64,000 nt of DNA from Antedon mediterranea. Lineage: Eukaryota; Animalia; Echinodermata. Positions 1-64,000 of the stretch are shown one piece after another. Location of the stretch: contig NC_092680.1 in assembly GCF_964355755.1 (NCBI RefSeq), positions 3,534,001-3,598,000 on the forward strand, read 5' to 3'. The notes under the pieces are model-generated. The model saw nothing but the letters and a program-made list of their open reading frames with translations. It ran no database searches and was not told the origin of the DNA. Each line of letters opens with the position of its first letter. The stretch's first letter is position 1. Both the position numbers and the translations under genes were made by a program.

Positions 1-965
1 ACAGTACCGTAGCGAGAATCGGCATAGTATCACACTGAAAAATATCACAGTATATGAATTTTGATAAAAGTAATCTTAGAGCGACAATTATCAAACCTCG
101 GGGTCGCTTTTATCTATTTATTTAATTTAAAAAAAATCTAATCATAAAATTACCTTTTTGTTTGAAATATTAACAAGAAATTTGATTACGCAATTCTATC
201 TATTGGGTTGCATTGTTCCCAAGGACGCTAGAAGCATTTTGTTGTATTATTTTGACTTTATAGGCCTAGTAGATTGCGTGCGTTGAAGCGCTGCTCTTAT
301 ATAAGAAATCACAATGCAGTTTGTACGAACATGATAGAAATAAGATTATTATAAAGTATTTAAGTAGAAAGCCAAATAAAGAACGTGGTGCTACTCAATC
401 TCAAGTATCTTAGTAAATCGAAATTTAATTACTTTAATTAATTTATTAAGCAAATAAAAAAGTGAATTCTTATTCATGAGTTGATCACGCCTATATCCAG
501 CATGGTATTTTTCTAAATAAAACAAATGATGACAATTTGTGTTGAGTACAGTTTTACTTTAAATTCTGCCAAAAAGAATAGAATTTTAAAATGTAAGAAT
601 GTCCTATTTAAAACGGTTTACGTTTACGTAACGTCTAGATGCTGTCAACGTAATAAGGATGGTCACGTGTAAACAATGGGCACGTGCGGTTTATTCAAAT
701 ATTTAATAATCGGGTTAATTTAACGATTTAATCATCACCCAACCAACACGTTGACGGCTCGTCACACACAAACCCACTCGATAAACTGAACAAACATTAA
801 ATATTATGGTAATAAAATAAATTGAAAATTGAAAACGCTTGGGGCAACATTTGCTAAAACTTTGCAATCGTAATCTCCTCTATGTTCGTGTTATCAGTAA
901 AAATATTTTACAATTTTTTGGGAAATTATTAAATTAATGATTTGACAATCGTCGACACGTAATAA

Positions 966-1118
966 AGCTTGGTTCCCACTAGGACGCAACGCAAAGACAT
1001 AAACGCAACACAAGCGTGTTGACCAATGACAAGCGACAGTTCGAATAATTCATCGCCTGTGATTGGTCACTTCACTTGCGTCTACGTCCTTGCGTTGCGT
1101 CCGAGTGGGAACCAAGCT
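966..1118. mobile_element. MITE, PIF/Harbinger (Tourist)-like family H2
   Basis: TIRs AGCTTGGTTCCCACT.GGACGCAACGCAA with TAA/TTA flanks. Confidence 0.8.
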
Positions 1119-2097
1119 TTAGCCATCCCACTCCTAAAACATGATACGAGTGGAAAACAAGTTAAAATACTCGCGTAAAAACTGTGTACAAGCTCTTGTG
1201 TGAACAATGTGTACCATCTTCGTCATATGACGTAACTTACATCTTCGTCATATGACGTAATTATCCATGTTTATTATAACAATGTAGCAAATTAGCACTG
1301 TCAAATTGTGCATTTATCTTATTAATATACGGTATGAATTATTTATTGTTATTAACATGACATATGTATGGGCAATTAGATATTGAACACAATAGGTATA
1401 TTGTATGTTGTGCTTATCTCTCGCACATGTCTATTGTGGTTATACTCACAGTTAAATATACCATTATACAAATGCTAACTACTACAGCAATAATGTTAAT
1501 TCAAAAGACACAATTGAAGTAACATCACTTATGTAAAAGAAAGTACATCGTAACCTAAGTTCGCGTAGAGTAAAGGTCGGGACACGCGTACGACGCACAT
1601 ATGGGGAACGAGCTTTTCCAATCTCATTATGTTACTGAAATTGTAGGATAATCTATGGCCTTGAATACGTGGTATGTCCATTGCTACTGTTGCGGAGTGG
1701 GAGAAATAGGCCTACCATAAAGAGTAGGTCTATACATGATAAATTTTATTTTAATTAAACTTATTCCTCAATTTACGCACGGTACAGTACCAATTTAAGT
1801 AAACGTAAGTCATACAAATTTGGAGTTACTCTCGTACAATACTGTTTTACAACGATGTATTATTGTAGTCGATACTCGGTACTGAATCTATACATTTGTC
1901 CAGACGTATCATATTGAAATGTCATCACACAGCATCATATGTTATGCAACGCCTGTATCATACCTTATTCTTAACCTAATCTTCCATGATACAAGCACCA
2001 CGTATGTTACACATGCGATAACGTATTATGGAATTTGACAATGATACGGGGCAAAATTATCATGCATCATTGAATTTTTATTTAAATTACTTACTAA

Positions 2098-2276
2098 AGC
2101 GTGGTTCCCACTAGCGACGCAACGCAAGGACGTAACGCAACGCAAGTGAATTGACCAATCACAAGCGATGGCTTATTCGCTTTTGATTGCTAACTGTCTA
2201 TAACTTCGCTTGTCATTGGTTAAAACGCTTGCGTTGCGTTTACGTCCTTGCGTTACGTTCTAGTGGGAACCAAGCT
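2098..2276. mobile_element. MITE family H2, second copy in opposite orientation
   Basis: Same TIRs; TAA target-site duplication on both sides. Confidence 0.82.
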
Positions 2277-2504
2277 TAACAGTACTAATAGTACTACTAA
2301 TACATACACGGAACTGTTAACACCTCCAACACGCAATTACACGGGTTCGTCCCGGGTTGATTTGACGATGAATATATTTAGTATTTTCAATGACTTTATT
2401 CTGTAATAAAGGTGTTTTCATGTGAGGAAATTCCCATTCAGCCCATAAAACTGAACAAGAAAAGAAGGAACCAAAACACAATACAAACTGTACTGAAGAC
2501 TTAA

Positions 2505-2788
2505 AGATGTATTGTCCCCTTAACATTTTTCTTTCCATTTTTTGGTTCAATATGCCATTTTAATGTCACGTAATAGTTTTTGCCAAAAACTGGATAAAAA
2601 AAAACATTATTTACCTGAAAAAACGTAATTTAAAGCAACAACGATACTTAAATTGCCTGTCAGACAATGAGTTTTTGATTAAAATTGACCGTTTTTTAAC
2701 TTTGTAAGTGAATAAAACTGCAAAATAATCCATTCAAAGTGTGATTTTATTAATCTTTATTTTTCATGTTTTTGGGGGACAATATATA
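2505..2788. mobile_element. TTAA-targeting MITE family K1 (Kolobok-like)
   Basis: ttaa|AGATGTATTGTCCCC ... GGGGACAATA; internal sequence shared with the other copies. Confidence 0.7.
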
Positions 2789-3229
2789 AGTTTCAGAGTA
2801 CCGAAAAGGCAAATATTATAATTATGTGTATTTCTGAATACACCTGGTCGACTTAGCTTATTTACATTTTTGTATATATTTATATTGGCTTATATTTTAT
2901 AGTTTAGTTATTTTATTTTCAACCTGTTATTGGTGTTCTACACTGTTGGCTTGAAATAAAGAATAAATAAAGAAATAAAATGAGGGCGATCTTACTATTT
3001 CTGTCAATATCAGAATACCGCGCTATGATTAGTGTGTCATCTTACATCAATTGTTTCTGGTTGTTGGTACTAATAGTACAGTAATCTAAAAAGAAGAAAA
3101 AAATCTTTTTTTGTTCATAACTAGTATATTGAATGTGCAGAACACATGATTCTGCGCATGTGAATATATATATAGTAACCAGTTATGTCATATACAAATA
3201 TTTTGAGTGGGGTTGGTGAGCATCATGCC

Positions 3230-6200
3230 AAAATACTCAAAAAAATTTCAAAAAATCGCAAAATGTTGACCCTGTTATTTTTCCATAAAACTAGTTAATA
3301 TGGCTCTATGAGATGCTACAAAGCGATATATGCGCATATATACGCATATTATTGCATAATAATTTAATTTTAAAATGTCGATATTTTAGGCATTTGTCGA
3401 AAAAATATGGTTATGATAGCACAATTGACATGCGCAAAACCCCTTATTCGACTCTGCGCATGTTTATTATGCAATAGTAACCATTTATGTAAACAAATAA
3501 AAGGGTCGAAAATTTTTTCAAAAAAATTGCCAATTTTCGACCTTTTAATTTTTCAATAAAAATGGTTACTATAGCACAATTAACATGCGCAGAACCCATT
3601 AGTCGACTCTGCGCATGTTTATTATGCTATAGTAACCATTTATGTCAAATATGGTTATGATAGCACAATTGACATGCGCAGAACCCATTATTCGACTCTG
3701 CGCATGTTTATAATGCTATAGTAACCATTTATGTCAAAAAATAAAAGGGTCGAAAATCGGCTATTTTTCGAAAATTTTCCTGTACTATAGTACAGGGATT
3801 TTTTCCAAAAAATTACCAATTTTCGACCTTTTTATTTTTCGATAAAACTGGTTACTATAGCACAATTAACATGCGCACAATCCATTAGTCGACTCTGCGC
3901 ATGTTTATTATGCTATAGTAACCATTTATGTGGAATATGGTTACTATAGCACAATTGACATGCGCAGAACCCAATAGTCGACTCTGCGCATGTTTATTAT
4001 GCTATAGTAACCATTTATGTCAAAAAATAAAAGGGTCGAAAATCGGCCATTTTTCGAAAATTTTCCTGTACTATAGTACAGGGATTTTTTCCAAAAAATG
4101 GCAAATTTTCGACCTTTTAATTTTTCGATAAAAATGGTTACTATAGCACAATTGACATGCGCAGAACCTATTATTCGACTCTGCGCATGTTTATAATGCT
4201 ATAGTAACCATTTATGTCAAAAAATAAAAGGGTCGAAAATCGGCTATTTTTCGAAAATTTTCCTGTACTATAGTACAGGGATTTTTTCCAAAAAATGGCC
4301 AATTTTCGACCTTTTAATTTTTCGATAAAAATGGTTACTATAGCACAATTAACATGCGCAGAACCCATTAGTCGACTCTGCGCATGTTTATTATGCTATA
4401 GTAACCATTTATGTCAAATATGGTTATGATAGCACAATTGACATGCGCAGAACCCATTATCCGACTCTGCGCATGTTTATAATGCTATAGTAACCATTTA
4501 TGTCAAAAAATAAAAGGGTCGAAAATCGGCCATTTTTCGAAAATTTTCCTGTACTATAGTACAGGGATTTTTTCAAAAAAATTGCCAATTTTCGACCTTT
4601 TAATTTTTCGATAAAAATGGTTACTATAGCACAATTGACATGCGCAGAACCCATTATTCGACTCTGCGCATGTTTATAATGCTATAGTAACCATTTATGT
4701 CAAAAAATAAAAGGGTCGAAAATCGGCTATTTTTCGAAAATTTTCCTGTACTAGTACAGGGATTTTTTCCAAAAAATGGCCAATTTTCGACCTTTTAATT
4801 TTTCGATAAAAATGGTTACTATAGCACAATTAACATGCGCACAATCCATTAGTCGACTCTGCGCATGTTTATTATGCTCTAGTAACCATTTATGTAGAAT
4901 ATGGTTACTATAGCACAATTGACATGCGCAGAACCCATTAGTCGACTCTGCGCATGTTTATTATGCTATACTAACCATTTATGTCAAAAAATAAAAGGGT
5001 CGAAAATCGGCCATTTTTCGAAAATTTTCCTGTACTATAGTACAGGGATTTTTTCAAAAACATGGCCAATTTTCGACCTTTTTATTTTTCGATAAAACTT
5101 GTTACTATAGCACAATTAACATGCGCACAACCTTTTAGTCGACTCTGCGCATGTTTATTATGCTATAGTAACCGTTTATGTAGAATATGGTTATGATAGC
5201 ACAATTGACATGCGCAGAACCCATTTTTCGACTCTGCGCATGTTTATAATGCTATAGTAACCATTTATGTCAAAAAATAAAAGGGTCGAAAATCGGCCAT
5301 TTTTCGAAAATTTTCCTGTACTATAGTACAGGGATTTTTTCCAAAAAATTGCCAATTTTCGACCTTTTAATTTTTCGATAAAAATGGTTACTATAGCACA
5401 ATTGACATGCGCAGAACCTATTATTTGACTCTGCGCATGTTTATAATGCTATAGTAACCATTTATGTCAAAAAATAAAAGGGTCGAAAATCGGCTATTTT
5501 TCGAAAATTTTCCTGTACTATAGTACAGGGATTTTTTCCAAAAAATGGCCAATTTTCGACCTTTTAATTTTTCGATAAAAATGGTTACTATAGCACAATT
5601 AACATGCGCAGAACCCATTAGTCGACTCTGCGCATGTTTATTATGCTATAGTAACCATTTATGTCAAATATGGTTATGATAGCACAATTGACATGCGCAG
5701 AACCCATTATCCGACTCTGCGCATGTTTATAATGCTATAGTAACCATTTATGTCAAAAAATAAAAGGGTCGGAAATCGGCCATTTTTCGAAAATTTTCCT
5801 GTACTATAGTACAGGGATTTTTTTTCAAAAAATTACCAATTTTCGACCTTTTTATTTTTCGATAAAACTGGTTACTATAGCACAATTAACATGCGCACAA
5901 TCCATTAGTCGACTCTGCGCATGTTTATTATGCTATAGTAACCATTTATGTCAAATATGGTTATGATAGCACAATTGACATGCGCAGAACCCATTATCCG
6001 ACTCTGCGCATGTTTATAATGCTATAGTAACCATTTATGTCAAAAAATATAAGGGTCGGAAATCGGCCATTTTTCGAAAATTTTCCTGTACTATAGTACA
6101 GGGATTTTTTTTCAAAAAATTACCAATTTTCGACCTTTTTATTTTTCGATAAAACTGGTTACTATAGCACAATTAACATGCGCACAATCCATTAGTCGAC

Positions 6201-7455
6201 TCTGCGCATGTTTATTATGCTATAGTAACCATTTATGTAGAATATGGTTACTATAGCACAATTGACATGCGCAGAACCCATTAGTCGACTCTGCGCATGT
6301 TTATTATGCTATAGTAACCATTTATGTCAAAAAATAAAAGGGTCGAAAATCGGCCATTTTTCGAAAATTTTCCTGTACTATAGTACAGAGATTTTTTCAA
6401 AAACATGGCCAATTTTCGACCTTTTTATTTTTCGATAAAACTTGTTACTATAGCACAATTAACATGCGCACAACCCTTTAGTCGACTCTGCGCATGTTTA
6501 TTATGCTATAGTAACCGTTTATGTAGAATATGGTTATGATAGCACAATTGACATGCGCAGAACCCATTATTCGACTCTGCGCATGTTTATAATGCTATAG
6601 TAACCATTTATGTCAAAAAATAAAACGGTCGTAAATCGGCCATTTTTCGAAAATTTTCCTGGGATTTTTTCAAAAACATGGCCAATTTTCGACCTTTTTA
6701 TTTTTCGATAAAACTTGTTACTATAGCACAATTAACATGCGCACAACCCATTAGTCGACTCTGTGCATGTTTATTATGCTATAGTAACCATTTATGTGGA
6801 ATATGGTTACTATAGCACAATTGACATGCGCAGAACCCATTAGTCGACTCTGCGCATGTTTATTATGCTATAGTAACCGTTTATGTAGAATATGGTTATG
6901 ATAGCACAATTGACATGCGCAGAACCCATTATTCGACTCTGCGCATGTTTATTATGCTATAGTAACCATTTATGTCAAAAAATAAAAGGGTCGAAAATCG
7001 GCTGTTTTTCGAAAATTTCCCTGTACTATAGTACAGGGATTTTTTCAAAAAAATGGCCAATTTTCGACCTTTTAATTTTTCGATAAAAATGGTTACTATA
7101 GCACAATTAACATGCGCAGAACCCATTAGTCGACTCTGCGCATGTTTATTATGCCATAGTAACCATTTATGTAGAATATGGTTACTATAGCACAATTGAC
7201 ATGTGCAATTTTCCTGTACTATAGTACAGGGATTTTTTTCCAAAAAATGGCCAATTTTCGACCTTTTTATTTTTCGATAAAACTGGTTAATATGGCTCTA
7301 TAAGATGCTACAAAGCAATATATGCGCATATATACCCATTATTATTGCATAATATAATAATTGAATTTAAAAAAATCGATATTTTAGGCATTTTTCGAAA
7401 AATCCCTGTACAAGGATTTTTTCAAAAAATCACAAAATGTCGACCCCTTATATTT
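3230..7455. repeat. Composite tandem satellite: 89-bp palindromic module A and ~108-bp palindromic module B, in AAB (286 bp) and AB (197 bp) units, bracketed by a ~120-bp direct repeat
   Basis: A = ATGGTTACTATAGCACAATTRACATGCGCAGA-loop-TCTGCGCATGTTTATTATGCTATAGTAACCAT. B is centred on CCTGTACTATAGTACAGG. A starts at 3562, 3651, 3848 and so on. Confidence 0.95.
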
Positions 7456-8928
7456 CGAAAAAAATTGATATTTTGGGTATGATTAGTTCATGAATTAAGT
7501 GAATAATATTATAGCATGAATAGGCTAACCTCTTTTTTTTTTAAACACATAATGTTGAAGACCAATGTCGCCCTTATCTGTTAGTGTTATTAGTTTATTT
7601 TCTCCACCAATCAATTTACACTTTTCAGTTCAACCATTCAAATTGACTGCCTGCAGTCACAGTCTTTACACTTAACAACATAATTTAGCACCAAACCTGA
7701 ACAACTTTATAGTAAAACACTTTACTAATAAACTTACAAAGTCACTTTTTTATATCAAAGTCGTTGTTTGATAGCCTTATTTTAATTAACACAACACAGC
7801 AACTGTAACTGTCCAAACCATAAGATCACATCAATAATTTAATGTTATTAATTAAATAATAATAATAATATTAATAATAATAATTATTATATATGATGTC
7901 TTCCATGTAAACTCTGCTAACATCATTAAATGTTTGGTTATTGCGTTCCGTCATTTTTAATCTAATTTTTAAACTTGTCTCAGCACCATAATCAATCAAA
8001 CATCTGGCAATACATAACATTATATACAGTCAACTTTCAAACTTTATACAATACAATAGATATACAATATGTACAATAGGTACATACAACTATCAACAAA
8101 GTCATTGAAAATGATTCTGAAAAAAAGAATAACTGCACAAAAAGCCACAGTGGTGGGTTATGGACGCACATGGAAAGTCACATTTTTTTTTATTAGAAAA
8201 ACCCCCCAAAATAAAAAAAAGTTTATTTTCAATTACCAATTAATGTATGCTTATTATATAAAGCAATTGACATATCTAATCTAAGTTAACACATTCTTAA
8301 TGTTCATATAATTAATAGATTTTCCTTCATTTAACATGTTCTGTACATGTTTGATGAAAACAATTTAGAGAAGTAAAACAAAATTGAAAATATTGCATTT
8401 TGTTGTAATTTCTATAATTAAAACACAGCAGTATTATACATAGATCAAGGTGTTTAATGATTTAAAAAAAAATGTGAAATTAAAATATTGCAAAGAATTT
8501 TATATAAAATGAAGAAAACATTAAAGAATAAAAAAGTGTGTCGTGGGCGATCACTTCAAAATACTAGTTTTATACTAGAATTATTGTATAAGTTTGAGAT
8601 ACAAACTTTGATTTCTTTAATTTTAGTTTTTAATTTCCAATTTCTTCAACTTCAACCATTGTCCAAATTGTGTACTCCTGATTATAGTTTAGAAATAGTG
8701 TAGTCCAGAAGTCCCTAGGTCATCCGAGAATTTCTAAACAAATTATTTTCAGCCAACACCAATTTTTGATAATTTTATGCCCAAAAATAACAATCTAACA
8801 GTTTGTTATGCGACTAAAAATAATAACAAATTTACTTAACAGTTATTATTTTTTTCAAACCATTTGATGGTGTGACTGGCTGTCCTCCATTTATTTATTC
8901 ATTTTGTTCAACATTAAATTCAATTTGG

Positions 8929-8961
8929 TCACAAAGATGTTGTTGGAATTCCACGTTCATC
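8929..8961 (-). CDS. VSD gene last coding exon ([10 protein letters not shown])
   Basis: Strong acceptor ttttttttatttcag, phase 0, ends TGA, followed by AT-rich 3'UTR-like sequence. Confidence 0.72.
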   Translation of the reverse strand, partial: DERGIPTTSL

Positions 8962-11900
8962 CTGAAATAAAAAAAAACAGAACTGTATTAAAATCATCAT
9001 AACAAATAAGATATAGGCTAAACTAAACAAAAGTAGAAAAAGTGAATTACATACTGCCCACATTTTACCCCAAAATGTTAAGGCAGAAATCATGAATTTA
9101 TATATGCATCATTTATATAAATTACTAAACATCAAACCTTAAAATCATCAAAGTTTAATTTGAACTCCTGAATGGAAAACAAATCCATTTAGCCAAACTT
9201 TGAATTATGCATATGTTTATATAGCGCCCTCTGTAAGATCTTAATTTATGGGATAATTATCTTATGCATTATTCATGATTTCTTCCTTAACCAACAAAAT
9301 TGATGGATTCTGTAAGCAATCTACTTTAAATGGTGATGTTACAATAAATATTAAATTGCTAAAACACTACACTACAAATATGGTTCAGCGTTCGAGTCAC
9401 AAGCTAAAACATATATCAGTGTGAACAGGGCCTTAGTTTATCAAAATCACGGCAATTCACACCATGTTTACAGTATCTCTTTCAGTCCACCAATGGACAC
9501 CTGGTGGTGGACACCTGATGGTACTCACCAGTAATGTCACTGATTGGCCAAGCTCCTGTAAAAGAGCTTCTTCTGAAAGTCTCTTGATCTCCTCCAGCTC
9601 CAGTCGAAGCTGTTCCTCTTCATCAGCGTCTAACTTTGAACTGTTTGAACTTGAGTTCTGTCCTGACAGTGGAAGGTGTAACGATGATTTGGAACCTGTT
9701 AAGAATAACAACAATATTTGTAATTTATTTAGAAAAATACCATTGTATACATATTTTATTACCTACAGTATATCTTGGGGCGGATGCATGTTGGTATATG
9801 AGGTTAGAGAGAATCTCAGCCACCTCATGGTTGAGGATAAGGACATCTAAGTGTTTTAGATTCCTTTATTAGAACATCTCATACTCAGTGCTTCAGTTTA
9901 TCATTTCCTTTTAATTATTTAAGACGAAGTACATTCTGCAACAATACTTAGTTTCATTAAAACAATTATGTAATAATATTGATATAATTTGTACTCTTTA
10001 TACTTAATTTTAATTGGGTGGATTTCCCAAATCTGAATACTAGACTTTCTACAAAACTTTGTTTATGTTCTCCTTTCAGAGGAGAAAATGCCTACGTATG
10101 ACGGTTTATCCAGGTAAGCTAGGCACGAAATGTGTCACCAGATTAACTTATTGGTGTAGGTAAATAATAATAGAAATTCTTACTGTATGAATGCCTATCA
10201 CTTCCAAATTCTGAGTTATCATATTCACTGCCAGATCCTTGCGGTTTAGGAACCTCTAACGATTCCTGATGCTTCGTGGCATTACTATCCTGCGAGTATT
10301 CAAACGACCGTGTTGACGCCATACTGGATTCAATATTACTCTCACGTTGACCGTCACTATCAAACGCGAGATTAACAAACGCGAGAGGTGTTCGCGAGCC
10401 GTCTCTGATTGCGATTTCTCCAGAATTTCCACTAGCGGCAGTTGATGTACTGTCCAATGTACTGCCTTTCTGCGATGACATGCCGTCTTCAACATTGTGA
10501 TCAAAAGCAAAATTAATGTAACCTTCTTGTCCATTACTGATTGACGCCATTGTCTGCGTTAACGAGTAGATTGCATCGCGAATTATATTTCTAGACAGCG
10601 TAGAAGCGAACTTTTCAGTTAAACTGTGTCGCTTGTTATCGTCTGAAGACTCTGTGTTTGGTCTAACAACATCGCTCAGTACATCGTATGTGGAGCTTAC
10701 TTGAGATAACCGCGACAGTGGCGTAGATTTCGGCAAAGTTTCTCGGCTGCTAAAGCTGATATCACGGCTTACAACTCTTGAACTACTTGCTTTAGATGGT
10801 ACTGCATATATCAGGTCAGAATTGTAGCTGCTTGCTAAAAAATAAATAAATTATGATTGTTTTGATTTTGTATTTATATTTATCTGGTAGACTTAGTTGT
10901 AACCATAGAGATTCTTTTCTTTAAAAACAAAAATCAAATACAATACACTATTTCGTTCAATCAATATATATGTATTTTGAATTCAAAATTACTTTGTTTT
11001 AAACGAAACATAATTAAATGCAATGAATATTTAATATTAAGGGGAATTAAAATGAATATAATTTCATCATACATGCTACTAGGAAATAATAAGCGTGAAA
11101 ATATTGAACATATCATACATATTAAAACCCAATTACGAAAACCAGAATTAAAATGACATGAACTAAATGATGGTAATCATCATGGAATGCCAGGGGTACA
11201 ACTGTAACGTCTGATTTTCATTGATAAATGCAGAAGTCAGCGTTCTATCAACTAATGCCATATAAAGAGAAAGTAACAATACTTTGTATCACTTTATTAC
11301 TCATCACTAATATGGGATATAACGATTTATGGTTTTAACATCAGTCACCACTCAGAAGTAGTTCCACATTTGAAAATCTGGGTTCAAAAACCTTACTATT
11401 CTTATCTTTTACCATCCCCTTTCTAGTTCAGTATTTGAAGAGATTCTAAGACCAAGTTTTTCCTTTCAGTTTTAAATCATTCTTGTTGATGCAACCAGGT
11501 GCATTTTATTCATTTTTTAAGTATTCATAAATCAAAAATATCACATTGTGCAGAGCTAATATATATTATTTTATCTATATATTATTATTTATTATAAATT
11601 AGTTTTGAAAAAATGTGTAATGGGGCACTCCCCAGTATTTTTTTCTACGGATGGGACATTTTTGAGAATATAATTAGTCATATCATGAAAAGAATACAAG
11701 ATTCAAAGTAGAATAAATGTATACATATATGGCCAATGTTAATTAAGAAAGTCAAAAAAAGAATGTACCAAAAAATGTTTATTATGAAGATCGTATGCAT
11801 CCAGACGGGACAACAAATGGACATAACTTTTATCCAAGTTTTTTTCAGTTCATAAAATTAATTTTTTGTAATGTTCAGTGGATAAATTTTTAAGAAATAG

Positions 11901-14900
11901 GTATATATTGTCCTATAACATTATTATTTTAAAGATAGAATTAATATATTGTTTGAGGGTTTGCATGGCGAAATCAATATGTTACGATACACCACGTGAA
12001 TATAGTTCTGAAAAGAACTGTTGAGTTTCGCAAAGTTTTGATCAATATACTTCGATCATCCTCAGGAGTGAAATATATGTTGTGTACCGCAAACTTGATA
12101 TTAACAAAATTAGAATTATTACTAATCAGAATAATTATTGCATAATATATATATATAATAATATAATTAAAAAAAAGAAAATAACACATAAGAAGGCCAA
12201 CTTATATAAAGTGGCCCTATTAAACAATTCTTGTAAAAAAAAAGAAAGAAGAAAAAAAAAGTTATAAGCCAATAAATATCCCTTAAATATTTCAATATTT
12301 CTTTATAATTTGTTTTGTATCTCTTGTATCTAGTGCATAAACATTTGAAAGAAATCTATTTCTTTGATATAAATAATCTTGTAGACTAATCACACTTAAT
12401 ATATAGGCACTTTTAAGAAAGAAAGAGATACTGCCATCAGCATGTTTTTGTCATTTTGATGAAAATGATGTCAGATGATGAAAGATTTCACTTTCATTCT
12501 CCGCCATCCATGTTGTGACATTTATAAAGATGTCTAAACATCAGTACCTGGTACCTAAAATAATAAATATTATGAAGAAAAAGTAATTTAAACTGGTATA
12601 TAAAAGACACAGGAATCTGAGGAAAAGTACCATGTTTTGCCAATACTCCAATAACCAAACATACTTTGTTCGCAAAGTAATACACTGAGAAACACACTTT
12701 GCGAAAACATTGCAGAAAGCTACTTTGTTAAAAGTTAAAATTAAAGGTATTTGTATATCTATTTTATAGGATCCCAAAAAAAACTCAAGCAAGAAGTTTT
12801 TCCAACCATGAAAATACTCCTAAAAAACATTTCACGGTTCTAATAAAGTAACTACTGTATGCTATACACACAGTGAATGGTTGTCAAACTATTCTAAACT
12901 GTATAGACGTCATTTACAAAATCTAGCTGGATTTGTGTCAACTAATTCACGTCATATCGTCACTCCCATAGGAACAGTTGTTGCATGTCTTGGCTTGTAA
13001 AAAACAAAGTGTTACTATGGATAAGTATTTAATAAGGGTAGGCAATCAAATCTTACAGAAAGACTAAATGCAAGTGAATAATATTACACATTATTTATAT
13101 TTTCTACAAGAAAAAGGATTAATATTTTAGGGCCATAACAGATATAAATAAATTAATTACAATCTCATGTCTATAATTATTGTGACTTGCCAATCTTTAG
13201 GTCTAGAACACGTAGACCTCTACATAAAAATAAATTTGTTACTGTCAAAAGTTATATCCAAAACCAATAGTTTTGCAAAAATTTGTTTAAAGTACTTTTA
13301 TTTATTAACTCAAATTATGTCCATAATTATTTCTTAATGACCTGGTAGGTCAACAGGAAGTAATTAATAAATAATAAAAGTAAGGTGTTAATCAAGGGAG
13401 TTAAAACAACTACTGAAGAATCAATGTAGCTCACAATGTAGCATGCTTTGGTCTTTATCTAATGTCAATATTCTTATTTTTAAATTAATTCAATTAGTTA
13501 TACAATTAGTATTAACTTATTTAATTATACTGTAATTTAAAAGTTTACCAATTTTCGAAAAGGTATTATATTAAGCCAAGATGTTGGAAAACAATAAATA
13601 AGAAATTAAATAAAAAAAAAACTGTTCTTAAAATATATTTTTTTTAAATTTCTTTTGCTACCCAACTAAGTCTATAAAAAAAGTTGTTAAATTATCCTTT
13701 TCTTATCAAACTATAAACAGGTGTTCATGTTTCAAATGATTACTATGGTATGTCTTATTAATAATGCAGTTTCATTTTGAAGATTGAACTGACAAGATCA
13801 GGATTATAAAGAAATCAAAAACTGTTACATAGTAAAGTAACAAGAGGTATACACTGGCTGAAACATTCCATTTTACATTGAAAAGTCAAGAACTGTTCCT
13901 ATAGTGAGTAAGTTCGCTTTTGGCAATCATTGGCATTTCTCATTGTTTGTCTTTTTCTATAATTTTGATTGTGCCGAAATTGAACAAATCAAAATCAAAA
14001 TTGCATATAAGACAGACATAAAGAGCAGAACATTCCATTTAGCCTAAAAGTAAATTTATTTTCAGGACTTTAAAATTAAAAATGATCTCTATGATTAACA
14101 TCAAGATTAAAGCTCTGATAACAATTTATCTTTGGCATATATTACAGTAATTTTCGGATAAAGATCTAATTTAATTTCAGCAACCAGTCGATTATTTTTA
14201 AGAATAGGCAAGTAGAAATATTTTGAACAACTACATAAAATAAAAATAAAATACAAAGATATCTCAAAAAGTATAAAAAGCAACAGATAACTTTATTAGG
14301 GGGCAAAGAAAATTCAGATTCAAGAAAGTGGTATAGCACCATGAAAGGAAAAAATTATGGAAAGGTTTGCAAGAAAAGAAGGCATGAAAATAAGATTGGA
14401 GGAAAATGGTATAGAGTATGGAATGAGTAGATAACAAGGAAAGATATGTTGAAGAGAGGATGAGAAATAGATTGGAGGAAAATGGTATAGGATTATGGAA
14501 TGAATAGATAACAAGGAAGGATATGTTGATGAGAGGATGAGAAATAGATTGGAGGAAAATGATGGAAAAGTTTGCAAGAAAAGAAGGCATGAAAATAAGA
14601 TTAAAGGAAAATGGTATACTAGAGTATGGAATGAATAGATGACAAGGAAAGATATGTTGAAGGAAAGAGAGGATGAGAAATAGATTGGAGAAAAATGGGG
14701 GAAAGGTTTGCAAGAAAAGAAGGCATGAAAATAAGATTGGAGGAAAATGGCATAGGATTGTGGAATGAATAGATAACAAGGAAAGATATAGTGAAGGAAA
14801 GAGAAGATGTTGGAAAGTGGTGGAAAGGTTTGCAAGAAGGGAAGGCATGAAAATAAGATTGGAGGAAAATGGTATAGGAGTATGGAATGAGTAGATAACA

Positions 14901-17900
14901 AGGAAAGATACGGTGAATGAAAGAGAGGATGTTGAGAAATAGATTGGAGGAAAATGATGAAATGGTGAATATTGTAATAATGATAAAATCTAATTTTACT
15001 TATAATGACAACCCTGATGATGTTTGATCTAAGAATAACATTTTGTACAGTAGTTCCAAAATGCATTCAATAACATGTTTCTCTCTGTAGTTCCCAAATG
15101 AATTCAATAACATTTTCATACATGACATATAAAAATGACCTTATTAAAAAATATGGCTCAATAATCCAGCTTTAACATTTCTCTCATCTCATAATCTGAA
15201 ATCAATGTTTCACATTATTCACATTGGAAAGACCACAACCTACTTTCACTAATGATTAAATGTCCTTTCCTTTGTAATATCAACCACGATGACACCATCC
15301 AAAAAAACTACTATCAATTTTGTACATTAATTAATGTAATCACAAGTAATATAGCAAAACAATCCTGATGACTTGGCAAGTGTTTTACTGCCAACAAACT
15401 TCTAAATGTTGTAGGCGTTTAGCAAACCATGCTAAATTAAGTACATGTGCTTCTTTTGACAGAATGTTACAGTATGCTTGCCCAAGATAATGTGCATTTT
15501 TGTCGTTTCTTTGTTACATGCATTTATTTATTATTTATTTTTTTGTTTTGTATTGCAATATATTATTTTTTTTTTCAATTTTTGAATAAAAATGTCATCA
15601 AAATGAAAATTGACTACATGAAATAAAAAATATATAAGGGTGAAAATATTATGTGATTCAATTGAATATGGAAGGTCATCTAATAGTAGAGTGTCTATAA
15701 AGCATAAGGCCAAGAGTAAGTTTCTAACTAATTTTCCCTTTTTGCAGATTTTTAAATTTTATAATTCCAGATTTTGCTAAAAAACATCAAAAGCATATCT
15801 TGATATTGAAATATTATAATTATAAGTTAATTTGAATTTAAATCTTAATAATTGAAAACCATATAACTTGTCTATGGCAACTGTTACCCAAGGTCCTTCT
15901 TAATAGTTAAATTTTAAGATTATTCAAATCTATCGTACTTATCTCAGAGCTACAGGCTTCTAAGATATATAATCTTCTCTCTTCTAGTTCAGTACATTAG
16001 TGGTTTTACATACAACTTATTATTGCATTACTTTCTTTTGGCACGTTTTAACATCAGTTGCCAACCAGGAGTATAAGTGGTCACAGTAAAGAAATTGCGC
16101 TGATTTAATAGCAAAATTTAAGAAGTAACCTCTTGAAAAAGTAGAAATTGTGAATTTATTAAAAGGAATAAACAAATTAATGCTTTACAAATAGTAAGAC
16201 TGCTTTATAATGGAAACAAAAAATTGGTCAAAGTCTCAAAGAATACAGTGTAGTTGGGATGCCTCTATTCAGGGGACACTTTTCCATAAAATGAATGAGG
16301 AGCAATCATTGTTAGAACACTAACAGAAAACTTTTATTCAGGAGACACTCTTATAAAGACACTTTGTAGGGTCCAAAATGTGTCCCCTTAATAAAGGCAG
16401 TATTGACTTGGAAACAATGACAATAAAATCTGATATAAAAATTCCAATTTCTCACAGCATATTCTTGACATTTATATATCGTATTTTTATATATCGTATT
16501 TTGTATCATCTTCTTCCCAACTTTTTTATTATGTTTTATTTATTTTTTCTGGGAGGCTACTTTAGGCGTAAATTTTTAAAACTTATATTGGTTTCCTTCC
16601 ACACATACTATGTTTTTTTATTGGTATTTATATTCTAATTATAAAAATGTATTGTCCCCCTAAAAAAATAATTCTTAAAAATGTTTTTGTTGAATGATAT
16701 GCCATTTGAATATTATCACCTAACAGTTATCCACTTTACCAAAAATCTGATCGAAAAAAAAATGTATTTATCTAAAAAAATGTAATTTAACCATTTTTTT
16801 ATTTACGTGAAAACATTTATTTGTTCAGGTTTTTTTTTCTATGAAAGTGATTAACTTTATTAAAACTTCAAAATAATCTATTCAAAGTCTGACTTTATTA
16901 ATTTGTATTTTTCATGTTTTTAGGGACAATACATCTTTAAAACATTTTCTATGGAAAGCATTTCAAATCAAACTGATAATATTTATAAATTGTTCAAATG
17001 CCAAAGAGACAATCTGAAGTATTTTGGTACACTATAAAGTATAATGATTACAAACGCCTACATATAATTTAACTATGTTTCATATCTTAACTACAAAATA
17101 AGCATAATACCTCAATTAAGAAACTGAAGTGCTAGGTCCCTGGTTTTGCTTCCCCTTAACGTCATCAATGTCGCTGTGTCTGGTGGGTTATTTTCGGAGT
17201 TCAGTCAAGGACAAATACTTTAGGGCATTATAATATAACCACTTTTGCCATCAAAGGTCAAGGTGGATCATAATTATTAAATATAGATATTATTGATAAT
17301 AAGTATCATATAAATATTTTTCCATTAAACAAAAAGATTATATCATACACATTTTTCTGCAAAAAGTATAATAATTAAGATGTCCAGAGGTGCCTGAAGA
17401 TTCAGTTAATAAACAAAATTAATTTTTTAGAAAAGTGAACTGTATGACTTAAAAAATTATTTCAAATTTGAGTTGGAGTTTAATGATACATGAAACTGGC
17501 CTACTATACTTGTAGAATAACAATGCTGAATGAAAAGAATATCAGGCGCAGAGGGTCTAAAAATGGTATGAAGTGAAAACATAACATAGTCTTAAAATAT
17601 CTTTTGTCATTTATGGATCCACCTATCACATTTATAGATTTTCCAACTCTGCAAGGAGGATATTCTACTCCAAAAGTATTTAATGTTATTTTTTTGTTTT
17701 TCAATTTTTGATAACTGAATAATAATTTATTTGTTCTTTTCTGCGTAAATAAGAAGTATTTCTTGCTTTTGACTACGCTATTGATGACCTTTCTTATAAG
17801 TAGGTTTACTTCTTTTTTCTAAATTTCAAATATTATTTTTAATTTCTATATTACTCTTTCATTCACATACAAAATTCTTTTTTTCTTTTATGCTAGAACT

Positions 17901-20900
17901 AAAATTCCAAAATGTTGGTCGCTGCACCAATTGACATTCTGTTCAATTGTGAAACAAAATGAAATTTTAAAGATAAAGTGATTACAAATTACAACTGACA
18001 GTACTTGGTACATGTAAATCTAATATAATCAAAGTTAAATCAATTTCTCTAAAACGTTTAGAAAATTATTAATTGTTTTGTATTTGATTTAAGAATTTAA
18101 AATATTAAATACTATAATTATTAAATTATTATCTAAAATTATTAACATACAGAAAAACTAAAGGTCTTTTTTTTTTTCCTCAAATATTTTTCTTTTCATT
18201 TAAGATTTGTTTTCATCCAAAGAGAGAAGAAAAAAAATAAAATAAATAGAATAAAATACATTTTAATGTATTTTTTTTTTTTTTAATGAAAAGGTCTATC
18301 AACAAGAATCTAAAAGCTTATATCAACTTTACAAGGAACAGTCGATAGTAGGCTGTGGTTCCCTACCACCTAAACCACCCCTACTCCCCTTGATTTATTG
18401 TCAAACTATTAACCCTAGCCACCCTAGAACATGCATAATTGAATGCACTATTTAATTACTGTAGGATGTACCTCTGGAGAATTTCAGTACAACTTCTATC
18501 ACCCTGTGTTATGTCATGTGGTTACACTGAAGATTCTGTCTTCCAGATTCAAAACTGATAATAATTTAACAAAACTTTGCGAGATATCTTTAGACACACC
18601 AAAAAACAAAAATTACTACAATACAGTAAAATTAATTTATGTAAGATATAAGCAGATAATTTAACAATTGCTTTAGTTTATTTATTTATTTAGTTTATTT
18701 GGGAATAAAGTAGAAATAAAATTAAGGGGACACCTTTGGAAACAAACAAAGAGAGGTTAATCAAAGCGTTAAAACATATATTCTACCTTTTTTGTTTCTG
18801 GGCATCATCAATCTTTAATTAATAAATAATTAATAAATAATATGTGTATAGGAAAAAGATTTCTCTGTACACGCGAAATTATCCTCACACCTGACATACC
18901 TGAAAGGACTGGCCCATTGTATCGTTTCACAAGTTTATCTCTATTGGACGTCCGAAGCAGGTCACTTGCCCTATTTGTCCAGATATATTCTGGGTCAATT
19001 TCATTTTGTCGTAACACATCTCGTAACTGAGTAATTTCTTTCTGAAAAACAACAATTTTATACTTAATTAAAATATCTAATCTTAGACTTGACGATAAAT
19101 TGTATTGTACTAGATTGAACATTAAATATCTCATAATAAAATGGTCTTAACATGGAACTATAAATTAGAGGTCCATGGTCATAAGCTCTGTCTACACTAT
19201 CAAGCTAGTTTGACAAAAAAAAAGTGTGATGTGCCCAAATATGGTAGTGATATGCCTAAATATGGTAGTGATATGACATCATCATGTCCTTATATGGGCA
19301 CATCCCATTTTGTAAAATGCGTTCTGAATAATAATTTTGTTTATTCAGCTATTGATTAATAGCAAAATAAAGAACAAAACTTTTGTTTGGCTTATATGGG
19401 CACATCACATGTTTTGTCAAATAAAGTTTGATAGTGTAGCAGAGTTTATGGGCCTGTTTCTATTGAAAAATAAAAAAAGAACGGTTTTTTGGAAACCGGT
19501 TTCGGCTGTTGTTTATAAATAAAGATCGCGTTGCAGCTCAATTTTTACTCCAATAAAACCGGTTCCGTCCATGTGCGTTCGTTATGAATGACGTCATTAT
19601 ATACACCACAATGCAGTTCGTTAGGCGGAAGCGCGATTTGATCGAGGTCATGTTTACTTTTTTTCGCATAACGCGATCCCCAAGAAATAGCATCCATTTC
19701 ATCATAGAAGGGGGAATTATTACCTGAAACGTTATTGTGGTCCTTGGTTAAAGTATAGGTACGTCGCACCCTCTGATATTGTCAAGTTGAACTCGTCTAT
19801 TTTTCACACGCTTTACAATATTCTTAAAAACATGTAGGCCTATAATACGTGAGTCTTTCTTCCGACTCCCGACAAGTCCCCTCATCTTCTTTCCTTCACA
19901 TATTTTTTACGAACCTCGTAATGGCATCGGTCAACATTTTTTAGTTAAATAAAATACTCACTATCTAGAGAAATAAAAATGACTTAGGCCTAGGTCCTAT
20001 CGCGCGAGTTTGACTGCGAGTTGACCGCAATCATCCCAGTGCAGCAGCAGACTGCAGAGTTCAGTTTTTGGGGTCAAATTGAGACCGCGATTGTGTTGCA
20101 GCTAAAAATTGCTCCGCGGAAACCGGTTTCAGAACGGTTTTCTGCGATCGAGACCGCAATCAATTGGGGTTTTTGAAACCGTTTTTAAGATCGGTTCTTT
20201 TTTGTGGTTTTTTGTGGGGACCCATTTCTGCTGGCAAGAAAAAACGGTTCTTGAAAAGAACGGTATTCAAAACCGTATTCTCTGCTCTATAGAAACAGGC
20301 CCTAAGAATGTAGAGGATGGGATAATTTGTAAATATGAAAGTTCCAAAATAAAAGAACTATAAAGAATTAACAATACAGCTGTAAAAAGAACAATATAGT
20401 CATTATTGCCATGGAAACACAATGTAAACTTTCAATTCACGCAGCCATTGCCACATTTGTCGTCAATTTTCATCTAATTCTGTCATAGTTTCGGTACAGT
20501 TCAAACGCAAAACAAAAATCCCAGCTTGTCTTAAATTAATCAATTAGTCTTAAATTCAGCCAAAGTGACTTAAAACCTGTACCAAATAAATACATTTTGA
20601 GTCACATATTCTTTATAATATATAAAAACAACAGTGCTTCCACTTTTAGAACATTTGATAAATGAGACTCAAATGTTCATATTGAATTTATATGAAACAA
20701 GTCACTTAGTTAATACTACGAAATAGGCTGAAGGAGGAAATCCACCTCCCACGAACGTCATAGTATAAAAAAGAACGGTTAGCGACTGGTACAAGCGCCC
20801 CCGTAAAATAAGAAAACGTTAATTCAGTTTAGGTACAGTATAAAAATTAAATAATTAAAAAGTGCAACTACATCTGGCATGTTACCAATATTGGATTTAT

Positions 20901-23900
20901 TTAGAATTCCTAGAAGAATAATATTATATTTATGTTTTATTTGTTTGTCACTGTTGTCACCTAGTTTTTTAATGTAGTGATCCAATACATTCCAATGTTT
21001 GTACAGTGGGCTAATTGCTTTGTATCAGGGACCATAATATGTTTTCTTTTTTCTCTTTTTCTTGTTTTTATGTAGGTAAGTCCTTCTGGGGCCCCAGACA
21101 TTTCATGTTATGGTGACTCTGTTGCTTTTGGGGTCCCAGGACCTGATGTCGAATAAATGAGATATGCATTAATTTTAGGGCCTGGAATGAGGAATGAGAC
21201 ATTTATAAAATGTTGACTAAGGTATAATTGGTACCTAATCAACAACAGTGGTGGATAAAGACAGGGGGTGGGTTATAGTATAATAGTCCCCTCGCTGCTT
21301 CTACTCCTCCTCCTCCTCCTCCCACTCAAACTCATCAAATTCACTAATAATGAATAATTATTTCATATTTGTTTACATAATAAACCATTTTATCAATTTT
21401 TTGCAACTATATAGAATTATAATATATGCCAATATAAATTATTAATAAACATAAATAAACAGGAATAAACATGGCTGGGGAAACTATATGAACCTCTACG
21501 GAATCAATTTATAATCAAATTAATCATAAATAAAAATAAACTATGTCTGGGTTTTCAGAAAAAACTTTTATATAACCTATTATATATGCATGTTAATATT
21601 ATTTATTAATTGTTTTTTATACAATTTGGTGCTGAGATTTTGGCTATGGGAATAAAACACTTACAGACGGCGCACTCTATTGATGGAGTCGCAAAATCAG
21701 GCCAAGCGTGTTGCACAATTTCAAAGCTCTTTTTACAAAGGCTGATCATGCAATAGTTTTCTTGAAATTAGAGAAAATATTGCACAGAATAGATATAAAA
21801 TCAACTTAGTCAAATAAAAATATTGTTGACTATGAATTGCTAAAAAAACCCATTAAGACCATATTAAAAACTTTTCCTGTTTAAATAGCTTCTTACCAGT
21901 TGCTGATCATATTGTGATTGTAGCGCATCAGCCTGAGCCTCTGCTTGTCGTCGTGCGTACCTCTCCATGTCCATTTCTTCCCTAACAATTCTTCGCATGC
22001 GTAAAAGCTCACCTGAAAAAGTTTTGTAAAATATTTTGTCTTATATTGGACATACAGTAAAGATGATAAATGAAAAAAGAACTGTGATTCTTGAGCTTGA
22101 TATGCCAGCACAATACCATACTGTACAACTGGGGCTTGGATAGAACCTTCCTCATCATAGAAAATCATTAAAGATGTATTGTCCTCCAAAAACATGAAAA
22201 ATGAAGATTAATTAAATCAGACTTTGAATACCGTACCTTATTTTGTAGTTAATATAAAGTTAATCACATCCGTAGAAAAAAAAACAAAAAAAAATAATGT
22301 AAAATAAATGGTTAAATTCAACCAAAAATCCATTGGCTGGCAGCCAATTTGACCATTTTTTGCTTTAAATTACATTTTTTTCAGGTAAATACACTTTTTT
22401 TTTACCCAATTTTTGGTCAAAGTGGATAACTATTACGTTACATTAAAATGGAATATTCAACAAAATTTGTTTTAAGAATTATTTTTTCAGGGAGACAATA
22501 CATCTTTAACTTTCAATATGCACATGCGATGTCCATTTATCTACCTACAGTATCATGCTTTGAATTAGTAATAATATTATTAATTAATATATTTAAATGT
22601 TCCTTTAGAAACTGTTGTAATTATTACAATGGCTAACAGAATGGATGGTACTCAAACCACAGAAAAAATTACTAATCATCCACAATAGATGAATAAATTA
22701 ATTTGAAAAATGGAACATTATATTATTAAACAATGCTACTTGAACTTGCTTGGCATTTTAAAGAACAATAAAAGACCAACGACCAATTCATTCAATTAAA
22801 TCATTACAATGGCGGTATAGTTCACTGACAGTGTCATCATGGGAATAATATGGTGCATTCAACTAAAGTTGAACAACAATAAAGGCCTTCCAACATTCAA
22901 TCAATTGGATGTTTTTAACTGTTTTTTACGCAATTCAACCCAACATTAACTTGTCAAATTTATGCATGCTGCCAAGAAAATGGAGGTAATTTGAATTCAC
23001 ACACCATTTATCAATTATTCCTACTGTAAACAGCAGGCCTTTTCTATACAGACAAATCATGGAGGACATTTTCTCCATGGACAAAGTTAAAAACCAGTCA
23101 CTAAAAATAAAAGCATATTTTACAGTATAAATGCTATGTTATATTACTGTAGGTTTCGATCTTTAGGAGATATAAATTTCTTAGTTTTTCTGTCAATAGG
23201 GAAACTTTTCTTGGCTTCCATTGTGTCCTGTTCCATTTTGCAATTGTTTATTGGAAAATATTGTTTTATTTATTTTAAGTTTATGCCCTTGTTATTTAAT
23301 AAAAAAACATTCAATTTTTCGGTTGTGGTGAAAACTTACTATGAATAATGCCGTAAAACCTCCAACAACGGAGTACTATAAGATTACTTGCTGCGATAGT
23401 GCCCGGATATTCCTCATTCACTCCGCACACGTGAAAGACTAAATCGAGTATAAACGCTATCAACACAATTGCAACATCAAATATCTATAAAGAGAAAATA
23501 TAATCATACAAAATGTTAGCATGTAAAAATATGTACAAATAATTGTAAAATTAAGAGATTATAAATGAGTTGCCTTAAAATAAAGGAATATAGAGAAGAT
23601 AGTAACGGTACTGTATACCTCCCTGGAAATTGTAACCGAGAACAGGAAAGAGATAGGCCTACAGGGCGTATATAAAATACAGCATACTTGAAAAGCAAAA
23701 GAGATACATGCTTCTTATGAAACCACACCTCCTCAACAACCTAGATTTAATTGAAATATCTTTTAAAATTCAATAAATATTCTATTTCAAAATTTCCCTT
23801 GCATATAGAGTATCACGGTGCTGACGTCACGACAGTAGGGCGCAACCAAAAATGCGTTCAGCCTGCCTGAGTGACTCCAAAATCACCAATGGTTTGGAAT

Positions 23901-26900
23901 AGGCTTATTGAAGTAGTCATTTTAAAACTTAATAATTTTCAATAAAAACAAACTAAAATTTCAAAAGATCACTAAATATTTGTTTTTAATAATCTATTTA
24001 TTCTTCAACTACAGTTTAAGTTTAAAAAAATCAAGCTAAGATACATAATTTGATAGAAATACAGATCTTCACTGTTTATCAACATAGTAGCGCTGAACGC
24101 GTTTTTTGGTTGGCTAGCAACCATGTAGCGCTCTCTATTGTTGTGACGTCACACCGTGATACTCTATATAGTATTCACTTTATTAAATATTAAAATAATC
24201 CGTTTCTGTGCAAAATATCAATTTATATAATAACAACAAGTCAGTTTGGTGCAAAAGAAACACCCAGACCGTGTTTGATGTTACTATGGGTAGCTTCGAT
24301 GGAGCAGAAACATGCGAATTAATTGGTTTGTTCATACTAGCCAAACTTGAGACGAAATATATGGTAACAGCATAGGACTCTACAGAGATGATGGAGTAAT
24401 GCTGCGTTTCGCAATACACCGCGCCAGATTGAAGAAATTAAAAAGGATCTTTGTAACACACTTTTTCTGTGTCTATACAAAATTAAACTGTACGAACGAT
24501 TCTCTAAATTTTGTCTAGCTTACAGCATGGATGCAAACAATATTGTCTAATCTGTAGGTCTATATGTACAAGGATTATATTAATTTATTTTGTTACAAAG
24601 AATCTGATGGTTCATGGTCACGGAAGATTGAAAGGCTGTCAGCACTAGAATAGTAGACTCATACAATGTAAGACATACCAACATACGGATATGTATACAA
24701 TAGTTTATTTGTTAAAGAAAATCGCAAATACATGTGATAAGGTTTGTGGTAGTAAGTACTGCAAATACTTGGTGTAATTACGAAAAAGAGAAAACAAATA
24801 TTTGATCTGTTTATCTTCAAGAAGGATACAAGAACATAAATAAGAAGGTAAAAACAACCTTGAATTTATTAATTAAGAAGTAAATAAAAGAAAAAAAAAA
24901 AGAAAAAATATAACACACATTATATATTATACATTTTTGTTTTTATTTGAGAAATAAAAATTATTAATTGATTGATTGATTGACATTATATATTATAACA
25001 CACATGAGTGAATCCTTTTGTATTACGTGGCATTCGCAATTAAATTCAATTCAATACGATTCAATTAAAAGCCCCACCTGCAATGTTTAATGTTTAGACA
25101 TACTCAAACTTGCAACCTCTTGGATACAGTACATATATACAAAACTAGAACATCAATAACAAATAAATTGCGTCACTCATGTTTTGTAATTCACCTGAAG
25201 TGTGTGACCAGTGCTGGCCATACGAAACACGCTTGTCGTGAATAAATTTGAAGTCATCTTAGTTCATCTCATATCGTTTTATTTTATTTAGCTCTACCTC
25301 GGTGTACAGAGCAATCTATCCAGGTGATCTGAATTATTTATATACTATATATTATATACAAAACTATATATATAAATAATATATGAAAAGGGTTAAACAT
25401 TATTATGGGGGTTCATGTTGTGTATTATCAATTACAAATATTAAAAAATATGAATCGAACTCGAAAGACACAAAACGCATGCCATCATGTGCGAATCAAT
25501 ACTTAATTTTTGGGGAACACTGTTTATACTTCTAATTTTCTCTTTATGAATTCCAGTACTGTACATGGTTATTGATAATAAATTTAAAGATTGAAAAATT
25601 TCAATACATCTCATTCTGAATGAATATATAACCCATAGGACACTGTACAGTACATAACTCCAGATATAACATTTATGGACTTCCCGGTCTCTTAAATTTA
25701 TTTATGTAGCATACCAAAACAACATTTTGATGAACCAAATACGTAAATCATTTATCATTTGCAAAACTAAACACTGTAGGTATCAAGGAAATAGTTATAG
25801 ATTGAATTTATGGTAAAACACATTCTAATAAAAATGTCAATTACCCATCCAGTATTTGAAACTATTTAAAAATAGTTTCAATTTGAATATTTTAGCAACA
25901 AATATGTCGGGTTATATTCTGTCTTAAGTATTAATACAGAATTTAATGGCGACACTGACGACACTTGATATAATTACAAAATTCTTTCATCAAATGGCAG
26001 GAAAAAATAATAGAGGTATCAAATAGTTATTTCTAGGTAAATGTGGAAACAACTATTTGAATAATTGAAAGACAATTTTAAATTCTACTTATAGAACGAT
26101 ACAATTCATCTTGAATTAACATCTTTAATTGACACCGACAAAATAATAACAATAAACACTTGTGTAGCCCTTAAAAAGGATTATCTTTCACAAAATTCCT
26201 GACATCACCTACTGTACAGCTGAAGGTTTAAAAGCATTAAATATCTTGTCTTTGTGTTTTCATATTTTCATGAAGCTTTTCATTTGGGGAAAAACCTCAT
26301 CACATGAATGATATTGCAAACATTATTAATAAAAATGTGTGTTCTGTGTTCATCCGTTTTTAAATATGGGAGAGCAGAACACCTGTCGTCGTAAGAAGCC
26401 AAAAAAACGAAAATGATCGTCGGTCTGACACCATATGCACTACAGTATGAAGCACGTCATATATGCTGCTTAAAGCTCTGTCCACACTATCAAACTTTAT
26501 GTGATAAAAAAACTGTGATGTTATATCACTACCATATTTAAGCATATCACTACCATATTTGGGTACATCACACCTTTTTTTTTCAAACTAGTTTGATAGT
26601 GTAGACATTTATAAAAAATGTGGGGTTCGTCAAAAAAGTGAGGGGACTATTCTCCTTTAAAAAAAATGGGGGATGTGTCAGTAGGCCTACTATGACAACA
26701 GCTGATATTATAACACACCTAGATTCTAGGCCATGTTGGTTTATCCAGGTAAGCTAGGCACATAGACTACATGTTACTGATCAAAAACAAATCGGAGAAA
26801 ATACAAATATGAAACATAAAAAAAAAACACATAGATTCTGTTTAGGAAGCAACATACATGGTCTTGATTTAACACATGTTTACAGTAAAGTGATCTGCAA

Positions 26901-29900
26901 AACCAAAATACCTTTCAACTCTTCACATAAGATTTACGAGAATGTTGCAAACATTCATATTTTTTTATCTTGCATTCATTTCCATAAAAATAAAGATCAA
27001 AGTAATATCAACTGTTGATACACTGCGACATTAATCAGAAAAATGTATTTGCCTATGATGTCAATGTATATACAGTACTTACAAAATAAAAAATATGTAT
27101 TACGGTATGCCAATATTAATGAGGCCACCACCAGGAAAGTTAATCATACTTGTTTTTACATATAGCATACAGTAGATTTACCAATCATTTGACAAAATAT
27201 GGCAATACGGCATTGAAACAGTTTCCCGAGGTTAAACAACGTTCGGCTAACGTAGAGAACTTGAATAGAAGATCATCTAGGAATATCGTGTGTCCTAGGT
27301 ATAATGGTAAACTGGACCAGGCAGAGTAGTATGGGGTATAGTCACTCCACACTTCATATCCAATAATTAGTTAAAGTATGTCACTGGTGGGTCGCTTGGT
27401 GTCGTCAAACCAAGCGAGGAGCCCATTGATTGGATTTGGGAGTAGTCTGTAAATGGCGTTAATTACTTATGGATGGTATAGCATGGAAGAAAATAAATTT
27501 TTGTAATCTCCAGATTACAGAAATGATCACAGAATTTTTAATTATAGATTTTCACCATCCAGGATCAAGATTTTTTGCCAGAGCTACCAAAATCTTAGAC
27601 TAGACAATGTTCCTGAATTTACAGGGTATTTCTGGGTGCATTCCAAAAAAAAAAGAAACTAATGCTTATTTTTGTGTCATTGATTGAATAGTGTCCAGAA
27701 ATGATATCGTTTCGTCACTACAAACTATGTATATTTTTGTCAAGTTGGGAGGTCTGGATCGTATACTACTACAGTATACTGTATATGCAGTTATATATAG
27801 AGAACAACAAAATAAGATTATTTATTTAATGTTGAGAAAAGAAAATTAGAAAGAAAATTAGAAGAAATTACCTTAGAGCCTTTTAACTATCAACCTACAG
27901 TATTGCGCATGCCAACCAAGTGATGTTACACAGAAATATACTAATCATTAATTTTTAATATCAAGTTTCTCAAAACTGTTTAATGAAAAAAAATACTTGT
28001 GTTGTTTATAGATACATTGATTGAAAATACAGGTATCTTAATTGTACAGTGAAAGTAAAAGAATAACTCAACTGTCTCATCATAACTGTGGATTGTAAAA
28101 AACGACAAAATATTAATTGAGAGTGGCGATACAAATAACAGATCAAGGCGGGAGCCTCTCGTGGGAAGGACATTACCACGGCAACACCAAACATATGTTA
28201 CTTACCCTTCCTGTCTTGTCTCCCATTACTTTTTTGGAGTGAGAGATGAGAATACTGACAAGTGTATTCGATACAAAATATGTTGTATAGTATTCCTTAC
28301 AATCTTTGTTTTAATATGAAAATATTTGAAAATTTCACATTGAAGAAATTAATTCATGATAAAGACATTTTTCATGCTTGAGTGATATTGACACTTTATG
28401 TGAATGATTTTTGCTCTGATAAAAAAAACATTTTCCATACGCTTTTGTAAAAAATGCTTTTATAAAATGGAATTCAATTTATTCTATCTATGGGACATCT
28501 TCTCTGGGAAGACTCAAGTAGGCTATAAAATTTCATAACTTGTAGGCCCACTATGATTATACAGGCCCACTACATACATTAGTAAATCAGTTAATACTGT
28601 ATTTCAAAGAATTAATTAATTATAACATAAATTAATAAATTGGTTCATGAACAAAACGTTTCAAATATCACACTAAAAGCACAATAAGTACTGAAGCAAC
28701 GTTTTTTTTTCTTAAATTCTTTAAATTAAAAAAAGTTTTGTTCATTTATCAAAGGTATACAACTCGTAATGTTCATCTAGATTACTGTACTGCTTATATA
28801 ATCATAGCTTAGTATGTTTTAATACTTGGCTTGTAATAAATAAGAGACAGAATATTAAATAAAACAGCTCTTATTAATCTCTTCCTGTAAATTGTAAACA
28901 TTGAGTAGCAAAAAGTAAAAAATTCAAAATAGTCTTTGAAAACTTGATTCTGTAACTGGCACTGGATTGCCTCAACTTTTTGAGTTGTTTTAAGGTTTCT
29001 TCTGGGAGCAGCGCAACTAGACTGCTGCTATAAATGTTTAATGTTTAAAAATATAACACTACTTTATATTAATATCTTTCAATTGCTTAATTCTCTAATG
29101 GGAATTGATTTAAGTTCTGAAAGCAAATAAGAAATTTGAAATCCATATTCATTTGTATTCAAATGAGTTCTGTACATTTAAACACGTAATTGTCCCTAAA
29201 ATTATTTAAAAGTAGACTTGCTTTTTAGAAATTATATATAAATAAATAAGTCTCTACTGTTGTCTTTTTATTTTCTTTTTATTGAAAATGTAAAGAATAT
29301 ATAATCTCAAGTTAAAAGCACTTCACATCTTAACAAATCTATAAGAGATTATGATCAGATTCCATATAGATGAATCAGATGATTTGATTAATAAAACTGA
29401 TCATAAAAACAGCTACTTCAAATAAAACAAACCTATTAATATTAATATAGAATCGTTATATTCACACTGCCATTTAACTGTTTATTGAATATTTGTCCTG
29501 TTTCTGCAGCCAAGAACATGCTTATTAAAGAAACACTTGTTTCAAGTCAATTTAATAAGATATTTAGAACATTTACACTACCTAAATTTTGTATAATGTT
29601 TTTAAAAATAAGAAACAGTTTTGCTTTTAATCAAGGTTTTTAATATTGATTGTTCTGTGAAAAATTAACAAAAGTTGTTAAAACATGGTTAATAGTTGTG
29701 TGATGTATACCCAGGAGAGATTAGTAGAATCTGGGTACAAAACTTCCTGAACTAATTAACGAAGGACGTACCAAATGGTACCGGTTTGTAAAAGACTTAT
29801 ACCCAGTTAATGATAGGGATAGGACAATACTGTATATGTAATAGGCCAAGGTCAGATTGTTTTAAGCATATTTCACTTTTTAAATTAGTATTAATTTAAT

Positions 29901-32900
29901 GATGATTAACAGATGCCTGGTAGCCCATATGGTGGGGAACTAAATATGTGATATTGTCAAATGCTTTTTTTTCCTAAATCTAATTTCTCTTGTGCATTTA
30001 TATTAGGATTTGTATCTTTGTATAGTTTAGAACAAATATTACACAACATGCTCTATTTACTCTCAGAACATGGCGTGGTGATTAATATGCATACTAAAGT
30101 CAGAGTCCGAGGTTCAAATCCTGTCTGACCTCAAGATATGTTTACATTAATGAAACAACTCAATACTAGTAGAATATATAGTGTTTGTTGTGTGTCCATC
30201 ACATGAATGGATTGTCACTTCCAGGACAGTGTCACTTCCAGGACAGTGCAGTGACTTAAGTCAATTTATTGGAAATTCTTAAGGATGTATCGTCCACCAA
30301 AGCATAAAATAAAGATATATAAACCAAACTGTGACTATTAAAATTAATGATTTTACTTAATTAAAAAAACACAAAAATATAGTTAAAATTAACACAAAAA
30401 ATCAGAAAATGGGCTTCCGGTAAACTTTTTGGTGTTTTCTTTAAATTATAGTTACATTTATCAAAATAATTTTTGTTTTCAGGTTGGACAAGATAACTTA
30501 AAGCCAGAAGAAAACAACAATTATAGAACTACTGATACATTTACAAGGTCTATAATACTGTTTAGACCTACCACTGATTTTTATCTATTTTTCTATAAAT
30601 TTTCAACTTTGAAACACTGTACACTAGTAGCACTAGTATGAGTTACAAAGCAAAACAATCTCCACATTCATAGTCTGAATTCATTATACAATGAATGGTC
30701 AATGGTTTCAATACAAAGGATTGTTTTTCCTGATTAGACAATGAATTAATTAAACAGTAATTAAAACCTTTTGAAACCTAGTACTTTACTCCATAGTACC
30801 AACTAAAGAATTCTGTTACTGTATCAGTTCAGGGAGTTAGTTATACCTCCCTGAACTTTTGCAATGTTTTTGTGTTTAAAGCGATTGTCTTACTTTAATA
30901 ATAGTTTTATTTTATATCACATAGCAAGTCATTTGATGCTTGGTTGATTTTTGTACTTATAATCGGTCTTAATGTAAATTACTTCAATCGCCTCCAAAAC
31001 AAAACAAAAGGATATTTCAGGTACAAATTGGCCTACTCATGCAACATGGTATTTCATATCAGCACCACTGAGGCGAGTATTCAATTTGATCAGGATGAAA
31101 TCTTATATGTTCACCACTGAAACATACAGTAGCAAGTGTTTAGTGTTAGTAGAACCATTATTTTTTACATAGAAACAAAAATTGTATTTGACCTTTAACC
31201 TGCAGAACGGAGGACTCAACCAAGTAAACAAGAATATGTAAAAAAAAAAAAATTGATACAATTCCTGTCATGCCGAAAGCGACAAGATAAAATAGCCCAA
31301 CATTCCAGTGTCTCGGGAAAAAATTAACTAGTTGTTAAAAAATCAATTACACACACTTTTTTGCAAAATAGTAGTAAATTATAAGGGTCTTTAAGAACTG
31401 TCCCCTTGAGGTAAGCTTAAATAGTTAAAGATAAGATTTTAATGGAGATGGTCTTGTCTGGTAGATGTTAAGCATGCCAAATATAAAAATTGCTGTGTAA
31501 TTTGTGCTGTAAGAATAATAACAACTAGAGAAATTCCTTTAAGATGGTGTTGAAAAGAAATGCTGATGACTAAACAAAGCAAGTAAAAAAATTCAAAAAT
31601 TTATGAATGATTAGCTTCAAAATTATAAACAAAACCTAAGATTTTGGGAAAGGAAAAGAGAACATTTACATTAAGCTGGTTATATTTTTCAAAAATGACT
31701 AATATAGTAATATCATATATATATAATTTGCATTTGATAAGATAGTTTATTGTATGAAATATACTTATTGTATTATGTACAGTAACATTAGGTAAAGATG
31801 AATCAGTTTTCAGGGTTTGACTTCTAGAAGTTGAAGTAGAAATGAATGAGGGCCAAAGTTGATATGATCAAGAAGGGAAGCAGGAACATGAGTTTGGGTG
31901 GAACTTGGTTTGCAAGACAGTAAGAAGAGAAGATATGATGTAGCAGACAGATGATAACCGTTTGAAAAAGTTTGAAAATATAATAAAATCCTGATGTTCA
32001 AGATGTTTATGTATATATTTATTGTAAAGAACATTCATCAAAATAAAAAAATGAGGAAAGAACCAACAAATCCTGGATCACTTACTTCTAATTTTGATTT
32101 GAAGAATGATGCTCCCATTCCAATAAGTCTTAACAAAACCTGTAATAAAGAATAAAGTTAAAAAAATGTGTTAAATATTTATGTACTGTTTACTTCAAGA
32201 AGTGTTTTAAAAAATCAGGATAAAAAAAAACGTTTTCCAGATTCAAAGTTACATGTTCACATTCATTAATTTCCTTTATTTCAGATAGTACAGTACATTC
32301 ATATACAAAAAAAAAGAAACACATTTCACTGAGAACAAAAACAACCTAAAACATTAATAAAAAAACATTTATTTTAATAGGCATATTAAAAAAAATTCTA
32401 ATTTTAACTACAGTAACATTTCTATAAGGGGACACCTTCAGAATCCAGTTTTCTTGTATAGATGCCATCTTAAAAACATATTTCCCTCGCTCTTAAAAAA
32501 TGTTCTTTTAAGAAGTTAAGTGATAAATTAATTAAGGTATAGTATATACAGTTAAACTATTGAACTTTGTAGATTTTGTAAAATACAGGTGCACCAATAT
32601 TCATGAATGCATATACAATTGCCTATTTAATTTTTTTTCCAATAAGTCACCCACCATCGATTTTGGTAGATCACCAATGTAAAGATATCGGTATAGGGCC
32701 AGATGGCAATGAACTATTTAAAAACATATTACCAAGGTTATCAACTTATATATCAAAAGTATAGGATGTTTGTGATAATTAACAGTTCCTGGACTAATCT
32801 AGAAAATGTCGTAGACTTAGCCTCTACACCAGCAAATGCCTGTCACAACCCCAAAAGGATTTACTAAGACATACACTAGACGATAGTAGGCCTACCTAGA

Positions 32901-35900
32901 AATAAGCTAACGTTATGTCAATTTTCTATTCAAGTAAACTTAAACATAAAAGGAAGCTAAGGAAATTGTTGAGTGGAAAAGAAATTAAAAGGATAAAGTA
33001 AAGTAAAAGTGGGTAAAAGGTTAAAGGTTACAAAACGGATTGATATATAATAGCGTGTATGTCATAAAGAAAATAAGATCAATGTAATTTGTTAAAGATG
33101 ATAGTGGAAGATGGTACATACATTTTTTCAAAATATACCATTCAATATGTGCAAATATGAAACTCTTAAAATAAACACAAATTATAAAAGTATACAATAA
33201 TATAAAAACTGAAATTATTATAAAATGGAAGATAAAGTTTATACAAAACAAGGCCATATACATGGCTGCGGTCGCGTGCTCAAATTTGAGTTAGTGTTTA
33301 CCGACCAACCGACCGACATACTGTAAGTGAGCTGTAGAGTCACGTTTGCACGCAACTAAAAATTAAAGCTCAACATTAATACATAAAGAATAATTGATAA
33401 TCATCAATCAAAATTAGGCTAACAAAATAGAGCTGTCAATTATTATTTTTTACCAAAACTGAAGGCGAGTCCAAATTATGCATTTTTTCTTATGTGACTA
33501 ACTTCCCTACCCACCCACACACTCCATGTTATCCCTTGATAGGGGTAATTCCTCACCCCTCCCACACCCTCCCACACACACAGTAGCAAGCTCCACTATG
33601 ATTGGCTGGTAATTGATCCCTGGTGAATTTTATGAAAAGGAGTTGCTTGTCTCAATCAACGGATGTGAATGATTGGCAACGGTTTAATAAATGGAACGAA
33701 TCATGTGAAGGGATCGAAATAATAATTGATTAATTCACTTAAATCAGTGCGTGTCGGAATTGGTGCCTCGGGTTAGGCAATCTCCTCACTTATAAAACAT
33801 GGAAACTAGGAGATTTACAATATGGAACGGTGTAGTGAGTATACATAGTCCACACCCTGCTAAAAGCAAATAACCCAGATTCTAAACCATATTTCTTCTT
33901 TTTTTTTCATTTTTGTGTTAAATATTAAATACATAATTTGATTGCACAAGACAAACAGGTAAAATGAATAAAATCTAAAATACAAATAAAATATTTATCA
34001 TTATCATATTAGGCAGTTTTAAAAACATTTTATCTAAAACTTCAAGTGTATACATTTCCAAAAAATGTAATTAATCTATGAATAGCATTTGTAATGTAGA
34101 ATAAACATAATGCATTGGATATCAGTATTCAAAGTCCAATAAAATACTGGATTACTACTAAGCTCTCAGAAATGAAACTAAATTAAAATAATTGATACCA
34201 GATACATAATTACGATTTAATATTAAAGCATTCATTCCACGTAAAATAATGTTATGGCACGTGGTAACATCACAAAAGCTTTGTTCTTTATTTTGCTATT
34301 AATCAATAGCTGAATAAACAAAACTATTATTCAGAACGCATTTTACAAAATGGGATGTGCCCATATATGGACATGATGATGTCATATCACTACCATATTT
34401 GGGGATATTTACTGTTATACAGTATTTGGGCACATCACATTTGTGTTGTCAAACTAGTTTGATAGTGTAGACAGAGCTTTAAACAGGGGGTGGGGAGAAA
34501 CAATTGAATTTGAATGGAAAACATCTTATTAGATGACGCATTATTAATTTGTTTTGAAGAGGGAAATCAATGGCAACTTGTCAGACACATTTAAATATTA
34601 AAATTAATATCATATTCTTTAATTTTTAAACATCAAATTAATTGTATAAATTTATGAATATTGTTCAAATTAAAAAGGCAATAAATTTGTAGGTAAATTT
34701 TTCATTTCATATTTGCATGAGAAAATAAATATTATAATATAATATTATATTAATTTTTAACAAGACAAAATTGATTTTAAATTGAGAATGTATATTTTTA
34801 GCTATGGATAGGTATTCAAAATTATATTTAAAAAATTATACATTTGGAAACATGTCAAACTTTTTTTCAATTTTTTAAGTAGTTTATATTATTTTAAATG
34901 TTTTTAATATTATACTTTAGCTAACTATTAAACCTTTATTGTAAGTGCAAAAAAGAGCCTGCCAAAATTCTGTCAATGACCTTTAAACTAATGTTGTACA
35001 GTATATTAAATTATTGATATAATGTTATCTAAAAGCAATGGGTAAAGACTGTAAACATATATAACTGTGAATTAACTTATCTAATACGAGCCATAAACAG
35101 TTTCTTGGCACAAACAGTAAATCTTTCATAAATCCTCTATTACTATTAGTGTAAATAAATCAGTGATTTTACAAAAAGGTACAAACCGAAACATTGTGAT
35201 AGAAATGAACATGACTTTGTTCGTATGAGAGCTTGAGCCCTTAGTTTTGGCAATCCAAGGGGCCATTCAACACTGGGACAGGTGGGGGGGGGGAGTGTCT
35301 TAGCGACCTTGTTGCCATTTTTAGCCTTTTTTGACATATTTTAAAGCTTGCTTTAAGTTTAGATTTACTGTTATAAATACCATACTTCTAATTGAATTTT
35401 GTGTCAACATTATGAATTTGTGATAAAACAAAGGCAGCCACCGCAGACGACAGCACATTGTCGAACATAAACTTGATTAAAGGAAAATTTCCTAAAGTTT
35501 CACCTTTTTTCCACATTTTGTTGTTGTCTAGACCCTCGAGTCTGAGGCTCCCGAGTTTAACCAGTGAGCGCTCATAGCTGTTACGACACTGCCCTTTGTC
35601 ATGTTAACATAAAGCAATCAATATACCTATTAGAAGATGTGTTATCTTATCTCAGTATACATGTAAGTATACTGATATTATGATAACGTTAATGGCAATA
35701 TGGAGCAGCCCTCACTAATTCATTGGAAATCTTGTATTGCATTGAAAAGTAAACATCCTGGAACTGTAAAACAGATGCCTGTTATCCCACCGCGCCAACA
35801 TGGTTGAGGTAAGGTATTGTAAAAAAAGTAAATTACAATTTTGGAATATCCCCGCTAGTGATAAACACCTGTGTTCCTCACCACTACTGTATCAAATACA

Positions 35901-38900
35901 GTAGGCGATTACAGCAATTATAAAAGGCATATTCCTTTTGAGTTGCATTTCTCCCATTTTAACACCAATTTGTGATACACAATGATCTTTGTTTAGCTCT
36001 TCCTCAATTCTTTCCTCCTCCACAATTCTTTCCACAATCTGTTTCCTTCCTCAATCCTCTCCCTTTCCACAATCTTTTCCTCCTCCTCAATCATTTCCTC
36101 CTCCCCAATCATTTCCTCCTCCCCAATCCTTTCCTCCTCCCCAATCTCTTCCTCCCACCAATCTTTTCCTCCTCCCTAATCCTTTCCACAATCTGTTTCC
36201 TTCCCTAATCCTCTCCCTTCCTCCAATCCTTTCCTCCTCCCTAATACTTTCCTCCTCCCTAATCCTTTCCTTCTCCTCAATCCTTTCCTCTCCCTTTCCT
36301 CCTCCCCAATCACTTCCTCCTCCCCAATCCTCTCTCTTTCTACCAATCAGTCTTCTCCCCCATCCCCTGTCCTTAGTTTACCGTTATCATACTTACTTCA
36401 ACAATAAAAACAGATAAAATACTAAGTGTTGTGGCTGATAACGCCTCAAGTAAGGTCTCCATATCCAGTCCATCTGACCGTACTAAAAGAGAGAAAAATG
36501 ATAAAAATACAAAAGTATAAGTTATAAAACCTTAATAAATATAATATGACATTCAGAGTTTGATGTTCTTTTTTTCCTCATGTTATCAAAGATTAAAATT
36601 CTGTTTTAAATTTACTTACTATTTTAAAAAGTTTTATAAGATTTGTTGATAATAAATGTTATGTATTTCACACAATCTACTTAGTTTCATTTTAAGTTAT
36701 TATTTGGATGCACCTTTATAATCAAAGTGTGCCACTGTTGTAAAAGTGAAGTTTTCCAATAAATTATTATTATAGTGTTTGGTTTATTATTATTTTGTTA
36801 TAATATTATTTTAAAATTGTAACATTACAGTACAGTACTTGTATGTATATGGCTTTGTGTAAAAACAAATGTAAAAAAGAAAAGAAATGATGATGGTGGT
36901 TTGTGGGGAGGCTCCTACTGGAGGGCATAGTTCATGGACTATACCATTTGTGGAGAGGGGTGTTCAATGAAAATTTCTACTTTGCGAGGTATATCTCGCT
37001 CTTTAAGGAGAAAGGGCTATTGTCGGTTTATCCAGGTAAGCTAGGCACGAAATAGACATCAACATGTCTCGTCAATATTGCCATCTTTAAATTAAATTTG
37101 TCTTTATCTAATTGTGAAATTCAACTCTGAACATGAAATTCTATACTACATCATACCGTCACAAAGGATACATTGACTTCATACTAGTAAGTTTACTCTA
37201 AATTCAAATTTTAATTAAAGAAACAGGCCACTTATCGGTAATCTAAACATATACTGTATACAAAATGCGATCATACACATAGTTAATTAATGTAGGTTTG
37301 CAAAGCTGAAATGTACATTACAGTTATACTGTACTATGAGTCGTATCAATATTCAATGGGAAAAATGGACAAATTATATATTCTTTTAAGTGAATTAATT
37401 TACAATATTACAATTAATATCATAGCATTAATATATGTCTAGGTTGCTTTTAACATACTGTAACAATAAAAATTATCATTTGCAAAAAATATTTATTAAA
37501 ATTTAATTAATTATTGAATAAATTAGTTTCTATTTATTCAGTTATATTGCGGTACCAGCAAGATGTAGGTCGTGCCCTGTATGTCTGTTAATTGTGTCTG
37601 ATATTAGGATTAGAATTTTTTACAAGGGAGAAATCAGTAGAAGTGACAGATACAGGATTTTGTAATGTAGGGGACAGGGCCTAAAGGTAGTAAAACAAAG
37701 TGCTCAACTAAACCTAATGTCATATTATTTTGCATTGTATATTTTAAAACCTAAATACCTTAAAGTACTTAAAGACCCCTTCCCTGCAATTTTGGACGTT
37801 TTTTGGAAAATAATACATATATATCACTTTAAAAACATTAAACCATGTCATTCCTTGTCTTAAATGTACGTTTTATGGTAAATTATGATAAAAAGTGAGA
37901 AACAATGCACTTCCTAAGTAGCTCGCGGCGATCGACCTCTCGTGGACAGTCTTAGGCCTAGCCTAGCTAGGCTTAGTTTTGTAGGCCTAGCTGGTAAACA
38001 TCGGTAACGTACGAACATCGTACGCTAGCTATATACCTAGCCTGACGTTGTATAGTTGCTGCATTAATTGTCTTTTTATTTTTGCCAGACTCCGTTGATA
38101 CAAATTGGGGGAAACCCGGTATTTGTGCTGAAAAGTTAGGAGTCTTCCATTTGTTTTGGCCTCACGATCGATCGAAAAGTGGGCGAATTACAGGTGAAAA
38201 ACAAAAATATCAATCTGCACGCAAAGCATTTTGGGATTTATAGCGGGCCGCTATAATTATTAGAATCGACTTATTTTTCACATTTTAACCGTTTAAAGAT
38301 GAAAAAAGTTATCGCAATAGGTCCATATAGTATTATTTTTACATTAAATATAGTTTGTGATCTTAAATTAGATCTAAAAAACGTAGGGAAGGGGGCTTTA
38401 ACATAATAAAAAATCCTTAAAGATGTATTGTCCCCCGGAAAAAATTATTTTTTTGTTGAATATGCCATTTTAATGTTACATTATAGTTATTCACTTTCAC
38501 CAAAATTGGATCGGAAAAACAATTAGTATTTACCTGAAAAAACTGTAATTTAAAGAAAAAAAATAGTCAAACTGGCTGCCATGGGTTTTTGGTTGAATTT
38601 ATCCATTTAAAACATTTTTTTTTTTTCGGTTTTTTTTCTAGGGAAGTGATTAACTTTGTTAAAACTACAAAATGGCATATTTAAAGTCTGAAAATAATTA
38701 ATCTTTCATGTTTTTGGGGGACAAGATGTCCACGTAATTTGAGAATTTCAAACAACCTGAAATGTCTATGATGATGCATCTGTTTTTGTATTCTCATTTT
38801 AATATTTGTTCAATCAATACTATAAAACGAACAGTCATATAGTTAGTCATCCTAATGCAGTTATAATAACAATGGATCATAGACCTTCTTGTTAAATATA

Positions 38901-41900
38901 GTATACTTGATACTGTATAGTATATGCTTGAATTTGATTGGTTAATTTTGTATCAAGTAGCATGCATTATCTCAAATACTATTGCAGCTTTGATTTTTAT
39001 ACAATTTTGCGAATTTTGTTCAGTAATCAAAATCCAACCCTATGTGGTTTATAACTGCTATATCTTGCAGCCAAAACCCAAGCACTTCCATTTTGTGGTT
39101 TCCTTTGTTTGGCAATGTAAAGGTTGCGCATCATTTAATAATTTACTGTATCTGTATGATATTGTACACACCAGGGTTTTATTAGTTAAGTGTATAAATC
39201 TGATTATAGATCTTGAATATTTGTAACTAAAAATTATAATATTATTTGATAATAAAATTTTTGCAAGTCATTACCGTAATGAAAACATACCTTGTATGAT
39301 GCCAAGTTCGACTAGTAACTCTGTTGTCGTGGCAACTATGCATATAAACACTAGTAATAATACGGCCACCTGGATGATGATACTGTTCATTATATTCTCT
39401 AAAGCCGATTGCTTCCTATAAAAAGAAAAATAGTTTTCATGAATAATTGATAATCTTGCTTGCATGTTGGTGTAAACAAATTTCAATAAAACCCCTGCCA
39501 TTACCCAAAGATCAGTTTGTTATACCATTTGTGTAGAGGGGAAATATTCAAGTTATATCTCGCTCTTCAAGGAGCGTAAGCTATTGTCGGTTCATCCAGG
39601 TAACTTGGCACGAAATAGACTCATGAATAACTAATAATCTTGCTTGCATTTTGGTGTAAACAAACATGAACAAACCACTACTGTTACAAAGATCAGTTTG
39701 TTATACCATTTGTGTAGAGGGGTAATATTTAAGTTATATCTCGCTCTTCAAGGATATAGGATATAGGCTATTGTTGGTTTATCCAGGTAATTTGGCCTGA
39801 AATAGACTTTATTATACCAACTAATTTTAACATGAATGTTGATAAACAAATTACTATGTCTGTCCAAATCTAGATTTTATTATTGTACAATAATAAAATC
39901 TAGATTTTTATAGCATTACGAAACATTCTAATCTTGATTTGATTTGCAATGCAAACAGTACATTTGATAAAGGGCTTTAACAACCTACAACCACCCCTTT
40001 CCCCCCCCCCCCCTTCCCCTATTAAAATCTCTCTCAGCTCACTCATATAGTCACAAATAATAATTGAGATATTAAACAAAACACAAATAACTGGCCAAAT
40101 TAACTTGTAAATGTAAATATATTCAAAATATTAAAATTACAATCTGTCTATGAAATTAATATGTCCTTTTGTTAAAATATTTCATAAATATTCTTTACAT
40201 ATTATAATTATTACAGTATATTATTGTTGTTTCATTATTATGTTGTTGTTAAATTAATTAAATTTAACGTTGTATTGAATTAAATATTACTAGATTAATA
40301 TTCACATTGTCAATACAAACAACATTTTTTTTACTTTTATGTTTTACAAATTGTATATAATATTTTTAATCTATAGGCCTATGCTTCTATACTTGTGAGT
40401 CACATAGAGTGCTATTGTCTCTTTAGACGCCCTGAAGTTTATGTAAAATACATAAATTTCTATGTTTTTTAATAAATGATACTTGACTTGAAAAATAAAT
40501 GTTCTTGAAAGTATAAGTCTGAATCAATGTAATTTCTAATGCTTTGTTCTTTCTGTATCTATATCAAGGGAATTAATGAAGTCACTTTATTAGTAAAATA
40601 AAGAGAAAGCCACAGGGTCACTCCACCTTAATGTGGCTTAGGATGAATTTAATTAAGATCTGTCTGGAACAATGAACAAGAATATAAGAAATGTCTTTGT
40701 TAACACCTGCCTGTGTGTCTGATACCTCCATGATCATGATCATGGAGAAAATATATAAACTAGAAATATATACAGATCTCCGTGGTTTGATGTAGTTATA
40801 AAAGGATATACAGTTTTTTTTATATTAACTCATTCATTTATAAAAACATTCAGACTGAAATTACTGCATCAAAATTCAATATATAAACTTTATATATGTC
40901 AATGTTTCAAGAATGCACATACAATGGAATGCCTTGTTGCATTGACGTTATATATTTAAATTTTTTTTTATGTGCTATGAGCTCTTAGATTAAGATTTTT
41001 TTTCTCTCTTTTTCTATGGATATGTTATGTCACCATGATATTCCGAAATAAAAAGATGAATGAATGAATATATAACTTGAATTTTACGTTTCTGGTGTTT
41101 TTATTCAACTACAATTATCCACTGAATTTTTTCACTTTCTAGGGAGTCACTGGATATGGTATTACACTGGTAAAACTACCTTAACTACTGAAAAACAGAA
41201 TTTGGCCAGAAGATGATTTTTCATAAATTTTGTTTCAATTTACTTTCAATCAAACAATTTAATAAAATATTGTATAATATCTTTTTTGGAGGACAAAGCT
41301 GTGACGTATTGTGTCTTTCCGACACAATTTATATCCTGTATTATTACCATAGTGTCGTGTAAATAAATAATTTTAAAATTCTGAAAAATAAAACAAGTGT
41401 AATTATGAAATAAATCTTTCTTTGTCTGACTCAAAAGACTATATCCCGAATCTCATTCTTGTTACTCCGTTTTCTTGGTATTGGTAACTAAAGAACAAAT
41501 TGCATATACTAATATTTATTCAACAAAACAAACAGACACTAAGGGCATTCACAAGAAAACCTATTAAAGAAGAATTACACAAGTTTATATACTTTACTCT
41601 ATGCTTTATTGATTTTAATTCTAATTTCAATGTCAACCACCTTACACAGTGTTACATGTACTGTACAAGGCAATGACCCAAATGAACATATTTTGATATA
41701 GATATAAAACATTTTAGGAATAATATTATTTAAAAATTATTAACCATTTAATTATAATTATTTTTTGTAGTAAAAATGTTCAATGTATGTCTTTTGTTTG
41801 TCGCACATCTGTCACAAATTGTGCAACAGAGAAAAAAAAGATATAATTGATAGTTATTACAGAAGGCATAACTTTAATTTGTGTTTTTTTATCAAAGTTG

Positions 41901-44900
41901 TAATTTTATGATTAAGTGTATTTTATTTTTCAGAATAAGTTCAACTATGAGTTTCACCTCCATTATGTTGATATATTACAGTACCTGTAAAGGTGGTACT
42001 GTACAACAAAAACATTTTTGTTTTCTATTATTCCTCTGCTAAAGGCAAAATGTATGTTTTTGTTTTCTTACTTTATAATACATATATACTGTAATTCAAA
42101 GCAAAACGATGATATTGATTATTAATACAGTGATGTGCTGTAATACTACACAACAGTGTTAATTATGATAATTAATGTAATTTTCACAAACAAGCTGTTC
42201 TTTTAATTTAAATAATACTTATTCAGTAGTTGACATAATGAATACAGTCTTGGTATGGTGTCTGTTACGGAGACAACAAATACATAAGACTGACTTCATT
42301 TATATGCATTTTCAAATTGAAACATACGGCAATGTGATCAAACATTTAAATTATAAAATATATAATTTAAATTATAATTTATGGGGTTTTTAATTAATAG
42401 AAAACAAAAATTCACAACTTTATGTTAAAATAGAGTTCGAGTTAAAATAACGATTGTGAGGCATTTGATAATGTAAATAGGCAAACTGCCTTAAAATGTG
42501 TCATGTTTCGAGAAACTATTCTCATCATCAGAACAGAAAACAACGCCTAGAGTACTTATATACCAATATTAATACTAATACTAAAATGTACAGCACTGAC
42601 AAACGATTAGTTTTTCCCATAAGCTAAGCACTTCTTTTTGATTAGTTTATTCTGGCATATGACTGCATCATAGTCGCTATATACTTGAACTCTACAGAAG
42701 AAACTGCAAGTTACGAACAATACAACGTAGAAAGATGCCAAGGGAATAAAGATAACATTAGTTTATTTGCGGCCTAGCCTGGCAGAGAGGTTTCCAATCT
42801 TCTACATTTAATAGTTGTTAAAAATGAAAGCTAGATAAAAAGAAGTTTCCTAAATGGATCATAACTTTCTCTTTAAAACTTTCCAATAAATTATATGGAA
42901 AATCTATAAAAAAAACGGATTTCTAAAAAAAAAATATTCTTCTCTGTCGGGAAAGTTCCTTAAAAAGTAGTAATCAGTACTAATACCCAATTCACATGTA
43001 AACATAAATGTAATTATATACAAACAATCTCCTAAGATAATCTTACCGAGTTTAAATGCTATATTTATCAACTATGTAGTCCGTCACGGTGTAAAGTAAA
43101 TGCTGTGTAAAAACTCATTAGTAAGATACACGTATTGGTATACTGCAGTTTACATTGATGTTACATCGATGTAATGGGGCTTGTTGATTGCAGACTTGCG
43201 TTTCAAGCAAAGGCTTGTTTAGGGACCCTACAGTAAGTGGCCCTCCAATGCTTGGGGTGTTTTTAGCCTTTTAGATATATTTTAATGCCTGTTTGTTCCT
43301 TTGGGCCCCCATAAGTGCCAGAGTCCCCAGGGTTTAGACAGTCAGCGCTCATAGCCTTTAGGCCACTGATTCTAAGATTTTACATTGAAAACACTTTCAC
43401 ACATTTGTATCAAAGGTAACAATTTATCATTTTTGTACTGTCAATTGGGTAAAAGTGATTTGATACATTAAGTATAATTGTGAATGTACAAAAGTATATA
43501 CTCTGTCTACACTATAATCAAACTAGTTGGACAAAACAAAGTGTGATGTATACCAAAATATGGTAGTCATGTGCCCAAATATTGTAGTGATATGCCCAAA
43601 TATAGTAGTGATATGCCCAAATAAGGTAGTGATATGATATCATCGTAAATATGGTAGTGATAATGCCCAAATAAGGTAGTGATATGTTAATATTTGGGCA
43701 CATTACATTTTTTTGTAACATAAAGTTTGACAGTGTAGACAGAGCTTAAAAAATCGCTGATAATTTCCAAAACGTCTTTCAATCAGTAAATCACCTGCCA
43801 GTCACCCCAAACCACCTCTTTATATCAGGGAATTGTACTCCGTTTATATCCATATAACCAAGATCTAGCCACCCACTCTTAATATAGCAACGCCTTACTG
43901 TAACCATTCAGCAACTACTGTACTGTACTACATTATTAATATCAGTAATTGGAATGTGCCATTTAAAAAAACTGCACCTGAACGTTTTTGTTATTCATTC
44001 TGCTTCGCGGACATCATAAATAATTTGTCATGTATAACAGAGATTAGCTTCCTGTACGGCAGATGAAACCATTGATTTTATCATTCCATTTCTCTTTGAA
44101 AAGAAAAGCTATTAACTCGATATTAAATATTTAATTATTGAAAACAAAAATAGAAAAAATAACGTTATATCTTTGCACATGTTATCCAGGGAAATTTAAA
44201 ATACAGTAAATATCAAAGCTTCTGAAATAATACAGAACAGTTTAAAATGAATATAATGAATGGCTATACAGTAGTACTGTAAGATACAGTGGAGTGGAGC
44301 TGTGGCTTGGTGGTTATGATGCTTGGCTACCAATCTAAGGGTCCTGGGTTCAAGTCCTGTCATATGTCAGGGTTTTTTTTCTCATGACAATTTACAACTC
44401 CACTCCACTCCACTTTATGTAGAGCATCTTGTGTATATGTTTGTCTTGTGAAATTTTAAATAGTTTATCCATCCTGTAATTGGCGGGTTACTCGCTGTTG
44501 GATGAGTATGAAATAAATAAATAAATAAATAACCCCTACATAATAAGGACACAACAAAGTATCCCCTTAACAGGGATTGATGGTATGTAAAATGTATTTA
44601 ATTTTTCCTTCGTTTCTCAGAAAATATTGCCTACTGAAATAGGGGTTTCACCTGAATAGGGATCCTCTGAATAAGGGTATCCTCCGAATTATTATTATTA
44701 TAGGGATATCCCCTGAATACTGTAGGGGTATACCCTGAATAGGGATATCCCCTGAATACTGTAGGGGTATACCCTGAATAGGGATATCCCCTGAATACTA
44801 AAGGGACATCCCCTGAATACTGTAGGGACATCCCCTGAATAGGGATATCCTCTGAATAGAGGTATCCCATGAATTGGGGCATCCTAAAGAGGGTACTGTA

Positions 44901-46666
44901 AGTGTAACAAAAACAAAACACAGTGTTTGATCATTTTTACAACCTACAGTACATTTTGCGATACTTTTTAACCAATTGAAGATTTTTGTAGGCCTTTTAT
45001 CGTATCTGTATGGGATGGAAAATTAAAAAAACTAAATGTCATTTGCATACAAAAATTGTTGTCTAAGAAAAAATACAGTTATTATTCTTTATATATCAAA
45101 CAGAAATATATTTTATGCAAATGAGTTAATTACATATGCAAATGTCTGACAGGTGTTAGTATAATGCCGTATCTATTGGTTACATCTGCTACTTTAAATT
45201 GCAAGCCAAATCCACAAGGTATAGTTACCATGGAAACAAAGTAAGAACAAAATATTGGCAAAGGAGTTGTTGCCAAGTCATGATTTTTACACTTTTTGTT
45301 CGTATTAATTATTTTTGAAGTGGACATTCTAAATATACAGACTGTACAACGGTCAATTTTCTTCTGCAAATGGACTTCTTAATTGCAAATTATATGTGAT
45401 AGGAGATGTGGTCATTTTTACCATCCACATTTTAGCTAAGGAAAACAATTTATACCATTTTCAAATTGAAAATGTTTATATTTTCCCCAAAAACATGAAA
45501 ATTAAGATTAATAAAATCCGCCATTTTGCAGCCTCATATCCCATTTACACTAAGACAATTAGCAATCGACAATAAATATGCATTTTTCAAAATAACAATA
45601 ACAACATTTTTTAACAATAACGTGACAATGCAATTTTAATGTTGTTATAGATCATGACGTCGTTTGATTGGATTAAAAAATATATTTATCGAAGACCGCA
45701 TAATTGATTATCCTTAGTTCTAGAACGAAAACTTTTCTAATTTATTTTGTTTTATGTAAGAAAAATGTATGTTTATCTATTTATCGTTGATAGTTCTTGT
45801 CCTATTAATGTAAATGGGCATTTATTGTAAATGGGCATTTAAACAATTCTTTTATATTTATGTATAAATTTTCACATTTGTCCTTATTTTCACAAAGCTG
45901 TCTTTAAAGTGATTCAATAATAACCACTGATTCGTAATAATCAACAGCAATGTTTTTTTACAGGTAGGCTACCATTCATTCTTCCTGTTTTTAATCTAAA
46001 CTGTTTATTTCAATAATCCACCCAACAATACCAGCAAAAAAATATTTAATAAACTAAACAAAAATAAAATTACTTCATTTATTGAAATACAGTTGAAATA
46101 TTATATGGATTTTATTATTTATCGATGTATATTTTTAAATTATAATATAATGTATTAATACCAATTCCTGTATATGGTGCTATCTATATGTTTATCATCA
46201 TGAACAGAAGTTCATTTGGGGGGGGGGGGGGACTTAATTACTAATTGAAATAATCGGTAAATTTAATTGTTATCATTAATAATAACAATATCGTATAAAA
46301 TAATTTTCTGTTATATAAGCGCCAAAAACCTAACTTGGTAAATCGATAAATCGTTACCTTTTACGTTAGGCCCACCACCACCCTCCCACAAGAACTGAGA
46401 AGGGTCAGGAAGCAGCACCAAGACCGTACTTAATCAACGAAAACTTACCTTGATGGTCCTTCGCCAGGGTCGTGTAGCTGCATATCCATAATTTCACTGC
46501 GGAAGCTCGATAAACTCTTCAGCGGCGACTGGTGGGTTTTCTCGCTGTAAATTAATGAAAAAAGAAACTGATTAATCCGACCGCAAGTGTTCTAAGCTAC
46601 TAGTGGACAGACACCAATAAAAATTCAGCACTAACGCAACAATTAGGCTTACCTTTCACCAGCCAT
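8929..46666 (-). CDS. TMEM266: Voltage-sensing-domain-only protein, Hv1/TMEM266(HVRP1)-like. 11 coding exons: 46653-46666, 46449-46544, 39291-39415, 36397-36482, 32086-32139, 23340-23484, 21897-22012, 18900-19041, 10184-10834, 9529-9695, 8929-8961. 1629 nt, ~542 aa
   Basis: All introns are GT-AG with matching phases. The translation gives S1 [28 protein letters not shown]2 [11 protein letters not shown]2-S3 FFKSKLEIFD, S3 AFILDLV, S4 [14 protein letters not shown], a coiled coil ...[12 protein letters not shown] and a long Ser-rich tail. The family is recognised from memory of Hv1/TMEM266; orthology (TMEM266 vs HVCN1) is unresolved. Confidence 0.85.
9529..9695 (-). CDS. VSD gene exon 10 (SSKSSLHL...[32 protein letters not shown])
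   Basis: cttaacag| ... CTG|gtgagt, phase 1-0; acidic helical segment. Confidence 0.8.
10184..10834 (-). CDS. VSD gene exon 9, Ser-rich cytoplasmic tail
   Basis: tttttag| 651 nt open frame (contains ORF 10143..10736) |gtaaga, phase 1-1, higher GC than the flanks. Confidence 0.85.
14340..14965. repeat. Purine-rich complex tandem repeat (GATTGGAGGAAAATGG / GAATAGATAACAAGGAAAGATA / TTTGCAAGAAAAGAAGGCATGAAAATAA modules)
   Basis: Modules recur 4-6 times; source of the spurious ORFs 14264..15066. Confidence 0.85.
16645..16936. mobile_element. MITE family K1
   Basis: ATGTATTGTCCCCC ... GGGACAATACATCT|ttaa. Confidence 0.75.
18900..19041 (-). CDS. VSD gene exon 8, end of coiled coil
   Basis: tttttcag| [19 protein letters not shown]...RYNGPVLS |gtatgt; resembles the Hv1/TMEM266 EIxxLxxxLxQ segment. 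Confidence 0.88.
19184..19445. mobile_element. MITE family H1 (Harbinger-like), long variant
   Basis: TIR AGCTCTGTCTACACTATCAA; internal 21-bp repeat ATATGGTAGTGATATGCCCAA; extra ~75-bp segment shared with the 34268-34478 copy. Confidence 0.8.
19450..20302 (-). mobile_element. Internally deleted PIF/Harbinger element with a Myb/SANT (trihelix) ORF relic
   Basis: TIRs GGGCCTGTTTCTAT...ATAGAAACAGGCCC and subterminal AAACCG/CGGTTT repeats. Peptide [20 protein letters not shown] (19545..19769) matches the [12 protein letters not shown] end of Harbinger Myb/SANT proteins. Confidence 0.75.
21897..22012 (-). CDS. VSD gene exon 7, coiled coil
   Basis: tttttcag| (S)[38 protein letters not shown] |gtaag, phase 1-0. 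This is a different frame from the listed ORF 21893..22195. Confidence 0.85.
22172..22505. mobile_element. MITE family K1, reverse orientation
   Basis: ttaa|AGATGTATTGTC ... GACAATACATCT|ttaa; TTAA TSD with AG..CT termini. Confidence 0.82.
23340..23484 (-). CDS. VSD gene exon 6, S3-S4
   Basis: ctttatag| [48 protein letters not shown] |gtaagt. Confidence 0.92.
23808..24164. mobile_element. MITE with ~35-bp TIRs, superfamily unassigned
   Basis: tata|GAGTATCACGGTG.TGACGTCAC ... GTGACGTCACACCGTGATACTC|tata; inner inverted AATGCGTTCAGC / GCTGAACGCGTT. Confidence 0.8.
24200..24460 (+). mobile_element. Penelope-like retroelement reverse-transcriptase fragment (frameshifted)
   Basis: Translates to ...VWCKR../[22 protein letters not shown]../IGLYRDDG, the PLE RT motif region. 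Confidence 0.8.
26474..26607. mobile_element. MITE family H1
   Basis: AGCTCTGTCCACACTATCAAACT ... AGTTTGATAGTGTAGACA. Confidence 0.78.
32086..32139 (-). CDS. VSD gene exon 5, S2-S3 linker
   Basis: ttacag| [18 protein letters not shown] |gtaagt, phase 0-0. Confidence 0.9.
33245..33363. mobile_element. Short Helentron/DINE-like dispersed element
   Basis: AACAAGGCC...GTCGCGTGCT...(ACCG)n...TAGAG...ACTAAAAAT; homolog at 56381-56496. Confidence 0.55.
34268..34478. mobile_element. MITE family H1, long variant, one end missing
   Basis: Right TIR GATAGTGTAGACAGAGCT; reverse-complement match to 19184-19445. Confidence 0.72.
35995..36362. repeat. Pyrimidine-rich 18-bp minisatellite (CCAATCCTTTCCTCCTCC)
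   Basis: Direct inspection; lies just downstream of the exon-4 donor on the coding strand. Confidence 0.88.
36397..36482 (-). CDS. VSD gene exon 4, S2 helix
   Basis: cttttag| ... GAA|gtaagt; [28 protein letters not shown] contains the FxxE charge-transfer centre. Confidence 0.9.
37773..38397. mobile_element. Non-autonomous TTAA-targeting DNA transposon (Kolobok-like), family K2
   Basis: ttaa|AGACCCCTTCCCTGC ... GTAGGGAAGGGGGCT|ttaa; CpG-rich interior. Confidence 0.78.
38421..38730. mobile_element. MITE family K1
   Basis: ttaa|AGATGTATTGTCCCCC ... GGGGGACAA. Confidence 0.75.
39291..39415 (-). CDS. VSD gene exon 3, S1 helix
   Basis: tttttatag| ... CAAG|gtatgt; [41 protein letters not shown] aligns to Hv1 S1. 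Confidence 0.9.
39440..39808. repeat. Tandem duplication, ~184-bp unit x2
   Basis: TAATCTTGCTTGCAT...AAAGATCAGTTTGTTATACCATTTGTGTAGAGGGG...AAATAGAC occurs twice. Confidence 0.85.
43500..43746. mobile_element. MITE family H1 with an expanded internal 21-bp repeat (~6 units)
   Basis: TIRs plus tandem CCCAAATAxGGTAGTGATATG. Confidence 0.8.
44294..44530 (+). mobile_element. tRNA-derived SINE
   Basis: A box TGGCTTGGTGG, B box GGTTCAAGTCC, tRNA-length head, (AAAT)n tail. Confidence 0.75.
44630..44900. repeat. Minisatellite (GAATAGGGATATCCCCT / GAATACTGTAGGGGTATACCCT) inside a CAGT-terminated Tc1/pogo-type MITE
   Basis: Visible tandem units of ~17-22 bp forming a ~39-bp composite; element ends AGAGGGTACTG|ta. 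Confidence 0.7.
45224..45237. promoter_or_regulatory. Candidate RFX X-box in intron 2 of the VSD gene
   Basis: GTTACCATGGAAAC is a full match to GTTNCCATGGNAAC, ~1.4 kb downstream of the ATG. Confidence 0.4.
45538..45822. mobile_element. Degenerate MITE
   Basis: CCCATTTACACTAA.ACAA ... TTGTCCTATTAATGTAAATGGG inverted ends. Confidence 0.5.
46449..46544 (-). CDS. VSD gene exon 2 ([31 protein letters not shown])
   Basis: ttacag| acceptor and AAG|gtaagt donor, 96 nt open, phase 2-2. Confidence 0.72.
46653..46666 (-). CDS. VSD gene exon 1 (ATG; MAGE-)
   Basis: gaagATGGCTGGTGAAAG|gtaagc: good start context and donor, phase 2 matches the next exon. Confidence 0.65.
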
Positions 46667-47557
46667 CTTCGCTTCCTATTCGTAAACAATAATCAATTTT
46701 GCCTCTACTTATGACAACATAAAGAGGGCGCTATTTCAACATACAATTTATTCTTTCATTTCAGAAGATACCTATTTTTAGTACAGTATATAAAAAGTAT
46801 GTTGTCCGATTGGCTGTTAATCGTCGCCTACCGATATAATAAATTAAGAAATGTTTGTTTGTTGTCCCAGGCTTATGTCTGTTTTTATTAAATAAAATAT
46901 GTTATTTATAATTTGTAGGTATACTTACGTTTTTCGTGATTAGATACAAATAATGCAAGACAAAAGTCATAATGAGAAAACGGTGATGCCTGGAATCAAC
47001 AAATCAGCTTTAATACATTCGACGAGGAAATCAATTTAAAGATAGTGTTCTTCCTCTGTTGTTGAATAATGTTCTTTAATGTCACATAATAGTTATTCAC
47101 TTTGACAACAAAAATTGGATCCTGACAAAACCGTAGTATTAATGGAAAAAAGTCAACTTAAAGTTAATGGCTTTTTGGAAAAATAAAAATAAACATTATT
47201 TATTTTCCATTAAAAAAAAAAGAAATCCGTGAAGATTCGAACTCAAGCTAGAGCTGGCTTACTAATCGCTATCCTTCAGTTTACTTCAATCGTTTTTTAA
47301 GACTGTTCTGAACAGTGAAACTCACCTTTTTAAAGTTTTTGTCTCTTAGTTTTCCGCTTTTTATATCTTGCCTAATGCGCTCTATAAGCCCCATTTATTA
47401 TTATCATTAATTTTACATGTTAAGCCGAAACGTACATGACTGAACAGCTGAAAGTTGTCATTTTATACGTACTTTATCTCTACGTCATAAATATGCATAT
47501 TTATTACCGTCATCTTGGGGAAACAAAAGCTTGTATTAACCTATTTATAAACAATAT

Positions 47558-47625
47558 GACGGGTTAGCTCAGTCGACTGACTTAGTAGCATGAATATCGT
47601 GGGTTCAAACCCCACGCTGGTCGTG
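47558..47625 (+). pseudogene. Degenerate tRNA-like sequence (SINE head or tRNA pseudogene)
   Basis: TAGCTCAGTCG A box and GGTTCAAACCC B box, but no intact cloverleaf. Confidence 0.45.
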
Positions 47626-49878
47626 GTGGAATAGAGTTAAAGCTATGCGAGCTATTGTGTTTGGGGTTCACAGAATTATACGTCCCCTGTTCCACCACAC
47701 ATCATGAGACAGCAATAGCAATGCATCTGATGATGGTGGAAACGACCCCAAGGCTGTGGCAAGGAGAGCACACCATAACATATTTTTCCCCACTGTAGCT
47801 TCGCCACCTATATTCGATCTCGCAATGTTATGTTTTCCGCCCTCAATTTTAAAAACACCCGAGTTATTCGGTAAATCGCGCGTTATTTCTAGAATGTTTA
47901 CTCGATGGTATATAAAGTTGGTTAGAATCTCGGTACTGATTTTAACCACCTGATGTAACCCTGTGTACTAATTAAATTTAGTTAGATAATTACTTATTGA
48001 CAATTAAAACGAATTTAGGTTCAACGATTTGCTCCAAATAGGGGTGTTTTCCGATCGTGGTATACACTGTCTAATGGATGTCCTCATGAAAAATACCTGC
48101 ACAAAATAATACGAGGATACTTCGCATTTTCCTATCTCCTCCTAGGATAATTGTTTTTAATAGCTGAAAACCGGTTGAACAGCTCGAGTACAGTATCATA
48201 ATGTTGAAGACAGGCCGATTTTCTTTAAAAAATACTATTTTGATAGATTTAATATACATTTATACAAATGTATTGATTTGCGATGAATGGAACATTCCAA
48301 TCTCTCAGACTCCCAGTTTGTAGGTAGATTTATGAACCCTTGGTTTAACACAAGTAGGTAAATTTATGGGCCCTTTGAGAATAAAACTTATATAATAGTG
48401 TTGCAATACTTTGACAATATTGTAAATACAGTACGTATTAACCATTTTTGGTCGCCATTTGAATCGAAATTGTTACTGTTAGATAAACAAAATATACAAA
48501 GAACATTTATTACTGTAACCGTGGGTAGATTACTGACAGCTGCTTCTCAACGTTTGTATTAATTAATAATTATGAAAAATCTAAACGTCGTAGTGGTGTA
48601 TCGTTACATGTACTATTTCAATCGACTATAACAGGGACAGTTTTAAAAAAGTATTATAAATCGTAAATGTTTTACTGTGTTTAGTGGTATATTGATAGGC
48701 CTATAAAACATTTAAAACAATATTTCGTTACTGAGTGGCTAGAGAATATATTTAAAAATTGTTCTTCCCATCTTCTTCCCCATCCCTCAAATCTACTGCT
48801 ATATACAAAACATAAATTGGGTTTGTTTAAATGAGTTCAAATAAAAAAATTGGACTCATTTTTAAGATAAGGCCTAATTCCTAGGGTGCTAATTTTACAT
48901 AAATCCTCGTGTCTAATTATTCGTTTCTGTAAACGACAATGTACTATAGTCCTGCGATACGTACATTTTTTTATATTGAAATGAATGTGTATTCGAGAAC
49001 CATCTGTGGACACGACCATCTAGTAGATATAAATGAATTAATCCGCCACCGAGCTGGACTTTATGAAGCCGAGTTTTTTAAGTAGCGAAATTCCAACCTA
49101 AAACGTTGAAGTCGCATCTGGATAGTTGACATTCTAAAACCATAATTATTGCAAGTCAGTTTATAGCCTCTCTATACGAACACACACGAACATTATAGAA
49201 TAATGACAACTGTCAAAAGTACGTTTTAAATCAATTTTTATCGTCTTTTTATCGCCATTTTGTTACTTATTTTATATATTTAAATTACTTTAAAAAATGT
49301 AAAGCAACGAATGCAAATATGGTTTTAAAAACATCAAAATCAATCATTTTATGTATAATTTATACAGAAAATACTACTTTTAACATTGTTACATATAAAC
49401 GAGAGAAAAAAATATTCTTAAAAAATATATTTATAACAGAGTATGATAATAAAAATGGGACGAACCTACACAAGGCAAAACAATTATTACAATGATGACA
49501 ATTAGTAGGCTAGTAATTGGGCTTTTGTTGTGTGGCTCGCGCTGTTTCAAAATTTGTTCTGTTAAATAACCGTTATGACTCGCATGATGTCTTGCTGGCT
49601 CGCAATTTGGCAACACTTACCATTGCAGGGCTGGTCCTGGAGACTTTTATATATTTTGTTATATGTCAGTATAAGTGCAATTTCCGGGAACCTAGCAGCT
49701 CTATTTTTCAACATTGTCTTTTTCGCCTCTGTAATGTAAGCCATAATATATAACAAAGACATAGATTTAATTTTATTGTGTTTATTGTATTCTTCTTGAA
49801 TATTTTATTCAACAAACGAACAAAAAATTATCTGGGAATTAACAATGTATAATTACAGTATCATAACCCATCATAATA

Positions 49879-50092
49879 CAGTCAAATTCCAACTCAGACA
49901 GCGTCGTATGACGAGGCCCGACGAGTCGTTTCATCGGTTAAAAATTAAAGTTACACCACGAAGACCTAAACACTATACGCATGACGCTATCTCAAGATAT
50001 CTCGTCGGGATTTAACTCAGACAGCATGTACGAGTCAAGACTTCTCGTGTGTCGGGCCTTGTCGTACGATGCTGTCCGAGTTGGCCTGCCTG
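49879..50092. mobile_element. MITE / foldback element
   Basis: CCAACTCAGACAGCGTCGTATGACGAGGCCCGAC is inverted against GTCGGGCCTTGTCGTACGATGCTGTCCGAGTTGG. Confidence 0.72.
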
Positions 50093-50789
50093 AGTCTGAG
50101 ACTCCCTGTTGGAGAATGTATTCAGGGGAAATATGAAAACCGGAGGGGACTATGTAGAAATCAGGCCTGTATTATACAAGAGAACTGAGATTAGGTATTG
50201 AACCCCACAACCCAGAATACATATTCCACGTAGTATTAGCGAATAAAAGTTTGAAGAAAAAAATATGATGAATTTAAAAGTAAACACAGAATAAACATTT
50301 CCGATTACGTTTCTTACATCTACTAAATTTACTTATCAATTACAATTTCTACAAAAGTTAAAAATCTGTCTATCGTTAGCATTACCAAACACGAAAATGA
50401 TTCGTTCGAAATGTTAAAAAATCAAGATTTAAACTGGAGAGCCCCCTGCCCCTCCCCATTTCAGATATTGTGATGTGTTTTCTTTCAGCCTCTTTGTTTT
50501 TCTGAGAGGCGAAACTAATTTAGTGAGAGGAACACCCAATATAGGCTATACTACGTCATAGTCATGTCTAGCGACAATGAACATCATTTAGAATCGCGTC
50601 AACCGTTAGCCTATTTTTCAAAAGTTGACGCCTTCAATTTCTGGCGCAAGCGATCGATCTGTTGACGTCTGCACAAACGATACTACATGCTGTTATTGAT
50701 GCTAGACATGATACCGGACGAAACCAGTTGAGAGACAGGACTGTGCCAATAATGAAAAAGTAGAGATAATTTACATCCCAGTTGTACAA

Positions 50790-52066
50790 TTATGAAAATA
50801 TTTTAAGAAGAACGAACGAAATTATAGTTAAAAAGATTGTCAAACCGGCGGGTCTGCTTTCAACAGCTGTATTGCCCGGTTGCCTATTTCTTATCCTGAT
50901 AAATTTCTCACCCATTATGCTAAAGTCTTCTAAAACGATGTTTTTGTTGTTGCCACCCTTGGCGACCTGAACCAGGGACACTGTTGCATTAGCAGTGTTA
51001 GTGACATTATCGAAAACAAGAGAGCCATTGTCAATATAAGTTGGCGGGAAGTCTGCATCACTGCACTGTGCAATCTTTACATTGAATGTAATCTGCTGAC
51101 CGTTGTCAAGAATCTCAAACGTGTAACAATCTGCAGGCCTAATCCTTTTCTCCAGCGAACTATGATGAGACATTAGATCTTGAATTAAGATACGTCCGTT
51201 GTCTTCTATGGCACATTTGATTCCTTTGATCGGTACAATGACAGCCCCGTTGGTCATAGGAGCTGCTCGGATGATAATCTCTGCACTGGATGGACCTGGA
51301 GAGCTCTGAACGTTTCGATTGACAAACTGAACTTTACCTTTAACAATTAACGGTTTCCTTCCATCTTTGGACGACTTCCAATTATCAATGGTCTGAATGT
51401 ACCCAGAGTAGCTATCACCCACAATGGCAGCGCCTTCTGTGCTCAAGTATATATAACCGCCTGTCATTGTGCTAGAGTTACCTTCCCATAGATTTTTATT
51501 CCAGACCTTTGGTGTAGAAGTGGTAGGGGGAATCAAAGCCACGTCCGATTTCAATCTTTTGATATGGTCAGGTGCAAGATCGTAGAAGATTCTACGTTTG
51601 TCTCCATGAGAACGAAGCTGTTCCAAACCATTGTAATTCGTCAATGGATCTCTGACCTTCGACCATATGGTCACAGAGTACCGATTTGTCAGTCCAAGAA
51701 TCCATACAAATTTCTGCCAAGATTTAGTTGCCCATATTGCTCGGAAATTGTAGGTGATCGGGTGGGTTGTGACCGTGGAACTGGCGTCAAGCATGTCAAA
51801 GATCATTGTCCATGTATAGCGATCCTGGCGATTGACTCCTGCAACCTCAGAGACGTAGCCCAGTGAGAAGGTCGCGTTCGGAAAGACGGCGTTGACAATA
51901 GCGACAAACTCTGTAGGCTGGATAAGGTTGACTGAATTTTGACCGTTTGGCCCGGCGATTATGTCAGCGTGAAAGAACAGTGGCACTCTCAACTGAGCCT
52001 CTTTTAACAACATAATATCAAGAGCTGGTTGAACGGCCTGTACGTCTTTGAAGTCCAACACAATTC
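50790..52066 (-). CDS. FAM151/menorin exon 4 (large terminal exon)
   Basis: cattag| (G)IVLDFK... inside ORF 50790..52109, ending LTIFLTIISFVLLKIFS*. Confidence 0.92.
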
Positions 52067-55000
52067 CTAATGAAAACAAAAGATAAAATCTGGTCAATAA
52101 AAAAAACAAGAAACAAATGAAAAAAAAGTTTTTCCTACTGTATTTTCCCCTGTTTTCAAAATCCTAATATCAGTTTTAACAAAGTTTTCATGGCGAAAAA
52201 CACTAGTAAATCACCACGATCTGCGGTTTTACGTCTCAATGTTTCGGTTGTTCTTGTTGATAGTAACGACATAATAATTTCCACGGCCACAATGCTTTTT
52301 TGGGGATCCTTTTTTTGGTACTGTGTTTGTTCTTATTGTGCAGTGCTGTTCTTGCTGTGCGCATGGAGGCATACTGTGTGGTGTCGAAACAAATAAAAGC
52401 CAATACCGAACATTATGGAAGGTGTCCATTTGCACAGGGAATAATCTTGGATTACCTTTGTTAGTGTATCTTGTCACCATATCGATCCATTGTTCCAACG
52501 TGATGTCGCTCACAGACATTGAGCTAGGAGCCATTATTGGTACTTGGTTCGCCGTTCCTCTATCACGTAGGCTTACATCTGCCTCAAGCATCATAGCATT
52601 ACCTGTAATGAAAAGAAACACCAACTGATAAGAATGGAAAGTTTGCAAAATAAAGTTCTTTAGTGTAGACTGCTGTAAATATGTTTTGTGCAGTTTGCCA
52701 AAGATGTTCAACTGGTCAACACTAGCAAACTTCTTGAAAGTTTTTTTTGAATTTGCAAACAAAACTTTGGTAAAGTTTGATATTGTAAAGATTTGTGGAA
52801 GTTTCTTTTCTGCAGTTTACTAAAGTTTGGTACGGTCAACACTAGCAAACATTGAAAAAGAAAAATCTTGAAAACTCGGAATTTTTTAAATTTGCAAACA
52901 AAACGTTGGTAAAGTTTGATATTGTAAAGATTTGTGGAAGTTTCGTTTCTGCAGTTTACTAAAGTTTGTTAACGGCGCTGGTCTACACTGGTAAACTATA
53001 CACATTTTTATTCTTTATTCCAAATTTATCAAGAAGTTTCCAAAGTTTGCTAGTATCGTTGTTGACAACCTTTATACTATAACTTAAAGCTCTGTCTACA
53101 CTATCAAACTAGATGTACCCAAATATGGAAGTGATTCCCAAATACTGTAGTGATATGGCATCATCATGTCCATTATGGGCACATCACATTTTCTTTGTCA
53201 GTGTAGACAGAGTTTGAGTTTCCAGACTCTAAGTTTGCCAACAATGATTCGGTAAAACTTTGCTGACAAGTTTTACTGTTCTTAAAAGTATGTTATTTGT
53301 TATTTTTTACCTAAAAGATGAAAGTGTTCAATAATTGTATACAAAGCCAGATGGACTATACATACCTTCCAGTGCCCGTGTCAGTTTGGTGTTACTGTTT
53401 AAATCATGTGCCCACACTATGTTCAACCCATCTCTCTGTGCTTGCGGAAAGAAATACAATATATTGTCTTCCGAGTGGGACAAAGCATCTGGAATTAAAA
53501 TCACAGTTATTTTTAAAAATTTTGAATGAACAGTGAATAGAAACGCTTCTTTAAAACATTTTTTTGTATATTAAAGGGAATTGTTCCCCAAAACATGAAG
53601 AATAAAGATCAGGATAAAACTAAATATTGAATAGGTAATTTGTAGTTTTAATAAAGTTATTCACTGTAGAAAAAAAACCCAACAAAATATGATTTCCCTT
53701 AGAAAGAAAGCCAAAATAAACTGTTAAATTTAACAACAAGAACTTGTTGTCAGACAATGTGCTTTCGGATGACTTTGACTTATTTCTATTAATGGTAATT
53801 TGAGGTTAGTAGTTCCTTTCTCTTTCAGTTTTTGGTCAACGGTCAAAGTGAATAACTGTTATATTTACATTAAAATGGAATATTCTAGAAAAAATGATTC
53901 AAAATGATTTTTCAGATTACGAACTAATTAATTACTTATTACAAAACGTTTAGAATTCTAGTTGATGAATTCTCTAGAACGGACAGGAACTTGAATTAAT
54001 AAATATGACTTTTTGAGGTTATCCTTTCGTTACGAAATCGGCCATTTCCAAGTCATTAACACAATCTTTTATGGTTAAAACATCGATAATGGAAATGAAA
54101 ACTTCATTAACACGATAAATTTACATGATTCATTATGTATTAATCTATAAATAATGAGGTTAAATAATATAATGGAATAATGTTTATAAAATTAAAGTAA
54201 ACATCGTCTCAAGTTCCGTAGAACAATAGGCAAAAACCAGATGAAATAAATGGAACAATATTAGGCAGAATTCAAATTTCTTAAGCTCTGTCTACACTAT
54301 CAAACTGACGTGATGTGCCTATATATGGACATGATGATGTCATATCACTACCATATTTAAGCATATCATCACCATATTTGGGCACATCACACTTTTTTTT
54401 GTCAAACTAGTTTGATAGTGTAGACAGACCTTGTGTAGGCCCTAAAAGTCTACCGGTGCTATAAAAAAACACATCGTGAACTGGCGTAAAAATAATCAGA
54501 CTTAAAAATAAAATAAACAAGTTTAAGGTAGGTTTTTCGTCATGTCTGAAACATAACTATATTAAAAAATATATGTACACAAATATTTATGTGGTATCAC
54601 ATGGAATCCAAAATATTGTAGATGGGAGCAGATTGCTTTACATAAAACTCTTTTTAAGTTACTTAATCTTAATAATCTAAAAATCAAAACTTTATGTTCT
54701 TAAGTACCGTATCCGAACAAAATATCAAGTGACCATGCCTTTGAACGGATGTAGCCTAATTTTTATCATAATTATGATAATCATTTTGTATTTCCTGCAA
54801 ACCAAAATAAAGAAACGTAGGCCTATAATAATTATGTTTCTATTATCAAATTACAGACTGATATTTTTCGGAAATTGTGATTCATTCTATCCAATGCTTT
54901 AACATGGTGGTTAGCTTATCACTTTATTTGGCAAGGAAGTTTAAATCTAATCCCAAGGCTGATAGAATTCAGATCTTTCTGTAATTATTGTTATTCAGAG

Positions 55001-56889
55001 GTAACAGTTGTAGCCTCTGTTGCCCGGTAATTCTGTATACGTGATTTAACCAAAGGTTTTATTCCGAATGAGATTGTTTTCGTTCTGTTTCGTTAGATAA
55101 TTATTAAATGAATATATTATGCTTCAAATTAACCTTTTGTGCCATGTCTTTTATGCTCTGTCTACACTATCAAACTTTATGTGATGTGTCCATATAATGA
55201 GGGTAGTGATATGCCCAAATATGGTAATAATATGACTTCATCATGTCTATATATGGGCACATCACATTTTGTTGTCACATAAAATTTGATAGTGTAGATA
55301 GAGCTTGAATTTGTAAACAATGATTTGGTAAAAGTTTGCTAGTGTAGGTCAAGATTTATTGAGATTTAGAACCATCTGAGGCTTCTATTATTAATGAATA
55401 ACTCAGATAAAAAGAATTTTTCAGTAGATCAGAATTACAGCCAAAAGCAAGGATGTGTATTATAAAACTTGTAAAAATAAACTAATCATTAATATTATTA
55501 TTTTTTATTTAGAAAACTTTCAACATGTTTTGTTTAGGCCTAGTTTTGTAGTTTAATTAAAATGTATACAGATTTTTAAAAAGTAATATTATTAAACTAA
55601 ATTATACAACTGTTACTTGCATTTCTCTCCATGTTCTTTAATTTCGGTTTAAGAATGATAGGCATATTATATTTATATCAAAGGCAAGACATCGGCATTA
55701 GTAACATGTCACAGTTAAATATATTTCATGACTCAGAGTACGTTTTAGACGGCCGGTGCAAAAACTGTTTGGCTGCAACTTTGGTTTGGTCGACTTAAGC
55801 TCTGTCTACACTATCAAACTAGTTTGACAAAAAAAGTGTGATGTGCCCAAATATGGTAGTGACTGATATGACATCTTCATGTCATTTATGGGCACAACAC
55901 ATATTTTGTCACATAAAGTTTGATAGTGTATACAGAGCTTTAAATTATCGTCTTTAAAAGAAAGGTTTTGAATAGATATTCCGAACTAATTTGCATAAAT
56001 GTGTAAAACAGTGAGGATTTAAATTTTATGCAAAATTCAGAACAAAACTTGAAAATGAGTAAACCTCGTACCGATTTAAAAATCAGACAGAACATTTATT
56101 GGACCTCTGTTATTGACTTGTATAATAATCTGTCTACTCTATCAAACTAGTTTGACAAAAAAAGTGTGATATGCCCAAATATGGTAGTGATATGCCCAAA
56201 CATGGTAGTGATATGACATCATGTCCATATTTGGGCACATCACTTTTTTTTCGATAGTGTAGACAGAGCTTAATATCACCTTATTTACAAAAACAAATGT
56301 TGAAAAATAAATCATCATAGTTATTATTTTTATAAATATTAGTATACTTTTATCATCATTATTATCGTAGGTCTATTATAAAAAACAAGGCCAACAGCCA
56401 TAAGTCGCGTGCTAAAAAGCATAGTGATACCGGACCGACAGACAGACAGACCGACAGACCGACCGACCGACATAGTGAACTATAGAGACTAAAAATCATA
56501 TACAGTGCATTTGTTATTAGTTACAGTTAACCCAACGGTTTTTGTCGTGTTGATTTTCTAACCCATTAGTATTATATATTTTAGTCCAAATAATTATTTA
56601 AAAACAATGCAAGAGTAGGTATCTCTTGGAATAACAAGCATTGAACGTTGTTACAGTTTGGTTAGAAACATATACGGTGTAAACAACCGAAAAAGTTTAT
56701 CAATTCGTTTATTGACAAATGTTAAGCCTACAATTGATACTCTCATGTCGATAACCCCTGCAACCGGCAATCGGTAAATGACTAATTACATTTCTACCAA
56801 AATCTTCAAAAGCAATAAAATATTCACTTACCGATGTTAATTATGAATGCAGACAGCAAAACACACAGTTTCAGAAACATTTTAGCCAT
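50790..56889 (-). CDS. FAM151B: FAM151/menorin (MNR-1)-like protein. 4 exons: 56832-56889, 53366-53488, 52456-52602, 50790-52066. 1605 nt, ~534 aa. Signal peptide + PLC-like TIM-barrel (DUF2181) + C-terminal beta-rich domain + GPI-type tail
   Basis: Motifs DGLNIVWAHDLNS, MMLEADV, PIMA..SDITLEQW, KGIVLDFK, ADIIAGPNG, FPNATFSLG, RYSVTIW and IFYDL are characteristic of FAM151. All phase-1 GT-AG junctions are consistent. The A vs B paralog assignment is not resolved. Confidence 0.9.
52456..52602 (-). CDS. FAM151/menorin exon 3
   Basis: ttacag| (G)NAMMLEADVSLRDRGTANQVPIMAPSSMSVSDITLEQWIDMVTRYTNK |gtaatc. Confidence 0.9.
52712..52970. repeat. Tandem duplication, ~120-140-bp unit x2
   Basis: GGTCAACACTAGCAAAC...GGTAAAGTTTGATATTGTAAAGATTTGTGGAAG...GTTTACTAAAGTTTG occurs twice. 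Confidence 0.85.
53366..53488 (-). CDS. FAM151/menorin exon 2
   Basis: ttccag| (D)ALSHSEDNILYFFPQAQRDGLNIVWAHDLNSNTKLTRALE |gtatgt. Confidence 0.88.
53576..53920. mobile_element. Degenerate K1 MITE (further relics near 30283-30500 and 47040-47200)
   Basis: ttaaagggaattgttccccaaaacatgaa...gtcaaagtgaataact...cattaaaatggaatattc matches the K1 internal sequence. Confidence 0.5.
56381..56496. mobile_element. Short Helentron/DINE-like dispersed element
   Basis: Same ends as 33245-33363, with a GACA/GACC microsatellite core. Confidence 0.55.
56832..56889 (-). CDS. FAM151/menorin exon 1, signal peptide MAKMFLKLCVLLSAFIINI
   Basis: aaaATGG start and ATCG|gtaagt donor; CpG-richer region immediately upstream. 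Confidence 0.75.
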
Positions 56890-58144
56890 TTTTGCGGCAC
56901 GTTCCGGGAAGAATAAGTTTCCAAGACAGCAGATTTAAGTGTGGCGAAAAAGAATCCGCTGCGCCAGAAACAACTCGAAGCATTCCTATTGGTCGATTAC
57001 TTTTTTACAGGGACTGTCGTTTCCGCTATTTGACTACGCCCTTAGCAACAACACACAACGTCACGGGATCACGCTTAATTCTTTGCCGATCGAATAAAAC
57101 AGATTACTAACAATTATATAAATAATAAAATATATAATACTTTATACTTAATTTTTGATATAGAATTCTATAATCCAATATGATACAAACAACATTAGTG
57201 AACCTACTACCAAACAGTGTATCTTGAAGTATGCTCATGTGTCACTTCTTTGGGTTTATCCAATAATTAATCATTTTATTGTGGTGAAAAATGTTTATCT
57301 TTTCTTCTTTCTTTATTATTTTTTCTTTATTTATTTAGGCCTATATTTGTCATACACAATAAACATACATAAATAATAATAATCATAATACAAAGACAAA
57401 AAAAAATCAATTTCTATTTCTTAAGCTCTGTCTCCACTATCAAACTTGTTTGACAAAAAATGTGATATGTCCAAATATGGTAGTGATATTTCTAAATATG
57501 GTAGAGATATGACATCATCGTGGTACATGGGCACATCACATTTTTTGTAACATAGAATTTGATAGTGTAGACAGAGCTTAAAACAGTAACATTAAATTAT
57601 GGAAAAGACTTCTGCAGTACGGATATGCTTTTGATTCAATTACAGCGACGCAGTGAGTCATGTAGGACACTCAAATATGGAACAAAAAGTTAAAAATAAA
57701 ACTCACTTTATTGGTTTATTCGGTTGCGCTAAACGACCGAAACCATTCCAATGTGTAAGAAATATACGGTTGTCTGCCAATTTAGTATTAAATTATAGCT
57801 TAAAGCTCTGTCTACACTATCAAACTATTTCGACCAAAAACAGTGATGTGCCCAAATATGGTAGTGATATGCTTTAAAATGGTAGTGATATGGCATCATG
57901 TACATTATATGGGCACATTACATTGTGTTGCTACATGTTTGTGTGTAGACAGAGTTTAATACACTTATTGTACCATTTACTGTTCAGAATTTTACTAATT
58001 TTTGAGTAATAATATCGCACGCGCGGCAGATATTAGGCAAATGATCCTAAAGCCGCTTACAGACAGCTAGGTCTATAATAGGTGCTGACAGAACTCAAAG
58101 GGCTTGTAATGTTTCTGAATATTGGCCTACACATGAAATAATGA

Positions 58145-58750
58145 TAAAAATAATAATAATGCAGATTTCTAGAGCGCACTTTGCCACCAAAGGTGCTCAG
58201 GGCGCTTTTGAATAGTATGCAATCACCTCAGATTAAATGCACAATCAAATTGCGAATTTGGCCTATGACCATGTATAAGCCTGGCCAAAAAGATGAGTTT
58301 TTAATTTTTTAATGAATCAAGTCAAGTTAGTACATTGGCGAATTGAGATGGGCAGTGTGTTCCAGAGTCGAGGAGCAGATGTGGCCAAAGCTCTGTCACC
58401 ATAAAATGTGTTTGATATAGGCTGATGAAGCTGAAGAAAAATTCAATTCGAAAATAATAGTTAGGAGCCATCCCATTTAAACACTTATAAACTAGTAAGA
58501 ATACTTTATAGATAATGCGATGCTGAACAGGAAGCCAGTGTAATTCTTAAGAGTATCTGTGATATGCGAACACTTTTTTTTACATTTGTGCTAACACGTG
58601 TAGAAGCATTTTGAATAGGGAAGTCGTTTGCTTTGCTTCCGTAAAACACCGAGGTACACATATCAAGGCGCGAGATGATAAACGAATGCACTAGTTGTTC
58701 AGCAGCTGCATTATCTATATATTTTATACTCTTAATATTTCGTAAACAAA
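58145..58750 (-). mobile_element. Decayed 3' fragment of an L2/CR1-group LINE
   Basis: AAEQLVHSFIISRLDMCTSVFYG (cf. LVHAFITSRLDYCNSLLYG); ends GCGCTCTAGAAATCTGCATTATTATT tail. Confidence 0.75.
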
Positions 58751-59237
58751 ATGATGATGATGATGATGATAGTTGAAATATGATTATTCATTTCAACCTG
58801 AAAAGGTTAACCTAATAAATAAGTAAAAGTAAACTCGAAAATAACTGCGTAAAAGCTGTGATGTTCTATTTGTCCTTGTACTCTAATTATTGTACAACGG
58901 TCTTCTTTTTTAGAAAAGCGCTTTATAAATCTATTTAGTATAAAGCATAATACATTATTTCATAGCATTTCATTCATTTTCCCCCCGCCCCCAACACCCC
59001 CTCAAATTTCTATAAATATCCACAGAAAACAATCTTAAAAACTAGTCCAGCAGGTAAATACAAACAGCCTATTCCGTATATAATATGTACCGTAGTTAGA
59101 AACATTTAGTAATGTTTCTTTAAACAAAAATAAAATGAACAACATTTTCTGGCTAATCAAAACATAACAAGTTTATCGGTCACATTATTATTGTTCTGTT
59201 CAATGTTTAGGATGTTTAATTTAAAGCAAACTCTTAA

Positions 59238-59577
59238 AAATGTATTGTCCCCCTGAAATTTAAAAAAAAAATTTTTTTTTTTAATATTCCATTTAAATGT
59301 CACATAATAATTATCCACTTTGACAAAAAATTAGATTGGAAAAAATGTATTTACCTGAAAAACTGTAATTTAAAGCAAAAAATAGTCAAATTGGCAGCCA
59401 GCCAATGGGTTTTGGTGAAATTTAACAATTCATGTTGTCATTTTACAAGGGAAAACATTATTTGTTTTCATTTTTTTTTCTACGGAAGTGATTAACTTTA
59501 TTGAACTACAAAATAACATATTCAAAGTCTGATTTAATTAATCTTCATTTTTCATGTCTTTGGGGGACAATACATCT
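59238..59577. mobile_element. MITE family K1
   Basis: ttaa|AAATGTATTGTCCCCC ... GGGGGACAATACATCT|ttaa. Confidence 0.82.
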
Positions 59578-62011
59578 TTAAGTATTAAACTTTACCAGAC
59601 TTTTGCAATCTCCGACAATAGGACTACAAATACTATCATTTGTGATTCGCTGAGAACCGAGATCACAAACCTCGGTAAATTTGTCAAGAGACTTGCTAAG
59701 ACACTGAGGAAAACGCGAAGCGAAATGCGTTAAGCGTCAAAACGAAACGAGTTCCCAAAATCAAAGGTTATAAGCGTAGCGCGGAGGTATGTTTGCTAAA
59801 ATCACCGCGTTGAAGCTAAAATCGACCGACACCTAACGCGTCACATTCGCAAAAAACACATGTTATTATTAGTTGTGCGGTTTAACGACTGGAAGAAAAA
59901 AAAGGCACAAGAACTCTCCGGTGGTTTCAGAATTTATTACGTATAATTATACTGGACTTATTATAGTATTCACAAATATTAATAATTGAATTAATAAATA
60001 ATTTTATAAAATAAAAACACATTTAGGCCTAATAACATTTCAAAATAATACAAACACAATTAAAATACTACGTTTAAATAAAGTATGTTATCAAATTCTA
60101 AGGACAATAGAACTATAACAAATTAAATCGGGTAAACTTGAAAATATGTAAGCCTAAATGTGGAAATTATACAAAATACATATTGTTTTAGGTGTAGCTT
60201 GGTGAGGTAACGTGGTTGCCTTCGAATCAACCTCAAATGAGACACTTTTTTTGTAATTATTGCGTATATTAAAAAAAATAACCGCCTAAAAAATTAAAAT
60301 AACCAATCGGGTATAGTTAAACTTGAAAAAAAAAATCAAAATAGGCCTACAATCTACATATCAGAAAGATCACAACGATTTTAAGACTATACTAAATATT
60401 TATTAGATAAATATGCCTTCTGGTTTGATAAAATGAAATATCTATAGTCATTTAACATTACAAACCAGATGAACTTTTACAATGATTTATTAGGTAGTTG
60501 AAAAAAACCAACTATTTTGATAAGACTTGATCAGTGATGAACGTGGTAGTTTCAGGGGCCTAGAAATAATAAACTGTGAAAATATATTAATGATCCTAAA
60601 AAACTATCAAAATAGTTTTAAAAAATTAAGTATGGTTCGCCTTAAAATTAATGTGATCTTTTTTCGGTGCATAGAGATATTATTATCAACTACAATAATA
60701 ATGGAAACAACCAAATGTTCAACTTGTAGAATTCGCAATCTATTTACTGTGCTACAAAAATAAAAAAGGTGATATAGTTTTAAAGATTATATATTATAAA
60801 AGTTTCGCGAAATATTTATTTCTTTTTAGAAAAGGCAGGGTATAATTATCATTAAACCTCTGAGTAAGGCATTTTATGTGGAAGTACGTTTTTCTTGTGA
60901 GTTGTTAAGTGAGTTGATTACAAACGATGAAATACTTTACACCTAAAATTGAACAACTACATTATATTATACACATATTTGGTTGGTGTCAAATCATACA
61001 ATAAAACATATTATATAGTATATAGGAATTATTTAGCAATTATTGGATCATAAAAGTTTTTGACAATTATCACATGATTTTGGTATAATAAATATTGCAT
61101 ACATTATCATGATATTCTGTGTTCATATATATTAATTACTATCTGTATGATCAAATCATTCAGAATATCCTGTAAACTTAACATAAATTTGACATCTGTC
61201 GCTCACATTTGTGTCACATGCGGCAATTTTACTACGTTAGGTTATGGCCTATGAATGACACAGGTGGCACCTGTTATACATATGACACTGTATCAACGGA
61301 TTTTATATGATACTGATGAATTATAGATACAGTACTAAGAATCGGCTAGCATGATCTAAATACATACATGATTATCATTAAATATATCAACAAAAAATTG
61401 TAACTGTGATTATCATCGAATAAAGTACTGTAATACAACCACAGATTTGGACATAATTCTGGAAATATTTGTTAATTCTTTGAAAAAAAGTTGTTTTCAT
61501 ATATAAATATAGGCTAAACATATATAACCCCACCCCCCTCATCAGAGCCATACCTTTGTTACGACATTCAGTTCAAGGTTTTTAAGAGTCATGTGATACG
61601 TGGCAGCCATCTTTGTGTCCCACTATTCCTATGTAGAGTATGGAGTTGAATCTCCTTTGTTATAAAAAAAAGTATACCTTTCACAAGACCTTAACTATAA
61701 AATTAAATATCAAAACAATCCCTTTGTTTAAAAGTTTTTTTACAAGAATACCAAAATGTAATAAGTTACATGATTTTAAACAGCAAAATGTAAACACACA
61801 CACATGGAGCATGCATACACACAAAAATAACTTTTTTTTCAATTGTGTAACTCTTAAATATATGGCTCTGTTATAACCCACACCTCCCCAAGCCCGCACA
61901 CACCATCCCAAGCCTACCCAACGCCTCCCCTACCCCATCCACATCCAAACTTTTCATATATTCTCTATCTTTTTAATTTAAAAAATATTCCTATTACTCC
62001 TAAAATTCTTA

Positions 62012-62182
62012 TTATTTATCTCTTTTATACATTTTAACAATTCCTAATCGATGTAATTGTTCCCATAATTTGTTTTCGGCCCCATTATCATGATTTGCAT
62101 AATTTACATGTCTCTGATATTTTGTATCGTAATAATGTTCAGAATATTTTACATAGCTGCCACCAAAGCCATAAATATCAAC
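62012..62182 (-). CDS. ST6GALNAC2: ST6GalNAc I/II-type terminal exon, copy B (intact duplicate; no ATG, so absent from the ORF track)
   Basis: ttttttttag| VDIYGFGGSYVKYSEHYYDTKYQRHVNYANHDNGAENKLWEQLHRLGIVKMYKRDK*; 171 nt, phase 0 like copy A. Confidence 0.82.
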   Translation of the reverse strand, partial: VDIYGFGGSYVKYSEHYYDTKYQRHVNYANHDNGAENKLWEQLHRLGIVKMYKRDK

Positions 62183-62769
62183 CTAAAAAAAAAGAAAAGT
62201 TTTATGAATAACAAGGTCAGAGGTTAGGGGTCATTTGGTTTATAGATTGGACACAATTCATACAATTTCATTTGTCATTAAGGATATAGCTTGCTATCAA
62301 AGGTAAATTTAATGTCTGGTAACTTCATTTATGAAGACAAGAATTGTGCACGCCAATCAAAAAACGCTGTAGTAAAAAAATAAACCTGACTGACTGATCG
62401 CAGCATTTATAAATGGATTTTAGATACAATATATAATGTTCAGAATTGATTAGTAGAAATGTATAAACAAACACATAGTAGATGTTAGACTTCTTAATCT
62501 TTTTTATGTTAGTCCACCAGTCAGCATTTTGATTTTTTTTGTCTGAAAATACGTATGAAACGCCATATTTATCTTTTTACTAATTTCGGTCTAGAATTTA
62601 TACTTAGTAGATGTTAGTCAATGTAATGTAGTAGTCCATTAATAACAACGAAATTGATCTATATCAATTATAGTACAACTTATATCAATGATGGTGTTAT
62701 GGCTGCAATGTAGTCACTAGCAGTATAGCAATGGGTTTATGATCCTCAAATACTCCTTTAAATAGATTT

Positions 62770-62937
62770 CTAATCTCTTTTATACATTTTAACAATTCCT
62801 AATTGATGCAAATTTTCCCATAATTCGTTTTCTGCTTTATTATCGTGGTTTGCAAAAAATCTATGTTTCTGGTAAGTTTTTTCGTAATAATGTTCAGAGA
62901 ACTTATCATAGCTTCCTCCAAAACCATAAATATCAAT
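62770..62937 (-). CDS. ST6GALNAC2: ST6GalNAc I/II-type sialyltransferase (GT29) terminal exon, copy A; upstream exons not found in the window
   Basis: gttccag| IDIYGFGGSYDKFSEHYYEKTYQKHRFFANHDNKAENELWENLHQLGIVKMYKRD*: end of sialylmotif S (YGF), motif III (HYYE) and VS (HDxxxE). The ANHD..E..LW..LH..GI..Y.R pattern is typical of ST6GalNAc1/2. Confidence 0.88.
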   Translation of the reverse strand: MDIYGFGGSYDKFSEHYYEKTYQKHRFFANHDNKAENELWENLHQLGIVKMYKRD

Positions 62938-63082
62938 CTGGAACACAAAAACGTTGAAGATAGTTAAATACGAATGTACGTTCCATAAAAAGATATGGTA
63001 AAAAGAACAGTTGGAAGAAGTGTTCATCAGGATGAGGATATGGAATAAAGGCCATCATTCAAGAATAAATTGGCAGCAAAGT

Positions 63083-63282
63083 CAAGCAAGGCCAGGGTCA
63101 GATAAGGTCAAATAAGATCAGGGTCAATCAAGGTCAAATAAATGCAGTAAGTTCAAATAAGACTAACATCAAATAAGGTCAATGTCAAATAGAGACAGGT
63201 CAAAATAAGATCATGGTCAAATAAAGTTAAATTCAAGTAGATTAAGGTCAGGTATGGTTAGGGTCAAGAAAAGTCAAGGTTG
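63083..63282. repeat. Degenerate (A)GGTCA(AATA) short-period repeat
   Basis: About ten GGTCA/GTTCA cores spaced 10-20 bp. Confidence 0.65.
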
Positions 63283-64000
63283 AGTAACAGTACTTATGGC
63301 AAGTTGTTGGTGAAGACGACAGATTCCGTACCAAAGAGTAACATTGGAGTCAATTAGAATAATATGACGTTTTTATAATCAACAAACATGACTTGTACCT
63401 CCATCGTCTGTATTACCATCAAAAAAAAAAATTTCTAATTTCACTGCTCATTACTGTAGTAGTTGCATCTTCAGTATATACCTATGGAGTATGGGCTCTA
63501 AAATTACTCTATTCATCTAAGGGGACCTGCCCATTGTAATGTTCCAGTTAAAAGAATATGGTATAGTTGCATTTAAAGTAGTAAATAGATTTTATATACA
63601 GGCACCTTTCAATTCATGTCATCTGATTGGTCTAGTTATTGCCATGTCCTCGACCTACAGACTGGCTAAACTGCGCATGTCTGTTTCATCTTAAATAACG
63701 ATGATGATGATGGACTGAGCGGACAGATCATGTTTCTCTCTGAAAACTATCTTATAATGAATAAACTATCTTTAATAATACAACCAGATCTGTACACACG
63801 TGCAACGTGAAGATTGTGTAGCTAGCCCTAGCATAGCCTACGATGGTTAACTTGTGTAGATGTAGTTGACTTAGAGGATTTAGTAAGTTTAGCAGCCAGT
63901 AAAAATATGAAGAAACAAATAAAGTATGCTTTTTGAATATTATTGCATATTTGGAAGCAAAATATTATCAAATGCACGCCTTTTGATGTTTGCTCCTTCG

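What the first reader, a model, noticed from the sequence alone, without database searches (positions are those of the whole stretch)
62012..62937. Sialyltransferase with two intact, diverged catalytic last exons (switchable C-terminal module)
Seen: two phase-0 terminal exons lie 587 bp apart, each with a polypyrimidine/AG acceptor and its own stop. They match at 41 of 55 aa, with about nine synonymous codon changes and no indels, while the flanks show no visible similarity. Both keep YGF, HYY[ED] and HDxxxE. Half of the 14 substitutions fall in the ~10 residues between HYY and VS (EKTYQKHRFF vs DTKYQRHVNY). Known: the VS His is the catalytic base of GT29 enzymes and this region lines the substrate site. 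Inference: there is no room for a second gene between the copies, so one gene may make two enzymes with different substrate preference by alternative last-exon choice. I do not recall this arrangement in vertebrate ST6GALNAC1/2.
Basis: partly seen in the sequence, partly recalled or inferred. Interest (0 to 1): 0.78.

Follow-up and report, generated by a model that had tools for sequence, protein, structure and literature searches.

The report
Feather-star sialyltransferase with two catalytic tails
A feather-star gene for a sugar-adding enzyme carries two intact tandem copies of its last exon, the piece holding the catalytic histidine; one copy is seen spliced in RNA, the other is only database-predicted, so the gene likely makes two enzyme versions that may prefer different substrates.

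Summary
Two 55-codon last exons lie 587 bp apart: 41/55 aa identical, 9 synonymous-only codon changes, no indels. Both match RefSeq isoforms of one Antedon mediterranea (crinoid) ST6GalNAc1/2-like gene exactly. X1 uses distal copy B, X2 uses proximal copy A, and residues 1-408 are shared, so databases already predict this. One contig of an RNA-like run joins the upstream exon to B; I saw no junction into A. dN/dS is 0.32. Seven of 14 differences cluster just before the catalytic His (p about 0.03). B keeps VNYANHD, shared with urchins, brittle stars and a hemichordate; A has RFFANHD, like Anneissia and one starfish paralogue clade. Starfish vary this position between separate genes. Different substrate preference is plausible but untested, and two polyA sites are not shown. 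This is a new member of a known kind (tandem duplicated terminal exons). I found no sialyltransferase precedent in print. The scan noted similar pairs in other genes of other genomes, not this one.

The parts
62770..62937 (-). Copy A, proximal last coding exon (residues 409-463 of RefSeq isoform X2, XP_071964300.1) with TAG; loop type RFFANHD
   Evidence: 100% match to P0001; Pfam PF00777 E=1.1e-7
62938..62960 (-). Acceptor of copy A: polypyrimidine tract and CAG, phase 0
   Evidence: sequence; 15 of 20 pyrimidines, no branch-like heptamer by my pattern
62854..62883 (-). Copy A codons 19-28, between sialylmotif III and VS; holds 7 of the 14 differences
62845..62847 (-). Copy A His439, catalytic base of sialylmotif VS (aligns with His351 of human ST6GalNAc2)
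   Evidence: alignment to 6apj_A (numbering counted from the aligned range 322-374); role of this His in ST6GalNAc1 from passages of PMC13103387
62183..62769 (-). 587-bp spacer: 3' UTR of the A form and last part of the intron of the B form. Holds a fragment of a high-copy repeat (about 62498-62600); no AATAAA, one ATTAAA at 62313
62183..62229 (-). Acceptor of copy B: two branch-like heptamers, T-rich tract, TAG, phase 0
   Evidence: junction contig leaves the genome at 62184
62012..62182 (-). Copy B, distal last coding exon (residues 409-464 of RefSeq isoform X1, XP_071964299.1) with TAA; loop type VNYANHD
   Evidence: 100% match to P0003; Pfam PF00777 E=1.6e-7; spliced to the upstream exon in run X1
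62099..62128 (-). Copy B codons 19-28, the divergent loop
62090..62092 (-). Copy B His439, catalytic base of sialylmotif VS
59933..62011 (-). Probable long 3' UTR behind copy B (about 2 kb), with a candidate AATAAA at 59938-59933; end inferred
   Evidence: run X1 contig 60036-61839 stops at 60036 where contigs of X2, X3 and X5 go on; one study only, so a weak hint; hexamer

Best explanation
One crinoid ST6GalNAc1/2-like gene carries a tandem duplicate of its last coding exon; the shared upstream exon splices to the distal copy B and likely also to the proximal copy A, which would give two full-length Golgi sialyltransferases that share residues 1-408 and probably differ in substrate handling. 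Each copy has its own acceptor and stop, so the first acceptor used fixes the C-terminus and no exclusion mechanism is needed (from the sequence). B is probably the main form and keeps the VNYANHD loop that looks ancestral for this clade (inferred). A carries a derived RFFANHD loop. Both keep motif III His424 and VS His439, so both should be active. The three residues at -5 to -3 from the catalytic His (V-N-Y versus R-F-F) would tune acceptor or donor binding. Shown: duplication, intact frames, splice into B, dN/dS below 1, clustering. Database-predicted: splice into A. Inferred: activity of both forms and a difference in preference.
For: RefSeq XP_071964299.1 and XP_071964300.1 are identical to residue 408 and end in B and A. 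Run X1: one contig leaves the genome at 62184, and its 30 loose letters, reverse-complemented and read by eye, encode LLTALHTCD with Q completed across the junction, matching the RefSeq upstream exon. A and B differ at 4 of the first 28 exon bases, so at the 93% cut-off the junction belongs to B. X1 contigs break at B's acceptor; those of X2, X3 and X5 do not. dS 0.50, dN 0.16, ratio 0.32 (bootstrap 0.12-0.79; Fisher p=0.011); outside codons 19-28 dN 0.09 and dS 0.54. The one SNP per exon in X1 is synonymous in both (2 of 2). All columns invariant in 21 other echinoderm-type sequences are kept by B, and by A except V1I. Both isoform models fold alike (mean pLDDT 82.7 and 82.6); the B model matches human ST6GalNAc2, 6APL, with target-normalised TM 0.93. 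Residue 435 is N in all 6 urchin and both Amphiura sequences, in one of three hemichordate-type proteins (P0145, which groups with the echinoderm genes at 100/98) and in one starfish paralogue, whereas starfish paralogues show F, N, T, D, Q, H or S there: constant in orthologue groups, variable between paralogues. In hST3Gal1, residues at -6 to -4 from the catalytic His are listed as binding-site residues, and V315A at -1 cuts acceptor efficiency 70-fold (PMC6884586, passages).
Against: I saw no junction into A; in X1, A lies inside one unspliced contig with its upstream intron (62774-63703). Contigs drop rare paths and 3 loose ends were not displayed, so this is inconclusive. The evidence for B is one contig in one run whose RNA status is a guess by the tool; its genomic side is probably 30 letters, just under the tool's 31-letter bridging rule. 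dN/dS is pairwise and cannot show that A is still under selection now. The clustering p of about 0.03 is modest and the loop dN/dS rests on about 6 synonymous sites. 6 of 6 other echinoderm isoform pairs checked share their last 60 aa, including Anneissia, so no second species shows the pair. No acceptor-bound ST6GalNAc2 structure is described in the review I read (PMC8433944, passage), so contacts of residues 434-436 are extrapolated by register from ST3Gal1. F and N toggle at 435 several times on the tree (10 changes), which also fits a tolerant site. No activity data.
Confidence: 0.52

Rival explanations
1. Both copies are spliced and active but catalytically equivalent; the duplicate is kept by redundancy or because exon choice changes the 3' UTR and so the stability or level of the mRNA.
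For: Catalytic residues and predicted folds are the same. Most substitutions are states seen in other homologues. The two forms must differ in 3' UTR (sequence). Position 435 changes often on the tree.
Against: Differences cluster next to the catalytic His more than site variability predicts (p=0.029). A has Arg434, seen in 0 of 21 homologues. The copies are further apart (75% aa) than the Antedon and Anneissia orthologues (82% over residues 141-408).
Confidence: 0.28
2. Copy A is a recently silenced or barely used pseudo-exon; RefSeq X2 rests on rare mis-splicing or on homology to the Anneissia protein, and only B matters.
For: No junction into A among the X1 contigs shown (inconclusive). A lacks a branch-like heptamer that B has twice. 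A alone changes V1 and V26.
Against: A is stop-free, indel-free and keeps every catalytic column; neutral drift over half the synonymous distance keeps that state in 0.2% of simulations. Its acceptor is intact. Its single SNP in X1 is synonymous. The A-type loop is the only annotated ending of the Anneissia orthologue.
Confidence: 0.17
3. The two copies are an assembly artefact (two alleles placed in tandem), or the ends of two separate interleaved genes.
For: No single contig in any of the 4 runs laid spans the whole spacer, which holds a repeat. The upstream gene is outside the window and no whole genome was available.
Against: Contigs of X2, X3 and X5 each carry A and B with their own flanks at per-contig depths like the neighbouring unique DNA (X3: 50.9, 43.7, 48; X2: 8.98, 8.76, 8.6), and run X1 of a second study has both too. 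The copies differ at 20% of bases, whereas the laid contigs differ from the window at about 1% or less. RefSeq gives both one upstream sequence.
Confidence: 0.03

Closest known systems
Tandem duplicated exon substitution events, C-terminal type (PMC9741552; passages, section 10 and part 1 of 2 of the supplement read)
   Same: Homologous tandem exons used one at a time. 77 of 236 human events swap a C-terminal region. Ligand-binding residues inside such regions are mostly conserved (80.6%), as His424 and His439 are here. KHK and ACOX1 are enzyme cases at the active site.
   Different: There the swapped termini tend to be exposed tails that avoid ligand sites; here the swapped exon holds two sialylmotifs, the catalytic base and core strands. 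Most human events are vertebrate-wide; this one is seen in one crinoid species. The supplement does not list all 214 human genes, so I could not check it for sialyltransferases in full (0 hits for ST6GAL, ST3GAL, ST8SIA in what is held).
Drosophila pgant9 A/B (PMC6115407; abstract and section list read)
   Same: An O-glycosylation enzyme whose splice choice swaps a loop at the active-site entrance and so changes substrate preference; the closest working model.
   Different: Different family (polypeptide GalNAc-transferase), and its effect was shown by assay and structure. From recall, the pgant9 exon lies in the lectin domain and is internal, not a terminal catalytic exon.
Human ST6GalNAc2 (PDB 6APJ, 6APL) and ST6GalNAc1
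   Same: Same fold (TM 0.93, 36% identity) and the same motif III and VS spacing (His552 and His567 in ST6GalNAc1, passages of PMC13103387).
   Different: Two separate genes in vertebrates. That each has a single last coding exon is recalled, not tested here.
Starfish ST6GalNAc1/2-like paralogues (Patiria, Acanthaster, Asterias RefSeq models)
   Same: The same loop position varies between copies, including FF (P0006, P0007) and NY (P0011) types.
   Different: Whole-gene duplicates within starfish, not alternative exons; none assayed in the papers I found (listings only).
RefSeq models XP_071964299.1 (X1) and XP_071964300.1 (X2)
   Same: Exactly these two isoforms.
   Different: Automatic predictions; I could not see their supporting reads or UTRs and found no paper on them.

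Membership tests
GT29 sialyltransferase, ST6GalNAc1/2 type | Sialylmotifs III (H-Y-Y-D/E) and VS (H-x4-E) | tested here: met
   Both copies:
GT29 sialyltransferase, ST6GalNAc1/2 type | Sialylmotifs L and S with the two invariant cysteines | tested here: met
   In the RefSeq models only, as these exons lie outside the window: C243 and C406 are invariant over 64 aligned sequences
GT29 sialyltransferase, ST6GalNAc1/2 type | GT-A variant 2 fold closest to ST6GalNAc2 | tested here: met
   X1 model: top 10 PDB hits are 6APL/6APJ chains, E<=3.3e-28; ST3Gal1 next at 2.4e-17. The X2 model was not searched; its secondary structure is the same
GT29 sialyltransferase, ST6GalNAc1/2 type | Transfer of sialic acid to O-6 of peptide-linked GalNAc | not testable with these tools
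   The name is by homology only
Tandem duplicated exon substitution (alternative homologous last exons) | Two homologous exons in tandem, same phase, each with an acceptor and open frame | tested here: met
Tandem duplicated exon substitution (alternative homologous last exons) | Both exons spliced to the same upstream exon | tested here: inconclusive
   B: junction contig. A: RefSeq model only; no junction among the contigs shown
Tandem duplicated exon substitution (alternative homologous last exons) | Only one of the two is translated per transcript | tested here: met
   From the sequence: each copy ends in its own stop codon
Tandem duplicated exon substitution (alternative homologous last exons) | Purifying selection on the pair | tested here: met
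   Pairwise dN/dS 0.32, 95% bootstrap 0.12-0.79; not split by branch
Tandem duplicated exon substitution (alternative homologous last exons) | Pair conserved in other species | tested here: inconclusive
   6 of 6 annotated isoform pairs in 5 other echinoderm species share one ending; no crinoid genome could be searched for an unannotated copy; L001 shows one copy in 1241 bp
Tandem duplicated exon substitution (alternative homologous last exons) | Separate polyadenylation site for each last exon | tested here: inconclusive
   Spacer has no AATAAA, one ATTAAA and 11 weaker variants; X1 contigs run unspliced from the spacer into B
Tandem duplicated exon substitution (alternative homologous last exons) | Both protein isoforms detected, with regulated use | not testable with these tools
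   No proteomics or raw RNA reads available

The most novel reading that the evidence does not exclude
A single GT29 gene switches its catalytic loop by splicing between an ancestral VNY form, kept from hemichordates to sea urchins, and a derived FF form that starfish reached by whole-gene duplication. The two enzymes make different sialyl products (different acceptor, or Neu5Ac versus Neu5Gc or modified sialic acid), in a tissue- or stage-specific way, and the pair predates the Antedon-Anneissia split. Residues 434-436 would then be a specificity switch of ST6GalNAc1/2-type enzymes.
Probability: 0.2. Interest if true: 0.7.

Novelty: new member of a known kind. Interest (0 to 1): 0.42.

Why it matters
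If both forms are made, they are a natural matched pair: 408 identical residues and 14 differences plus one terminal Lys, half of them beside the catalytic base. The review I read describes human ST6GalNAc2 only as a CMP complex without acceptor, and ST6GalNAc1 versus 2 specificities are reported as conflicting (PMC13103387, passage). The pair therefore gives a small, direct test of whether this loop sets preference. It could also bear on the unusual sialylated glycans of echinoderms (PMC4393008, passage). The splicing pattern itself is well known and RefSeq already predicts both isoforms, so the surprise is moderate.

Tried and rejected
No whole genome is held for the window, so the upstream exons and any second Antedon paralogue could not be searched directly; none appears among the best 120 of 485 hits listed. 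No junction into A was seen in X1; contigs drop rare paths, so this shows nothing about absence. X1 contig depths (B 91.6, downstream 118.6, spacer 18-23, A with its intron 10.7) hint that B dominates, but contig depth cannot rank parts of a gene. No X1 cover at 61840-62018 (possibly filtered). Dating: the last-exon tree (25 rows, 56 columns; vertebrate, amphioxus, one long-branch and one duplicate row left out) groups A, B and the Anneissia exon at 95/99, which rejects a duplication older than crinoids unless conversion intervened, but their order is unresolved (A+B 45/64; AU p=0.19 for both other pairings). Synonymous sites are not saturated overall (9 seen, 15.5-21 expected). Gene conversion at the identical 31-nt 3' run: p=0.058, post hoc, not accepted. 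Metagenome scan: 2 loci from 82 pattern matches; L001 is a single NY-type exon, L002 a short match I take for chance. Search of 1.84 billion representatives with exon B: 102 hits; among the best ones read, no further crinoid-like copy. The predicted structures give no contact data, so they do not show which residues touch substrate. The original ST6GalNAc2 structure paper was not available. Searches for a printed precedent: 'sialyltransferase + exon duplication + alternative splicing' 0 papers; 'sialyltransferase + crinoid' 6 listings, none on this gene by title; searches likewise. Subscription journals are mostly not covered.

Full report
Observation. The minus strand holds two homologous exons: A at 62937-62770 and B at 62182-62012, 587 bp apart. 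They agree at 41 of 55 residues and 135 of 168 bases, with 9 synonymous-only and 14 non-synonymous codons and no indel; B adds one Lys. Similarity starts at the acceptor AG and ends at the stop. Both match Pfam GT29 positions 220-271 of 272 and the C-terminus of human ST6GalNAc2. tblastn of the full proteins finds no other exon of the gene in the window.

Identity. Copy A matches P0001 exactly, and P0001's cluster holds two RefSeq proteins of Antedon mediterranea, a feather star: isoform X1 (464 aa) and X2 (463 aa). They are identical to residue 408; X1 ends in B and X2 in A. So automatic annotation already treats this as one gene with two last exons. I could not see the evidence under those models; from my own knowledge such alternative models usually need transcript alignments.

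Is it real DNA? Three runs of one sample (X2, X3, X5) have contigs carrying each copy with its own flanks, at per-contig depths like neighbouring unique DNA, and run X1 of another study carries both as well. No contig spans the whole spacer, because a repeat breaks it. A 20% difference between copies is far above the 1% or less seen between runs and window. An assembly artefact is unlikely.

Is it spliced? In X1 the contigs break at B's acceptor, where those of the other three runs do not. One X1 contig leaves the genome at 62184, and its loose letters, read on the minus strand, encode LLTALHTCD with Q completed across the junction, the end of the RefSeq upstream exon. That is a direct splice into B, from one contig in one run. 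A lies inside one unspliced contig with its upstream intron; contigs drop rare paths and 3 loose ends were not displayed, so use of A rests on RefSeq alone. X1 contigs also run unspliced from the spacer into B, and the spacer has no AATAAA (one ATTAAA and 11 weaker variants). The A form may therefore read through B to the same distal polyA site (candidate AATAAA at 59938).

Selection. Nei-Gojobori dS is 0.50 and dN 0.16, ratio 0.32 (bootstrap 0.12-0.79, Fisher p=0.011). Outside codons 19-28 dN is 0.09 against dS 0.54; inside, dN is 0.56 against a poorly determined dS of 0.31. Neutral drift to half the synonymous distance keeps an open frame plus 8 motif residues in 0.2% of 20,000 runs. The single SNP that X1 shows in each exon is synonymous. 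These are pairwise results: they show that neither copy drifted freely for long, not that A is still needed today.

Where the differences sit. Seven of 14 lie in codons 19-28, between motif III (His424) and VS (His439). The scan p is 0.033, and 0.029 after weighting by site variability in 21 other echinoderm-type sequences. The sharpest contrast is residues 434-436: R-F-F in A, V-N-Y in B, I-F-Y in human ST6GalNAc2. In ST6GalNAc1 the equivalent histidines hold the CMP phosphate and act as base (PMC13103387, passages). In hST3Gal1, F310, R311 and K312, at -6 to -4 from the base, are listed among binding-site residues, and changes at -1 cut efficiency sharply (PMC6884586, passages). In ST6Gal1 the region before VS is a mobile catalytic loop (PMC8433944, section 13). 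Transfer to this enzyme is by register only. AlphaFold models of both isoforms are alike and confident over the catalytic domain, and X1 matches 6APL best, but the tools give no contacts.

Evolution. A tree of the part upstream of the last exon (32 rows; one long-branch and one duplicate row left out) shows lineage-specific paralogues. VNY or VNF occurs in the 5 urchin rows (a sixth, identical upstream, was left out), both Amphiura rows, one starfish paralogue and the hemichordate protein that groups with the echinoderm genes at 100/98. F at 435 occurs in Anneissia, one starfish clade, sea cucumbers, amphioxus and vertebrates. Other starfish paralogues have T, D, Q, H or S. N as the ancestral state of this clade is slightly more parsimonious by my count, but the base of the tree is open. 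B thus looks conservative and A derived. A position fixed in orthologue groups and varied among paralogues is what a specificity site looks like, though repeated F/N change also fits a tolerant site. A, B and the Anneissia exon form one crinoid group (95/99), with unresolved order. A shares D419, F435 and F436 with Anneissia against B, and A and B are further apart (75%) than the two species' orthologues (82% over residues 141-408). Either the duplication predates the split and Anneissia hides or lost a B-like copy, or the copies evolved fast. All annotated Anneissia isoforms end in the FF type, and 6 of 6 isoform pairs checked in 5 other echinoderm species share one ending.

Mechanism. The spliceosome picks acceptor A or, skipping it, acceptor B. 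Each exon ends in a stop, so one catalytic tail is made per mRNA. B has the clearer branch-point signals and is the form I saw spliced. Both proteins should be active, and most likely differ somewhat in how they bind acceptor or donor. I put use of both copies at about 0.8 and a real difference in preference, given use, at about 0.65.

Comparison. Tandem duplicated exon substitutions are a described class; 77 of 236 human events are C-terminal, they tend to avoid ligand sites, and where they overlap them the binding residues are mostly kept (PMC9741552). Drosophila pgant9 shows that a spliced loop can switch glycosyltransferase preference (PMC6115407, abstract). I found no report of a duplicated catalytic exon in a sialyltransferase (open-access library only; the full human gene list was not in the supplement held). 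Earlier notes of this scan describe duplicated last exons in other genes of other genomes and nothing on this gene.

Verdict. Real feature, already predicted by RefSeq, of a known kind, with an unusually central position in the enzyme and a clean test. Interest 0.42.

Noticed in passing
window 50790-52816 (-): A menorin / FAM151-like gene, the next coding region downstream on the same strand; one long open frame (50790-52163) holds both Menorin (E=2e-40) and Menorin_C (E=3e-6) matches.
   Followed up: partly
window 3378-7308: A 3.9-kb array of nested periods (89, 197, 286, 483 bp) that also matches itself in reverse, because the unit holds an inverted repeat.
   Followed up: no
window 62018-62048 and 62773-62803: The last 31 coding bases of the two copies are identical, synonymous sites included; possible gene conversion, p=0.058 post hoc.
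   Followed up: partly
proteins P0028, P0033, P0037, P0039, P0040: 5 of 21 non-crinoid echinoderm-type homologues replace the motif III His, described as invariant in ST3Gal enzymes, by Tyr, in urchin, brittle-star and starfish paralogues on separate branches. They may have altered or lost activity.
   Followed up: no
window 9457-10850 (-): Two open frames (101 and 235 aa) that look like exons of a low-complexity protein; no Pfam match at E 0.1.
   Followed up: partly
window 19180-19450, 26470-26610, 34270-34490, 43500-43750, 53070-53220, 54280-54430, 55150-55950, 57410-57960: A dispersed short repeat family with inverted matches, possibly a miniature transposon.
   Followed up: no
L001:320-487: A last exon of an unnamed ST6GalNAc-like gene of the VNY type (69% to copy B), single within its 1241-bp contig.
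   Followed up: yes
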